From an uncultured Candidatus Saccharibacteria bacterium (GTDB lineage Bacteria; Patescibacteriota; Saccharimonadia; UBA4664; CAZJNH01), in the NCBI GenBank assembly GCA_964478595.1, contig CAYZIN010000001.1, positions 4,294 through 68,293 of the forward strand: DNA of 64,000 bases, given 5' to 3'. Both the position numbers and the translations under genes were made by a program. Of this stretch, positions 1 through 64,000 are shown one piece after another. Numbering within the stretch: the stretch's first letter is position 1; each line of letters starts with the position of its first letter. Under the pieces are notes generated by a model. The model was given only the letters and a program-made list of their open reading frames with translations. It was not told the DNA's origin and did no database searches.

Positions 1-511
1 CTACGGTAGAAAAATTACCGGTATCACCATTTAATCCAATCGAGCTTGCCATTTGGCCCGTTGTCCGCCCCTGAATGACAATATTGGTACGATCACCCCC
101 GACGTAGTTGGGAATGGTCACGGGATCAACCTCAAAGATTGAACAATCATCGCAACCACCGCCAATGCCATCCAGATACTGGAGCCCGAATTGGAAGTTG
201 AAAATGTTGGGGCCTGTAAATGTAGCTTTCTCGTACGTTTTGCCCTGGTCGTCTTTGACCATTGGATCCTTAGTAAGCATCCAAGTCGGTGGATATTTGA
301 AGCTGATTCCTTCTGCAGTAGAGGTATAGGTCTTCCAGCCGGCGTAGGGGTCCTTCTTAGCGGTCTGAGCCGATGAGTTGGACTTCGGTTTGGCTGTGTG
401 TCGTGATTGGTAGTAGCGGTAGCCCACGATCGCCAGCACCGCGGCCACAACGGCAACTAAAATTAATTCCAGTACCATTGCTACACCGCGCTGATTTTTA
501 AGAAATTTCAT
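1..511 (-). CDS. type IV pilin-like protein (prepilin-type N-terminus), partial; C-terminus runs off window start
   Basis: Reverse-strand ATG at 511..509 gives MKFLKNQRGVAMVLELILVAVVAAVLAIVGYRYYQSRH..., a class III signal-like N-terminus (KNQRG / hydrophobic helix) nearly identical to three other pilin-like ORFs in the window. Not in ORF track because it has no in-window stop. Confidence 0.6.
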   Translation of the reverse strand, partial: MKFLKNQRGVAMVLELILVAVVAAVLAIVGYRYYQSRHTAKPKSNSSAQTAKKDPYAGWKTYTSTAEGISFKYPPTWMLTKDPMVKDDQGKTYEKATFTGPNIFNFQFGLQYLDGIGGGCDDCSIFEVDPVTIPNYVGGDRTNIVIQGRTTGQMASSIGLNGDTGNFSTV

Positions 512-555
512 TTTTTATTAAGTCAGGAACATTTAACTATACTGCTTATGCTTTG

Positions 556-1212
556 TCAACTAGAGGCGCTGAAACTTAAGGTTTTAACCATTTGAACGAA
601 GTCATTATACGCGTCAGTCGACCGGTCACCACTCGGTTCTTGATGGTAGCGGGCAACGTAGGTCCGACCATTCGTATAGAAAATGTAAACCACTGTAATC
701 GTGCCGGCTGGAGCGGCTGCCGGACCGGGGTTTATTAAAGAAGACCGCATTTTCTTACCGGTAATACCGTGGACCATTACGTCCTGGCTAGTGATGGCCC
801 CAAACCCTTGGGCCTGGCTTAGCTGTTGGTCGGCAGTGTGGTCTCCAGACATAGAAAAAACCTGAATTTGACCAGTCTGGCCAGAATTGCAAACCGCCAA
901 GCCGGCTGCTGTTGGGGCAAGAAAAACTGTTTCGGGATTATCGGTGCATTTTTTGATTTTCCAGTTGGGATTGAAGCGAAGCGAGAACTGGCCAGCGGTG
1001 CTGCTATAGGGCGTCCAGCTGCGAGTCGGGTCGGCTGGAACAGTGGCAGTCTGAATTTCGGCCGGGGTAGTTGGAGTCGGCGCAAAAGCTAGCGGAAAGG
1101 TTTTGGCGTACCAATAAATCCCGCCACCGCCAATCAGTAGCCCAGCCAGCAGAGCCAGGGTTAATTTAAACAAGGGCGTTGGAAAATCTTTTGGCGGACG
1201 AAGTATTGCCAT
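556..1212 (-). CDS. membrane-anchored secreted hypothetical protein
   Basis: 218 aa; N-terminal TM anchor (LTLALLAGLLIGGGGIYWYA) followed by a Pro/Thr-rich linker; no recognisable catalytic motif. Confidence 0.45.
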   Translation of the reverse strand: MAILRPPKDFPTPLFKLTLALLAGLLIGGGGIYWYAKTFPLAFAPTPTTPAEIQTATVPADPTRSWTPYSSTAGQFSLRFNPNWKIKKCTDNPETVFLAPTAAGLAVCNSGQTGQIQVFSMSGDHTADQQLSQAQGFGAITSQDVMVHGITGKKMRSSLINPGPAAAPAGTITVVYIFYTNGRTYVARYHQEPSGDRSTDAYNDFVQMVKTLSFSASS

Positions 1213-1246
1213 ACTACTTATGATTATAAACCAGTTGACCTGACGA

Positions 1247-2467
1247 TCAAACCTTAATTACCTCGTTGTCTAAGTGCTCCAAAATTTGCTTTTGCAATTT
1301 AGGTTCGCCGAAGTAACGGGCGAAAATTTCATTCCACAACGACTCACGACAATGATAAATATATCGGTCAGCAAACTTTAGTTGATTGGCAAAACTCAAC
1401 GCTAGGTCCATTAAGTTAAAACTGACGAGCTGGCCGGATTTAACTTCGGCCACAAAGTCGAGCCCGCGCCAGAAATCTAGCTCAGGATCTATGTGGTAAA
1501 GTACGTCCTCAGCTTTACGCCAATGCAAATCCTCCGGCTGGAGATGCGGTTTAAAAATTTCCGGGTGTTTCTCGTGCGGCAATTTACCGAAGTAGCGCTG
1601 AATCACAGCAAATTCGATGTCAGCATGAGTATCGACTTTAAATTTGGGTGGTTTGGCCACCAGGGTATCGCCGATGATCTGACCGAAGTTAGACCGGTGC
1701 CTAACCAGCTTGAAAAAACTGGAGTACAGTCGAATTTCGTTGAAGTAGTGGGTGATGAGTGGCAAAATTTTTATCGTCACACCTGGAGTATGGACGTTGC
1801 CTACCGGCAGTACACAAACCGCACCCATTTCCTTGGAATGGGTAATGTTGTGTAGTTTTTTGGCAACATACGGAGCCGCGACTTTCTCCCATTGGTCGGA
1901 TTCAAAAATAACAATTTGGATGTCGCGAGCCTCAAAATCAGCGGGTTTAAGTTTTTTTGAATAGGCGTCGTTAAAACGATTTAACCAGCCCGGTGTTTCA
2001 CAAAACCTCAGCGCGCAAAACAGCTTGGCAATTTCTTGATCTTTAATTAACTTGGCTACCGATTGATATCCCAGTAGTTTCATTATCCCCTTTGGCGGCA
2101 TGTCGACCAGCAGCTGCTTGGCTCGGGCGGGCTTTAAAAACCAACCGGATTTTGGCATTGGTTCAGCCTCAACCGCCGCCACGATTTTCGGTGTCAGCGC
2201 CGCCAGATCGGTCGGGTCGCTACCTCCGATTATTCGGCATAGCCGCTCGTCATCTTGTTTGACTCGAGCGACCAAAGCGGCATATACCGACTCGTGAGAA
2301 CTATCTTGATTGAGACCTAAGACTAAAAGCGATCGGTGAGTGCTTTGGCGAATATCGGCAGCCAGTTTAGCATCAATGCCCTGATTGCCGGTTTTAGCCT
2401 CAAGTTGCTTTAAGGTGTGCTCGAATAACGGTTCCTTGGCGGCCAAAATCTCGCCAAGCAAACTCAC
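1247..2467 (-). CDS. conserved hypothetical protein (406 aa), co-operonic with PfkB kinase and class I aldolase
   Basis: Long ORF, 4-nt overlap with the downstream kinase gene (ATGA-type coupling); no motif I can name. Confidence 0.5.
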   Translation of the reverse strand: MSLLGEILAAKEPLFEHTLKQLEAKTGNQGIDAKLAADIRQSTHRSLLVLGLNQDSSHESVYAALVARVKQDDERLCRIIGGSDPTDLAALTPKIVAAVEAEPMPKSGWFLKPARAKQLLVDMPPKGIMKLLGYQSVAKLIKDQEIAKLFCALRFCETPGWLNRFNDAYSKKLKPADFEARDIQIVIFESDQWEKVAAPYVAKKLHNITHSKEMGAVCVLPVGNVHTPGVTIKILPLITHYFNEIRLYSSFFKLVRHRSNFGQIIGDTLVAKPPKFKVDTHADIEFAVIQRYFGKLPHEKHPEIFKPHLQPEDLHWRKAEDVLYHIDPELDFWRGLDFVAEVKSGQLVSFNLMDLALSFANQLKFADRYIYHCRESLWNEIFARYFGEPKLQKQILEHLDNEVIKV

Positions 2468-3432
2468 AGCGAGCTGACATTGACTTTAATTCTTTTGAGC
2501 CTGGGGTGGTGCAAAATGCCAGCCTTGGCCCCGATCCGAGTCACGACTGAAGTGGCGTTGGCGCTGCCAAAGGTCAAAGCTTCTTCGATCGAGTGCCCCT
2601 GAGCAATTTTAGATGTAAAGCCCGACGCAAAAGCATCTCCGGCCCCCGTCCGGTCAACTACGCGCACTTTTTGATACTGCCCAGCCTCGTAAAAGTGCTG
2701 GTTGTCGCTAACGAAACTACCACCGGGACCATCGGTTAAAACCAAATAGGGGCAGACGCCGTGAGCTTGCGTGAAAATTTCGCGAACCGTTTTGCCGCCA
2801 AACAAACTGGAAAGCTCTTGCTTGTTACCAAACAAAATCGTCACTAGCGGCAACAGACGCTTGAGTTTGCGCGTTTGAACCAGTTCATCGTGACCAGGGT
2901 TGAGCCCCACTTGGATATTATGCTGATTAGCGTGGGTCAGTAATCGGCCGAGCAGATTTAAGTTACCGCCAAGGGAGGAAACATAAAACCACTCGGACCT
3001 TAAGCTGCGAATGGCTAAATCTTTGTGGTCAATTTGAGAAGAGGCTCCTCGATAAGCTAAAACAGTTCGCTCTCCATTGGGAGCCAAAAGCAGCACCGAA
3101 TAGGCCGAAGAATTTTTAACATCAACTGCGATATGAGTAGCTGATATTCCCTCTTTTCGCAAAACTCGCAAAATGTCTGCCCCGGCTGGGTCGCGACCAA
3201 TTTTGCCGGCAAACCCAGTCTTAAAACCCTGGCGAACAAAAGTAACTGCAGCGTTCATGGCCCCGCCACCAGTATCGAAATGTACATCGTCCAATTCTAA
3301 TTTCGCACCCAGCGGAAACTGTTCGACGTAATCTTTGCTGCGAACATCGCGCTTGGCGGCTAAAACTTTACCCGATAAAAAAACATCTTGGCTGGCCGCG
3401 CCAATGCAAATCACACTGGGCTGATTGTCCAT
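2464..3432 (-). CDS. PfkB-family carbohydrate/sugar-phosphate kinase (ribokinase-like)
   Basis: 322 aa; C-terminal PfkB signature DRTGAGDAFASGF; ribokinase-fold layout. Confidence 0.8.
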   Translation of the reverse strand: MDNQPSVICIGAASQDVFLSGKVLAAKRDVRSKDYVEQFPLGAKLELDDVHFDTGGGAMNAAVTFVRQGFKTGFAGKIGRDPAGADILRVLRKEGISATHIAVDVKNSSAYSVLLLAPNGERTVLAYRGASSQIDHKDLAIRSLRSEWFYVSSLGGNLNLLGRLLTHANQHNIQVGLNPGHDELVQTRKLKRLLPLVTILFGNKQELSSLFGGKTVREIFTQAHGVCPYLVLTDGPGGSFVSDNQHFYEAGQYQKVRVVDRTGAGDAFASGFTSKIAQGHSIEEALTFGSANATSVVTRIGAKAGILHHPRLKRIKVNVSSL

Positions 3433-3455
3433 GCCCTAATCATACCAGTTATGCT

Positions 3456-4268
3456 TTATTCAAGCATCATATGGGAAATAAGCTTAAACCGTTTTGGCAG
3501 TTCATCCCTCAGAAATTCTTCTTGAGCTTCGCCCGTTAATTTGGCGGCTTCTTGCCAAACTGCGCGACCAGCCAAAAAACCATCTACGCCCGAAGCTGCA
3601 GCATCTCGCAGCTGATCGGCAAACTGATCAAAGCTTACGCCGGCGGTCAGTAAGATCCAGGGCGTATCTCCAACCGTTTCAGTGATTACCTTGCAGGATT
3701 CCAGGTTGCCGGGATACTCCAGTTTCCAAACATCTGGCTTGACGCCGGCTTTTTGAAATGCCTGAACTGATCTTTCAACCAAACTTGGTGCCACAGCGTT
3801 CTCCGGGTAGACACGAATTTCTAGAAACAATGGCAAGCCCACCGATCGACAATCCTCTACTACCTTCAGTGCGGTCTCTAGCTGTTGGTTTGCACTCGGC
3901 ACATCCGGATTGAAGTAAAGCAAAATTTTGGCACCGTGCGCGCCTAGTTGTTTGATTTCGGTGGCTTTGCGTTCAATTTTGGTAATACGATCGCCGCCAT
4001 CTTCGACATAACCGCTGGCTTCAAGCGGTAACAAAAACGGCACGGAGCGATTCTCATAGGCTGGCAGTCCGGTTTCGATATCAACCAAAATGCCGCTAAA
4101 CAAACCGTCTAGGCTGCTAATAATTTTTTTCTTCAGCAAGGTTGCCTGTTCGGCCGTCACGCTGTCGGGATTGTTCGGGTTAATAAACTTCTTAAAACTG
4201 CCACGGTGATCAAACGCTAACATTAAAAACTTGTCGTCTTTGGTAAATTGTTTGAGATCTTCAGTCAT
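3456..4268 (-). CDS. class I aldolase of the LacD / tagatose-bisphosphate / YihT-like (DUF2090) family
   Basis: 270 aa; N-terminal FLMLAFDHRGSF motif characteristic of the LacD-type aldolase family; sits between transketolase and the PfkB kinase. Confidence 0.6.
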   Translation of the reverse strand: MTEDLKQFTKDDKFLMLAFDHRGSFKKFINPNNPDSVTAEQATLLKKKIISSLDGLFSGILVDIETGLPAYENRSVPFLLPLEASGYVEDGGDRITKIERKATEIKQLGAHGAKILLYFNPDVPSANQQLETALKVVEDCRSVGLPLFLEIRVYPENAVAPSLVERSVQAFQKAGVKPDVWKLEYPGNLESCKVITETVGDTPWILLTAGVSFDQFADQLRDAAASGVDGFLAGRAVWQEAAKLTGEAQEEFLRDELPKRFKLISHMMLE

Positions 4269-5245
4269 GGCTTCCTTTTGATTAATTCTTTGGCCGCGGC
4301 AGCTATGTCTTGGCCAGTTAAATGAAAATGTTTGAGCAGTTCATTGGGTCCGCCGCTTTCGCCGAACCGATCTTTCATACCGATCCGCTCGAGCGGGACC
4401 GGATGATTCTCGCCGAGCAATTCAGCAATTGCACCACCTAGTCCTCCGGCCACTTGCCCTTCTTCGGCGGTCAAAACGGCGCCGGTTTTTTTGGCACTCT
4501 TTAAAATCGTGACGGTGTCGAGCGGTTTGATGACCGGGCAGTTGATAACTTCCGCTTCGACTCCTTGGTGACCAAGCTCCTCGGCTGCGACCATAGCATG
4601 ATAAACCATGGTGCCACAAGCCACGATAGTAACGTCACTGCCTTCAGAGAAAACTTGGGCCTTAGCCAGGCTAAAGGGCGTGTCGAGGGTGGTCACAATC
4701 GGGGTTTTTTCACGGCCAAGTCGAATGTAGGCTGGGCCGGTGTTGGAGGCAATAGCGCGGGTAGCTTTAGCCGCCTCGAGGCTGTCGCACGGTGCTATCA
4801 CCATCATGTTGGGCAACGCCCGCATTAAGGCAATGTCTTCAAGCATTTGATGTGTGGCACCGTCCGGGCCGACCGATACTCCAGCGTGCGAACCGGCAAT
4901 TTTAACGTTGGCGTCGTTTAAACAAATAGTAGTGCGGATTTGTTCCCAATTACGGCCGGGAGAAAATGCGGCGTAGGAAGAGACGAACGGAATTTTGCCG
5001 ACCAGCGACATTCCAGCCGCAGTCGTTACTAGATTTTGTTCAGCCACTCCAACTTCCACAAAACGCTCGGGAAAGGCTTTGGCAAAATCTTCCATGCGGG
5101 TCGACTCCGTTAAATCGGCACAGAGCGCTACAATTCGCGGGTCAAGTTGGCCGGCTTCAAGCAGTCCCTTGCCGAAACCAGCGCGAATCGGTTCTTGGTC
5201 GACGTCCTTACCAAACAGGTGAGGGTTTAGTTTCAACTCACTCAT
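4265..5245 (-). CDS. tktB: transketolase, C-terminal (pyrimidine-binding/C-terminal domain) subunit
   Basis: Good homology-style match to transketolase central and C-terminal domains (GVAEQNLVTTAAGMSL..., SHAGVSVGPDGATHQ). Start moved to ATG at 5245 (MSELKLNPHLFG...), overlapping the upstream subunit's stop by 8 nt. The track ORF start at 5383 is an upstream extension. Confidence 0.85.
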   Translation of the reverse strand: MSELKLNPHLFGKDVDQEPIRAGFGKGLLEAGQLDPRIVALCADLTESTRMEDFAKAFPERFVEVGVAEQNLVTTAAGMSLVGKIPFVSSYAAFSPGRNWEQIRTTICLNDANVKIAGSHAGVSVGPDGATHQMLEDIALMRALPNMMVIAPCDSLEAAKATRAIASNTGPAYIRLGREKTPIVTTLDTPFSLAKAQVFSEGSDVTIVACGTMVYHAMVAAEELGHQGVEAEVINCPVIKPLDTVTILKSAKKTGAVLTAEEGQVAGGLGGAIAELLGENHPVPLERIGMKDRFGESGGPNELLKHFHLTGQDIAAAAKELIKRKP

Positions 5246-6083
5246 GCTCACCTCGAATTTGCCCGCCGAGCGTTCGCAGTTCGTGGAGAGCTTTTTTAGC
5301 CTCTTCGGGGTTGGGCGGTTTGCCGTGCCAGAGATAGTCGTACTCCATAAAATCAACCCCTTTGCCAGGAATCGTTCGGGCAATAATGACGCTTGGCTGA
5401 GATGTTATGGCTTTAGCCAAATCAAATGCGGCGACAATTTCGTCGAAGTTGTGGCCATCGATTTCCTGAACATGCCAGTTAAAAGCCTTATATTTTTCAG
5501 CCATATCATCAAGCGGCATTACCATTTCAGTGGGGCCGTCGATTTGAATGTTATTTCGATCAACTAAAACCGTTAAATTCCACAAATTGTATTTGGCGGC
5601 TAGCATTATCGCCTCCCAGGTGTTGCCTTCGTCGTGTTCGCCATCACTGGTCAAGCAAATCACGCGCCGATGCAGTTGATTGTCCATTTTTAGCCCTAGC
5701 GCCATGCCGGCGGCTTGGCTAATTCCCGAACCCAGGGGCCCACTGGTGGTTTCAAGACCCGGCAACTTGGTTCGTTCAGGGTGGCCCTGTAGGCGCGAAC
5801 CTAACTTGCGCAAAGTTTGTAGTTCTTTGAGTGGAAAATACCCGGCGTGGGCCATCGTGGCGTAGCGGACCGGGCAAATGTGGCCGTTGGATAAAACCAG
5901 GATGTCACGCTCGTCCCAATCTGGTTTTTGGGGATCGTGCTTGAGAATTTTAAAATATAACGCTGCAAAAATGTCGGCCATTCCTAGCGGCCCCGCCGAG
6001 TGGCCGCTACCGGCTTCGACCAACATTTTGATAATACTTTGACGAATGTCATTGGCTTTTTTGGCCAGTTGCTCGTTTGTCAT
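5238..6083 (-). CDS. tktA: transketolase, N-terminal (TPP-binding) subunit
   Basis: 281 aa; GHSAGPLGMADIFAALY and GDGE...NTWEA motifs of the transketolase TPP-binding domain. The split two-gene arrangement is known in archaea and some bacteria. Confidence 0.85.
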   Translation of the reverse strand: MTNEQLAKKANDIRQSIIKMLVEAGSGHSAGPLGMADIFAALYFKILKHDPQKPDWDERDILVLSNGHICPVRYATMAHAGYFPLKELQTLRKLGSRLQGHPERTKLPGLETTSGPLGSGISQAAGMALGLKMDNQLHRRVICLTSDGEHDEGNTWEAIMLAAKYNLWNLTVLVDRNNIQIDGPTEMVMPLDDMAEKYKAFNWHVQEIDGHNFDEIVAAFDLAKAITSQPSVIIARTIPGKGVDFMEYDYLWHGKPPNPEEAKKALHELRTLGGQIRGEHE

Positions 6084-6745
6084 TCGACCGCCTCCATCAT
6101 TTGGCGGTATGGAATCTTTGGATCGCTGGCTTTAACGATAAACCCGCCGCTAACCAAAACGTCTGCCCCGGCTGCGGTAACTTTGCGGGCATTATCGGGA
6201 TTGACCCCCCCATCAACACTAACCTCAACATCGGGGTTGATTTCCTTAACTTCAGCGATTTTCGGCAAGCAATCCTCTCGCAGATCACCACCGTAATAAC
6301 CAAGATGCCCGGTAAAAATCAGTACGTGATCAACCGCCTTGATGAGCCCTCTCGCCTGCTCGACCCGAGTTTCCGGCAACAGGGCCAGCCCGGTTTTTAT
6401 GCCAACACTTTTAAGCTCGGCGAAAAAATGTCCGACGTTACCTTTGGTTTCAAAATGCGCGATCGCCAAACTAGGTGAAAGACTGGTGACAATTTCGATC
6501 TGTCTCTCCGGGTGGTCGAGCATTAAATGCAAATCACACTCAACGTTATCGGGCAAGGAAACTTGGGCCAGTCCGAGCGTACGACGCGGTGAAAACGGAG
6601 GGGTGGCAATGTCGATATGAAGCCGCCTAACAAACTTGAGTTTTTTGAGGTCGTAGCCGAACTCAACCGGATTTTCAGCCAATACCGCTGGTACAATCTG
6701 GACCAATTTAGGCTCCGTGGTCAATTTCAGCGATGCGCCGTTCAT
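6080..6745 (-). CDS. rpe: ribulose-phosphate 3-epimerase
   Basis: 221 aa; HIDI...P and DLHLMLDHPERQIEIV resemble the Rpe HxD and HLMV segments; in pentose-phosphate gene context (tkt, rpiB). Confidence 0.65.
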   Translation of the reverse strand: MNGASLKLTTEPKLVQIVPAVLAENPVEFGYDLKKLKFVRRLHIDIATPPFSPRRTLGLAQVSLPDNVECDLHLMLDHPERQIEIVTSLSPSLAIAHFETKGNVGHFFAELKSVGIKTGLALLPETRVEQARGLIKAVDHVLIFTGHLGYYGGDLREDCLPKIAEVKEINPDVEVSVDGGVNPDNARKVTAAGADVLVSGGFIVKASDPKIPYRQMMEAVE

Positions 6746-7106
6746 GCCGCTCTTCCTTAGAAAATGGCGTCTCTAGCCAAGTCTGAAGTACCCTGATTGC
6801 CTTTTCGGAGTCGATGAACCTTGCCGGTAAACACAAAATATTGCTGTCGTCGTCGTTGCGCGAAGCTTTGGCCACCTCCTCGTCCCAAGCCAGAGCTGCG
6901 CGAATACCGCGCACTCGGTTGGCCGCGATGCAAACCCCTTCACCACTGCCGCAAGCGATTACGCCCTTCTCACCCGTTCCGGCTACTTTATTTGCCAAGG
7001 CGAAAGCGAACTTCGGATAGTCGTCACTGGGATCAAGATCTTCGGCGCCGAGATCCTCGTATTGATAGCCGTTGGTGTGCAGCCAAGCCTCCAGCCCCTG
7101 CTTCAA
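6708..7106 (-). CDS. rpiB: ribose-5-phosphate isomerase B (RpiB/LacAB family)
   Basis: 132 aa; GVIACGSGEGVCIAANRVRGIRAAL... typical of RpiB. Confidence 0.8.
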   Translation of the reverse strand: MKQGLEAWLHTNGYQYEDLGAEDLDPSDDYPKFAFALANKVAGTGEKGVIACGSGEGVCIAANRVRGIRAALAWDEEVAKASRNDDDSNILCLPARFIDSEKAIRVLQTWLETPFSKEERHERRIAEIDHGA

Positions 7107-7140
7107 CTCGAAACCGGCGTGATCAGCCGCTATATAAATC

Positions 7141-8187
7141 TTAATGCGTCACCCCCCGAATAACTGGCCCGTTAGCTGCCGGGCCGTCCTGTTTGGCCAC
7201 CAAAACGGCTTCTTCAACCAAGCGATTAGAGTAGCCCCATTCATTGTCGTACCAAGCCACCACTTTGGCTAAATTGCCGCCAACAACGTTGGTTAGGTTT
7301 AGATCAACTATCGCCGAGTGGGTGTCACCGATAAAGTCGCTTGAAACCAGCTCCTCCTCGGTGCAGGCCAAAAGGTGACTATACAAAGGATTCTGGCAAG
7401 CCTCTTTTATGACTTGGTTAATTTCTTCAACGGTTGTGTCTTTTGTTAGCACAAAGGTAAAATCCGACAGCGATACCACCGGAGTCGGGACCCGAATCGA
7501 CAAACCCTGAAAAATTCCTGCCAAGGCCGGTAAGGCTTTGGCAGCCGCGATGGTCGCGCCAGTGGTGGTTGGCACGATATTCTCCGCAGCGTTACGGCCT
7601 TCGCGCAAATCCTTAGCCGGGGCGTCTTGTAGCGCTTGGCTAGCGGTGTATGAGTGAACGGTCGTCATCATGGCTTTTTCGATCCCGAATTTGGCATGAA
7701 TAATCGCCGCCACTGGTGTAATGCAGTTAGTAGTACATGATGCATTCGAAATAATCGTGTCCGAGGCTTTAATCTCTTTGTCGTTAACCCCAAGAACGTA
7801 GGTCGGCACCCCGTCGCCTTTGGCCGGAGCCGAGATAATGACGTGTTTGGCGCCGGCATCGAGGTGCTTTTTAGCGTCTTCGGGTTTGGTAAACCGGCCG
7901 GTGCACTCCAAAACTATATCAACACCCATTTCCGTCCACGGCAAAGCGGATGGGTCTTTTTCGGCGGTCACCTTAATCGATTTTCCGCCAACGATAATCG
8001 AAGACTCATCGAAACCGACCTCTTGATGGTAAGCGCCGTAGTTTGAGTCGTGTTTGAGCAAATAGGCCAAAGTTTTGGTGTCGGTCAGGTCATTGATTGC
8101 AACGATCTCAAGTTCAGGATTGCCGAAAGCGATCTTAAAAGCGTTCCGTCCGATCCGACCAAAGCCATTGATTGCAACTTTAAACAT
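7141..8187 (-). CDS. gap: glyceraldehyde-3-phosphate dehydrogenase, type I
   Basis: 348 aa; N-terminal INGFGRIGRNAF NAD-binding motif and catalytic SNASCTTNC segment. Confidence 0.9.
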   Translation of the reverse strand: MFKVAINGFGRIGRNAFKIAFGNPELEIVAINDLTDTKTLAYLLKHDSNYGAYHQEVGFDESSIIVGGKSIKVTAEKDPSALPWTEMGVDIVLECTGRFTKPEDAKKHLDAGAKHVIISAPAKGDGVPTYVLGVNDKEIKASDTIISNASCTTNCITPVAAIIHAKFGIEKAMMTTVHSYTASQALQDAPAKDLREGRNAAENIVPTTTGATIAAAKALPALAGIFQGLSIRVPTPVVSLSDFTFVLTKDTTVEEINQVIKEACQNPLYSHLLACTEEELVSSDFIGDTHSAIVDLNLTNVVGGNLAKVVAWYDNEWGYSNRLVEEAVLVAKQDGPAANGPVIRGVTH

Positions 8188-8237
8188 GCGCCCTCCTGCC
8201 TCTATTCTATGAGCTTAAGCGGTTTGGGTAAAGCCAG

Positions 8238-8780
8238 CTAGTAAGTCCGTACAGTTTTGAGAACATTCAAGACGTCATGGATATCTTTGACAGACTCTGC
8301 TTCGACTTGCGTCTTGTCGCTGCAGGGTGATTGAGGGCTGTGATAATAAAAGAAGTAACCGCCAGCACGGCCGACGAATGTGCCGTCCTCGTTATCAGCC
8401 GCGCCTTCGTTGCTTGATTGGTGAGTTAAAACATTTAATAGGCCGAGAGTTTGGGCACCCTGACTCGCATCGCACATCGCATCCCGGCTGGCTAAAGATT
8501 GGGTAGAAAAACCTAGGGTGATTCCGTTTGCATCTTTGGCGTAATGATAGACCAGATCAGGCAACGTTGAATCTAAAACGAATTCCACACCCAATTCCGA
8601 AACCTTAAGGGTTTTTAGGGCTGAACTTGGTCTATTAGCTGTCTGATTAACAGCGGCCGGTTTATTGTGGTGAGCTAGGTAGTAGCGGTAGCCAACTATT
8701 GTAATCAGACTGGTTACGATCGCAACTAACAAAAGCTCAACGACGAGCGCGACGCCACGTTGATCTTTCAGCATTCTCAT
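8238..8780 (-). CDS. type IV pilin-like protein
   Basis: 180 aa; N-terminus MRMLKDQRGVALVVELLLVAIVTSLITIVGYRYY: prepilin-type cleavage region plus hydrophobic helix; paralog of 1..511, 32839..33567 and 55978..56481. Confidence 0.65.
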   Translation of the reverse strand: MRMLKDQRGVALVVELLLVAIVTSLITIVGYRYYLAHHNKPAAVNQTANRPSSALKTLKVSELGVEFVLDSTLPDLVYHYAKDANGITLGFSTQSLASRDAMCDASQGAQTLGLLNVLTHQSSNEGAADNEDGTFVGRAGGYFFYYHSPQSPCSDKTQVEAESVKDIHDVLNVLKTVRTY

Positions 8781-8813
8781 AACGCTTATGCTACACGCTT
8801 AAGTGAGGTTTTT

Positions 8814-9446
8814 CTAGAGACCCTTGGGGAAGGAGAAGCTCGAAGGGATGGTGCTGGGTTGCTGATCGGCGGTGCCGTAAACTATGGCAATTTCTTCGTG
8901 AGCGGTGAGCTTAATGTCGCGCGGGTCATCACTAAACTGCTTACCGTTCACATAAACCTTCAGCGTATGGGAATCATCCACTTTATAGCTTCCGATATGG
9001 TCCTTACTGACATCAACTCCCCAGATGGCGAAGAATTGGCCGAGGTAAAAATCCTGAACGGTTGGCGACTCCACGTGCAAAATTCCTGAGGTGTCGTGGA
9101 CGTGAATTGGTGAAATAAAGTCGGCGGCAATACCGGTTTCGGGTGGGATAGCCACGGTTTTGCCCTCAACATAAATGTCCAGATGCTGGTGGATGTGCAA
9201 AGCGGTACCTTCCGCCCCTAAAGCCGGCAACCCGACAGCGCCCAGCCGAGCTTTGAGGTTGGTCGAATCATTGTTTACCTTCCAGGGCGCTGGTCCGGTC
9301 TGCAAGCCCGGCAGGTTATCAGCCCAATGTCTTACCACGGAAGACTGAGTCGTGGTTGTTGATTTGCCCTTGTTACCGGCAACGAATATCCCAACTAGGC
9401 CGACCACAACGACCGCTATAACTAAAGGGAAAATCCAGCGGTTCAT
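8814..9446 (-). CDS. membrane-anchored hypothetical protein with His-rich (HIHQH, HVHD) putative metal-binding motifs
   Basis: 210 aa; N-terminal TM anchor; 4-nt overlap with the H+-PPase gene. Confidence 0.45.
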
Positions 9447-11467
9447 TTCGCTATGAATTTTACTAGTAAAAGTGCCACGATATTCAAAATTTTGATCATG
9501 GGGTTAATAGCAGGGCCAGCGGTGTCTTTGTACGGATCACCAACCGTGTCACCGGTTACGGCGGCTGCGTGGGCCGGCGAGCCTTTGCCGCCATACAAGC
9601 CAGTTTCGATCAATTTTTTAGCGTTGTCCCAAGCCGCACCACCCGAAGTCATTGAAATCGCGACGAATACACCGGTCACGATACTGCCAACTAGTGCTCC
9701 ACCGATCAGTCGAGCGCCGGCGTCTTGGCCGATGTAGTGGCCAATAACAAGCAGCGCAATCGGAGTTAATACTGGCAACAGCGCCGGGGCAATCATAGCT
9801 TTAATGGCGGCTTTCGTGACAATGTCGACCGCTTTACCGTACTCTGGTTTACCTTTACCGGTCATAATGCCTTTGATCTCTTTAAACTGGCGCCGGACTT
9901 CGTTCACAACCGCACTCCCGGCTTTACCGACGGCCTCCATCGACAGAGCCGCAAAAAAGTAAGGCAGCAACCCGCCGATTAACAAGCCGACTAGAACGTA
10001 GGGGTCGGAGAGTAAGAAATAAATTTGTTTGCCGGCAGTGTAAAGTTCGGCGTTGAAGGTCGAAAAAAGGACGACAGCGGCCAGTCCGGCTGAAGCGATG
10101 GCATAACCTTTGGTGACTGCTTTGGTCGTGTTGCCGACGGCATCCAGAGAGTCAGTTACGGTGCGAACCTTGTTGGGTAACCCACTCATTTCGGCAATGC
10201 CACCAGCGTTGTCGGCAATGGCACCAAAGGCGTCGACAGCTACAACCATGCCAGCCAGTGAAAGCATCGACACGCCAGCAATTGCCACTCCGTAAATGTT
10301 AGCCAGCGCGTAAGAACCCAAAATGCTAGCAGCAATCGCGAGAATCGGCAGAGCGGTCGATTTCATCGAAACCGCCAAGCCGGTGATGATATTGGTACCG
10401 TGACCCGTCTCGGAAGCTGCAGCAATATCTTTGACTGGCTTGAAGTTGGTGCCGGTGTAGTATTCGGTAATTAGCATCATGGCGGCGGTTAGGCCGACGC
10501 CGATGAGACCAGAGTAAAATAGCTGATCTGGAGTGAAGATTCCGTTTTGACCCATAACTTTAAAGGTCACCACGTAGAGCAAACAGCCGGTAACCAGCGC
10601 AGATACCCCCAGGCCTTTGTACATGGCGGGCATGATTTTGCCTTTTTTGCCTGTCTTAACGAAAATAAATCCTACGAGTGAGCCCACGATCGCCGACGCG
10701 CCGATCAGAAGCGGATAAAGAATTACCTCGTTTTTGCCGGGGAAAATCAAAGAACCCAATAAAATTGCGGCAACTAGAGTGATGGCGTAGGTTTCAAATA
10801 AGTCGGCCGCCATTCCGGCAACGTCACCAACGTTATCACCAACATTGTCGGCAATGACCGCCGGATTACGGGGATCGTCTTCGGGAATACCGGCTTCGAC
10901 TTTTCCAACCAGGTCCGCCCCAACATCGGCTCCCTTGGTAAAAATACCGCCACCCAGCCGGGCAAAGACCGAAATCAAGCTAGCGCCAAAGCCTAAACCA
11001 ATAATCGCTTTAAGGTCATGAAAGACTCCCCAAAACCCGCCGACGGCCAACAAACCCAATCCAACCACCAACATGCCGGTCACCGTTGCGGCCTTGAAGG
11101 CAACTCCAAGTGCCGGGTTTACTCCGGATTTGGCGGCTTCGGCCGTGCGCGCGTTGGCCCGAACGGCCACAAACATTCCCAAATACCCGGCTAGAGCCGA
11201 AAAAACCGCACCAATTAAAAAGCCAGCCGCGGTCGGCCAGCCAAAGGCTTTAGCTAAAACCAGCGCCAATACCACCGCAATCGCACCCACTACTCGGTAC
11301 TGTCGATTCAAATAAGCCGCCGCACCTTCCTGAATGGCCGCGGCAATTTGCTTCATTTTGGCATTGCCAGCCGACAGACGGCCAATTGCGAACAGACTGA
11401 ATAGGGAATAAGCAATCGCGACGGCCGCCGCGACGTAAACAGTGGTTAAACTGGTAAAATTAAACAT
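9443..11467 (-). CDS. hppA: membrane-bound proton-translocating pyrophosphatase (H+-PPase)
   Basis: 674 aa polytopic protein with [22 protein letters not shown] and other V-PPase signature segments. Confidence 0.9.
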
Positions 11468-11507
11468 TTATTGAATGGTAGAAAATATCTATGGCAATTT
11501 AGCACGA

Positions 11508-12431
11508 CTACTGCTGATGGGCAAGATATTCACGGATGAGTAGCGCTGCGGTCACACCTTCGCCAACAGCGCTGGCGATCTGAAAAGTTGAACCGGAGCG
11601 AACGTCTCCCGCACAAAACACGCCCGGTAGCGCAGTTTGGAATTTGGCGTCGGTAATTACAAATCCTCGTTCATCCAGTTTGACTTGGCCTTTTAGCCAG
11701 TCGGTGTTGGGTACCAGCCCAATAAAAATGAAAACGCCGTCTACCCCCAGCGGGCTTTCTTTGCCTGTTTTATCTTTTACGGTGACCGACTCGAGCATCT
11801 TTTCGCCGGCCAGTTTAGTGATTTCGGTCTGGAAATGAATGGTAATTTTCGGTTCAGCGTTAACTCGTTCGATTAAAACCTGGCTACCTTTTAAAGCCGG
11901 CCCGCGGACCAATAAATCAACGTGGGTAGCGAATTTGGTTAAAAATAACCCCTCTTGCAGCGCCGAATTCCCGCCGCCAACCACGGCCAAGCGCTTGCCG
12001 TGATAAATCGGCCCGTCACAGGTAGCGCAGTAGTGAATACCCTTGCCGGTTAGCTCGATTTCATTCGGCAAACCCAACCGACGGTAATGATTGCCAGTCG
12101 CAATTAACACTGCCTTAGCCAGATACGACTCGGACTTGGTTTGAATTTCGACTCCCTCGCCTCCCGACTTTAGCGAGAAAACCTCGCTGCCAGTGACAAT
12201 CTCGGCGCCGAATTTTTGGGCTTGTTTCATTAATTGCTCGCCCAGCTCCGGCCCGGCAATACCGTCGGGAAAACCCGGATAGTTTTCGATGATGGCGGTT
12301 TGAGAGACCAGCCCGCCGGCAATCACGTCGCGTTCCAATACTACGGTTGAAATATCTTCGCGCGCAGTATAAACGGCAGCAGCTAGCCCCGTGGGCCCAG
12401 CCCCGATTATCGCCAGATCCGTTGGCTTCAC
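11508..12431 (-). CDS. trxB: thioredoxin-disulfide reductase
   Basis: 307 aa; FAD-binding GAGPTG N-terminus, redox-active CATCDG, NAD(P)-binding GGGNSA. Confidence 0.9.
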   Translation of the reverse strand: MKPTDLAIIGAGPTGLAAAVYTAREDISTVVLERDVIAGGLVSQTAIIENYPGFPDGIAGPELGEQLMKQAQKFGAEIVTGSEVFSLKSGGEGVEIQTKSESYLAKAVLIATGNHYRRLGLPNEIELTGKGIHYCATCDGPIYHGKRLAVVGGGNSALQEGLFLTKFATHVDLLVRGPALKGSQVLIERVNAEPKITIHFQTEITKLAGEKMLESVTVKDKTGKESPLGVDGVFIFIGLVPNTDWLKGQVKLDERGFVITDAKFQTALPGVFCAGDVRSGSTFQIASAVGEGVTAALLIREYLAHQQ

Positions 12432-12712
12432 GCTAGGTCTAAGCTCTTGGTCAAACGATCCTGATCAAAACCTAAAATTCCTTCAGCCGAACCATTCTCG
12501 TGGGTAATGACGGTAAAAGGCACGCCCATTTGGCCCGACAAACGAATCATTTCTTCGGCTTGAGCGGCGTCGGCGTCAACGTGAGCCTCCTCATACTTAA
12601 CGCCCTTCGAATCTAAAAACGCCTTTTCGGCGCGACAGTAAGCGCAGGTTGCTGTGGTGTAAATCTTAACTTTAGCCATTACCTCTATTCTAACAAATCG
12701 TGCAAACGCCAA
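12428..12712 (-). CDS. glutaredoxin-like protein (NrdH/glutaredoxin family)
   Basis: 94 aa; CAYC redox motif in thioredoxin-fold context; 4-nt overlap with trxB. Confidence 0.7.
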   Translation of the reverse strand: MAFARFVRIEVMAKVKIYTTATCAYCRAEKAFLDSKGVKYEEAHVDADAAQAEEMIRLSGQMGVPFTVITHENGSAEGILGFDQDRLTKSLDLA

Positions 12713-13734
12713 AACCGGCCGGGAGATGTTTCCCCGACCGGTCTTCGCCGGCTTCGGCGTTGGTACGTCATGAGTATGAGGTAGTTCGTCAGCAGCAAAC
12801 CAATTGCGATGACGGTGAGCGGCTTAGATTTCGAGGCCGCGTGATGGGCCATCAACTTCGCCGGTCGGCTGAGCCTACGCGGCAACACCACACCGCCGGT
12901 GAGGGCATTGGCGGGAGGCGCTTGGACCCTTGCCTCAACTCCGGTCGCAGACTTCGGGCTCGGAACAACCGCCAGAATACTCGACAAAGGTCGCTCGAGA
13001 TTGGCCTTCACAACTGGCCCGACTCCAACTAGCCCTTCGACTAGCTTCATGCGGCCACCGACCTTCGCCAGACCGTTGCTCGGTTTCGAAACAACTTGCC
13101 CGGCAGCAACCATCTCGGATGAACCACCGCCGTCGAAGTTGACCGCCGTATAGCAACCAAGTTGCCGAGTAAGCGCCCTGGCCTCCGCCAAGGTGGCTCC
13201 CGGACTACCAGGTTGCCGACCGTCGACGACCACCAAAAGCAAGTCGCCGTTTTGGCGCTTGCAGGCAATGGTCCTAGGTTCCCGTTTCGTGCTGAAAAGG
13301 TCGTCTGGCAGAGTCGGCAAACGATCTTGGGGCTTGTTGGCCGTTTGATCGATCAATGTAACCGCTCCAGGTCCAATTCCGGGAACGTTAAAGCCAAGCA
13401 TCTGCTTCACAACCGGGTGAGTGCCCGCGATCGGTACCCCCGTTGACCGATTAAAGAACCCAGCGTTGACCGCCAATAAGCAATGGCTTTCTCGGCAAAT
13501 CTGGCTAGCAGTTTTCTTGCCGGCGCCAGACAGCACCTTCAGTTTGACCGGCGCCGATCCCGAAACGGCCGCCACGTGCACCAGGTTGGGGTGCCCTATG
13601 GCAGAAGTCTTCAGGTCGAACATGCTTACGCCAGGCCCCAGAACTCGTCCCGGAACCGTTTGAGCAGCTTCGGCCGACAGCGCAACTGCCTGCCAGCCCA
13701 AAACCACTAGCAAAATCAAGCTCCGTTTGAGCAC
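12685..13734 (-). CDS. secreted phosphodiester glycosidase family (NAGPA-like) protein
   Basis: 349 aa; signal peptide; NFDGGGSS motif typical of the phosphodiester glycosidase domain; markedly GC-rich coding sequence. Confidence 0.55.
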   Translation of the reverse strand: MLKRSLILLVVLGWQAVALSAEAAQTVPGRVLGPGVSMFDLKTSAIGHPNLVHVAAVSGSAPVKLKVLSGAGKKTASQICRESHCLLAVNAGFFNRSTGVPIAGTHPVVKQMLGFNVPGIGPGAVTLIDQTANKPQDRLPTLPDDLFSTKREPRTIACKRQNGDLLLVVVDGRQPGSPGATLAEARALTRQLGCYTAVNFDGGGSSEMVAAGQVVSKPSNGLAKVGGRMKLVEGLVGVGPVVKANLERPLSSILAVVPSPKSATGVEARVQAPPANALTGGVVLPRRLSRPAKLMAHHAASKSKPLTVIAIGLLLTNYLILMTYQRRSRRRPVGETSPGRFWRLHDLLE

Positions 13735-13825
13735 CTCTACCTCCTCAAGGTACTACTCCCCCATCCGTCAATTTTTACTATATACCTCTTATGCTTAGTG
13801 TCCACAAATTGAACCATAAGAACTA

Positions 13826-13854
13826 TTGACAAACCAGGAGTAAGATGATAGAAT
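13826..13854 (+). promoter_or_regulatory. sigma70-like promoter (TTGACA - 17 nt - TAGAAT) for the zinc-ribbon gene
   Basis: ttgacaaaccaggagtaagatgatagaat located about 45 nt upstream of the ATG at 13900, in an AT-rich spacer following GC-rich DNA. Confidence 0.55.
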
Positions 13855-13899
13855 GGTGCGCATCCGTAAGGAGTACAGCCCTACAATCTAAGGAGACAA

Positions 13900-14331
13900 A
13901 TGATCTGCTTCAAGTGTGAAGCGGAAGTCGACCCCGAAGCCGAGTGCTGCTGGAATTGCGGCACCGAGGCTGAGGAGATCAAGCACAACGCAGCGCGAAT
14001 CGAGTGGCATGAGCGCCAGCTCGAGCTGCAAGGCGAGGACTTCCTCACCGACCAGAAGCAACCGGTCTACGCCTTCGTCTATATCACCGTCCAGTACGGC
14101 GACTTCGACGAAGTAGACTTCCGCTTTTCGTCGGTTCTCTGGGATGCCGCGCACATAGATGATGACGTCGCCACTCAAAACGCCATCATCGGTAAGTACA
14201 AAGGCATCCTGGCCGGACACCTGCGCAAGAAGTTTAAGCAGGAGCCTCGGCTGCCGACAATCAAGTGGTTGGACTTTCTGGATGCTATCACCAGCCTCCG
14301 AGATCCACGCATTACCGCTCCTTCGACCTAA
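13900..14331 (+). CDS. zinc-ribbon-containing hypothetical protein
   Basis: 143 aa; N-terminal CxxC-x16-CxxC (CFKCE...CWNCG); own promoter and terminator; GC-rich codon usage (G/C third positions). Confidence 0.6.
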   Translation: MICFKCEAEVDPEAECCWNCGTEAEEIKHNAARIEWHERQLELQGEDFLTDQKQPVYAFVYITVQYGDFDEVDFRFSSVLWDAAHIDDDVATQNAIIGKYKGILAGHLRKKFKQEPRLPTIKWLDFLDAITSLRDPRITAPST

Positions 14332-14334
14332 CGG

Positions 14335-14381
14335 CCCCAGAAACAGCTTCAGCGCGAAGCCAGTTTCTGGGGTTTCGTGCG
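14335..14381 (+). terminator. rho-independent terminator
   Basis: Perfect 10-bp stem CCCCAGAAAC / GTTTCTGGGG (14335..14344 and 14363..14372) with 18-nt loop, followed by T-rich tract tttcgtgcgtttatgggtttattttt. Confidence 0.7.
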
Positions 14382-14452
14382 TTTATGGGTTTATTTTTAC
14401 GTCAAAATCTGTTATTTTGTACTGCTCGGTTTCGAACCACGATCTTTGAGAG

Positions 14453-15646
14453 GTGAATATGCATCGTGATCCCAAACCGGCCGGAAAGTTTCTGGCTGGC
14501 CAGCGTTTCATGAACGAAGATGACCCGGAGTTGGTGTGGCGGATGATAAGTTTGACTGTCCGCGGCATCAACTGGTACGCCATTTGGAGCGTTGGGCTGG
14601 CGGTGAACCTGCCGAAAGCTGGCGAGATCATCGTCCCTCAGCTGGGCAACAAGCGGCGCTACAAGCGCCCCGACCGCCCAGTTCGTTCTACCGATGAAGT
14701 ACCAACTCAGGCGGAGCGGCGCACCTACACCTGCGACACTCTGCGGCGAAAACTCGAGGTCCACGTTCCGGGCAACCTCGAACGCTCGCAGGCGGAGATC
14801 GAATACCAGGTGGAGGATTTTCGAAATGCCGCCGAAGCTGCCGCCCACGGGAAAGATCTGTCAGCCGAGGAACGTGAATACTATGCGTTCCGGCTGGGCG
14901 AAGATGCCAAAGCGCTCAGCGGCAAGCACAGTCCCTACTTAATGTCGGCCGCCGAGCGAGCTGAGGATGCCAAGGACTTCACCGACTCTCTCTCTCGTTA
15001 CAACCCGCAAGCCTCCGGTTTGAAGTTGCAGGCGGGGGAGCGTAACTTGGGTGCCCAGAGCGATCAGAACGAAAAGTCGAGGCGGGCCAACAGCAAACAA
15101 CGGCTGGCGCTTCGGGAATACGATGAGTTCATGCAAGCCACTCGGGCACAGGTGCGTTTGATTTTGCACCAGCCGCCAAGTCAGAAACTTAGCGAGAACC
15201 TGCGAAACTGGATCGGTCAGTTGGCGACTAAGCCCGACTACTTCGCGGCCAACTACATCGAAGCGTTGCTTGACCGCGATCCGCTGTCGGAAGATAGCTA
15301 CTCCCGCGGTCGACGAGTGCTGGTGGCCGAAGAGGGTTGGAGCTTGGTTGAGGAGATGATGTCCCAACTCAAGCGTCAGCCAGAACTCTACCGAAGCTAC
15401 CAGCTCAAGCTGCCGGACCTGCTGAATCAGATTGAGCAGCTTGGCTTGCCGCCGCACCGCAGATTGGTTGAGGAAGTTCGGCCGTACATTCGGAAGCTGG
15501 GTGAGGCGTTTATGGCGCCAAACGATGAGTTGCGCCTAAAGCTGATGAAGCGATCAGCCGAAAAAGTTCTAGCGGTCTTAAGGGACCGCGTCGAACCAAT
15601 TTGGCTGCCCGCACGGTTGCATCACCTAGCCGGTCTGCCGGTCTAG
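14453..15646 (+). CDS. hypothetical protein (397 aa), highly charged/alpha-helical
   Basis: Long GC-rich ORF with GAGGTG RBS 6 nt upstream; no motif I recognise; followed by a strong bidirectional terminator. Confidence 0.6.
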   Translation: MNMHRDPKPAGKFLAGQRFMNEDDPELVWRMISLTVRGINWYAIWSVGLAVNLPKAGEIIVPQLGNKRRYKRPDRPVRSTDEVPTQAERRTYTCDTLRRKLEVHVPGNLERSQAEIEYQVEDFRNAAEAAAHGKDLSAEEREYYAFRLGEDAKALSGKHSPYLMSAAERAEDAKDFTDSLSRYNPQASGLKLQAGERNLGAQSDQNEKSRRANSKQRLALREYDEFMQATRAQVRLILHQPPSQKLSENLRNWIGQLATKPDYFAANYIEALLDRDPLSEDSYSRGRRVLVAEEGWSLVEEMMSQLKRQPELYRSYQLKLPDLLNQIEQLGLPPHRRLVEEVRPYIRKLGEAFMAPNDELRLKLMKRSAEKVLAVLRDRVEPIWLPARLHHLAGLPV

Positions 15647-15656
15647 TTCGAAACCG

Positions 15657-15688
15657 AAAAGGCCTCCGCACATGCGGGGGCCTTTTCT
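15657..15688. terminator. bidirectional rho-independent terminator
   Basis: aaaa GGCCTCCGCA ca TGCGGGGGCC tttt: 10-bp stem (one G.U) flanked by A-run and T-run, between convergent genes. Confidence 0.75.
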
Positions 15689-15703
15689 CATTCTTAGCTC
15701 TGA

Positions 15704-15892
15704 TTACATCTGGGTCGGAGCTGGCGGAGTCGTACCGTCAGCGGGGTGTTCTTCCGGAGCAGCTGGAGCCGCCGGGTCGACTGGAGCAGCCGGAGCCGGT
15801 GCGCCACCCATGTCGGGGGCTGGAGTTACCGGAGCGTCGGTGGTCGGCTCGCTACCGGGTGTCGGGGTCGGGGTCGGGTTCATTGGATCCAT
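15704..15892 (-). CDS. small Pro/Ala/Thr-rich (low-complexity) hypothetical protein
   Basis: 62 aa MDPMNPTPTPTPGSEPTTDAPVTPAP...; ATG with GGA-containing upstream; ends at the shared terminator. The opposite-strand Gly/Ala-rich ORF 15672..15938 is the alternative reading; the call is uncertain. Confidence 0.3.
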   Translation of the reverse strand: MDPMNPTPTPTPGSEPTTDAPVTPAPDMGGAPAPAAPVDPAAPAAPEEHPADGTTPPAPTQM

Positions 15893-15953
15893 AATTTCTA
15901 GGTCCTTTCGTTATTATTTACCGTTGTGCCTAGCATAATATCAAGCCGGCTAT

Positions 15954-16523
15954 CTAGTCAACTCGAAGCAAAAATTGGCGCAAGGCCTCCGGATAAAGCT
16001 TACGCTCAAAAACTTTAATTCTCTCATGTAAAGTTTCTTCGGTGTCGCCGGGTTTAACCTCAACGCAAGCCTGGGCCAAAATTTCGCCCTCATCTACTTC
16101 TAGGTTGGCCACATGAATTGTCGTCCCGGTTATTTTTACGCCCATAGCTAGTGCGTCGCGGACGGCATGGCCACCTTTAAACGATGGCAGCAGGGCTGGG
16201 TGGGAATTTAGGATTTTGCCCGGGAAAGCGTCGAAAATTTCTTGAGATAACACGGTCATAAAGCCGGCCATGGCCACCACATCAACATTGTATTTTTGGA
16301 GTGCTTCAACCATTTGATGAGTATAGCCGGGACGATCAAAGTCTTTTTTAAAGCTTTCGCGTTTTACTAGCTCGGTTGCAATGCCGCCTTTTTCGGCAAT
16401 TTCCAAACCCCGACACTCCCGATCGGCCGCCACAACCGCAACTTCGATTCCGTCCTGAATCATCGCTTCCAGCAGCGTGCCGCTGCCAGATACCAATACC
16501 GCGAGTGTTTGTTGCTTTGCCAT
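15954..16523 (-). CDS. purN: phosphoribosylglycinamide formyltransferase
   Basis: 189 aa; LAVLVSGSGTLLEAMIQ N-terminus and formyltransferase catalytic-segment residues (NSHPALLPSFKG). Confidence 0.85.
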   Translation of the reverse strand: MAKQQTLAVLVSGSGTLLEAMIQDGIEVAVVAADRECRGLEIAEKGGIATELVKRESFKKDFDRPGYTHQMVEALQKYNVDVVAMAGFMTVLSQEIFDAFPGKILNSHPALLPSFKGGHAVRDALAMGVKITGTTIHVANLEVDEGEILAQACVEVKPGDTEETLHERIKVFERKLYPEALRQFLLRVD

Positions 16524-16605
16524 AGAGTTTTATCATACAGTGAGAAGCGAGAAATCTGTACCGCAATCTTGAATAAGCTTTAGGATTATGGTATAGTATC
16601 CAGCC

Positions 16606-17532
16606 ATGTTTAAACCTAAACAGCCTAAATTATCGGTGGTGATTCCGGCTTACAACGAGCAGGATTATATTGGCCGGACTTTAAAATCCCTAAAGGAGCA
16701 AAGCTTTAGGAATTTTGAGGTGATTGTGGTTGATAACAATTCGACGGATCAAACCGCCTCTATCGCCAAAGCAGCGGGAGCCCGAGTACTTAGTGAAAAG
16801 CAGCCAGGAGTTTGTCCGGCCCGCCAAACCGGAACTAAGGCTGCCAAGGGGGCAATCGTGGTGTCGACCGATGCCGATACGACTTTTCCGAAGCAGTGGC
16901 TAACCCGCATCGATGCCGTATTTGCCGCTAACCCCACCGCCACGTTAGTTGCCGGTCCGTTTGAGTTTGTTGATCCGCCCAAAACGATCGCCAAGATTTA
17001 TGAGTTGGCGGTCAAGGCCAGTAAAAAATTTTATGAGCGAACCGGCCGCATTTTCGATGCCGGTGCCTGTAACCTAGCCTTTCGCAAAACCGCCTGGGAA
17101 AAAATCGGCGGATATAACACCAAACTGACCCAAGGCGGTGACCAAATTGACTTTATCCGGCGCCTCCAACCGCTCGGCCCGCAAGTCGCCCTGTTCGACA
17201 ACCGGGTCAAAACCTCTAGCCGCCGGGCCAACCGCGGGACATTCTATTCATTGGTGATAACAATGGGTTTGTATTATTTTGCCGACTATTTCATTGGCCG
17301 GTTGGTTGGCCGGAGTCTGCTGGGAAGTTATAAGCCGATCCGGACTGAACAGCCTTCTAAGCTAGTCAAATTCGGTTTCTACTCGCTTTATTTGCTCGGC
17401 TTTTTACTTTTGCCCTATGCCGTGGTGACACATACCGCACTGGCACGAACCGCACAGGTCCAGCGGGTAGCTCGCGACATCCACCGCCTGCGAACCGACG
17501 TTCATATTCCTCGCCGGCATCGCGTCCAATGA
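16606..17532 (+). CDS. family 2 glycosyltransferase
   Basis: 308 aa; VVIPAYNEQDYIGRTL...VIVVDNNSTDQT GT2 signature, DAD motif; C-terminal TM segments. Confidence 0.8.
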   Translation: MFKPKQPKLSVVIPAYNEQDYIGRTLKSLKEQSFRNFEVIVVDNNSTDQTASIAKAAGARVLSEKQPGVCPARQTGTKAAKGAIVVSTDADTTFPKQWLTRIDAVFAANPTATLVAGPFEFVDPPKTIAKIYELAVKASKKFYERTGRIFDAGACNLAFRKTAWEKIGGYNTKLTQGGDQIDFIRRLQPLGPQVALFDNRVKTSSRRANRGTFYSLVITMGLYYFADYFIGRLVGRSLLGSYKPIRTEQPSKLVKFGFYSLYLLGFLLLPYAVVTHTALARTAQVQRVARDIHRLRTDVHIPRRHRVQ

Positions 17533-18110
17533 AGCAAATAGCCCTAACCTTTGACGACGGTCCTAATCCACCCTACACCACCGAACTGCTTAAAGTTTTA
17601 GCCAAACACCAGGTCAAAGCGGCTTTTTTTGTGGTAGGCCAAAATGCCCGGAAGCACCCGGAAGTGGTTAAAGACATTGCGGGGGCTGGTCACTTAGTCG
17701 GTCCTCATTCGATGCATCATCGGTTTAGAGATTATTTTTGGCCGGGGTACTTCGAGCGCGAGGTTGACCCAACAATCGAAATTATTACTAAATTAACTGG
17801 TCAGGCACCAACATATGCCCGCAACCCCTGGCTGTTTCCCCTGCCTGGCTTAAAACGCCAACTGGCAAAACGCGAGCTGAGTTTAACTTCTGGAACCTTT
17901 GGTAATCGAATCGAGATCTTTCAGCCCTCCGCGCTAGGGATAGCCAAAGCCGCGGCCAGGCGAGCCAAAGACGGCCAAATTCTAATTTTTCACGACGGTT
18001 ATAACGGCAAAGGCGGCCGGCGAGACCAAACAGTAGAGGCTGTCGACTTGCTAATTCCAAAGCTCCAGCAGCAGGGGTTTAAGCTAGTCCGGCTAGACGA
18101 GTTAATCTAA
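17529..18110 (+). CDS. polysaccharide deacetylase (NodB-type, CE4)
   Basis: 193 aa; LTFDDGPNPPYT and HSMHH motifs; 4-nt overlap with the GT2 gene (operon). Confidence 0.8.
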   Translation: MKQIALTFDDGPNPPYTTELLKVLAKHQVKAAFFVVGQNARKHPEVVKDIAGAGHLVGPHSMHHRFRDYFWPGYFEREVDPTIEIITKLTGQAPTYARNPWLFPLPGLKRQLAKRELSLTSGTFGNRIEIFQPSALGIAKAAARRAKDGQILIFHDGYNGKGGRRDQTVEAVDLLIPKLQQQGFKLVRLDELI

Positions 18111-18140
18111 TCATTAGTATAATGCCCGCAAAGGAGATCC

Positions 18141-18545
18141 ATGTTGGCTCAACCACAAGTAGTGCTGCTAGTCGAAGACGACCCTAATATTCAAGAAATT
18201 TACGCCACGATCCTAAAAAGCGGCGGCTATAACGTGACCAGCGTCGTGACTGGCGATGAGGCTATAGCCAAAATCGAAGAACACAAGCCAGAATTCTTGC
18301 TGCTGGATTTGATGATTCCAGGAATTTCCGGGATCGAAGTGCTAAAAAAACTCCGCACCGATCCCAAGCTTTTAGCCCTCAAACCCCAACCAAAAGTTGT
18401 TGTGGTAACAAATGTCGCCGACCTTAATGTTAAAGCTGAGGCCCAAAAGTTGGGTGTCGAGCGCTATATCATCAAAGCCGAGATCTCAGCCGGTGATTTG
18501 CCTAACGTCTTAAAAGAATTAAGCGCTACTAAGCCCGCCGCCTAA
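18141..18545 (+). CDS. stand-alone response-regulator receiver (REC/CheY-like) domain protein
   Basis: 134 aa; VLLVEDDPNIQE...LLLDLMIPGISGIEVLKKLR with conserved Asp pocket; no output domain. Confidence 0.75.
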   Translation: MLAQPQVVLLVEDDPNIQEIYATILKSGGYNVTSVVTGDEAIAKIEEHKPEFLLLDLMIPGISGIEVLKKLRTDPKLLALKPQPKVVVVTNVADLNVKAEAQKLGVERYIIKAEISAGDLPNVLKELSATKPAA

Positions 18546-26939: not shown

Positions 26940-27966
26940 AATCAATAAGCGCTTAACTGCCGCGACATTTTTAGTTGCTCTGACCTTGGCCGGCTGGGCG
27001 CTTTACCGTTCGGGCAGGCCTGTAGCGATGCCAAAAATTGCCGTTTCGCTAAAAGCCCACAATCCGCCAAAAACCCAAGACCCAATTCAAATCGAAGCCA
27101 TCAAAGCGCGCAAGTATACCGCAAGTCCCGTCGTGACTGAACAAAATCTCGGTGAACAAGGCGGCTACACTGCTTCGATTGTTTCCTATCGTTCAGATGG
27201 TTTGAAAATTTACGCACTACAAGCAGTGCCCGATGGCACCAAACCAGCCGGCGGGTGGCCGGTTGTAGTTTTTAACCACGGCTATATCAATCCATCACAG
27301 TACCAAACCAACGGAGCGGCGTATCGCGATTGGGTCGCGGTCATCGCGAAAGCCGGGTTCGTCGTCGTCAAGCCCGATTACCGCGGCAACGGCAATAGCG
27401 AAGGCGTAGCGGAAGGGGGCCACTTCTCGTCGGTTTATGCGTATGACGACTTAAATTTAATCGCCAGCCTAAAAAGTTATAACCTCGTGAATCCTAAGCG
27501 GATCGGGCTGTTTGGCCACAGCATGGGCGGGCACGTTAGCCTGCGAACCTTAGTAGTGTCAAAAGACATTAAAGCCTCGGTCTTAGCTGCCGGGTCGGAC
27601 AGTTCAATGCAAGACATTTTCTACAATTGGCCTAACTCCCCCGCCCCGTTTGACCAACCGGCAATCGTCCAAACCGATCGCCAGAACTTAATTAATAAAT
27701 TCGGGACACCCCAGAGTAATCCAACTTTTTGGAATTCGGCCTCGGCCATAAACTACGTTGGCAATATTTCTGGGGCGGTCCAGGTTGATCAAAGCGTTAG
27801 CGATAGCGTCGTACCCAAACTGTTTTCGGATCACGTGGTTGATGCCTTGCAAAAAGCTGGCAAAAGCGTGGAGTACTTTACCTATCCTGGTGATGATCAC
27901 AACTTTTCTTATAACCGCGCGGCTTTCTTTCAACACGTCATCGCCTTCTATCAAACCCATCTTTAA
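26923..27966 (+). CDS. alpha/beta hydrolase (prolyl-oligopeptidase S9 / dienelactone-hydrolase-like)
   Basis: 347 aa; membrane anchor, GHSMGG nucleophile elbow, later Asp and His (PGDDHNF). Confidence 0.7.
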   Translation: MKQKTEINKRLTAATFLVALTLAGWALYRSGRPVAMPKIAVSLKAHNPPKTQDPIQIEAIKARKYTASPVVTEQNLGEQGGYTASIVSYRSDGLKIYALQAVPDGTKPAGGWPVVVFNHGYINPSQYQTNGAAYRDWVAVIAKAGFVVVKPDYRGNGNSEGVAEGGHFSSVYAYDDLNLIASLKSYNLVNPKRIGLFGHSMGGHVSLRTLVVSKDIKASVLAAGSDSSMQDIFYNWPNSPAPFDQPAIVQTDRQNLINKFGTPQSNPTFWNSASAINYVGNISGAVQVDQSVSDSVVPKLFSDHVVDALQKAGKSVEYFTYPGDDHNFSYNRAAFFQHVIAFYQTHL

Positions 27967-28045
27967 GTCATGCTAGGATAGGTTTAGTTTTGAGGGGAAA
28001 ACTATCCGCAGTTCGAATATAAAATACATACCGGAGCTCGACCAG

Positions 28046-29182
28046 TTGCGAGGCTTGGCGGTGCTGCTGGTTTTTTATTTTCACTCCGTCGCCGCCAATG
28101 CCGTAGCCCCTTATTTTTTCGGAGTCTCACCAAACGCCGCGCCGATTGCCCACTCCCCCGCCGATGTAATTTTGATTAACGGTCTTACCGGGGTAACTTT
28201 GTTTTTTGTGATCAGCGGGTTCATTTTTACCTGGGGCGCCTTCGAAACTTCCTACCTGAGCTGGCGGCGATTTTATTTAAATAGGATCTTACGGATTGCA
28301 CCGCTTTATTTACTCATAAATTTGGCGGCCTTTTTGCTGCCTCATGGCAATATGCCGTTATGGCAATTTGGCTTAAATCTAATCGGTTTCGGCAACTTCC
28401 ACCGAGGCTTTGGTATTTACGACACAGTTTTATGGACGATATCGCTCGAGATCCAGTTTTATTTACTCTTCCCGCTGTTGATGTTTTGGCTCAAAAGACG
28501 CGGCGAAATACTGCTCTGGGCATTAATTGGCATAATGCTCATAACTCGACTGTTAGTTAGGCTAGACGGCCCCTACGTTCACGACTTGGTGTATTACGGT
28601 CTTTTTGGCCGGCTCGACCAATTTTTAGCCGGTATGATTTTAGCTTGGCAGGCTAAAAAGCGCGGGTGGTTAAGCACAGACAAAACGCCCAGGGCAGATC
28701 TGTTTGGCGGGTTGATGTTTTCGGTCTTTGCCCTCGTAACTTTAGAGTGGATTTACCTAAAAACCGGCTGGAAATACGGCGAATCATTCTTTTTAGTTTT
28801 GTGGCCCACTTTGGAGGGGCTGGGTTGGGCCACCGTGATCGGTTATTACATCCGGTTTATTAGGCAGGGCTCGCCAAAATGGACAAAGCCACTACAGTTC
28901 GTCGGAGTAATCAGCTTTTCGCTCTATATTTTGCAGTACCCCTTAATTAAACTGCTTCAGCAGTACGGCTGGCAGCTCAACTGGCCAGGGCATCGTTTAG
29001 GGTCTGGACTGCTGTCGGCAACCTTCATAGCTTTGCCTATCGCACTAATAGGGGCGACCATTACTTATTATCTAATCGAAAAACCGCCTTTAAAATTGCG
29101 GCGGAGCTATACGACTATCGGGCGGGCTAAACTGTCGAAGGCGTGGGCGGTCTTTAATAAACCACCACGGCCTGATTACTAA
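28046..29182 (+). CDS. acyltransferase family 3 (membrane O-acyltransferase)
   Basis: 378 aa; LRGLAVLLVFYFH N-terminal motif and about 10 TM helices. Confidence 0.7.
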   Translation: MRGLAVLLVFYFHSVAANAVAPYFFGVSPNAAPIAHSPADVILINGLTGVTLFFVISGFIFTWGAFETSYLSWRRFYLNRILRIAPLYLLINLAAFLLPHGNMPLWQFGLNLIGFGNFHRGFGIYDTVLWTISLEIQFYLLFPLLMFWLKRRGEILLWALIGIMLITRLLVRLDGPYVHDLVYYGLFGRLDQFLAGMILAWQAKKRGWLSTDKTPRADLFGGLMFSVFALVTLEWIYLKTGWKYGESFFLVLWPTLEGLGWATVIGYYIRFIRQGSPKWTKPLQFVGVISFSLYILQYPLIKLLQQYGWQLNWPGHRLGSGLLSATFIALPIALIGATITYYLIEKPPLKLRRSYTTIGRAKLSKAWAVFNKPPRPDY

Positions 29183-31010
29183 TCCCCGGCACCGCATTCA
29201 TGTTCCCCAAAAGTGCTCCGGCCGACCAGTAAGAAGCTGAGTCGGTCCAAGGGTCGTTAACATAAAACCCAATCGGATTATCGGCGCTGCCATAAACACC
29301 GTAGACCACCCGGGCGTGCATTACGCTCGTCGCGTTAACCGGTCCGCCGGGAGTATTCCAGGTTTCGGCGAAGTCGTTCCCAATATGGCCATAGACCTCC
29401 ACTGGATTGCCGGCGTAGATGTTTGAAGCAATAAACTGAGCCGAGACTCCGTAGAATGAACTAGCACTGCGACCGTAACTTTGGGCGGCTGCTGCTACCG
29501 GTCCGGAATACACCCCATACCCCACATTCCAGTCAAACGTATCAATAAAGCCAACGAACATGTGGTTTGGATCATCCCAACTATTTGTGCTGGTGTCTTT
29601 TGCTCGGGGGTTGTAGCCAATTTTCCCAACGATATCCATCTCAGACGTCTGAATGCCCCTGTACGCCAGCAGCATCCGCAGTGATGTCAATTCGCAACTA
29701 CGTCCATACGGCTGCGCAAACAGCGGCACTCCAAGTTTGATGGTTTGTGATGTCGTGGTATAAGAGCCGCTTTGGACAACAGCGCTAGGCAGTCCCCAAG
29801 TTGGGGTCACCCCTGGCGCGATCTGAAAAGTATAGCCAGTTTGATAAGCGGCACCCGAAGGATAATAGGTCATGGTATTGCCGGACCAGGAGAACTTACC
29901 GGCAAGTGTCGGGCTAACGCTGAAGTGGGCCTGTGCCGAGGCGTGGTCAACCGCCTGGTCAAAAGTAATGTTCATGGGAGCGTTAAGCGATACCACTCCC
30001 CCGGGACTAAAGCTGGCTGTAACGGCTCCGTTGGTGGCGAATTGATACGGATGATCCGCCTCCAGCACTCCGCCAACTTTGGATCGCAAGCCTTTATTAA
30101 CCTGATATTTATAGGTCTTCCCCGGCTCCAGCGACGACGGCTTAAATTGATAAGTTTTGGGGTTTATCCAAGCGCCCTTGCCGGCCAGATCAAATTTGAA
30201 AGCGTTTGAACTGGTATTCATCGCCTGGTCAAAAACTATATCAACGGTTTGATCCTTGTTGAAGTGATCGCCGCTGCGGGCAGAGACGATAGCCGGTTGA
30301 GTTACAGTAATAAACTTGGATTTTAAAACCAGGCGGTTTTGCGGTGGCAAGCTGGGGTCTTCAACCGAAAAAGTATAGCTAGTTCCTTGTTTAAGCGAAG
30401 CGGCGGGCTTCCAGCTTAGGGTCTGGCCGGTAGAAGTCTGGTTCAACTTAACCGCCGGTTCCAGTTTTGCTACCAACTGCCTGGAATAATGAGTCGATTC
30501 GCTTTGGACGACGGTCAGATCGGCCGAAACACCGACATTTTGCGAATTGTTGGTTGGAGTAATGGATTGGATACCAATGGCTATCTCGGTTGTGAAAAAC
30601 CGATGAATATCGGGCAGCGCCATGCCGGTTAAAGAGCGCTTTAGGCCGGTGACCTCAACGGAGTAAGTCTTGGCAACCTTGAGCTTATCTTTAGGCGTAA
30701 ATTGAACTGCTGATACCCCTAAAGGAGTGCGAATTTGGCGCCAACTGCCCGGTGTGGCCGGCGAAATTGATACTTGATACCGGCTCGAAACGTCTTGCCC
30801 GAACTCCAAGGTTACCGGCCCATTAACCGGGATAGAATCTTGATGAAACACCGCCGCCGAAAAAGGCATTTGGGTTCTGGCTAGAATTATTCCGACCGTC
30901 AAAATTAACCCCACCAACCCAATATGAGTTGGTTTTTTTAGCCAATTAAGCCCCTGCCGAAGCAGCGAACGGATTTTCGGCAACCTGAATTTCTTGCCGA
31001 TCAAATACAC
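29154..31010 (-). CDS. large secreted protein with repeated Ig-like/beta-sandwich regions and a C-terminal C39-like (papain-fold) peptidase domain
   Basis: 618 aa; N-terminal TM/signal; C-terminal region YGRSCELTSLRMLLAYRG ... GHIGNDF ... HARVVYGV gives a Cys/His arrangement like Peptidase_C39_2. Confidence 0.5.
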   Translation of the reverse strand: MYLIGKKFRLPKIRSLLRQGLNWLKKPTHIGLVGLILTVGIILARTQMPFSAAVFHQDSIPVNGPVTLEFGQDVSSRYQVSISPATPGSWRQIRTPLGVSAVQFTPKDKLKVAKTYSVEVTGLKRSLTGMALPDIHRFFTTEIAIGIQSITPTNNSQNVGVSADLTVVQSESTHYSRQLVAKLEPAVKLNQTSTGQTLSWKPAASLKQGTSYTFSVEDPSLPPQNRLVLKSKFITVTQPAIVSARSGDHFNKDQTVDIVFDQAMNTSSNAFKFDLAGKGAWINPKTYQFKPSSLEPGKTYKYQVNKGLRSKVGGVLEADHPYQFATNGAVTASFSPGGVVSLNAPMNITFDQAVDHASAQAHFSVSPTLAGKFSWSGNTMTYYPSGAAYQTGYTFQIAPGVTPTWGLPSAVVQSGSYTTTSQTIKLGVPLFAQPYGRSCELTSLRMLLAYRGIQTSEMDIVGKIGYNPRAKDTSTNSWDDPNHMFVGFIDTFDWNVGYGVYSGPVAAAAQSYGRSASSFYGVSAQFIASNIYAGNPVEVYGHIGNDFAETWNTPGGPVNATSVMHARVVYGVYGSADNPIGFYVNDPWTDSASYWSAGALLGNMNAVPGISNQAVVVY

Positions 31011-31055
31011 CCCTTAAATAAGCATTACCATTGTATATAAAAACCTTGGAAGCTT

Positions 31056-31424
31056 CTAGCTAAGCTCGTCGGCCAAGACAATTGCAATCAGTTTAGCAAC
31101 ACCCCAACCTATTAAGCCAAACACTGCCATAGCTATGAGTGTGGCGGGTTCAAACACCGAAACGGTTTCGACTCCCATTGTGGTAGCGGAGTGAAAAATC
31201 GAGCGAAACGGCGACATTAAAATCCCAGCCAGAGTGTAAACAAATGAGACGAACCCGCTATTTGGATTAGCGCCAAACAGCTTAAACAAAAACCGGAAAG
31301 CCAGGATGCTTTCGATAGCTCCCAAAGCGTAGTAAACCAGATGGTACGCCTCAAAAAAATGCCGGCGCTCTTCTTGCAACGCTGCCGATCGGCTGCTGGT
31401 GGTTTTTGGTTTCGACTTTTTCAT
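31056..31424 (-). CDS. small multi-TM membrane protein
   Basis: 122 aa; three hydrophobic helices. Confidence 0.45.
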   Translation of the reverse strand: MKKSKPKTTSSRSAALQEERRHFFEAYHLVYYALGAIESILAFRFLFKLFGANPNSGFVSFVYTLAGILMSPFRSIFHSATTMGVETVSVFEPATLIAMAVFGLIGWGVAKLIAIVLADELS

Positions 31425-31445
31425 GAGAATTCCCTCCTTAATATA

Positions 31446-32819
31446 TCACGAAGCATAAGAACTACACTCAGATGCCGGCGTTTGCCCCGACGTTAGTTGT
31501 CCCAGCCAATTCAAGACTGGACCCTTCCCGGCACTAAACATTGATGAGTAGTGATTAGCGTCTGAAAGTGCCCACTGAAGGTTTGATTGGTTGCCTTTGC
31601 ATATACGGTGAGCCAGATCGGTCTGGGCACCAACCAAGATTACCTGGTCTTTACGGCCCGAGACCATTAGCACCGGCACGTCTTCTGGCTCCCCGGCTAA
31701 GTTTTGGTCTAGCTGATGGCCGAGATCTGGCGCCACCGAATTGATCGAGCCGGCTCGCATGGCGGCCAGAAAATTCGGTTGATAGAGGGCATCCAAACTG
31801 CTGGGCGTGCCGAAATACTCTATCCCGCTAGAGGCAAAAGGCTCGACGTCATTAATGCAGTATTTGGCGGCGTCGGCATCTAGGGTTGGGGAATACCTTG
31901 GAGTAAATATTGCCTGAGGATCGGTGGTTTGACCGTAGTAGTCTTTATAGGCGGCCACAACATATGGAGGAAGCCAAACGGTGGTGGCGCCTTTGGCGCT
32001 ATCGGCAAAGGTTCGCTGCATATCCGTGGCCGGCGCGAATAAAATAAGTCCAGCGATTTTGATTTCCGGAGCATATTTAGGCCTCAGCTTTTCCGCCCAC
32101 AAAGCGGCGTGGCCTCCTTGGGAGTAGCCGGCCAGAAACACCTGATCACTAACTACCGACCCTCGAAAATCCGGATCGGCCCGGAAAATCTGCATCGCCC
32201 GAACCAAATCAAGCATTACTCTGGCCTCACTTTCGCCTACGAAATAAGGCGAAATAACGCCGTTGCGGTTGGCGTAATCGGTCATCGCGACTGGGTACCC
32301 CTGGCCGGCATAAAAACTCAAAACGGAGTCGTAACTCCCCCAATTCTTACCGCTGTTACGCTCCAAAGTTGGGGCGCACGCAGGACCGGGACCAGTAGTA
32401 CCGGGACCGAAAGCGATCAGCGGTTGAGCGCCGGCCCCCACCGGTAAATAGGCTCGAGCGGTAACCTCGATCTCCTGTTGGTTGCGGGCATCAACACTGG
32501 TATAGGTAAAGTCGAACTCCTCTACCGAATAACGAGCGCCCGCCGGGGTTAGGTTCCCCGAGGGAGTAATTTTTCTAATTCGGCCCCCTACTGGTTGGGT
32601 CTTTGGCGTTTGCACCTTTATTTGCTTAGTTACTTCTGCCACCGGTCGGCGATACCACCATAAGGACAAGCTAATCAAAGCTAAAAGGCCGAGGATGATT
32701 TTATAACCATGGCGCCGGTGCCACTTAGGCAGTTGTTCGGTTTCAGCCGTAACTTCAGCTACCTCGGTAGGTTCTTCCTCGATTATTTCTTCCGGACTAG
32801 GAATATTGGTGTCAGGCAT
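31446..32819 (-). CDS. secreted lipase-like alpha/beta hydrolase (LIP / secretory lipase family)
   Basis: 457 aa; TM anchor; GYSQGGHAALWA nucleophile elbow. Confidence 0.6.
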   Translation of the reverse strand: MPDTNIPSPEEIIEEEPTEVAEVTAETEQLPKWHRRHGYKIILGLLALISLSLWWYRRPVAEVTKQIKVQTPKTQPVGGRIRKITPSGNLTPAGARYSVEEFDFTYTSVDARNQQEIEVTARAYLPVGAGAQPLIAFGPGTTGPGPACAPTLERNSGKNWGSYDSVLSFYAGQGYPVAMTDYANRNGVISPYFVGESEARVMLDLVRAMQIFRADPDFRGSVVSDQVFLAGYSQGGHAALWAEKLRPKYAPEIKIAGLILFAPATDMQRTFADSAKGATTVWLPPYVVAAYKDYYGQTTDPQAIFTPRYSPTLDADAAKYCINDVEPFASSGIEYFGTPSSLDALYQPNFLAAMRAGSINSVAPDLGHQLDQNLAGEPEDVPVLMVSGRKDQVILVGAQTDLAHRICKGNQSNLQWALSDANHYSSMFSAGKGPVLNWLGQLTSGQTPASECSSYAS

Positions 32820-32838
32820 AACTGCTTTCTAGCATACC

Positions 32839-33567
32839 TTATGGGTGGCAGGCTTTGACGGTCAGGCTGTTGATTAACCAATTGGTGCCGTCAAAACTAA
32901 AGGTCGCGTTATAGGTTGGGCCGTTAATGCCTTGGTCCCCCGTGTTGTACCAAGCCAAAACATCTGAGGCTGTGGTTTTGTCGCTAACCGTTTTGAAAGT
33001 AACCGAAGTTTTTAAGGCTTGGGGCGGGGATTGCCGACCGCAAGCAAATTGAGTGTAGGAGAAGCTGGAATTCATATTGCTGGTGGCATACTTTGAATTG
33101 TTGCCGTCGTTATCCATATAATCGTTGAACCAATTATTCACCAGTTGCTGCTCGGCCGCGGCGTCAAACAGCTTAATCAGTGGCTTGCTGGCGGAAAGAT
33201 ATTGCGTTGAGGCGTAGCCGGTTTGTCCCTGATAGTTAACTTTGTACCAGTTTCCGTCGCTGCAGCCTGCCAACACTCCGGCGGCATATGGCATTATCGA
33301 AACTACGATTGAGGATGTGTTTTTATCGGAACGCAACTTCAGCCCGTCGGTGGCGGTAACGTACATAGTCGTGCCGGTCGAACAGCCGCTGACCGAGTTG
33401 GTTGAACTGGTTTTGGCGGCGCTGAGACTAGAAGCGGGCGCCGTAGCAGCTTTGTGGTGAGCCGAGTAAACTTTAAGACCAACAATTGCCAAAGCTAAAA
33501 CGACGATCGCACCAATAATAATTTCGACGACTAATGCGATGCCACGCTGATCGCGTAAAAGCTTCAT
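32839..33567 (-). CDS. type IV pilin-like protein
   Basis: 242 aa; MKLLRDQRGIALVVEIIIGAIVVLALAIVGLKVYSAHH N-terminus paralogous to the other pilin-like genes. Confidence 0.65.
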   Translation of the reverse strand: MKLLRDQRGIALVVEIIIGAIVVLALAIVGLKVYSAHHKAATAPASSLSAAKTSSTNSVSGCSTGTTMYVTATDGLKLRSDKNTSSIVVSIMPYAAGVLAGCSDGNWYKVNYQGQTGYASTQYLSASKPLIKLFDAAAEQQLVNNWFNDYMDNDGNNSKYATSNMNSSFSYTQFACGRQSPPQALKTSVTFKTVSDKTTASDVLAWYNTGDQGINGPTYNATFSFDGTNWLINSLTVKACHP

Positions 33568-33626
33568 GGTTTAATTATCAAGTACTAATCTAGCATGTCA
33601 ATAAGCGTAAGCAGTATAATGAACAT

Positions 33627-34040
33627 ATGAATACCCACCCCAAAGTTCGTCATCCTAAAGAACTCCTCGCTGCCAAAAAAGCCAAGCAAAATAAAGCGTT
33701 GCGGGTTAATGACGCCATCCTGACATGGATCACTAACCACGTTTTGGCCTCGGTCATCTTATTTGATATCGCGCTCGTAGTGCCGCTGTTGGTGTTGCCG
33801 GCTCCTTCGGGCATTAAAATTACCCTCGGTGTAATTTCCGGCAGCTGGATTCAGTGGTGGGCTTTGCCCGCATTGCAGCGCAGTCAGAACAAAATTCAGG
33901 CCAAACAAGACGCTAAGGCCGAGGTTGACCACGAAACCCTAACGCACTTGGCCATTTTGCAAGATGAACAAATGAAAGAGCTGGCCGCCATCAGCAAATT
34001 GAGCACGCAGATCCACGCCGGTTTGAAATCAAAAAAATAA
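33627..34040 (+). CDS. membrane protein (137 aa), possibly DUF1003-like
   Basis: Two TM helices, then a coiled C-terminal tail. Confidence 0.4.
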   Translation: MNTHPKVRHPKELLAAKKAKQNKALRVNDAILTWITNHVLASVILFDIALVVPLLVLPAPSGIKITLGVISGSWIQWWALPALQRSQNKIQAKQDAKAEVDHETLTHLAILQDEQMKELAAISKLSTQIHAGLKSKK

Positions 34041-34041
34041 T

Positions 34042-35562
34042 ATGCTGACGCTGTTAGACTCCTGGCTCAACCGAATTACCATGTACCGGCTGATGCTGTA
34101 TTACCTAATTGCCATAGTGGCAGTTGCAGCTGGACTTAGCTGTCTCGGAATTTTAAGTTATAACCCACTTGGCATAGTTTTTCTGGCGCTCTATCTTTCG
34201 GGATTATGCTGGGGGGTGAATAAATTGCTAGCATGGGGATTTGATGCCCCCACCAACTCTGAGTCAGCGCTGATTACGGCTCTGATTCTGAGTCTCATTA
34301 TCACACCCCCGCATACTTTCCACGATCTGCTCTTTCCGACTCTAGCCGGGATTATAGCGATGGCTTCAAAATATTTGCTGACGATTCGGCGGGCGCACAT
34401 TTTCAATCCGGCTGCCATTGCGGTTGTGATCACGGCTTTAATTGGCCTTGGCACGGCTAGTTGGTGGGTTGGCACTAGTGTGATGTTGCCAGTAGTGTTG
34501 GTTGGCGGATTTTTGGTACTACGCAAAATCCAACGTGGTTGGATGGTCTTAACTTTTTTCAGTGTCGCCCTAGCCGAGCTGGCACTTCTGAGCGTCTGGC
34601 ACCATGCGGATATAGGTTTGGCATTGAAAAATGCCGTTTTAGTTTCGCCTTTAAGCTTTTTTGCCCTCGTTATGTTTACCGAGCCCTCAACCTCGCCCCC
34701 AACCGAAATTTTGCGATTGGGCTTCGCCGCTATTGCCGGAATACTTTACTCTTCAGGGGCACGCATTGGCGCCTTTTACCTGACTCCGGAGCTCGCCTTA
34801 GTCACCGTAAACGCCCTTGCCTACGTAGTTATGCCAAGATTTCGCCTTAAGCTGCATTTCAAATCTAAAAATCGGTTGGCCCCCGATATCGAAGAATTTA
34901 TTTTTACTCCGGCGAGGCCGATTAAATTTCAGCCCGGGCAATACCTGGAGTGGACGCTACCCCACAGCCACACCGACTCTAGGGGCAATCGGCGCTATTT
35001 CACAATTGCCTCTTCGCCAACCGAATCCGATCTACGGCTAGGTGTGAAGTTTTACCCCAATGGCAGCAGCTTCAAACGGACGCTACAGTCTGTTAATACC
35101 CAAAGCAAAATAATGGCTGGCAGATTGGCGGGTAGCTTTGTGCTACCCAAAAACCGCAACCAAAAATTGGTATTTATCGCTGGCGGAATTGGCGTGACGC
35201 CTTTTCGGTCGATGATAAAATTTCTACTCGACACCAACGACAAACGCACCATCACGCTTCTTTATGCTGAAAAAACCGAGTCTGAGTTGGTCTACACCAA
35301 TTTATTAAAAGATGCTGAGAAAAAATCTGTTCTAAAACCGGTTTTTGTCCTGTCGGAACAAAAAACTTTACCCAAAGGTTCTAGCTTCTGCGCCGGTTTA
35401 GTTGATGAGTCCTTGATAGCAAGGGAAGTTCCCGACTTTAAACAGCGCATCTTTTATGTGTCTGGACCCCATCCGATGGTTGCGGCACTAAAAACTACAC
35501 TTATCAAAATGGACGTGCCGCGGCGGCAAATTAAAACCGATTTCTTCCCCGGCTACGTTTAA
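34042..35562 (+). CDS. polytopic membrane domain fused to FNR-like FAD/NAD(P)-binding oxidoreductase domain
   Basis: 506 aa; about 8 TM helices then [10 protein letters not shown] (RxYS FAD motif) and GGIGVTP (NAD(P) motif). Confidence 0.7.
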
Positions 35563-36152
35563 AGACGCTTCTCGGCTTCGGGCCAGTTAACGACGTTCCA
35601 GAAAGCATCAACGTAGTCTGGGCGGCGATTTTGATACTTCAGATAATAGGCATGCTCCCAAACATCGAGCCCCAGGATCGGCGTTTGTCCTTCCATCATC
35701 GGGCTGTCTTGGTTGGGGGAAGATGAGATCTTAAGTTTATCGCCATGTTTAACCACCCAAACCCAGCCGCTCCCAAAACGGCCAAGCGCGGCTTCTTTGA
35801 ATTTAGCTTTGAAATCATTAAACGAACCGAAGCTAGTCGTAATTAGGGCCGCAAGTTCCCCTTCCGGCTCCCCACCGCCGTCGGGACTCATCAGGGTCCA
35901 AAATAAACTGTGATTGGCGTGGCCACCGCCGTTATTACGAACCGCGGTTCTAATTTCATCGGGCACACGATCCAGCTGAACCAGCAGGTCTTCGATTGAA
36001 AGTTCCAGCAAGTCGGGATGGTCTTTTAGGGCGTCGTTGAGTTTGTCGACGTAAGCTTGGTGATGCTTAGCATGGTGGATTTCCATCGTTTTGGCGTCGA
36101 TGTGCGGTTCAAGAGCGTCATAGCCATAAGGCAACTCGGGCAGTTTAAACAT
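35559..36152 (-). CDS. sodA: superoxide dismutase, Fe/Mn family
   Basis: 197 aa; [32 protein letters not shown] and DVWEHAYY signatures. Confidence 0.9.
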
Positions 36153-36185
36153 TTTCCCTCCAATAATTACCTTACAATGTTACAC

Positions 36186-36218
36186 CAAAAGAAAGACCCC
36201 CGACCTTGCGGCCGGGGG
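36186..36218 (-). terminator. rho-independent terminator for the L,D-transpeptidase gene
   Basis: CCCCCGACC ttgc GGCCGGGGG stem (1 mismatch); on the minus strand it is followed by a T-rich tract (plus-strand aaagaaaga). Confidence 0.55.
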
Positions 36219-36232
36219 CTTCCCGATTCCTG

Positions 36233-36877
36233 TTACTGCTGAACGATGACGGTCGCCTTCTCTGGAATCCAGTGGTAGAACGCATAGGCGTCAGACCACG
36301 GGATCCGCACACAGCCGTGCGAGGCATTGGTGCGATAAGGAACATTTTCGCCATGGATGGCGTCAAGGTTCCCTTTAAACCACACTGGCCACTTCATGAG
36401 CCCGATTGTTGAGTCGTACCAGCCGTCGGGTCCCATATTGTCGACCCCGCCGTTGTAGTCCGAGATGTCTTGGCGATGAGCCGTAAACACTCCGGTTGGA
36501 GTGTTCGCGTCACCGCTGTTCTCGTGACCCTTGTAGAACTCGTCGTAGTGACCACCTTTGCCAGAGGAAACCGGCAACGTGCCAACGATCAGGCCGTCTT
36601 GCATCTCGTATAACTGAAAGTCTGAGATGTCGACCACGACGTAGCGACCCTTGAGGTCGGCGATGTGATCGTAGGGTGGGGTAGTCGGCCGCGGCGGGAG
36701 ATATGACATCTTCGACTTCGGCACAATTACGCGTTGGGCACGGGCAGGTGCATGCGCCACCGACCCGGCCGGAGCCGTAACTCCGAGAGCCGAAAACGCT
36801 AATACCGACAACGAAACTATCAAACGGTGCACCCATCCTCCATTCGTACAGGGAATACGGTGCGAGCATAATACCAT
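36233..36877 (-). CDS. L,D-transpeptidase (YkuD domain)
   Basis: 214 aa; signal/TM, catalytic HGCVRIP motif. Confidence 0.8.
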   Translation of the reverse strand: MVLCSHRIPCTNGGWVHRLIVSLSVLAFSALGVTAPAGSVAHAPARAQRVIVPKSKMSYLPPRPTTPPYDHIADLKGRYVVVDISDFQLYEMQDGLIVGTLPVSSGKGGHYDEFYKGHENSGDANTPTGVFTAHRQDISDYNGGVDNMGPDGWYDSTIGLMKWPVWFKGNLDAIHGENVPYRTNASHGCVRIPWSDAYAFYHWIPEKATVIVQQ

Positions 36878-36926
36878 AAAATGTCAGAAATGTCAATCGA
36901 GTCAGACACTAGTTTGCATTACGCTT

Positions 36927-37835
36927 ATGCTCCTTTACAATGAGCTTATGCTTGAGGATGGGGTGGTTACCGCCGATTTTTTCGGTCGGCCCGCAAAAAA
37001 AATTTCGCCGCGAGCGATTTTAGCCGTTAGCGCGGTCTCTTTGGTGCTAGTTGGAGCGGTTTTCTTTGGTATCAAAAACATCGAGAGTGTGGTTACGCCA
37101 CTATCGGCAAATGCGGCATTGAGCCAAACGTCTGGTCAAACTCCACTGATTGCTCCAGTCCAAACTCAACTCAACCAATTCGTCTTAACTCAAAATACGC
37201 CTTACGGCATAGTGGTAATCAATTTGAAAAACGGTGAAACCTCGTCGATTAACCCCGACCAGCAATTTACCAGCGCCAGTTTTTATAAGTTATTTGTAGC
37301 GCAAGGTATTTTAGACAGGGTGGACAAAGGCCAGCTTAACCTCACCCAGAAAACTAGCACCGGACAGTCGGTTGACGATTGTTTGCGCGTTATGATTAAT
37401 ATTTCCGACAACAATTGCGGCCAGGCTCTCGGGGAAATAGTTGGGTGGCAAACTCACGATGCTGCCTTGCACGAGCTTGGATTTACCAACACCAGTCTTA
37501 GTGGTAACGATCTTCACACCACCGCCGAAGACGCCGCCACCTTCTTCAAAAAACTCTATGCCGGGCAGCTGCTAAGCCAGGCCGGCACCGGCAAGTTGCT
37601 GGGTTATCTGAAAGAGCAAAAAGTTAACAACCGACTGCCCTTAGGATTGCCGGGCGGAACAACCTTTGCTCATAAAACCGGTGATCTGGACGGATTGATG
37701 CACGACGGCGGAATTGTTTATGGACCGAAAACCGATTATGTGATTGTAGCGATGAGCGGGCCGTGGCAACACGACACAGATTCTTTTGCCCAATTCGCCA
37801 ATTTATCTTCGCGAGTCTACGGTTTATTGCAATAA
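36927..37835 (+). CDS. class A beta-lactamase-like serine hydrolase
   Basis: 302 aa; S-x-x-K (SFYK), SDN (ISDNNCG) and KTG (HKTGD) motifs in canonical order. Confidence 0.7.
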   Translation: MLLYNELMLEDGVVTADFFGRPAKKISPRAILAVSAVSLVLVGAVFFGIKNIESVVTPLSANAALSQTSGQTPLIAPVQTQLNQFVLTQNTPYGIVVINLKNGETSSINPDQQFTSASFYKLFVAQGILDRVDKGQLNLTQKTSTGQSVDDCLRVMINISDNNCGQALGEIVGWQTHDAALHELGFTNTSLSGNDLHTTAEDAATFFKKLYAGQLLSQAGTGKLLGYLKEQKVNNRLPLGLPGGTTFAHKTGDLDGLMHDGGIVYGPKTDYVIVAMSGPWQHDTDSFAQFANLSSRVYGLLQ

Positions 37836-38489
37836 ATCAGGACGAAACTTTTTGGTCTTTTCGACAGACTGATCGTAGCGCCATTTTTTGATTTCGGCGT
37901 GATTGCCGCTTTTTAGTACTTCGGGAACTTTCATCTCCCTAAAGTCGTCCGGTTTTGTGTATTGCGGATATTCGAGCAGACCTTCACTAAAAGATTCTTC
38001 GTCGGCCGATTTTTCCCCGCCCAATACGCCAGGGATCAAACGGACAACCGAATCCACCACCGCCATAGCGGGAATTTCTCCGCCGGTCATAACGAAATCG
38101 CCAACCGACAACTGCAAATCAGCCAACCCGTAGCACCTTTCGTCAAAGCCTTCGTAATGTCCACAGACTAAAATCAGATGGTCGGTTTTAGCCAGTTTCT
38201 GAGCTAAGGCTTGATCGTATTTTTCTCCGGCAGGCGTTAGGAAAATAACCTTTGACTCACGCGCCTTCAGCTTCTCGACGGCCGCAAAAATCGGCTCCGG
38301 CCTCAAAACCATTCCATCCCCTCCACCGTAAGGCGTGTCGTCAACGGTTCGGCGCGGTCCAATACCAAATCCTCGTAAATCGTGAATTCTAATTTCAGCC
38401 AAGTTATTATCCTGGGCTTTTTTAAGCATGCTGGTCGCAAACGGACCTTCGAACATACTCGGAAATAATGTAATGATGTCTATCTTCAT
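37824..38489 (-). CDS. trmD: tRNA (guanine37-N1)-methyltransferase
   Basis: MKIDIITLFPSMFEGPF... SPOUT-class TrmD; start moved to ATG 38489 (the track start is a TTG 12 nt upstream). Confidence 0.85.
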   Translation of the reverse strand: MKIDIITLFPSMFEGPFATSMLKKAQDNNLAEIRIHDLRGFGIGPRRTVDDTPYGGGDGMVLRPEPIFAAVEKLKARESKVIFLTPAGEKYDQALAQKLAKTDHLILVCGHYEGFDERCYGLADLQLSVGDFVMTGGEIPAMAVVDSVVRLIPGVLGGEKSADEESFSEGLLEYPQYTKPDDFREMKVPEVLKSGNHAEIKKWRYDQSVEKTKKFRPDLLQ

Positions 38490-38514
38490 GGTTTTAAACA
38501 AAAAGGGTCACCTA

Positions 38515-38547
38515 AGCGGTTTGGGCTGTGGTGACCCTAAATGCATT
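38515..38547 (-). terminator. hairpin (possible attenuator/terminator) between KH-protein gene and trmD
   Basis: GGGTCACC - 17 nt loop - GGTGACCC with flanking A/T runs on both strands. Confidence 0.45.
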
Positions 38548-38553
38548 TTTTGA

Positions 38554-38961
38554 TTAAATTTCTAGGTCGGCTATTTCTTTTAATTCAGCTTCGGTTTTGG
38601 CCCGAATATCTGAAGTGGTTTCCTCGGTGGGAGTCGGCTCAGATTCCTCAGGCCTTTCGACCTCAGCTTCGGCCGGTTCCTCGGAGGATTCGGCCCTAAC
38701 GTGTTCGCTGCCTTCAGGCTCAATGATTTTGAGATTTACCTTGGCGTCGTTTTTGGCGCCGAGAACTCTTAGCAATGTGCGCAAACTTTTAGCGGTTGCA
38801 CCAGCTTTGCCAATAATTTTGCCCATATCAGCGGGGTCAACCGTAAGTTCCAGTAAAACTCCTCGGTCATCCACGCTGCGTTCGACCTTTACCGCGTCAG
38901 GGTTGGAGACCAACGCCTGAACCACGTACTCGACAAACTCTTTGTCAACTTCTGCTGCCAT
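38554..38961 (-). CDS. KH-domain RNA-binding protein (YlqC/UPF0109-like) with acidic C-terminal tail
   Basis: 135 aa; KIIGKAGATAKSL (GxxG KH loop); conserved position between rpsP and trmD. Confidence 0.75.
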   Translation of the reverse strand: MAAEVDKEFVEYVVQALVSNPDAVKVERSVDDRGVLLELTVDPADMGKIIGKAGATAKSLRTLLRVLGAKNDAKVNLKIIEPEGSEHVRAESSEEPAEAEVERPEESEPTPTEETTSDIRAKTEAELKEIADLEI

Positions 38962-39027
38962 AGTTTCCTCTTTCGGTTAGAGCTCCGCTTATCGCGGATA
39001 ATTAAATAATACTCTATTTTTGCAAGC

Positions 39028-39561
39028 TTACTCGGCCGGTTTTTCGGGCTCGGGAGTTTGAACTGCAGCCTCAGCGGCTACTTCTTCGGCTTTTTCGGCA
39101 GCCTGCTCTTGTTTTTGATCGACTTCGGCGGTCTCCGTCACGTTCTTGTCTTCTACGTTTTCAGCCACTTGCGCTACTTGTTCGGCGGCAGCTTCGGCGC
39201 CGACTGCGGCTGGTTGTTCAGTATCGGCCGGTTTTTCGGCTTCTGGGGCCTCGCTAGCTGCCGTAGCCTCAGGCTTTGCTTCTTTCTTGGCTGGTTTGTT
39301 CTTCGAGTGATAACTTGCCCATTTCGGCATGCTGACTTTCTCTTTTTCCAGCAAGCGTATAACCGAGTTCGATGGCTGAGCGCCGTTTTTCAAAAATTGC
39401 TCGGTTTCGTCTTTTTTAACCACAAATTCTTTGGTATGCGGATTGTAGTGGCCCAAAATCGACACAAATTTACCGGTGGCTGCCTTTTGCTTTTCGGCGG
39501 CTACCAGTCGGTAAGTCGGATACTTTTTTCGCCCGGTCCGGGCCAAACGGATAACTAACAT
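39028..39561 (-). CDS. rpsP: 30S ribosomal protein S16 with long Ala/Glu/Lys-rich C-terminal extension
   Basis: MLVIRLARTGRKKYPTYRLVAAEKQKA...GHYNPHTK core S16, then about 95-aa low-complexity tail. Confidence 0.85.
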   Translation of the reverse strand: MLVIRLARTGRKKYPTYRLVAAEKQKAATGKFVSILGHYNPHTKEFVVKKDETEQFLKNGAQPSNSVIRLLEKEKVSMPKWASYHSKNKPAKKEAKPEATAASEAPEAEKPADTEQPAAVGAEAAAEQVAQVAENVEDKNVTETAEVDQKQEQAAEKAEEVAAEAAVQTPEPEKPAE

Positions 39562-39613
39562 ACGAACGATAATTTTAGGCTACATCTGGAGATTCGTCAA
39601 TCTGTTAAAAGGA

Positions 39614-39645
39614 AGCGCTCCCCCTGTAGCGAAACAGGAGGAGCG
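39614..39645 (-). terminator. strong hairpin downstream of the GC-rich hydrolase gene
   Basis: GCGCTCCCCCTGT agcgaa ACAGGAGGAGCGC (13-bp stem, 1 mismatch); on the minus strand it is followed by CTTTT. Confidence 0.5.
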
Positions 39646-39692
39646 CAGTGTGGCAGGCCAGGAGGCCGCCGATAGAAGTGCGGGGTAAGTAC

Positions 39693-40469
39693 TTAAGCGG
39701 CAAGCCGTCGGGATTTCTCCAACGCGATGTCGCTGACCTTATGGCCGAACATCGTCGTCATGTGCCCAGTTGCTCCGGCGCGGACGAACACAACCTCGGG
39801 CGGAAGTCCAGGCGGTCGGAAGAGATGACCCAGGAAGTACTTGATCGATCTCTCCAGGGAGATGCACGACCGTCTTGGTCGCGCGACCCGTTCGCCGATA
39901 CCGGTGGTCTGCCGTAGATCGACCAACTCTGGCCAGCTGGTGGCAACGTCCAGACGGAGCTGACGGATGTCGTCGCCGACGAAGGCGATGTCGTGCAGTC
40001 CGGGGGCGAATTCGGCCAGCAATTGCTCGACCCTTTCCAGGCTGAGCTGCCAGACGAATGAGACCATCTTGGATGCGTCGCGCCGCAGGACGAAGGCCAT
40101 CGTCGCCGCCAGCCAGTTGCGAAGCCAGCGGCCAACATCGGAGTCGGTTATATCAACCCCGTTGGTGGGCGAGTGCCATGTAACAACTCGCTTGACCTTA
40201 TCCGGCCGGCTCATCCCGTAACGGGCTGCGTAAGCCCCACCATAGGAGTGGCCGACGATGATGGCGGGCGCGTTAGCTTTCTCGAGCTTCGCGTCGATCT
40301 CGGCTTCGATCTCCGGGTAGGTGTCCTTCATCGAGCGCAAGGCCAGGTGAGGGATGTTGACGTAGTCGGAGTGGGCCAACCAACACTGCAAGGCGTAAGC
40401 CGCCCGGCCGATACCTTTGCCGGGGACTATGCTACCCCCGATGTCTATGACTGGGTTTTGCGGGTCCAT
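39693..40469 (-). CDS. alpha/beta hydrolase (esterase/lipase-like), GC-rich, likely horizontally acquired
   Basis: 258 aa; VGHSYGGAYAARYG nucleophile elbow; about 62% GC against about 49% in flanking housekeeping genes. Confidence 0.65.
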   Translation of the reverse strand: MDPQNPVIDIGGSIVPGKGIGRAAYALQCWLAHSDYVNIPHLALRSMKDTYPEIEAEIDAKLEKANAPAIIVGHSYGGAYAARYGMSRPDKVKRVVTWHSPTNGVDITDSDVGRWLRNWLAATMAFVLRRDASKMVSFVWQLSLERVEQLLAEFAPGLHDIAFVGDDIRQLRLDVATSWPELVDLRQTTGIGERVARPRRSCISLERSIKYFLGHLFRPPGLPPEVVFVRAGATGHMTTMFGHKVSDIALEKSRRLAA

Positions 40470-40591
40470 TCCCCATTTCCCCTTAGGAATGAGCTGCTTC
40501 AGTTAGCAATAACTTCTGCTAGTCACCGGTATAGCATAACTACGATGAATTAGCAATTACTTAGTTCAGTTTTTGGAATATTGCACAAAAA

Positions 40592-41281
40592 CTACTTGTA
40601 GTTCTTTAGGGCATCGGCGGCGGCGGCGAGTTGAGCGACCTGTTTGCTCGAGCCTTTGCCTTTACCCAATAGCCGACCGGTCAAATAGACGCCAACTTCG
40701 AACGTTTTGTCGTGATCGGGACCAGATTCTTTGATGACCCTATAGCTTGGAGTCACGCCTTCTTTGTCCTGCGCCATTTCCTGAAACTTACTTTTCGGAT
40801 CCAGGTAGCTCCCTTCTTCCAGAATTTCCGGAAGTTTGGCGATTATATGGTCGTGGATAAATTTCGAGGCAGCGTCGTAACCTTGATCCAAATAAATCGC
40901 TCCGATAATCGCCTCAATGCAATTTGCCGAAATCAGCGCGCGGCTGCGGTCGTTGCCCTTTGATTCACCTCGGGATAGCTTCAAATAATCACTGACTCCC
41001 AATTTAGCCGCTACGTCACTTAAAGATTCGGTTTTAACCAAGGCGCTGCGATAGTTGGTGAGTTCGCCCTCGGGATTCGCAAAGTGTTTATATAAATAAT
41101 CGGTAACGACCAGCTCCAAAACGGCGTCGCCTAAAAATTCCAGCCGTTCGTTGTGCTCGAGTCCCGATTTGGGATGCTCGTTAAGGTAGGAGCGGTGAAT
41201 AAAGGCGCGCTCTAGCAGCTCGATTTCCTTAAATTTGAAACCCGACTTTTTTTGAAAATCAGCAGCCGTTGGTTTATCCAT
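40592..41281 (-). CDS. rnc: ribonuclease III
   Basis: 229 aa; ERLEFLGDAVLELVV RNase III signature and C-terminal dsRBD. Confidence 0.9.
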   Translation of the reverse strand: MDKPTAADFQKKSGFKFKEIELLERAFIHRSYLNEHPKSGLEHNERLEFLGDAVLELVVTDYLYKHFANPEGELTNYRSALVKTESLSDVAAKLGVSDYLKLSRGESKGNDRSRALISANCIEAIIGAIYLDQGYDAASKFIHDHIIAKLPEILEEGSYLDPKSKFQEMAQDKEGVTPSYRVIKESGPDHDKTFEVGVYLTGRLLGKGKGSSKQVAQLAAAADALKNYK

Positions 41282-41798
41282 TTGTGGCTCCGGTTCTGGT
41301 CGCTGCTTTCTTTTCTTGCCGTTTGGCCAATTTTTCCAAGCCCATCCGAAATAGCCGCTCGGTGTCCTTATATTCGATTAACTTCAATGCCTCTTCAGCG
41401 CTAAACCATTTGGCGTCGATAATCCATTCATCCACTTCTGGGAAAACTTTGTCGCTGCGGCCAACGGCCTCCATGAGGAAAACGTAGGTCGTCATCAATA
41501 TTAACTTGCCGTCGCGGCGATAAAAAAAGTGGATTTTATCTAACTTGTCGCGAATTTTTACCCTGCGCAGCCCGGTTTCTTCCCCGACTTCGCGGATAGC
41601 GGTTTGCTGCAAACTTTCGCCTTCCTCAACGTGGCCCTTAGGAATCGTCCAGCGTTTCAGGTGATCTTGGATCATCAAAATCTGCAACTGTCCACGACGA
41701 TAGCGATACACCATTCCGCCGGCGGTATATTCCTTGACGGCTTTAGCCCCCGCTTTAGGCTTTTTCTTGGTCTTTGGTTTTATCTGTTTCTGGTTCAT
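41274..41798 (-). CDS. Nudix hydrolase
   Basis: Nudix box GHVEEGESLQQTAIREVGEETGL; start placed at ATG 41798 (MNQKQIKPK...), overlapping the nusB 3' end by 44 nt in a different frame. The longer track ORF start would overlap nusB by 125 nt. Confidence 0.75.
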   Translation of the reverse strand: MNQKQIKPKTKKKPKAGAKAVKEYTAGGMVYRYRRGQLQILMIQDHLKRWTIPKGHVEEGESLQQTAIREVGEETGLRRVKIRDKLDKIHFFYRRDGKLILMTTYVFLMEAVGRSDKVFPEVDEWIIDAKWFSAEEALKLIEYKDTERLFRMGLEKLAKRQEKKAATRTGATNG

Positions 41799-42222
41799 AA
41801 AAATCACTGTTGCGATAAATCGTACCCAATACTCCGTTAACAAACTTAGAAGAGTTTTCGCCGCCAAATGCCTTGGCAAGCTCGACTGCCTCGTTAATTG
41901 CTACTTTGGGTGGAACATCCTTTTTAATCATTAACTCGTAAATCCCAATGCGCAGAATAATTTTGTCGACTTTGGCAATCTGTTCAATCGGCCATTCTGG
42001 CGCAACCGGTGTAATCATATCGTCGATTTTTTTCTGGTTTTTCGTTACACCGTCGACTAGATCGTTTACAAAATCCTTGTCGTCGATTGAGTCGGAAAAC
42101 TCGCCAATGTTGCGCTTTAAAACGTCCGGCAAATTAACATCAAGTCCGGCCGACTCCTTAAAGTCTTCCTCGTAAAGAGTCTGCATCGCCACGATCCGCC
42201 CAAGGTGCCTATTGCTAGCCAC
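41755..42222 (-). CDS. nusB: transcription antitermination factor NusB
   Basis: 155 aa; GTG start; RIVAMQTLYEEDF... NusB fold signature. Confidence 0.8.
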   Translation of the reverse strand: MASNRHLGRIVAMQTLYEEDFKESAGLDVNLPDVLKRNIGEFSDSIDDKDFVNDLVDGVTKNQKKIDDMITPVAPEWPIEQIAKVDKIILRIGIYELMIKKDVPPKVAINEAVELAKAFGGENSSKFVNGVLGTIYRNSDFYEPETDKTKDQEKA

Positions 42223-42401
42223 TATTTACTCGCTTGGGTAACCTTGGCGCCGCGATAGGTACCGCAACTTCGGCAAACCTGGTGGGGTCGACCGAGTGCG
42301 CCACAATTCGGGCACTTAGTTAAAGTTGGCGCGGCCAAAGCGTCATGACTCCGTCGTTGTCCTCGGGCGGAGCGAGTACCGCGCTTTTTTGGTACTGGCA
42401 T
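42222..42401 (-). CDS. rpmF: 50S ribosomal protein L32 (bL32)
   Basis: Found by manual translation (59 aa, below ORF-track cutoff): MPVPKKRGTRSARGQRRSHDALAAPTLTKCPNCGALGRPHQVCRSCGTYRGAKVTQASK, with GGAAAGGA RBS; its TAG stop overlaps the nusB GTG start (TAGTG). Confidence 0.85.
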   Translation of the reverse strand: MPVPKKRGTRSARGQRRSHDALAAPTLTKCPNCGALGRPHQVCRSCGTYRGAKVTQASK

Positions 42402-42491
42402 TTATTTCCTTTCCGTTTTTGACTTGTCTGGCGAGAACCAGACTACGTCCCTGACGTTCGGGCAAATTCTACCATCTTTTGTGTCTGTAGT

Positions 42492-45371
42492 CTACTTGGT
42501 GACGAAGTTGATCAGTTTGCGGGGAACCACTACAGTGCGGACGATTTCTTGGCCTTCCAGTTGTCGGCTGATTTCTTTTTTAGCCAGCTCGGTGGTCTCA
42601 GCTTCGGTCGAGTCGAGAGTAATAGTAATCGTGGCCCGGAGTTTGCCATTAACTTGGATTGGGATTTCAACCAGGTCCTCTTTAATGAGTTTTTCATGGT
42701 ATTTCGGCCAGCCCTGGAGGTGAATCGATTCCTTTTCGCCCAAAGCCTTCCACAACTCTTCGGTTACGAATGGGGCAAACGGCGCTAGAAGTTTGAGCAG
42801 GGCGTTGATGGCCTCTCTCCAGGATTCGCCGCCAAGCGGAAGATCGGGTTTGAGTTTATACATTCCATTGACGAATTCCATAAGGGCGGCGACGGCAGTA
42901 TTAAAAGCAAAACTGCTGATGTCACTGGTGACTTTTTTGATAGTTTTGTTGGTTAGCGACGCCAAAGCCGTTTCCAGTTCGGCATTGGGTTGGAATTCTG
43001 TTGATTCAGTGAATTCCTCGACTAATCGCCAAACGCGGCGAATAAAGCGGTCGGTGCCAGCCAGCCCATTTTCTTGCCAGTTGGTTTCTTCGTTGTAGGG
43101 CGCGATAAACATTTCAAATAATCGCAGCGCGTCGGCGCCGTAACCCTGGTCGATTACTGCTTCTGGAGTAATCACATTTCCGGAGGATTTACTCATTTTG
43201 CGCCCGTCAGAGGCCAAAATCATGCCCTGGTTACGCAGCGTTAAAAACGGTTCGTCGAAGTCGATAATATTGGCGTCCTTCATGACCTTAGTCCAAAACC
43301 GGGCATACAATAGATGTAGTACCGCGTGTTCGGCGCCGCCAATGTAGGTATCAACCGGCAGCCAGTAACGAACCTTTTCAATATCGAATGCCTTTTTGTC
43401 GTTGTGCGGATCAGCAAAGCGGAGGAAATACCAGCTCGAGCAGGCAAAACCATCCATAGTGTCGGTTTCGCGTTCGGCCGGGCCGCCGCATTTCGGGCAA
43501 GTGGTTTTAACGAACGATTCAACTCGAGCAAGTGGCGACTTGCCATCTCCGGCCGGTTCGTAGGATTTAATCTCCGGCAACATCACCGGCAATTGATCTT
43601 CCGGAACCGCAACGGCTCCATCTTTTTCACAATGAATAATCGGCATGGGGGCACCCCAATACCGCTGTCGGCTGATTAACCAATCCCTCAAACGATAATT
43701 GGTAGTCGCCTCGGCCCTACCTTCTTTATGAAGATCTTCGGTAATAGCGTGTTTAGCTTCGTCTCCGGCTAAATCGGCATACTTGCCCGAGTGAACTAGG
43801 GGGCCTTCGCCGGTGTAAACTTGGCCGTGAATAAATTTGTCGTAACCATAGCGGTGCAGCGGCTCGGTGATTTCGCGTTCTGCGGTTTCGCGGTTGACCC
43901 ACTCGACCTTAAAATTACCGTGTTCGTAATCGTCCAGCTTCTGAGCTTTCTGGATATTACTTTTCAATTTTAGGCGGACAAAGTTAACCGCTGCCTCGCA
44001 AGCCTGCTGCTTTGAGAACGCGTAGTATTTGTAGTGAACCGTCTCGGCACCAACCTCATCCACCTCCAGGTCGTGATAGCCAGTTTCCTCTTCTATTTCA
44101 CGCAAAGCCGTATCAACCGGCGATTCACTGCCTTCAATTGTGCCGCCGATAGTAAGCCGGCCTCCAAGTTTTGGTCCCCAGTTGATCGTTAAAATCTCAC
44201 CCTCATCATTTTCGACTAACGCCACGATCTTTCGTTTTTTCTTGAACTGGGTCATATCTTTGGCGTCATCGCGCACTAATACCGGATCAACGACGTGTTT
44301 AATCGGCAAGTCGAACTTTTTAGCAAAGTCGAAGTCGCGCTGGTCGTGAGCCGGAACGGCCATAATGGCGCCGGTGCCGTAACCCATCAGCACATAATCG
44401 GCTACCCAAATCGGAATTTCGTCATTATTTAGCGGATTTATGGCGTACGAGCCGGTGAAAACCCCAGTTTTTGGCTTGTCGGTATCCATCCGGTCGATTT
44501 CCGATTCGGTTTTAGCTTTTTCGACGTATTTTTTAACCTCGCGGACCTGTTTTTCGGTCGTCAATTTTTCGACGAGTGGATGTTCGGGTGCCAAAACAAT
44601 AAACGTCGCACCACCCAACGTGTCGACTCTGGTCGTAAAGGTTTCGATAATTTCATCGCGGCCCTTAACATCGAACTTCAACTTCACACCAAAGCTGCGG
44701 CCGATCCAGTTTTTTTGCTGAGCTTTAATGCCTTCCGGCCAGTCTAGTCCGTTGAGATCGTCGATCAACCGATCGGCATAGTCGGTGATTTTGAAGAACC
44801 ATTGCTTGAGTGTCTTTTTGGTGACTTCGTGGCCGCAGCGCCAACACTTGCCGTCAATAACTTGCTCGTTGGCCAGTACCGTTTTGTCGTTGGGGCACCA
44901 CCACTGCTCACTCTCTTTTTGATAAGCCAGGCCCCTCTCAAACAACAGCAAAAAGAACCACTGCGTCCATTTGTAATATTTCGGATCGGTAGAATCGACC
45001 TCGCGGCTCCAGTCGTAGGAAAAGCCCATCCCCTGCATCTGTTTTTTGTAGTTAGCCTTATTCTCATCGGTAGCCTGACGGGGTGAGATTTTTTGTTTGA
45101 TGGCATAATTTTCGGCCGGCAAACCAAAGCCGTCCCAACCCATTGGGTGCAAAACGTTATCGCCCATCATCCGCCTGAACCGAGGATAAACGTCACTGAT
45201 CGTGTAATTGCGGACGTGTCCTACGCTCAACCCGGCGCCAGAGGGATACGGAAAATAATCTAATATATAGGACTTAGGCTTACTCGAATCGTCGTCGGTA
45301 GAGTACAGATGAGCGTCAGCCCAGATTTTTTGCCACTTCGGCTCAATTTTGTGCGGTTCGTATTTATTCAT
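42492..45371 (-). CDS. leuS: leucine--tRNA ligase carrying an inserted Nudix hydrolase domain
   Basis: 959 aa; HVRNYTISDV (HIGH-region), editing-domain TTRVDT and HDQRD motifs, NYRLRDW...RQRYWG, KMSKS; plus a canonical Nudix box G-x5-E-x7-REIEEETGY at residues 410-432 within an approx. 135-aa insertion absent from E. coli LeuS. Confidence 0.9.
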   Translation of the reverse strand: MNKYEPHKIEPKWQKIWADAHLYSTDDDSSKPKSYILDYFPYPSGAGLSVGHVRNYTISDVYPRFRRMMGDNVLHPMGWDGFGLPAENYAIKQKISPRQATDENKANYKKQMQGMGFSYDWSREVDSTDPKYYKWTQWFFLLLFERGLAYQKESEQWWCPNDKTVLANEQVIDGKCWRCGHEVTKKTLKQWFFKITDYADRLIDDLNGLDWPEGIKAQQKNWIGRSFGVKLKFDVKGRDEIIETFTTRVDTLGGATFIVLAPEHPLVEKLTTEKQVREVKKYVEKAKTESEIDRMDTDKPKTGVFTGSYAINPLNNDEIPIWVADYVLMGYGTGAIMAVPAHDQRDFDFAKKFDLPIKHVVDPVLVRDDAKDMTQFKKKRKIVALVENDEGEILTINWGPKLGGRLTIGGTIEGSESPVDTALREIEEETGYHDLEVDEVGAETVHYKYYAFSKQQACEAAVNFVRLKLKSNIQKAQKLDDYEHGNFKVEWVNRETAEREITEPLHRYGYDKFIHGQVYTGEGPLVHSGKYADLAGDEAKHAITEDLHKEGRAEATTNYRLRDWLISRQRYWGAPMPIIHCEKDGAVAVPEDQLPVMLPEIKSYEPAGDGKSPLARVESFVKTTCPKCGGPAERETDTMDGFACSSWYFLRFADPHNDKKAFDIEKVRYWLPVDTYIGGAEHAVLHLLYARFWTKVMKDANIIDFDEPFLTLRNQGMILASDGRKMSKSSGNVITPEAVIDQGYGADALRLFEMFIAPYNEETNWQENGLAGTDRFIRRVWRLVEEFTESTEFQPNAELETALASLTNKTIKKVTSDISSFAFNTAVAALMEFVNGMYKLKPDLPLGGESWREAINALLKLLAPFAPFVTEELWKALGEKESIHLQGWPKYHEKLIKEDLVEIPIQVNGKLRATITITLDSTEAETTELAKKEISRQLEGQEIVRTVVVPRKLINFVTK

Positions 45372-45966
45372 CTTTGGGTAATATTACCGTTCCAGCCCCT
45401 TTCGGACTAATGAATTCCTTTACCCGGGTGGCGTCGAACTGCGTTTTTGGATTACGGGCATCCGGATCTACCACTAAAACCTTGTCGTCCCACCTGACGA
45501 CAATAATGGCGTGAATGATTTTATTGTCGGGCGTACCAAATCCGGGCTTCATGGTCGCGATTACAGGAAAACCAGCTTTAACAATCTCTTCGATCGGTTT
45601 ACCTTCGACGTGCTTCTTAAAGAAATCGATTTCCTTGTCGCTCTCAATGTAGCCGGCTTTGATCATGGCTGGAAAATCGGTCGGGGGGGGCCAGCCAAAC
45701 TGCCAGGAAATGATGGTCGCATCATATTTTTTGCGCAGAAACCTACTTAACGCAGGCCGGCTCCAGTCGACCATGGGATTGCCGGCATCTACGGACAATT
45801 GATTTCGATCGATTGAGCGCATAAATTCGTCCGGCTCCATCGACTCAGACAAGTACCCGTTGGCCTTGAGTAGCATAAACAGGGCGATCGGGGCGCAGCT
45901 GCGGATTGCCAGCTCCGTGCCCAAGCTTGATTCCAGTGATTGAAGAGTGACGCGATCGATTTCCAT
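45364..45966 (-). CDS. hypothetical protein (200 aa), possibly papain-fold/amidase-like
   Basis: ORF with 8-nt overlap to leuS; isolated Cys (IRSCAPIALF) and later His (NKIIHAIIVV) suggest but do not prove a Cys-His hydrolase. Confidence 0.4.
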   Translation of the reverse strand: MEIDRVTLQSLESSLGTELAIRSCAPIALFMLLKANGYLSESMEPDEFMRSIDRNQLSVDAGNPMVDWSRPALSRFLRKKYDATIISWQFGWPPPTDFPAMIKAGYIESDKEIDFFKKHVEGKPIEEIVKAGFPVIATMKPGFGTPDNKIIHAIIVVRWDDKVLVVDPDARNPKTQFDATRVKEFISPKGAGTVILPKDE

Positions 45967-45970
45967 CTGA

Positions 45971-47260
45971 TTATTTTAACCCGAACGCCTTCTTTTTCTT
46001 AGCCAGCCAAAAAGCAGACTGGCGGACCAGCTTATTTCGATCATCTCGATGAGCTAGCAAAAGCTTGGTCGCTTCTTCGGCAAAGACGCCATTTTGCGAG
46101 CCTTTGACCAAAATTTGATCACCTTTTTTGAGATTAGCCAAAACGAATTCCCCTGCGCGGTAAGGATCGTTAAAACTGCGAATTTTGTCTGGCTTAAGCC
46201 CGGCTTTTAAGGCTGCATCGACCAAAAATTGACGCGCGTTATCGCCAATGGTTACCAATAAATCGAGATCTTTGGTGGCTTGGCCGACGGCGTGATGTCC
46301 GGCCTCAGTTTGCTCGCCTAGCTCGTTCATTGAGCCGAGGATAGCGATTTTTCTGCCGGTATTTGGTAAGGCAAATAAAGCCTCGAGTGCTGCTATTGCC
46401 GCGTCGGGCGAAGAGTTGTAGCTATCGTCGATCACCAAAGTTTTGTGTCGACCGGGCAACGGGTTCATCCGGCCATTAACTGGCTCAAGCGTTTCAAGCG
46501 ATTTTTTAATGTTATCAGGATCGACCGCCAACAGATCGGCCACGGCCACTGCGGCGGTGGCAGAGTACAAGCTGTGCCTGGCGATTAACTTAGTTTGCAC
46601 TTTGATTCCATGGTTGTTGATCAGCAGCGACCCCTTATAGCCCTCATCGGTCAGTTTGAGATCGGTCCAGTGATAATTGCCGTGATCGACGCCGTAACTT
46701 TTGCCGTTTTTTAGTTCGGTCAATTTCGACTTGAGCCTTGAATCGTCCGCATTGACTAGTCCTTGGCGACTTTTGACCGCCACTTGCCACTTCTCGTCCA
46801 GAATTTCTTCGATCGATTTGAATTGCCCCTCGGCGGTGTGAACGTTTTTGACCGCAGTCACAACTCCAATATCCGGCTTTATAAAGCTCAGAAGCTGTTT
46901 GATCTCGCCTTTGCGTTCGGCACCCATTTCTAAAATCCAAGCATCATGCTTAACCGGCGACCAGATTTTGTGTTCGTTGCGAATGAAAATCAAGAGCCAA
47001 GCTAAGGGGTTAATCAAAAAGCGCGGTGAGGATTCCCCGAAAATTGCCAACGGCAAACCAACTAGTGTGTTATAGCTGCCGGCTTGGGCGTGGACGCTGT
47101 ATTCAGAAGATAAAACGTGCGCAATCGCGGCTTTAGTCGAAGTTTTGCCGACGCTGCCGGTAATCGCCACAATTTTCGGATTGTGCCGTTTGATTAAACG
47201 CTTAACCTGCCAGCTCAGGATTCGTTCAATTGCCCGGCGAAACTTTTCAACCATAACCAT
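45971..47260 (-). CDS. murF: UDP-N-acetylmuramoyl-tripeptide--D-alanyl-D-alanine ligase
   Basis: 429 aa; Mur-ligase P-loop ITGSVGKTSTK and C-terminal domain. Confidence 0.8.
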   Translation of the reverse strand: MVMVEKFRRAIERILSWQVKRLIKRHNPKIVAITGSVGKTSTKAAIAHVLSSEYSVHAQAGSYNTLVGLPLAIFGESSPRFLINPLAWLLIFIRNEHKIWSPVKHDAWILEMGAERKGEIKQLLSFIKPDIGVVTAVKNVHTAEGQFKSIEEILDEKWQVAVKSRQGLVNADDSRLKSKLTELKNGKSYGVDHGNYHWTDLKLTDEGYKGSLLINNHGIKVQTKLIARHSLYSATAAVAVADLLAVDPDNIKKSLETLEPVNGRMNPLPGRHKTLVIDDSYNSSPDAAIAALEALFALPNTGRKIAILGSMNELGEQTEAGHHAVGQATKDLDLLVTIGDNARQFLVDAALKAGLKPDKIRSFNDPYRAGEFVLANLKKGDQILVKGSQNGVFAEEATKLLLAHRDDRNKLVRQSAFWLAKKKKAFGLK

Positions 47261-47319
47261 ATTTTACCAAGTTAACGGATTGTCTGATATGGTTTGAGGT
47301 GCTAGAATCTTTGAGTTCT

Positions 47320-47395
<76 letters not shown>

Positions 47396-47423
47396 GAATT
47401 ATCTAGCCGGTTATGCCGGCTTT

Positions 47424-47876
47424 TTACTTAAGGGTGACTTTGATAGAGGCGGTGGCGGCTTTGCCGTCGACCAAATAATCGACCAAGATTGTGTAGTCTC
47501 CAGGCCCAGCTACCTGACCGTTTGATTCAGAGTGATCCCAAGTCCAAAAACGTTTTTCCTGATTCGACAAGACCGTCTCAACCTCGCTCGAAGTTGGCAG
47601 GAAAACCACTCGGCCGGCGGAATCAATAACCTCCCACGGCGCTTCTTTTTCGATGGTAACGGCTTTTTGAGTTTCGTTGGTAAGGCCAAAAACGACCGGA
47701 TCGCTCAAATTGTAACTCGGCATGTGGTTGGCAGCCAAAGTCACGCTGACCGGGCTTGAAGCTAAAGCTTTTAGCAGCAAGTAAGTACCAATCGCAACGA
47801 CGGCTAACATGCTCCCGTACAGAACGGTTTGGTTGTATTTAGCTCGACTCCCCAAAACTGATTTAGACTTACTCAT
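47424..47876 (-). CDS. membrane-anchored secreted hypothetical protein
   Basis: 150 aa; N-terminal TM anchor then beta-rich domain. Confidence 0.45.
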   Translation of the reverse strand: MSKSKSVLGSRAKYNQTVLYGSMLAVVAIGTYLLLKALASSPVSVTLAANHMPSYNLSDPVVFGLTNETQKAVTIEKEAPWEVIDSAGRVVFLPTSSEVETVLSNQEKRFWTWDHSESNGQVAGPGDYTILVDYLVDGKAATASIKVTLK

Positions 47877-47932
47877 ATTGCTTATGCTTCTACTATACTA
47901 TATCTTAGCATCATAAATAATTTTTCAAAGGT

Positions 47933-48778
47933 ATGCCAAAAAAATCAAAAGTTAACAAGAGTCTAATCAAAAAACAAGCCCGCTTTGAAAAAGGTGTCAT
48001 TTTCTTTTTAGGAATTGCTGCCTTTTTTGTCGGTGTCAAATTACTATTTCCTAGCTTCGCCTCTTCGCAGAGCTGGCACTCGGTTCCTAGAAATGGAATT
48101 CCAAACGTGGCCATCCAAGATATTGGCACGGGGGGTGCCGGGGAATATGCCGTGGCCGGTGGCTACGTGTACCAACTGAACAACTCGACCTGGAGCCAGC
48201 TAGGTGGCAACCCTCATGCCGACCGAATTGCCGTCGGGCCAAAATCAATCTGGGTGGTTCAAACCAACGGTGACATTGCAATCTGGAACTCTACTACCCG
48301 CACCTGGAACAGTAGGGGCGCCAATCGAGTTGGTCCGATTTTCGATGTGGCCATGAACTCAAACGACTCGATGTACTTTACCCGAGCCGATGGCATCTAC
48401 CGTTCCGACGGCACACTAGTCCACGCCGCAAGCAGTTACTACCAACAGCCGGTAGGTACCGGCGGCTTAGCGGTCTACCCCGGCTATATCCTCTGGGCTG
48501 GGCTGGCTAATCACTTTTGGTACTACAACACGACAACTCATGCCGTTGGCCAACCAACCAACCAAGCTTTCGTTCAAGATGTTGGCGCCTACTCCAGCAC
48601 GGCCCAATGGTTCGTCAGTACTTCACCAATGCCGAATGATTCTAAAAACTTCCGGCTTTACCGTTTATTCAGCGGCAACTGGACCGCACTGACAACCGGC
48701 GGATATCGTATTTCGGTAGATCAACATAGCAACGCCTGGCTACTCACAGGCCATAACGCCATTTACCACTGGTACTAA
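47933..48778 (+). CDS. secreted Trp-rich repeat protein (possible beta-propeller/lectin-like)
   Basis: 281 aa; signal anchor; repeated W-containing segments (IAIWNSTTRTWNS, WYYNTT, IYHWY). Confidence 0.45.
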   Translation: MPKKSKVNKSLIKKQARFEKGVIFFLGIAAFFVGVKLLFPSFASSQSWHSVPRNGIPNVAIQDIGTGGAGEYAVAGGYVYQLNNSTWSQLGGNPHADRIAVGPKSIWVVQTNGDIAIWNSTTRTWNSRGANRVGPIFDVAMNSNDSMYFTRADGIYRSDGTLVHAASSYYQQPVGTGGLAVYPGYILWAGLANHFWYYNTTTHAVGQPTNQAFVQDVGAYSSTAQWFVSTSPMPNDSKNFRLYRLFSGNWTALTTGGYRISVDQHSNAWLLTGHNAIYHWY

Positions 48779-48785
48779 ATAATTT

Positions 48786-48861
48786 TGGTGGAGACGAGGG
48801 GACTCGAACCCCTTACCTCAGCAATGCGAATGCTGCGCTCTACCAGATGAGCTACGTCCCC
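48786..48861 (-). tRNA. tRNA-Ala (anticodon CGC)
   Basis: Reverse complement GGGGACGTAGCTCATCTGGTAGAGCGCAGCATTCGCATTGCTGAGGTAAGGGGTTCGAGTCCCCTCGTCTCCACCA; G3:U70; anticodon loop UUCGCAU. Confidence 0.9.
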
Positions 48862-48887
48862 GTAACTGAATAATTGTACAGATTAGT

Positions 48888-50141
48888 CTAAAGCCACTCA
48901 AGCTCATGCGGTCCGATCCGCACAATATCGCCGGTCTTTATACGACGCTTCTGCAGCTCTTTGGCCACTCCCTGCCTGGCAAGGATATGGCGCAGACGAG
49001 CGACCGCGTCGGGTTGAGCAAAGTTAGTGCGAGCCGCAAATTTTTCAATTTGTTTTCCGGAAATTTCAAAACCAGTCTTGGTTTTTTTGACTTCCCAGCC
49101 GTCTTCGATCGTTGACTCATCGATAACGGGTATAGCTTCGGCGTCAACCGCGATCGCTTTGGCTCGGGCGGCCTCGATTGGTTTGCGAGCGGCGCGGAGT
49201 AATTCGGCTAGACCCTTGTGGGCAACCGCCGAGATCGAAACCACAATTAGTTTTTTGGCTTTTAAGCTTTTGAGCTTTTGAGCTAATTCTTCTTCGGGTA
49301 CTGAGTCGATTTTGGTCAGTACTACAATTTGATCTTTTTTGGCTAAATCTTTGGAGTGAGTTTTAAGTTCCGTCATGACGGTTTGCCAATCCTTAACTGG
49401 ATCGGTCGAGTTGGCATCAATTAAATGCCAAATCACCGCCGTACGTTCAACATGGCGCAAAAACTCATCGCCTAAACCTTTACCGTGGCTGGCGCCTTCG
49501 ATTAAACCGGGGATGTCGGCAGCTACAAACGAAAAATCGTTGGCATCAACGACTCCCAAATTCGGAACCAGAGTGGTAAATGGATAATCGGCTATTTCTG
49601 GTTTCGCGTTTGAGATAACCGACAGCAACGTCGATTTGCCGGCGTTGGGCAAACCGACTAAACCAACATCGGCCACTAATTTCAGTTCGAGAGTTAAGCT
49701 TTTTCGTTCTCCTGGCTCGCCCCTTTCGGCCAACCGCGGGGTTTGGCGCGTGGAGCTGGTAAAGTGTGAGTTCCCGAAACCACCCCGGCCACCTTCGGCA
49801 ATTACAACTCGCTGACTCTCGGTGGTTAAGTCGGCAATGATCTTATCACCCTCAACCACTACCGTTCCAGGCGGAACTTTTACGGTAATACTTTCGCCGC
49901 GGTGGCCGGCTTTTTTGGCATTTTCACCGTGCTTACCGTTTTCGGCCTCGATTTTACGATGGCTGCGAAAATAACTAAGCGTATTTAAGTTGTGGTCGAC
50001 CTCAAAAATAATGTCGCCACCGCGACCGCCGTCTCCACCGTCCGGGCCGCCTTTAGCCACGTATTTTTCATGACGAAAGCTCAGCTTGCCGTCGCCGCCA
50101 TTGCCCGCCTTAACCTCAATGTCTATTTTATCGGTGAACAC
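48888..50141 (-). CDS. obg: GTPase Obg/CgtA
   Basis: 417 aa; Gly-rich Obg fold N-terminus GNGGDGKLSFRHEKYV...GGDGGRGGDI; G1 GLPNAGKST; DxxG; NKID. Confidence 0.9.
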   Translation of the reverse strand: MFTDKIDIEVKAGNGGDGKLSFRHEKYVAKGGPDGGDGGRGGDIIFEVDHNLNTLSYFRSHRKIEAENGKHGENAKKAGHRGESITVKVPPGTVVVEGDKIIADLTTESQRVVIAEGGRGGFGNSHFTSSTRQTPRLAERGEPGERKSLTLELKLVADVGLVGLPNAGKSTLLSVISNAKPEIADYPFTTLVPNLGVVDANDFSFVAADIPGLIEGASHGKGLGDEFLRHVERTAVIWHLIDANSTDPVKDWQTVMTELKTHSKDLAKKDQIVVLTKIDSVPEEELAQKLKSLKAKKLIVVSISAVAHKGLAELLRAARKPIEAARAKAIAVDAEAIPVIDESTIEDGWEVKKTKTGFEISGKQIEKFAARTNFAQPDAVARLRHILARQGVAKELQKRRIKTGDIVRIGPHELEWL

Positions 50142-50280
50142 AGTTAGCTAATTATAAAGGCTTTCAGATTTAGATGCAGCTCAAGGAAGAACCGAAGCGC
50201 GCAACGAGACGTACGACAAGCTGTACGACGAGCGAGCATCGGAGTTTCTGACGACGAAATGTATCGAGATTGGAAGCCGG

Positions 50281-51378
50281 CTAGTAGATGTATCTAAAGC
50301 TAGATGCGGGGACGGTTCGATAGTCAACTTGATCCCAACCGGCGTAATTCATTTCCGAAATTGTTACCGATCCGCCGTTAACGGCTTCGACGTACGCTAC
50401 GTGGCCACTGTAACCAGCGCTCGTCCAAGCGATAGCGCCAACCGCTGGCGTAGATCCGACACTAAAGCCGCTGAATTGAGCATTGTAGTACCAGTTAATC
50501 GCGTTGCCCCAGTTCGACGGAACCGAGCGGCGGCTGGCGACGTACCAAGTGCAGTAACCGAAGTCGTAACCATTACCAGCACCAATGTATGAAGTCAAAG
50601 ACGGAGCGCTCGAGCGAGCGTGGGTGACCGGTGCTGGGGCGGCTTCTTGTTTGACTCCATCCGGCACCACAATCTTTTGGCCAACCTGCAAACCCTTGGC
50701 TTCGGCGTTATTAAAGCTGATTATCTGGGCGGCGTTGGCTTGGAACTTAGAGGCAATGCTCTCGGCGGTATCACCAGACTGGACGGAATACAAAACTCCT
50801 GAGACCGGCAAAATAGTTAGCTGGTCGCCGGGAGAAACGTCGTTAACGTCAGACAAATCGTTGGCCCACTTGATGGTCGAGGTGGTCACCCCGAAGTGCG
50901 AGGCAATGGTTGAAATCGTGTCGCCAGGAGCAACCGTGTAGGTATGAATCGTGCGGCGGTCGCTACCGGCCGTCTCCACCACGTCGCTTTTAGCCAAAAC
51001 GGCATCGCTTTCGGTCGGCAGGGTAATTTGAGTGCTTAGGGCATCGGCCTGTTTGGCGGTGTCGCTAGCCAGAGCAAAGTTAGTGGTATGAGCGATTTCA
51101 GCAGCCACGGTAGCCGTTGCGACGTGATCGAGTGAGGAGCCAACGCCCCCGGTTTTTAGCTGCAGCGAAGTAGCACCAGTACTGTTTAGGGTTGAGGAGC
51201 CAATAATTGCAATTACGCCAGCGGCTACCGCAAAGTGAACCAGAACTCTTGGCCTAGACCAAAGAGCCCGAAAAACTTTACCTACACCGACAAGACCGCT
51301 GCTTCGGCGAACCGAAGTGATAGCTTTTTGGGGCGATCCGGGCAGTTTTATCTTCGAAAAGGGCTGAGCCGCTCCCAC
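50281..51378 (-). CDS. peptidoglycan hydrolase with two LysM domains and C-terminal CHAP domain
   Basis: 365 aa; TM anchor; LysM repeats (GDTISTIASHFGVTTSTIKWAN; GDTAESIASKF); CHAP Cys...His (FGYCTWYV ... GHVAYVE). The only in-frame start is GTG at 51378. Confidence 0.75.
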   Translation of the reverse strand: MGAAQPFSKIKLPGSPQKAITSVRRSSGLVGVGKVFRALWSRPRVLVHFAVAAGVIAIIGSSTLNSTGATSLQLKTGGVGSSLDHVATATVAAEIAHTTNFALASDTAKQADALSTQITLPTESDAVLAKSDVVETAGSDRRTIHTYTVAPGDTISTIASHFGVTTSTIKWANDLSDVNDVSPGDQLTILPVSGVLYSVQSGDTAESIASKFQANAAQIISFNNAEAKGLQVGQKIVVPDGVKQEAAPAPVTHARSSAPSLTSYIGAGNGYDFGYCTWYVASRRSVPSNWGNAINWYYNAQFSGFSVGSTPAVGAIAWTSAGYSGHVAYVEAVNGGSVTISEMNYAGWDQVDYRTVPASSFRYIY

Positions 51379-51665
51379 CCCTACCCGCCAATTGGCGGAC
51401 GGGAAGGACTCAAATGAGCCGCTTAGGACTTCTCTACTAATTAGGTTCTCTCCACCCCACTCCTTTCAGAGTAGGCACTGCGGGGCAAAAGACTTATCGA
51501 CGTTTAGAAAATTAAGTCCTTCTTAAAGTGCCCGGTAGCAGGCAATTAATAAACTCGCATTGCGCTAACGCTTATTAATATACGTTCGCAAGTTTAGCAA
51601 TCGGCACAGGTAGTGTCAATAGACTGTTTTTGGCTTGGGATAGGCAAAAAAACCACCATAAATTA

Positions 51666-52649
51666 TCATTTTGTCAACAAACCGTATTGATTAATGTTGG
51701 CTTGTTGTTGTCCGAAAGTAGTGGCAAAACGGGTTTTTCCATCCGCGCCGGTCACGAAATACAAATAGTCGGTTTTGGCTGGGCTAGTCACAGCTTCTAG
51801 CGAAGACAAGCCCGGATTGCAAATTGGCCCTGGCGGCAAACCGGTATTTTTATAGGTGTTATAGGGTGAGTCCAAATCAACGCTAAACGGCTGGCCGGTT
51901 AACTTCGAAGCGTAATCAACGGTCACGTCGGACTCCAGCGCCATACCAATCGATAATCGTTTTAAGAAAACCTGGGCGACCATTTGCCGGTCTGCAGAAT
52001 TATTCGCCTCTCGCTCAACAATCGAAGCCAATGTTACCCCTTGCTCTAGCGACAAACCTCGCAGCTTGAACGGCGCCTCGAACCGGGCCGGCACCTTGTC
52101 GTTAAAGTTCGTTAGCATTTCATTTATCAAAACATGCGGTGTGGTAGTTTTGGTGATTTGATAACTGTCGGGGAACAAAAATCCCTCAAGACTGGGCGCG
52201 TCGGTTAAAAAGGCATAGCCGTAGCGATCTGAAAGGGCCGACGAAATGTCTACGCCCCTGGCTTTTGCCAGAGCCGCTACGCCGTCAACCGTTTTGCCCT
52301 CGGGGATCACCAGCAAATTCGTTGAGATCTTACCCTGGCTTAAAATCGCGGCCACTTCTGGAGCTGAACGTGACGGTGATAAAGAATAACTGCCGGCCTG
52401 CAATTGAGTCCGAATCCCTTTAAGAGAAATATAAATCAAAAAAGCCTTATCACTTCTAATCAACTTAGCGGATTCTAACCGCTTGGCGGTGGCGGTCGAT
52501 TTCTCGCCTCTGGGTAGGTCGAAGCTGACTGCCGATTTATCTTTGCCATTGACTTGCCGCAGCTGTAGTTGATACCACGTTAAACTGGCCAGGGCCGCTA
52601 GGCCAATCAGGGCGGCTAAGGTGATTAAAATCAGCCGTAATTTTTTCAT
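51666..52649 (-). CDS. mltG: endolytic murein transglycosylase MltG (YceG-like)
   Basis: 327 aa; N-terminal TM, YceG-like domain. Confidence 0.7.
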   Translation of the reverse strand: MKKLRLILITLAALIGLAALASLTWYQLQLRQVNGKDKSAVSFDLPRGEKSTATAKRLESAKLIRSDKAFLIYISLKGIRTQLQAGSYSLSPSRSAPEVAAILSQGKISTNLLVIPEGKTVDGVAALAKARGVDISSALSDRYGYAFLTDAPSLEGFLFPDSYQITKTTTPHVLINEMLTNFNDKVPARFEAPFKLRGLSLEQGVTLASIVEREANNSADRQMVAQVFLKRLSIGMALESDVTVDYASKLTGQPFSVDLDSPYNTYKNTGLPPGPICNPGLSSLEAVTSPAKTDYLYFVTGADGKTRFATTFGQQQANINQYGLLTK

Positions 52650-53026
52650 TGGTTCAAATAATCCTTAAGGAAAATTGTGGCTGCTTCCATATCGATCGAC
52701 TCTTTGGGGGCCTTTGGTCCTAATTTCTCTCTGGCCAGCTCGCTCGTTACAGCCTCGTCGATCGTATCAACCGGTAAATCAACTTCCCTTGCCAGCTCGG
52801 CAATAAACCGTCGAGTCTCACCGGTTTGTTTAGTCTCTTGGCCGTCTAGTCCGCGCGGCAAACCGACAATGATCTTGCCGATTTTATGCTCGCCTAGCAA
52901 GGCACGGATTTCATCAAAAAACCGATCTGCCGCCACGGTTTTGAACGGCTCTGCCTGTTTAGTTTGGTCATCACCAATCGCCAGGCCAACGCGCTGCCGC
53001 CCGTAATCTATGCCTAAGTAGTTCAT
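52646..53026 (-). CDS. ruvX: Holliday-junction-resolvase-like nuclease RuvX/YqgF
   Basis: 126 aa; LGIDYGRQRVGLAIGD RNase H-fold start; 4-nt overlap with mltG. Confidence 0.8.
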   Translation of the reverse strand: MNYLGIDYGRQRVGLAIGDDQTKQAEPFKTVAADRFFDEIRALLGEHKIGKIIVGLPRGLDGQETKQTGETRRFIAELAREVDLPVDTIDEAVTSELAREKLGPKAPKESIDMEAATIFLKDYLNQ

Positions 53027-54642
53027 TACGGTTCGTTAGAGACTTTGATGTCGATTTTAATATGAGATTTAATCCGGGGAATATTGGTCGACCAAAACGG
53101 CGTTAGGCTAATGTTAGCCTTATCGACTCCAGGCATCTGTTCGATGATGGTGCCCGCTTGGCCCAATTTTTTACCGCTAACTTGTTTTTTTATGTTGTCG
53201 GTGTCGATCCGAGGCCCGGCATAAACGGTTGTCTTCAAATCAAACTGGCCGGCTGTTGGGTTGGGCGTAATTTTGGCGCCGGCTAAGCCGAAATCGTAAA
53301 CCACGTTGTTTTGCCCAATTTTTGAGTTAACGTCGGCCTGAATAAGATCTTCCAGATTTTTCTTATTGAATGCCTGCAAGGAGTATTTAACGGGACCAGC
53401 CAACGTAAAAGTGCTAGCTTCCCCATCAACGGCCGGATTAGCGTTCAGCCCCGAAACATCTACGGCAAAGGTGTCTTTAGCGGCAATCTGATCGGATTTG
53501 GCTTTGCTCGCCAATGCGTTTTTTACTGTGTCATCGGGTTGGCTCAGCTTACTTTTAGCAGCATCGACATCTGCCTGGGTGACAACTGTGATGTTTTTGG
53601 TGGTACCCCCGCTCATCTGATTGCCGGTGATCTTGAAGTTGCTAGTCAAACTGGGGCTGGTGTAGCTGGTCGGAGCCAGGTTGTAGGAGTCTCCATTGGC
53701 AGCAGCTGTCACCCCAGTGCTGGCGGTAGGACCCGTCGTGCAGTTGCTTCCGCCGCCGCTGAACGTACCTGCTGGGATATTAACCGGAGTTTGGGTCAGG
53801 AAATTCTTGCCGTTAGCGCTAACGGTTGCCCCGGCGGGCAGGGGGTGTGGGGCGGTATCTTCACAGTTTTTGATCGTGACGGTGCCAGAGGCTTTGGTGC
53901 CGACGTCTTTTTGCCCGGTAGCGGTAAAGGAATTTGAGATGGTTTTTGAATCACTTAAGGTTTGCTGGGTGGCTTGGGTTTGTTTGGGGTCGGCCGGACC
54001 ATCTGTTACGCCCTTAAAGGTTATGGTGCTTGGCGTCTGATTGCCTTGGGCAAAAACGGTAATGTTAGCTTGCTTGAAATAATAATTAAGCCCAAACAGC
54101 AACAAAGCGACACCAACAACTCCAGCAGCCAGCCACATCCGTTTTTGGAAACTGCCAAAGTCGGGGATTTTTTTCCCGCGTTTGGGTTTGGATTTAGACT
54201 CTTCGTCTGGTTTGTCCTCCGGTGCCGGTCGATGTGTCATCTCTAGCGCTGCTCCTGCCATCGCGGATGCCTCTGTTTTGTCCGAGACTGGCTCGGTTTG
54301 TGAGTCCGCGGGTTTTTCTTCCGGCTCTTCTTCGACGATTTCCGATTTGTCCTCTGGGATTTTATCGGCATCCGGAATTTCGGCGTGGGCATTGACGTTA
54401 TGTGCCACAGCCACATCGACTCGGCTGGCCAAATTAATAATCGTTTTGTCGGTCGTAACGATGACTAATTTTTTGTGGGCCTCTTTGGCGGCTTTTTTGA
54501 GTAACTTGAGGTTAATTAAACTCGAAAGCAGGTTGGAACGTTTGGGTACGACAACCCGAACCTCGGTGCCCGTTGATTTGTTAAGCTTATCGATCGTCGA
54601 AGTAATATCTTCGTCGTTTTCGAGGTATAGTACGTGGCTCAT
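53026..54642 (-). CDS. bitopic membrane protein: about 100-aa cytoplasmic N-domain, acidic linker, TM, large Thr/Ser-rich extracytoplasmic domain
   Basis: 538 aa; 4-nt overlap with the upstream FtsA/PilM-like gene and 1-nt with ruvX (operon). Confidence 0.5.
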   Translation of the reverse strand: MSHVLYLENDEDITSTIDKLNKSTGTEVRVVVPKRSNLLSSLINLKLLKKAAKEAHKKLVIVTTDKTIINLASRVDVAVAHNVNAHAEIPDADKIPEDKSEIVEEEPEEKPADSQTEPVSDKTEASAMAGAALEMTHRPAPEDKPDEESKSKPKRGKKIPDFGSFQKRMWLAAGVVGVALLLFGLNYYFKQANITVFAQGNQTPSTITFKGVTDGPADPKQTQATQQTLSDSKTISNSFTATGQKDVGTKASGTVTIKNCEDTAPHPLPAGATVSANGKNFLTQTPVNIPAGTFSGGGSNCTTGPTASTGVTAAANGDSYNLAPTSYTSPSLTSNFKITGNQMSGGTTKNITVVTQADVDAAKSKLSQPDDTVKNALASKAKSDQIAAKDTFAVDVSGLNANPAVDGEASTFTLAGPVKYSLQAFNKKNLEDLIQADVNSKIGQNNVVYDFGLAGAKITPNPTAGQFDLKTTVYAGPRIDTDNIKKQVSGKKLGQAGTIIEQMPGVDKANISLTPFWSTNIPRIKSHIKIDIKVSNEP

Positions 54643-55937
54643 TGGCTCACCGCCTTGGCCAGTTTAGAGATGATTGATTCGGTCACGCTGCCTGTATTTA
54701 TAACATCCAGGCCGAGATTTGCCAGACCCATCGGCGTAATCGCGTCGTAGCTGGTCAGCTCGCCGGTTTTGTCGATCACGCGAGTAACCTCGGAGGGTGA
54801 AATGTGGCGAACGATTGGCTTGCGGGCAAACGGTAAACTTTTGTGCCAAGTACTGGTTTTTAGGATTTGCATAATTTGAGGCAAACCCGAACCCCCGCCG
54901 CAAAGCAAAATCTTGGAAGGCAAGTGGTCGATTTTTTTAAACTCGGCCAGACTTAGCTCAACTCCAGAGATCCAGACTTTAATGTCGACGGCTAGGGCCT
55001 CTTCAACCGTTGCCCGGTCGCGAGCAGAAGCCAATTTACCGGCTGAGAAGTCCAATTTCATTTTTTCGGCTGCTTCGAAGCTTTTGCCGGTGGCGCTGGC
55101 TATGCGTTTGGTGAAACTGCGTCCGCCAATGGCAAACATTTTGGTACCTTCAACCCCGCCATTATTAACTAGGGCAATGTCGGTGGTACCGCCACCTATG
55201 TCGATAAAAATGGCCGAAAATTCGCTGGACTCTTCTTCGCCTACGCTTTTAGCCACTGCAAAAGGTTCGGCCGCGATATTTAATAAATTAAGATCAAGAT
55301 TTGACGCCACCGACTGCAACGCGCCCAAGTGCACCATCGGCGCAAAGGCGCAAAATAACTGAATACGGACGTCTTTACCCTGAAACCCGATGGGGTTGGT
55401 CACGCGGTAACCGTCGATTTCAACATCCACAATCGCCGTGTTCACCAACTTCACCTCGACGTCACTTGACCCAGTTTCCCAAGTTAGGGTTTCGCGGGCG
55501 TTTTCAAACGCCCTAAACTGTACGCGATCCAAAATCCGCTTCAGCTCTTCCATCGTAATTTCATCTTCGGGATGATTTCGCTTGTAGCGAACGGTCGTTG
55601 AGGTTCCCTTGACTAGCTCCCCAGCAATTCCAATCACTACGTCTTTGGCCACCACTCCACTCATTTTCTCGGCAGCCTTAAGCGCCGCGTCACAGTTTTC
55701 AACGACTCCGGCAATATCGGTGACGGTTCCACCCTGCATATCTGTCAGCCGTTGACGCTGACGACCGGCCCCGATAATTTCCACCCGATCGGGTTCGGTA
55801 ATTTTGCCAATTAGGGCCTTTACGAATTCAGTACCAATGTCTAAAGCCACCAAGTACTCCTTACTGGTTGATTCGGTGCTCTTTTTCTTGAACTTTGGCA
55901 GAAATTTCATGCTTAAAACACCTGAGAGCTCAGGCAT
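54639..55937 (-). CDS. FtsA/PilM-family actin-fold ATPase
   Basis: 432 aa; VALDIGTEFVKALIG (phosphate-1) and IDIGGGTTDIALV (phosphate-2) motifs; sits between a pilin gene and a membrane-protein gene, so PilM is as plausible as FtsA. Confidence 0.65.
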   Translation of the reverse strand: MPELSGVLSMKFLPKFKKKSTESTSKEYLVALDIGTEFVKALIGKITEPDRVEIIGAGRQRQRLTDMQGGTVTDIAGVVENCDAALKAAEKMSGVVAKDVVIGIAGELVKGTSTTVRYKRNHPEDEITMEELKRILDRVQFRAFENARETLTWETGSSDVEVKLVNTAIVDVEIDGYRVTNPIGFQGKDVRIQLFCAFAPMVHLGALQSVASNLDLNLLNIAAEPFAVAKSVGEEESSEFSAIFIDIGGGTTDIALVNNGGVEGTKMFAIGGRSFTKRIASATGKSFEAAEKMKLDFSAGKLASARDRATVEEALAVDIKVWISGVELSLAEFKKIDHLPSKILLCGGGSGLPQIMQILKTSTWHKSLPFARKPIVRHISPSEVTRVIDKTGELTSYDAITPMGLANLGLDVINTGSVTESIISKLAKAVSQ

Positions 55938-55977
55938 CCTTATTGTACCGCTTATGCTCTTTTACTTCTAGCGAAGC

Positions 55978-64000: not shown

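What the first reader, a model, noticed from the sequence alone, without database searches (positions are those of the whole stretch)
12690..15900. About 3.2-kb GC-rich island carrying a self-contained zinc-ribbon + 397-aa unknown two-gene module
Seen in sequence:
- Base composition jumps from about 49% to about 60% GC across 12.7-15.9 kb, with strong G/C third-position bias.
- The island holds a phosphodiester-glycosidase-like secreted protein, then an AT-rich spacer with a near-consensus TTGACA-17-TAGAAT promoter (13826..13854).
- Next comes a 143-aa CxxC-x16-CxxC zinc-ribbon protein, a perfect 10-bp-stem terminator (14335..14381), and a 397-aa highly charged protein (GAGGTG RBS) with no recognisable domain.
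- A strong bidirectional terminator (15657..15688) and a tiny Pro/Ala/Thr-rich ORF close the island.

Inference:
- The composition and the autonomous promoter/terminator set point to recent acquisition from a high-GC donor.
- For an episymbiotic CPR lineage, an actinobacterial host or its phages would be an obvious source.
- The ZnR + large-unknown pair is the kind of compact cassette seen for toxin/immunity, anti-phage or phage-derived functions.
- I cannot assign it to any described system from sequence.
Basis: partly seen in the sequence, partly recalled or inferred. Interest (0 to 1): 0.68.

Follow-up and report, generated by a model that had tools for sequence, protein, structure and literature searches.

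The report
Conserved fast-evolving orphan gene cluster
The GC-rich stretch is real, but it is not a recent foreign import: it is a four-gene cluster of unknown function that sits at the same chromosomal spot in a related genome, where its proteins have diverged much more than its neighbours while its control DNA has been kept.

Summary
Observation confirmed. 12690-15900 is 57.2% GC against 49.9% elsewhere, the top 3.2-kb window of the 64 kb. The promoter, both hairpins and all ORFs are where stated. Corrections: the zinc ribbon is CxxC-x10-CxxC, and the large protein most likely starts at ATG 14459 (395 aa).

The recent-import reading is not supported. A related genome (L083) carries the same four genes at the same site: NAGPA glycosidase, zinc-ribbon protein, large protein and tiny Pro/Ala-rich protein. 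Its flanking housekeeping proteins are 61-94% identical, but the cluster proteins only about 33-50%. There are no mobility genes, flanking repeats or adjacent tRNA. Neither protein matches phages, plasmids, PADLOC or PHROGs.

The large protein belongs to a very rare family: about 9 members among 1.84 billion cluster representatives. Its gene is GC-richer than its neighbours in every locus that has neighbouring genes to compare, so the GC excess is a family trait.

The AlphaFold2 model is confident (pLDDT 83.6) and all-alpha. It matches only generic four-helix bundles.

The zinc-ribbon gene precedes the large gene in 4 loci, but a terminator and a conserved 35-nt block with an extended -10 separate them, so they are probably separate transcripts. 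Function remains unknown. My best guess is a lineage-specific cytoplasmic protein pair tied to the cell envelope or host interface.

The parts
12685..13734 (-). 349-aa NAGPA-type phosphodiester glycosidase. It has an N-terminal signal-peptide-like segment and a C-terminal hydrophobic anchor followed by RRSRRR. It lies directly upstream of the glutaredoxin/thioredoxin-reductase genes on the same strand.
   Evidence: PF09992 E 2e-22. PDB relatives are 6ozd (E 5e-13) and NAGPA 6pku (E 4e-5). The L083 orthologue is 44% identical and has the same architecture.
13777..13804 (-). Promoter-like site TGGACA-16-TATAGT for the NAGPA gene.
   Evidence: Scores 10/12. The block ATACCYCTTATGCTT is conserved in L084 and, less closely, in L083.
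13826..13854 (+). Near-consensus sigma-70 promoter TTGACA-17-(TG)aTAGAAT for the zinc-ribbon gene.
   Evidence: Scores 11/12 with a TG extension. TTGACA and TAGAAT are conserved in L083; L084 has TTGACA and TATCAT.
13900..14331 (+). 143-aa acidic protein (pI 4.8) with an N-terminal Cys4 zinc ribbon (C3, C6, C17, C20) and an uncharacterised C-terminal part.
   Evidence: Only sub-threshold zinc-ribbon Pfam hits. Only itself was found in the 5.8-billion-protein word-index search. Orthologues precede the large gene in L083, L084 and L085, with C3, C6, C17 and W18 invariant.
14335..14372 (+). Intrinsic-terminator-like hairpin after the ZnR stop codon: a 10-bp perfect stem plus an inner 5-bp stem, followed by a T-rich tail to about 14398.
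   Evidence: dG -27.2 kcal/mol, z -4.1. A hairpin of different sequence sits at the same place in L083, L084 and L085.
14403..14437 (+). Conserved 35-nt non-coding block. It contains an extended -10 (TG 14410-11, TATTTT 14413-18), read here as the large gene's own promoter, and then the start of the leader.
   Evidence: Nearly identical in L083 and L084 although the proteins are 27-39% identical. Its -10 aligns with TATAAT in L085, and L086 has TGGTATAAT at the equivalent offset. Unique in the window. Not more structured than shuffled sequence. No Rfam match.
14426..14437 (+). TCGGTTTCGAAC, perfectly complementary to 15646-15657, which begins at the last base of the large gene's stop codon.
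   Evidence: Inverted repeat I12, 12/12. L084 has 11 nt at the same offsets; L083 has 11 positions, 10 of them Watson-Crick and one G-U as RNA. One position is A/U in the window and G/C in L083 and L084.
14459..15646 (+). 395-aa basic (pI 9.1) all-alpha protein with a small N-terminal beta element, a disordered basic linker and then helical bundles. It founds a very rare uncharacterised family.
   Evidence: Full HMMER scan: 8 hits at E <= 1e-3, one of them the query itself and one a spurious repeat protein. The real relatives are P0003 (39% identical), P0004 (27%), P0005 and P0007-9, plus P0010. Alignment A1 has 17 invariant columns. AlphaFold2 pLDDT 83.6, pTM 0.77. Only generic four-helix-bundle matches.
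15646..15657 (+). GTTCGAAACCGA, the 3' partner of 14426-14437. On the minus strand it is also part of the T-rich tail of the tiny gene's terminator.
   Evidence: The tail TTTTCG(G/A)TTTCGA is conserved in L083 and L084.
15656..15687 (.). Bidirectional intrinsic terminator shared by the convergent large and tiny genes.
   Evidence: 14 pairs. dG -28.2 kcal/mol (z -5.5) on the plus strand and -25.5 kcal/mol (z -4.6) on the minus strand. Equivalent hairpins occur in L083 and L084.
15704..15892 (-). 62-aa acidic (pI 4.05, no Lys or Arg) Pro/Ala/Thr/Gly-rich protein, probably disordered. It is a real conserved gene.
   Evidence: Orthologues at the same position and orientation in L083 and L084 are 49-56% identical. 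Third codon positions differ 38-41 times against 11-22 at positions 1 and 2. The ribosome-binding site GAAAGGA is conserved.

Best explanation
The GC-rich stretch is a vertically inherited, lineage-restricted accessory gene cluster, not a recently imported island.

Shown:
- It holds four genes, each with its own promoter-like site or ribosome-binding site and a terminator-like hairpin.
  - A secreted, membrane-anchored NAGPA-type phosphodiester glycosidase (-).
  - A 143-aa Cys4 zinc-ribbon protein (+), behind a near-consensus promoter and closed by a strong hairpin.
  - A 395-aa basic all-alpha helical-bundle protein (+), preceded by a conserved 35-nt block that contains an extended -10.
  - A 62-aa acidic Pro/Ala-rich protein (-), convergent on a shared bidirectional terminator.
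- The same four genes occupy the same chromosomal site in a related genome. There the cluster's proteins have diverged far more than the flanks, while the promoters, the ribosome-binding-site block and the terminator flanks are kept.
- The large gene is GC-richer than its neighbours in every host where neighbours can be compared.

Inferred:
- The zinc-ribbon protein and the helical protein act together in the cytoplasm, as a small Zn-ribbon adaptor or regulator with a helical scaffold. The terminator plus the internal promoter would set their expression ratio.
- Their role concerns the cell envelope or host interface. The clues are adjacency to the secreted glycosidase here and to GH42-like or cell-wall genes in distant family members. 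That would also explain the fast protein divergence.
- The GC and GC3 excess reflects a property of these genes, for example codon choice linked to strong expression, not a donor.
For: Conserved position and divergence:
- L083 (GCA_964547425.1) has the order H+-PPase, TrxB, Grx | NAGPA, 136-aa ZnR, 390-aa large, 71-aa tiny | formyltransferase, response regulator, DEAD helicase.
- Flanking proteins are 61-94% identical. NAGPA is 44%, the large protein 38.5%, and ZnR matches only over its N-terminal 49 aa at 41%.

The pair and the family:
- ZnR precedes the large gene in the window, L083, L084 and L085.
- The tiny gene is conserved in 3 loci with a coding-type substitution pattern.
- The large protein is under constraint: 17 invariant columns, and a confident model from only 7 sequences (pLDDT 83.6).

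Composition:
- The large gene exceeds the rest of its locus in GC in 8 of 8 loci.
- It exceeds the mean GC and GC3 of neighbouring genes in L085, L086, L087 and L089, as well as in the window and L083.

Regulation:
- Regulatory DNA is more conserved than coding DNA. Intergenic identity is 0.63-0.70 against 0.39-0.50 for coding sequence, with a block at 0.8-0.9 over 14385-14460.
- A hairpin follows ZnR in all 4 loci.

No signs of mobility:
- No flanking direct repeats of note, and the nearest tRNA is more than 10 kb away.
- ZnR and the large protein have no phage, plasmid, defence or PHROG relatives.

Glycan context:
- The NAGPA gene is divergent from ZnR here and in L083.
- A GH42-like gene lies downstream in L086, L089 and L090. 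CW_binding_2 and polysaccharide-synthesis genes lie nearby in L087 and L086.
Against: - Only one syntenic relative long enough to judge was available. The lineage is absent from the species representatives that were scanned; the best TrxB hit there was 55% identical. So 'conserved across the lineage' rests on two genomes plus one short contig.
- More distant Saccharibacteria-like loci (L003, L008) keep the Grx-TrxB and sugar-metabolism synteny but lack the cluster. It was therefore gained at some point, and an old transfer is not excluded.
- A GC excess that persists despite heavy divergence could also mean repeated exchange with a GC-richer gene pool.
- There is no evidence of physical interaction between ZnR and the large protein.
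- ZnR is absent next to the more distant family members in L086-L090.
- The two genes look separately transcribed.
- The envelope or host-interface link is adjacency only.
- Fold searches gave no functional lead.
Confidence: 0.5

Rival explanations
1. The site is a hypervariable cassette locus. It is stable, but the gene bodies are repeatedly replaced by recombination with divergent alleles from related, somewhat GC-richer lineages. The conserved promoter, leader and terminator blocks act as the recombination anchors. Diversifying selection from the host interface or from phages would maintain many alleles.
For: - Non-coding blocks are 80-90% identical next to coding sequences that encode proteins only 27-39% identical.
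- Gene trees disagree. The large protein of the window is closest to L083 (score 703 against 224). ZnR is closest to L084 (160 against 60). The ZnR C-terminal part in L083 is unrelated to the other two.
- The GC excess persists despite heavy divergence.
Against: - There are only three loci, so the incongruence could be rate noise.
- No recombinase and no repeated cassettes were found, and there are no paralogous silent copies in the window or the loci.
- Regulatory blocks can be conserved simply because they are functional.
Confidence: 0.2
2. The pair is a conflict system, either toxin-antitoxin or anti-phage. The acidic zinc-ribbon protein would be the abundant antitoxin or sensor, and the basic large protein the effector, kept lower by the terminator.
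For: - The charges are opposite: pI 4.8 against 9.1.
- There is a strong promoter upstream of ZnR and an attenuating hairpin before the large gene.
- Both proteins diverge fast, and the ZnR C-terminus appears swapped.
- The MqsA antitoxin also starts with a Cys4 zinc ribbon (from my own knowledge, not tested here).
Against: - No PADLOC match at E <= 1, and no toxin or antitoxin Pfam or NCBIfam match.
- The genes are 127 nt apart with a terminator and an apparent second promoter, unlike typical overlapping toxin-antitoxin pairs.
- The chromosomal position is stable among housekeeping genes.
- The large protein is a plain helical bundle with no nuclease, kinase or pore-like fold match.
- Distant family members lack the ZnR partner.
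Confidence: 0.12
3. This is a recent horizontal acquisition from a high-GC donor, such as an actinobacterial host or its phage.
For: - The region is 57% GC against 50% elsewhere, and GC3 reaches 0.74.
- The genes carry their own promoters and terminators.
- The cluster is absent beside Grx-TrxB in more distant relatives L003 and L008.
Against: - The cluster is present at the same site in L083 at 33-50% protein identity, so it predates that split.
- The GC excess is seen for this gene family in hosts whose neighbouring DNA is 45-57% GC.
- No integrase, transposase, adjacent tRNA or flanking repeats were found.
- ZnR and the large protein have no homologues in phage, viral-contig, plasmid or JGI metagenome collections.
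Confidence: 0.06
4. The 12-nt inverted repeats that bracket the large gene (14426-14437 and 15646-15657) are recombination sites of an invertible, phase-variable segment rather than RNA-pairing partners.
For: A perfect 12-bp inverted repeat flanks exactly the ribosome-binding site plus the ORF. It is conserved in 3 loci, with one position changed in both arms.
Against: - All three loci are in the same orientation.
- No recombinase gene is nearby.
- The right arm is also the T-rich tail of the tiny gene's terminator, which alone could explain why it is conserved.
Confidence: 0.03

Closest known systems
NAGPA / phosphodiester glycosidase family (Pfam PF09992; PDB 6pku, 6ozd)
   Same: The 349-aa protein at 12685-13734 matches the domain well above threshold. 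Like many bacterial members, it looks exported.
   Different: Only the C-terminal half of the Pfam model is matched (profile positions 87-161 of 169). The substrate and catalytic residues were not examined. This concerns the neighbouring gene, not the ZnR/large pair.
Small zinc-ribbon proteins (Pfam DZR PF12773, Zn_ribbon_3 PF13248, Zn_Ribbon_1 PF13240)
   Same: An N-terminal CxxC-x10-CxxC motif in the first 20 residues, conserved in 4 orthologues.
   Different: Scores are below every gathering threshold (best 14.6 bits against 27.3). The roughly 120-aa remainder matches nothing.
Horizontally acquired genomic islands
   Same: A compositional outlier whose genes carry their own expression signals.
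   Different: Present at the same site in a diverged relative. No mobility genes, no tRNA or direct-repeat borders, and no identifiable donor. The GC excess follows the gene family across hosts.
Type II toxin-antitoxin pairs with a zinc-ribbon antitoxin (MqsRA type)
   Same: A small acidic Cys4-ribbon protein lies next to a larger basic protein.
   Different: No sequence or profile match. The gene order is the opposite of MqsR-MqsA. There is a long spacer with a terminator. The large protein is 395 aa of helical bundle, unlike the small MqsR RNase fold. The comparison with MqsRA is from memory, not from a test.
Four-helix-bundle domains (HPt/CheA-P1, cytochrome b562, FliS, flagellin D0/D1)
   Different: The matches are generic topology only, at 5-17% identity. 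There is no invariant histidine for an HPt role, and nothing matches the full length.

Membership tests
NAGPA phosphodiester glycosidase (PF09992) | Domain profile match above the curated threshold | tested here: met
   80.5 bits against a cut-off of 25, E 2e-22. PDB relatives include NAGPA 6pku.
NAGPA phosphodiester glycosidase (PF09992) | Catalytic residues and activity on GlcNAc-1-phosphodiester substrates | not tested
Zinc-ribbon domain (PF12773 / PF13248 / PF13240) | Four metal-binding cysteines arranged as two CxxC knuckles | tested here: met
   C3, C6, C17 and C20 are read directly from the sequence. C3, C6 and C17 are invariant and the fourth cysteine is present in all 4 orthologues.
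Zinc-ribbon domain (PF12773 / PF13248 / PF13240) | Profile match above the curated threshold | tested here: not met
   The best hit is 14.6 bits against a cut-off of 27.3.
Recently acquired genomic island | Atypical base composition and codon usage | tested here: met
   57.2% against 49.9% GC; z(GC3) is 1.6-3.5.
Recently acquired genomic island | Absent from the orthologous site of related genomes | tested here: not met
   All four genes are present at the same site in L083.
Recently acquired genomic island | Mobility signatures: integrase or transposase, a tRNA border, flanking direct repeats | tested here: not met
   The neighbours are housekeeping genes. The nearest tRNA is at 26011. No bracketing repeats were found.
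Recently acquired genomic island | An identifiable donor lineage with closer homologues | tested here: not met
   Besides the query itself and a spurious repeat protein (P0006), the scan of 1.84 billion representatives found only 6 relatives, at 23-39% identity, in unnamed metagenome contigs. Phage, plasmid, IMG/VR and JGI scans found nothing.
Known anti-phage defence systems (PADLOC-DB v2) | Any component matching a defence-protein model | tested here: not met
   No family at E <= 1 for ZnR, the large protein or NAGPA. Newer model sets were not available.
Type II toxin-antitoxin module | Tightly coupled, co-transcribed gene pair | tested here: not met
   A 127-nt spacer (stop 14331 to ATG 14459) holds a -27 kcal/mol hairpin with a T-rich tail and a conserved extended -10. 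Transcription itself was not measured.
Type II toxin-antitoxin module | Toxin or antitoxin domain recognisable by profile or fold | tested here: not met
   Pfam, NCBIfam and PDB profile searches and the fold searches were all negative.
Phage-derived genes | Relatives among phage proteins or in viral contigs | tested here: not met
   PHROGs gives nothing better than E 0.001. INPHARED tblastn found none. IMG/VR found none. BFVD fold search had no hit at E <= 1e-3.
[not shown]
   None of the 17 invariant columns of A1 is a histidine.

The most novel reading that the evidence does not exclude
The cluster would be a host-interface or host-range determinant of a Saccharibacteria-like episymbiont. 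It combines a secreted NAGPA glycosidase, a Zn-ribbon protein, a previously unseen all-alpha protein and a disordered acidic peptide. Its gene bodies would be under diversifying selection or cassette exchange between conserved regulatory anchors. The large gene's mRNA would be closed by pairing of its extreme 5' end with the sequence right after its stop codon. On this reading, ZnR plus the large protein would be a new kind of two-protein system with no relatives in any curated library.
Probability: 0.12. Interest if true: 0.6.

Novelty: categorically new. Interest (0 to 1): 0.33.

Why it matters
Practical lesson: a GC-rich patch with its own promoters and terminators is not enough to call recent gene transfer. 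One syntenic relative overturned that reading here, and the GC excess turned out to follow the gene family across hosts.

Biological interest: the ZnR and large proteins, and the tiny acidic protein, belong to families with no curated description. 'Categorically new' here means only that no relation to any known family could be detected, not that a new mechanism has been shown. The large protein has only about 9 known members among 1.84 billion cluster representatives. Its confidently predicted fold matches nothing specific.

The pattern of fast-diverging proteins under conserved regulatory DNA, next to a secreted glycan-phosphodiester hydrolase, marks the cluster as a reasonable candidate for surface or host-interaction biology in a poorly sampled lineage. 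It remains one of the many uncharacterised gene sets in such genomes. Nothing yet shows an unusual mechanism.

Tried and rejected
Searches that found nothing:
- Word-index homology searches for both proteins found only the query itself. A profile of 7 family members added one member, P0010.
- Alignment A1 was too divergent for locus scans.
- The two-sequence alignment A4 found nothing in JGI metagenomes or IMG/VR.
- The conserved 26-nt DNA pattern found nothing in JGI metagenomes.
- Rfam on 12300-16700 gave only a sub-threshold sRNA hit over the terminator.
- Profile searches against PDB sequences gave chance-level hits only.

Leads that were dropped:
- The TrxB-based genome scan returned only distant loci (<= 55% identity). 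It gave partial synteny that stops at the glutaredoxin gene.
- The conserved leader does not fold better than shuffled sequence, so a structured RNA element is not supported. RNAalifold's pairing of the block with the ribosome-binding site has no covariation behind it.
- I checked for a leader peptide across the conserved block by reading frames. The variable bases fall on codon positions 1 and 2, and L084 has no start codon, so this was rejected.
- The P0006 hit (E 1e-5, 5 repeats matching residues 12-51) is a repetitive surface-type protein and was treated as spurious.
- L001 and L002 are 100% identical to the window at the DNA level, so they are the same organism and not independent evidence.

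- The AlphaFold database fold library was unavailable.
The single-sequence ZnR model is unusable (pLDDT 45).

Full report

Yes. The stretch 12690-15900 is 57.2% GC against 49.9% for the rest of the window. It is the highest of all 3.2-kb windows (mean 50.4%, sd 1.7%). In 300-nt windows it reaches 0.60-0.62, and it dips in the two AT-rich spacers.

- GC3 is 0.63, 0.74 and 0.69 for the three main genes, against 0.546 +/- 0.055 for 68 other ORFs. They rank 2nd, 3rd and 5th of 71 ORFs by GC.
- The promoter TTGACA-17-TAGAAT (13826-13854, 11/12, TG-extended) and the terminator 15656-15687 were found by the scans.
- The hairpin 14335-14372 folds at -27.2 kcal/mol (z -4.1) and the terminator at -28.2 kcal/mol (z -5.5).
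- Three corrections apply.
  - The zinc ribbon is C3xxC6-x10-C17xxC20, not x16.
  - The large protein most likely starts at ATG 14459 (395 aa). This matches database protein P0001 and the L083 orthologue. The GTG at 14453 lies inside the ribosome-binding site.
  - Other genes in the window are equally GC3-rich, for example 39693-40469 (GC3 0.76).

**2. What the genes are**

- The 349-aa protein is a NAGPA-type phosphodiester glycosidase (PF09992, E 2e-22; PDB relatives). Read directly, it has an N-terminal signal-like segment and a C-terminal hydrophobic anchor.
- The 143-aa and 395-aa proteins match nothing significant in Pfam, NCBIfam, PADLOC or PHROGs. This holds even when all family members are scanned.
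- Word-index searches of 5.8 billion proteins returned only the proteins themselves.
- A full HMMER scan of 1.84 billion cluster representatives found a very small family for the large protein: P0003 (39% identical, full length), P0004 (27%), and P0005, P0007, P0008 and P0009. A profile search added P0010.
- The seven-sequence alignment has 17 invariant columns. They include a DxxxRxN loop motif, a KP pair, and RxR...W at the C-terminus.

**3. Genomic context elsewhere**

P0003 lies on a 92-kb contig of GCA_964547425.1 (L083), and the neighbourhood is syntenic:

- Left flank: transketolase, ribulose-phosphate epimerase, RpiB, GAPDH, an unknown gene, H+-PPase, TrxB, Grx.
- Cluster: NAGPA (-), a 136-aa protein (+), the 390-aa protein (+), a 71-aa ORF (-).
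- Right flank: formyltransferase, response regulator, DEAD helicase.

| Genes compared with L083 | Protein identity |
|---|---|
| Flanking proteins | 61-94% |
| NAGPA | 44% |
| Large protein | 38.5% |
| Small protein (first 49 residues only, the zinc ribbon) | 41% |

- L084, a 2.4-kb contig, has a 137-aa zinc-ribbon protein, the 376-aa family member and a 75-aa convergent ORF.
- L085 has a 123-aa zinc-ribbon protein followed by the 373-aa member.
- The more distant members lack a ZnR partner.
  - In L086, L089 and L090 they sit by a tRNA-Asn and a GH42-like gene.
  - L087 has a CW_binding_2 gene nearby, and L086 has polysaccharide-synthesis genes nearby.
  - L088 is too short to show any neighbours.
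- Deeper Saccharibacteria-like relatives (L003, L008) keep the Grx-TrxB and sugar-metabolism genes but have other genes where the cluster would be.

The cluster is therefore older than the split between the window genome and L083, but it is not universal.

**4. The tiny ORF is a gene**

- The three orthologues are 49-56% identical.
- In the minus-strand frame, third codon positions differ 38-41 times against 11-22 at positions 1 and 2, with 19-22 synonymous codon changes per pair.
- The ribosome-binding site GAAAGGA and the terminator are conserved.
- The product is acidic (pI 4.05), has no Lys or Arg, and is rich in Pro, Ala, Thr and Gly.

**5. Composition is a family trait**

- The large gene is GC-richer than the rest of its locus in 8 of 8 loci.
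- It exceeds the mean GC and GC3 of neighbouring genes in L085, L086, L087 and L089, as well as in the window and L083.
- These hosts have neighbouring DNA of about 45% to 57% GC.
- A donor signature would not reappear as a constant offset in such different genomes.
- The cause is unknown. Codon choice tied to strong expression, or exchange with a GC-richer gene pool, are both possible.

**6. No sign of mobility or of a phage or plasmid origin**

- There is no integrase or transposase among the neighbours.
- The nearest tRNA is at 26011.
- No repeats bracket the region.
- ZnR and the large protein have no match in any of the following collections.
  - INPHARED phages.
  - PLSDB plasmids.
  - IMG/VR.
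  - JGI metagenomes.
  - BFVD, by fold search of the large protein only.
- NAGPA shows only domain-level similarity to some phage proteins, none of them from actinophages.

**7. Structure**

- AlphaFold2 on the 7-sequence alignment gave pLDDT 83.6 and pTM 0.77.
  - The model has a small N-terminal beta-beta-alpha-beta element (28-58) and a disordered basic linker (62-87).
  - Helical bundles follow from residue 92 to 375, including a 54-residue helix.
- Foldseek against the PDB gave no hit at E <= 1e-3.
- No histidine is invariant, so an HPt role is unlikely.
- The single-sequence ZnR model is unusable (pLDDT 45).

**8. Regulation**

The ZnR stop codon is followed by a hairpin in all four loci, with different stem sequences. 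After it comes a 35-nt block, 14403-14437, CAAAATCTGTTATTTTGTACTGCTCGGTTTCGAAC.

- The block is almost identical in L083 and L084, although the adjacent proteins are 27-39% identical.
- It contains TGtTATTTT. This aligns with TATAAT in L085, and L086 has TGGTATAAT at the equivalent offset. I read it as the large gene's own extended -10 promoter. That is an inference; the transcription start was not mapped.
- The block does not fold better than shuffled sequence and has no Rfam match.
- The promoters of ZnR and NAGPA are also conserved.
- Overall, intergenic DNA is 0.63-0.70 identical and coding DNA 0.39-0.50.

The genes therefore look like separate transcription units under conserved control, not a compact operon.

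**9. An unexplained detail**

- TCGGTTTCGAAC (14426-14437) would lie at or near the predicted 5' end of the large gene's mRNA. It is perfectly complementary to 15646-15657, which begins at the last base of the stop codon.
- The same holds at the same offsets in L084 (11 nt) and in L083 (11 positions, 10 of them Watson-Crick and one G-U).
- Position 11 of the pairing is A/U in the window and G/C in the other two.
- The 10-mer TCGGTTTCGA occurs 5 times in the window against 0.26 expected.
- Possible readings are 5'/3' mRNA pairing, a repeated protein-binding site, or coincidence with the T-rich tail of the tiny gene's terminator. An invertible segment seems unlikely.

**10. Interpretation**

- Best supported (confidence 0.5): a vertically inherited, lineage-restricted, fast-evolving accessory cluster.
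  - The ZnR and helical proteins would be cytoplasmic partners.
  - Their role would be linked to the envelope or host interface. The function part of this is inference from adjacency alone.
- Rivals:
  - Cassette-type allele exchange at a stable site (0.2). It is supported by the incongruent similarities of ZnR and the large protein, and by an unrelated ZnR C-terminus in L083.
  - A toxin-antitoxin or defence pair (0.12).
  - Recent transfer from a high-GC donor (0.06).
  - An invertible segment (0.03).

**11. Novelty and interest**

- The NAGPA gene is an ordinary member of a known family.
- The ZnR, large and tiny proteins have no detectable relation to any curated family, defence model, phage family or solved fold beyond generic bundles. 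In that limited sense they are new.
- Uncharacterised lineage-specific genes are common in such genomes, and no unusual mechanism has been demonstrated.
- Interest is modest (0.33). It could rise if the cluster proves to be a host-range determinant or a new two-protein system.

The assignment of the organism to Saccharibacteria rests only on the nearest flanking-gene relatives, L008 among them. I did not verify it independently.

Noticed in passing
window 14403-14437: A 35-nt non-coding block between the ZnR terminator and the large gene's ribosome-binding site is nearly identical in L083 and L084, although the flanking proteins are only 27-39% identical. It contains an extended -10 (TGtTATTTT). 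It is not more structured than shuffled sequence, has no Rfam match, and is unique in the window.
   Followed up: yes
window 14426-14437 and 15646-15657: A 12-nt perfect inverted repeat brackets the large gene, from its leader to just after its stop codon. It is conserved at the same offsets in L083 and L084, with one position changed in both arms (A/U against G/C). It may be 5'/3' mRNA pairing or a repeated binding site.
   Followed up: partly
window 8009, 13080, 14426, 15648, 63941: The 10-mer TCGGTTTCGA occurs 5 times against 0.26 expected (0 of 100 shuffles reach 5). Three of the five copies lie in the cluster. A 17-nt near-copy (16/17) of the leader sequence lies inside the NAGPA coding region at 13077-13093.
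   Followed up: partly
window 16606-18110; L083 14701-17542: These are the real gene-content differences between the two genomes. A GT2 glycosyltransferase plus a polysaccharide deacetylase are present only in the window, between the formyltransferase and the response regulator. LPG_synthase_C, DUF998 and a cytochrome P450 are present only in L083.
   Followed up: partly
window 39693-40469 (-): This alpha/beta-hydrolase gene has the highest GC (61.5%) and GC3 (0.76) of the window. It is a stronger single-gene compositional outlier than any gene of the cluster. Other GC3-rich genes are 56511-57329 (amino-acid kinase), 36233-36877 (YkuD L,D-transpeptidase) and 20199-20921 (FMN reductase, 94% identical to its L083 orthologue).
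   Followed up: no
window 42492-45371 (-): The leucyl-tRNA synthetase (959 aa) carries a NUDIX domain (residues 379-507, E 5e-10) directly after the editing domain.
   Followed up: no
L083 9443-9853 compared with window 13900-14331 and L084 118-531: The C-terminal two-thirds of the ZnR protein is alignable between the window and L084 (score 79). In L083 it is unrelated to both (scores -8 and -29), although the large protein of L083 is the window's closest relative. This points to a domain swap or extreme divergence.
   Followed up: partly
L086 5599-7982; L089 3467-5907: The distant members of the large-protein family sit just downstream of a tRNA-Asn gene. An intrinsic terminator follows, and then a GH42-like glycosidase gene. 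The gene call that overlaps the large gene in L086 probably starts too early.
   Followed up: partly
window 21012-22247 (+): This is a second zinc-ribbon protein in the window: 411 aa with an N-terminal double zinc ribbon (PF13240, E 8e-10). It is unrelated to the 143-aa protein by profile search.
   Followed up: no
window 12679-12712: The NAGPA stop (12685) abuts the glutaredoxin gene on the same strand. The listed TTG start of the glutaredoxin gene overlaps NAGPA by 28 nt, and an internal ATG at about 12679 is the more likely start. NAGPA may therefore be co-transcribed with Grx-TrxB here. In L083 the gap is 263 nt.
   Followed up: no
window 57378-59180 (-), 29154-31010 (-), 31446-32819 (-): The alanyl-tRNA synthetase is only 600 aa. 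A 618-aa protein combines Big_5 Ig-like domains with a C39-like peptidase domain, and it lies next to a secretory-lipase-family protein.
   Followed up: no

What the first reader, a model, noticed from the sequence alone, without database searches (positions are those of the whole stretch)
39600..40480. GC-rich alpha/beta hydrolase inserted inside the conserved rpsP-KH-trmD / rnc-nudix-nusB-rpmF neighbourhood; second GC-rich patch at 23.45-24.33 kb
Seen in sequence:
- A 258-aa GHSYGG hydrolase gene of about 62% GC lies between two blocks of about 49% GC housekeeping genes.
- It carries its own 13-bp-stem hairpin (39614..39645).
- A second short GC-rich patch (two small ORFs, complement 23484..24080) sits in the tRNA-Gln island.

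Inference:
- With the 12.7-15.9 kb island, this makes at least three independent insertions from a high-GC source into an otherwise compositionally uniform genome.
- That pattern would fit gene flow from a high-GC (for example actinobacterial) host into an episymbiont.
- If the genome turns out not to be CPR, it still marks recent HGT hotspots.
Basis: partly seen in the sequence, partly recalled or inferred. Interest (0 to 1): 0.5.

Follow-up and report, generated by a model that had tools for sequence, protein, structure and literature searches.

The report
Old, fast-evolving GC-rich lipase-like gene
The GC-rich hydrolase is real, but it is not a recent import: it is a lineage-specific lipase-like gene that has sat just after the RNase III gene in a whole subgroup of Saccharimonadales, changing very fast yet staying GC-rich in every genome examined.

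Summary
ORF 39693..40469 (-) encodes a 258-aa GHSYGG alpha/beta hydrolase. Its GC is 61.3% and GC3 0.76, the compositional maximum of a 50.3% GC window, and a 13-bp terminator hairpin follows it.

The window is from Saccharimonadales (CPR). The "recent insertion / HGT hotspot" reading is not supported:
- Eight further assemblies of related Saccharimonadales carry a member of the same tiny family. Five have it directly after rnc. Three short contigs show it by the downstream genes or by conserved flanks.
- The family has 18 hits among 1.84 billion cluster representatives.
- More distant relatives have rnc directly next to rpsP.
- Hydrolase copies are 21-38% identical, against 65-80% for rnc.
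- Promoter, leader, terminator and rpsP promoter are conserved at the CDS edges.
- The hydrolase is 58-62% GC in all these genomes, whatever the backbone GC (48-58%).

The 12.7-15.9 kb island behaves the same way. It is syntenic in a sister genome, at 35-44% identity against 61-93% for its flanks. The 23.5-24.1 kb patch is weak (z = 1.6).

An ancient actinobacterial origin remains possible. The nearest named or solved relatives are Streptomyces-type lipases, and Actinomycetota proteins for the island's NAGPA gene. The persistent GC excess is unexplained. Recurrent allele replacement through the conserved flanks is the main rival.

The parts
39693..40469 (-). 258-aa capped alpha/beta hydrolase (lipase/esterase-like). 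Nucleophile elbow GHSYGG; inferred triad Ser75-Glu193-His236; C-terminus ...RRLAA.
   Evidence: ORF. Pfam Abhydrolase_1 28.8 and Abhydrolase_6 28.3 bits, both above cut-off. Family alignment invariants H74, S75, G77, H236 and the acid column at 193. AF2 pLDDT 89. GC 61.3%.
40528..40556 (-). Putative own promoter TTGCTA-17 nt-TATACC, found by eye.
   Evidence: Coordinates. Same arrangement in L025 (TTGCGC-17-TATACC) and a -10 box in L026 and L028. Not reported by the consensus scan, so inferred only.
40493..40519 (-). Conserved 5' leader block GCAGAAGTTATTGCTAACTGAAGCAGC.
   Evidence: Near-identical in L025 and L026, although the CDS is only 25-32% identical. No convincing RNA structure: -4.3 kcal/mol consensus. 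No Rfam match.
40503..40562 (.). Two copies of a 13-nt direct repeat (40503-40515 and 40550-40562; AAGT[T/A]ATTGCTAA on the - strand). One overlaps the -35 box, one lies in the leader. Possible operator pair.
   Evidence: Repeat family D2. L025 has TTATTGCG at both corresponding places. Function is inferred.
40478..40484 (-). Shine-Dalgarno-like AAGGGGA, 8 nt before the ATG.
   Evidence: Conserved in L025.
39605..39646 (-). Intrinsic terminator of the hydrolase: 13-bp stem, 6-nt loop, TTCCTTTTAA tail.
   Evidence: Hairpins with different stem sequences lie at the same place in L025, L026, L001, L028, L033 and L003.
39572..39600 (-). rpsP promoter TTGACG-17-TAAAAT, immediately after the terminator.
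   Evidence: 10 of 12 matches. Conserved in L025, L001 and L003.
40592..41281 (-). rnc (RNase III), the conserved upstream anchor of the slot.
39028..39561 (-). rpsP (S16), downstream anchor of the slot in this genome.
12685..15894 (.). GC-rich (57%) block: NAGPA-domain protein (12685-13734 -), 143-aa ORF (13900-14331 +), 397-aa ORF (14453-15646 +). Same behaviour as the hydrolase: syntenic in a sister genome but hyper-divergent.
23484..24080 (-). Two orphan ORFs (90 and 102 aa), 57-58% GC, inside a 46% GC variable stretch near tRNA-Gln.
   Evidence: Sister genome L036 has an unrelated 132-aa ORF next to the cupin gene.

Best explanation
The ORF is a genuine, self-contained gene. It has its own promoter and conserved leader (inferred), a Shine-Dalgarno site, a 258-aa CDS and an intrinsic terminator.

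It encodes a capped serine hydrolase of the bacterial lipase/esterase type, with an inferred triad Ser75-Glu193-His236. It has no signal peptide by eye; no predictor was run.

It belongs to a very small, unnamed family. Wherever enough flanking sequence is available, with three exceptions, members lie immediately downstream of rnc in one subclade of Saccharimonadales.

The gene entered the rnc-(smc)-rpsP junction in the ancestor of that subclade. The source was possibly a high-GC, lipase-bearing organism. It has been kept in place since, evolving several times faster than its neighbours.

Its GC-richness is a property of the family in every genome, not a mark of recent arrival here.

Most likely biochemical role (inferred, not shown): hydrolysis of acyl esters such as monoacylglycerols, lysophospholipids or short/medium-chain esters. 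Saccharimonadales are thought to depend on host lipids (general knowledge, not tested here).
For: Same slot, same strand:
- L025 and L033 have nusB-Nudix-rnc-[hydrolase]-rpsP-KH-trmD-bla.
- L001 and L003 likewise.
- L028 and L031 have smc between the hydrolase and rpsP.
- L026 shares the leader and terminator.

One family:
- Only 18 proteins reach E<=1e-3 among 1.84 billion representatives.
- An HMM of the family finds one member per locus, and none in 21 other rnc loci or in L036.
- The alignment keeps G12, H74, S75, G77, P101, G104, H236 and the acid column.

Ancestral state without the gene: rnc abuts rpsP in L013, L016 and L017.

Rate and similarity ranking:
- Hydrolase pairs are 21-38% identical; rnc pairs are 65-80%.
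- The nearest genome by rnc (L025, 80%) carries the most similar hydrolase (31.6%, full length).

Flanks conserved up to the CDS edges. Window versus L025 DNA identity is 70-88% outside and 37-58% inside, switching at about 39,640 and 40,470.

Synonymous sites between these two genomes are near saturation. Four-fold sites are 35-53% identical against 27% by chance. A weakly constrained protein can therefore reach about 30% identity without replacement. My rough estimate is dN/dS about 0.5, versus about 0.1 for rnc.

GC is 58-62% in all slot copies, against backbones of 48-58%.

Fold and family:
- AF2 pLDDT 89, pTM .89, with a helical cap at 110-178.
- Foldseek finds capped carboxylesterases and monoacylglycerol lipases.
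- The family profile matches 'putative secreted lipase' 5h6b/5h6g at 7e-14, then family-I lipases.

No sign of mobility:
- No phage, plasmid or viral match.
- No defence-system match.
- No flanking direct repeats.
Against: - Synonymous divergence is near saturation, so GC3 should have decayed toward the backbone value (about 0.55). It has not, in any lineage. Plain vertical descent does not explain this.
- The hydrolase identity matrix does not simply mirror rnc. L025-L028 is 38% (rnc 69%), while window-L025 is 31.6% (rnc 80%).
- Three family members lie outside the known slot or in unidentified contexts: L032 at 66% GC, L027 next to a DSPc phosphatase, and L035.
- Enzymatic activity, substrate, promoter use and cell location are all untested.
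- The window protein has Glu where the family has Asp.
Confidence: 0.65

Rival explanations
1. Cassette-like allele replacement. The slot is old, but its content is repeatedly swapped by homologous recombination. The conserved flanks would act as the homology arms: rnc plus promoter/leader on one side, terminator plus rpsP promoter on the other. Alleles would be drawn from an ancient, diverse, GC-rich pool shared among Saccharimonadales. This is analogous to O-antigen or capsule loci that keep atypical GC at a fixed chromosomal site.
For: - Identity changes sharply exactly at the CDS edges.
- Flanking non-coding DNA is far better conserved than four-fold sites of neighbouring genes.
- GC3 of 0.65-0.76 persists independently of backbone GC in eight loci.
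- The hydrolase identity matrix is not congruent with rnc.
- The slot also holds other cargo in L001: an HTH_17 ORF of 62% GC.
- Natural competence of Saccharibacteria is general knowledge, not tested here.
Against: - No pair of near-identical alleles in divergent backbones was found. Every allele is the sole member of its 50% cluster.
- At 21-38% identity the incongruence is within noise.
- Conserved flanks are equally explained by purifying selection on promoters and the terminator.
- Fast divergence alone suffices numerically.
Confidence: 0.25
2. A recent, independent horizontal transfer into this genome from a high-GC actinobacterial host, marking an HGT hotspot.
For: - GC, GC3 and tetranucleotide deviation.
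- Distant profile hits to Nocardia and Streptomyces esterase/lipase family proteins, E 1e-7 to 1e-4.
- PDB best match is a 'putative secreted lipase'.
- Family member P0007 lies on a 66% GC contig.
Against: - Syntenic family members occur in at least seven other related lineages.
- No homologue above 32% identity exists anywhere in 1.84 billion representatives.
- No mobility genes, tRNA or direct repeats lie at the borders.
- Promoter, leader and terminator are shared with relatives.
Confidence: 0.05
3. Assembly or binning artefact. A high-GC fragment from another organism was chimerically joined into a Saccharimonadales contig.
For: The composition step coincides with the gene borders.
Against: - The same gene order was recovered in independent assemblies from NCBI, JGI and Logan samples.
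- The flanking regulatory sequences are continuous with those of relatives.
Confidence: 0.01

Closest known systems
Bacterial true lipases of the alpha/beta-hydrolase fold: PDB 5h6b/5h6g 'putative secreted lipase' (from memory, a marine Streptomyces enzyme) and family I.1/I.2 lipases (1ex9, 1hqd, 1tah, 1cvl)
   Same: - G-H-S-x-G-G nucleophile elbow and Ser-acid-His order.
- Family profile matches 5h6b at E 7e-14 over profile positions 41-194, and family-I lipases at about 1e-7.
- Relatives L001, L003 and P0013 keep a PGSxFL motif after strand beta-6.
   Different: - No signal peptide by eye.
- Much shorter than family-I lipases.
- The window protein has a five-helix cap (110-178) and Glu instead of Asp.
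- Pfam Lipase_2 and PGAP1 are not reached at their cut-offs.
- Only 10-16% identity to any solved structure.
Capped carboxylesterases and monoacylglycerol lipases (Est30 1r1d/1tqh, S. aureus FphH/FphI, human MGLL, mycobacterial MGL 7ozm)
   Same: Best Foldseek matches: probability 1.0, TM 0.5-0.57, core plus helical cap.
   Different: TM is only about 0.5 and rmsd 6-11 A. This is a generic fold resemblance and gives no substrate inference.
Fixed-site hypervariable loci with persistently atypical GC (for example the O-antigen rfb cluster between galF and gnd in E. coli/Salmonella; general knowledge)
   Same: - Same chromosomal slot in all relatives and conserved flanks.
- Contents far more divergent than the flanks.
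- Atypical base composition that does not ameliorate.
   Different: - A single gene, GC-rich rather than AT-rich.
- Alleles are all one homologous family.
- No evidence yet of allele exchange.

Membership tests
Alpha/beta-hydrolase fold superfamily | Nucleophile elbow G-x-S-x-G | tested here: met
   GHSYGG at residues 73-78. H74, S75 and G77 are invariant in the family alignment.
Alpha/beta-hydrolase fold superfamily | Match to curated family models above their cut-off | tested here: met
   Abhydrolase_1 scores 28.8 (cut-off 25.8) and Abhydrolase_6 28.3 (cut-off 26.3).
Alpha/beta-hydrolase fold superfamily | Catalytic triad in the order nucleophile - acid (after beta-7) - His (after beta-8) | tested here: met
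   S75. E193 in the loop after strand 184-190 (Asp in at least 90% of relatives). H236 after strand 227-230, invariant. The 3-D geometry of the triad was not measured.
Alpha/beta-hydrolase fold superfamily | Predicted fold matches solved alpha/beta hydrolases | tested here: met
   pLDDT 89. More than 1000 PDB matches at E<=1e-3, all alpha/beta hydrolases among the top 50.
Lipase class 2 / PGAP1-like esterase-lipase families (PF01674, PF07819) | Score above the Pfam gathering threshold | tested here: not met
   PGAP1 scores 20.7, below 24.3. Lipase_2 is not reported for the window protein. More distant profile hits do carry these domains.
BioH pimeloyl-ACP methyl ester esterase (TIGR01738) | Equivalog score at or above 207 bits | tested here: not met
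   21.4 bits.
Recently acquired genomic island | Atypical composition | tested here: met
Recently acquired genomic island | Absent from the same site in close relatives | tested here: not met
   Present at the same site in L025, L028, L033, L001, L003, L031 and L026.
Recently acquired genomic island | Mobility genes, a tRNA target or flanking direct repeats | tested here: not met
   - No tRNA within 6 kb.
- No flanking repeats beyond chance 11-mers.
- No integrase or transposase among the neighbouring ORFs.
- No phage or plasmid similarity.
Recently acquired genomic island | Close homologue in a candidate donor lineage | tested here: not met
   Nothing above 32% identity among 1.84 billion representatives.
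Anti-phage defence gene | Match to a PADLOC model | tested here: not met
   No hit for the window, L025 or L001 hydrolases.

The most novel reading that the evidence does not exclude
The rnc-linked lipase-like gene, the NAGPA/143-aa/397-aa block and perhaps other loci form a distinct class of Saccharimonadales genes. They sit at fixed sites, are hyper-divergent and stay GC-rich. The class would be maintained by diversifying selection and allele exchange (or GC-biased gene conversion at recombination-prone loci), because the products act on the actinobacterial host. An example would be a short-lived (C-terminal Ala-Ala) lipase that harvests or remodels host lipids.
Probability: 0.15. Interest if true: 0.6.

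Novelty: new member of a known kind. Interest (0 to 1): 0.33.

Why it matters
- Method: base composition alone mis-dates gene transfer in these reduced episymbiont genomes. The most 'foreign-looking' genes of this window are old residents shared with sister genomes.
- Biology: the analysis defines a tiny, unannotated lipase-like family that marks one Saccharimonadales subclade.
- It exposes an unexplained pattern. The four genes under 50% identical to their sister-genome orthologues are exactly the four GC-richest of 29 compared (p about 9e-4).
- If that pattern reflects host-interaction loci under diversifying selection, or recombination-driven GC bias, it gives a simple sequence signature for finding such loci in uncultured CPR bacteria.

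Tried and rejected
- Word-indexed search with the single protein returned only itself. The exact-sequence contig look-up of the window protein found nothing.
The viral scan found no relative.
- The metagenome scan with the conserved leader pattern GCAGAAGTTATTGCN{1,2}ACTG gave 120 or more matches. None carried the family or the rnc/rpsP genes of this neighbourhood, so they are chance hits.
- There was no phage or plasmid tblastn match for the hydrolase or the 397-aa island protein. PHROGs gave only weak generic esterase/lipase hits.
- The defence-system idea was rejected. It was prompted by an 826-aa ATPase next to the hydrolase in L031. That protein is SMC (TIGR02168, 620 bits, above cut-off), and the hydrolases have no PADLOC hit.
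- A riboswitch or structured-leader idea was rejected. There is no Rfam hit and the consensus fold is weak, -4.3 kcal/mol.
- The identity of the 66% GC contig L032 carrying family member P0007 could not be established. It has orphan ORFs, one weak PHROG hit and no phage or plasmid match.
- The AFDB Foldseek library was unavailable.
- Two literature searches on Saccharibacteria HGT/GC and lipases returned nothing specific.
- A general GC-versus-conservation correlation was rejected (Spearman -0.14, n.s.). The pattern is bimodal, not graded.
Full report
**1. What is in the sequence**

The window is 50.3% GC. ORF 39693..40469 on the - strand encodes 258 aa with GHSYGG at residues 73-78.

Composition:
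- GC is 61.3% and GC3 0.76, the highest of all ORFs in the window. The adjacent genes are lower: trmD 46.9%, KH 50.5%, rpsP 51.7%, rnc 48.6%, Nudix 47.2%.
- Against all 777-bp windows the gene lies at z = 3.7. Only 0.15% are as high, and the window-wide GC maximum starts at 39634.
- It is also the second strongest tetranucleotide outlier.
- Codon choice is responsible, not amino-acid content. GC3 expected from the window's own synonymous preferences is 0.564; observed is 0.760.

Terminator and neighbours:
- The hairpin is an intrinsic terminator on the gene's own strand (39646..39615): 13 pairs, a 6-nt loop and the tail TTCCTTTTAA. Its energy is -27.9 kcal/mol, z = -4.8.
- Directly after it comes a strong sigma-70-type promoter for rpsP, TTGACG-17-TAAAAT at 39600..39572.

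**2. Whose genome**

A scan of species-representative genomes with the window's RNase III found Saccharimonadales/Patescibacteria MAGs as the closest relatives, 75-55% identical. The genome is CPR.

**3. The decisive result: the gene is in the same slot in the relatives**

In more distant Saccharimonadales/Patescibacteria (L013, L016, L017), rnc is directly followed by rpsP. In the two closest species representatives there is about 1.1-1.25 kb between them. That interval holds an ORF on the same strand with a GHSxGG motif:
- L001 5062-5673, GHSQGG.
- L003 1163-2059, GHSMGG.

A word-indexed search of 5.8 billion proteins found only the query. An exhaustive HMMER pass over 1.84 billion cluster representatives found just 18 proteins at E<=1e-3. 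The best is 32% identical over the full length.

Looking up where these are encoded gave the same neighbourhood again and again:
- P0002 in L025: nusB-Nudix-rnc-[hyd]-rpsP-KH-trmD-bla-SOD.
- P0010 in L033/L034: the same arrangement.
- P0005 in L028: rpmF-nusB-Nudix-rnc-[hyd]-smc.
- P0006 in L031: [hyd]-smc-rpsP-KH-trmD-bla.
- P0003, on a 973-bp contig (L026), has the window's leader and terminator sequences.

An HMM of the family finds exactly one member in each of these loci. It finds none in the 21 other rnc loci or in L036.

The alignment keeps G12, H74, S75, G77, P101, G104 and H236. It also keeps an acidic column, Asp in at least 90% of members and Glu193 in the window protein.

The hydrolase is therefore a real insertion relative to the deeper state. 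But it is shared by a whole subclade and is linked to rnc. It stays next to rnc whether or not smc is still present.

**4. How it has evolved**

| Comparison | Result |
|---|---|
| Hydrolase pairwise identity among the five best-covered genomes | 21-38% |
| rnc pairwise identity, same genomes | 65-80% |
| nusB pairwise identity | 72-83% |
| Window vs L025 DNA identity, flanking genes and intergenic regions | 70-88% |
| Window vs L025 DNA identity, inside the hydrolase CDS | 37-58% |

- The switch in DNA identity lies at about 40,470 (the start codon) and about 39,640 (inside the terminator).
- Upstream, three features are shared by the window, L025 and L026. They are a TTGC..-17-TATACC promoter-like pair, a 27-nt leader block (GCAGAAGTTATTGC.ACTG.AGCAGC) and the AAGGGGA ribosome-binding site.
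- Downstream, each genome has a GC-rich hairpin with its own stem sequence at the same place, followed by the rpsP promoter.
- Four-fold degenerate sites in the flanking genes are 35-53% identical between the window and L025, against 27% expected by chance. Neutral divergence is thus close to saturation. My rough estimate (inference) is dN/dS about 0.5 for the hydrolase and about 0.1 for rnc.
- Fast evolution under weak or diversifying selection is therefore sufficient to explain about 30% identity.
- The nearest genome by flanks (L025) carries the most similar full-length hydrolase. That agrees with descent.

**5. The unexplained part**

| Locus | Hydrolase GC (%) | Backbone GC (%) |
|---|---|---|
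| Window | 61.3 | 50 |
| L025 | 60.5 | 53 |
| L028 | 61.6 | 56 |
| L001 | 60.3 | 54 |
| L003 | 61.9 | 58 |
| L033 | 58.5 | 48 |
| L031 | 58.5 | 52 |
| L030 | 60.7 | 48 |

- With synonymous sites saturated, an old resident should have drifted to the backbone's GC3. It has not, anywhere.
In sister genome GCA_964547425.1 (L036), the NAGPA protein, the 143-aa ORF and the 397-aa ORF lie in the same place, between purN and the glutaredoxin/TrxR/H+-PPase genes. They are 44%, 35% and 38.5% identical, and 54-61% GC in L036. The flanks are 61-93% identical.
- Over 29 genes compared with L025 or L036, the four with under 50% identity are exactly the four GC-richest. Their GC is 0.565-0.613, against a maximum of 0.554 for the rest (Mann-Whitney p = 9e-4). 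There is no graded correlation.
- Candidate explanations, none tested:
  - Allele replacement from a GC-rich pool through the conserved flanks.
  - GC-biased gene conversion at recombination-prone loci.
  - Gene-specific selection on codon usage.

**6. What the protein is**

Sequence models:
- Pfam places it just above threshold in Abhydrolase_1 and Abhydrolase_6.
- It is not BioH (21 bits against 207).
- It does not reach the PGAP1 or Lipase_2 cut-offs.

Predicted structure:
- AlphaFold2 with the family alignment gives a confident model, pLDDT 89 and pTM 0.89.
- It shows a canonical core with a five-helix cap at 110-178.
- Ser75 follows strand 69-74, Glu193 follows strand 184-190, and His236 follows strand 227-230.

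Relatives:
- Foldseek finds only generic capped carboxylesterases and monoacylglycerol lipases, TM 0.5-0.57.
- A profile of the family matches 'putative secreted lipase' 5h6b/5h6g at 7e-14, then family-I lipases at about 1e-7.
- In the large protein database the next relatives outside the family are 'esterase/lipase family' proteins. Those that carry organism names are from Nocardia, Streptomyces, a Myxococcota MAG and Cardinium.

Other features:
- There is no signal peptide by eye.
- Nine of about 16 family members end in Ala-Ala: LAA, PAA (three times), SAA, EAA, VAA, QAA and IAA. This is far above chance for proteins this divergent. It resembles an ssrA-type C-terminal degradation signal (inference).
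- I therefore commit to a short-lived, probably cytoplasmic, serine esterase or lipase acting on acyl esters. That is a function assigned by fold and family only.

**7. Origin**

- Recent transfer into this genome is excluded by the synteny.
- An ancient transfer from a high-GC organism remains possible:
  - The family's nearest named or solved relatives include actinobacterial lipases.
  - One member (P0007) lies on a 66% GC contig of orphan ORFs that I could not identify.
  - The island's NAGPA protein has Acidimicrobiia, Actinomycetota and Streptomyces as its next-best named hits, 40-48% over the domain.
- No phage, plasmid, viral or defence-system link was found.
- No direct repeats, tRNA or mobility gene border the hydrolase.

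**8. The second patch**

ORFs 23484-23756 and 23772-24080 are 57-58% GC orphans with no Pfam, PHROG or PADLOC hit. They lie within 46% GC DNA near tRNA-Gln. The interval as given is only z = 1.6.

In L036 the position next to the cupin gene holds an unrelated 132-aa ORF. FMN-reductase and cupin are adjacent there, whereas the window has 2.1 kb of 45.7% GC DNA between them. This region is genuinely variable, but with both low-GC and high-GC pieces. It is the only one of the three sites where recent gain is plausible.

**9. Verdict**

- It is wrong on recency and independence.
- The object is a new small family within a well-known enzyme superfamily. The persistent GC excess of hyper-divergent fixed-site genes is the one feature that deserves follow-up.

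Noticed in passing
window 42492-45371 (-): The leucyl-tRNA synthetase (959 aa) carries a NUDIX domain (aa 379-507, Pfam 40 bits, Nudix box REIEEETGY) inserted right after the CP1 editing domain (aa 220-377). A separate Nudix gene lies 0.6 kb away.
   Followed up: partly
window 12685-15894; L036 8021-11047: The GC-rich block (NAGPA protein, 143-aa and 397-aa ORFs) is syntenic in sister genome GCA_964547425.1, but only 35-44% identical against 61-93% for the flanks. The NAGPA protein's next-best named hits are Acidimicrobiia, Actinomycetota and Streptomyces.
   Followed up: partly
window-wide (29 genes compared with L025 or L036): The four genes under 50% identical to sister orthologues are the four GC-richest (0.565-0.613, against a maximum of 0.554 for the rest; p = 9e-4). 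The pattern is bimodal, with no graded correlation.
   Followed up: partly
window 56511-57329 (+): pyrH (UMP kinase, TIGR02075 at 267 bits) is 56.7% GC with GC3 0.68 although it is housekeeping. GC-richness here is not confined to accessory genes.
   Followed up: no
window 36233-36877 (-): A YkuD L,D-transpeptidase gene (56.3% GC, GC3 0.67) lies between the beta-lactamase-like gene and SOD. L025 and L003 have no gene there, and the called genes of L031 show none, so it looks like a more recent gain than the hydrolase.
   Followed up: partly
window 20922-23072: 2.1 kb of 45.7% GC DNA (a 411-aa zinc-ribbon protein plus two small ORFs) separates FMN-reductase and cupin, which are adjacent in L036.
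   Followed up: partly
window 40503-40515 and 40550-40562: A 13-nt direct repeat, AAGT[T/A]ATTGCTAA on the - strand. One copy overlaps the putative -35 box and one lies in the leader of the hydrolase gene. L025 has TTATTGCG at both places. It may be an operator pair.
   Followed up: partly
C-termini of family members (window 39693-39701; P0002, P0003, P0005, P0006, P0009, P0014, P0017, P0019): Nine of about 16 otherwise 20-38% identical family members end in Ala-Ala, resembling an ssrA-like degradation tag.
   Followed up: no
L001 4598-4906: In L001 a 102-aa HTH_17/MerR-like (excisionase-type) ORF of 62% GC sits between rnc and the hydrolase. The slot can hold extra GC-rich cargo.
   Followed up: partly
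L032 (Logan SRR30224762, 7.3 kb, 66% GC): Family member P0007 lies among orphan ORFs and an HTH_3/HTH_31 gene on a high-GC contig of unknown origin. It is a possible glimpse of a high-GC reservoir of the family.
   Followed up: partly
L028 5259-6074; L031 1122-3602: smc lies between the hydrolase and rpsP in two relatives, as in the classical rnc-smc ... rpsP order, but is absent from this position in the window, L025, L033, L001 and L003.
   Followed up: partly
window 24524-24910 (+): An Mrr-type restriction endonuclease domain protein (128 aa, Pfam 88 bits) lies in the variable tRNA-Gln region, partly overlapped by a peptidase S51 ORF.
   Followed up: no
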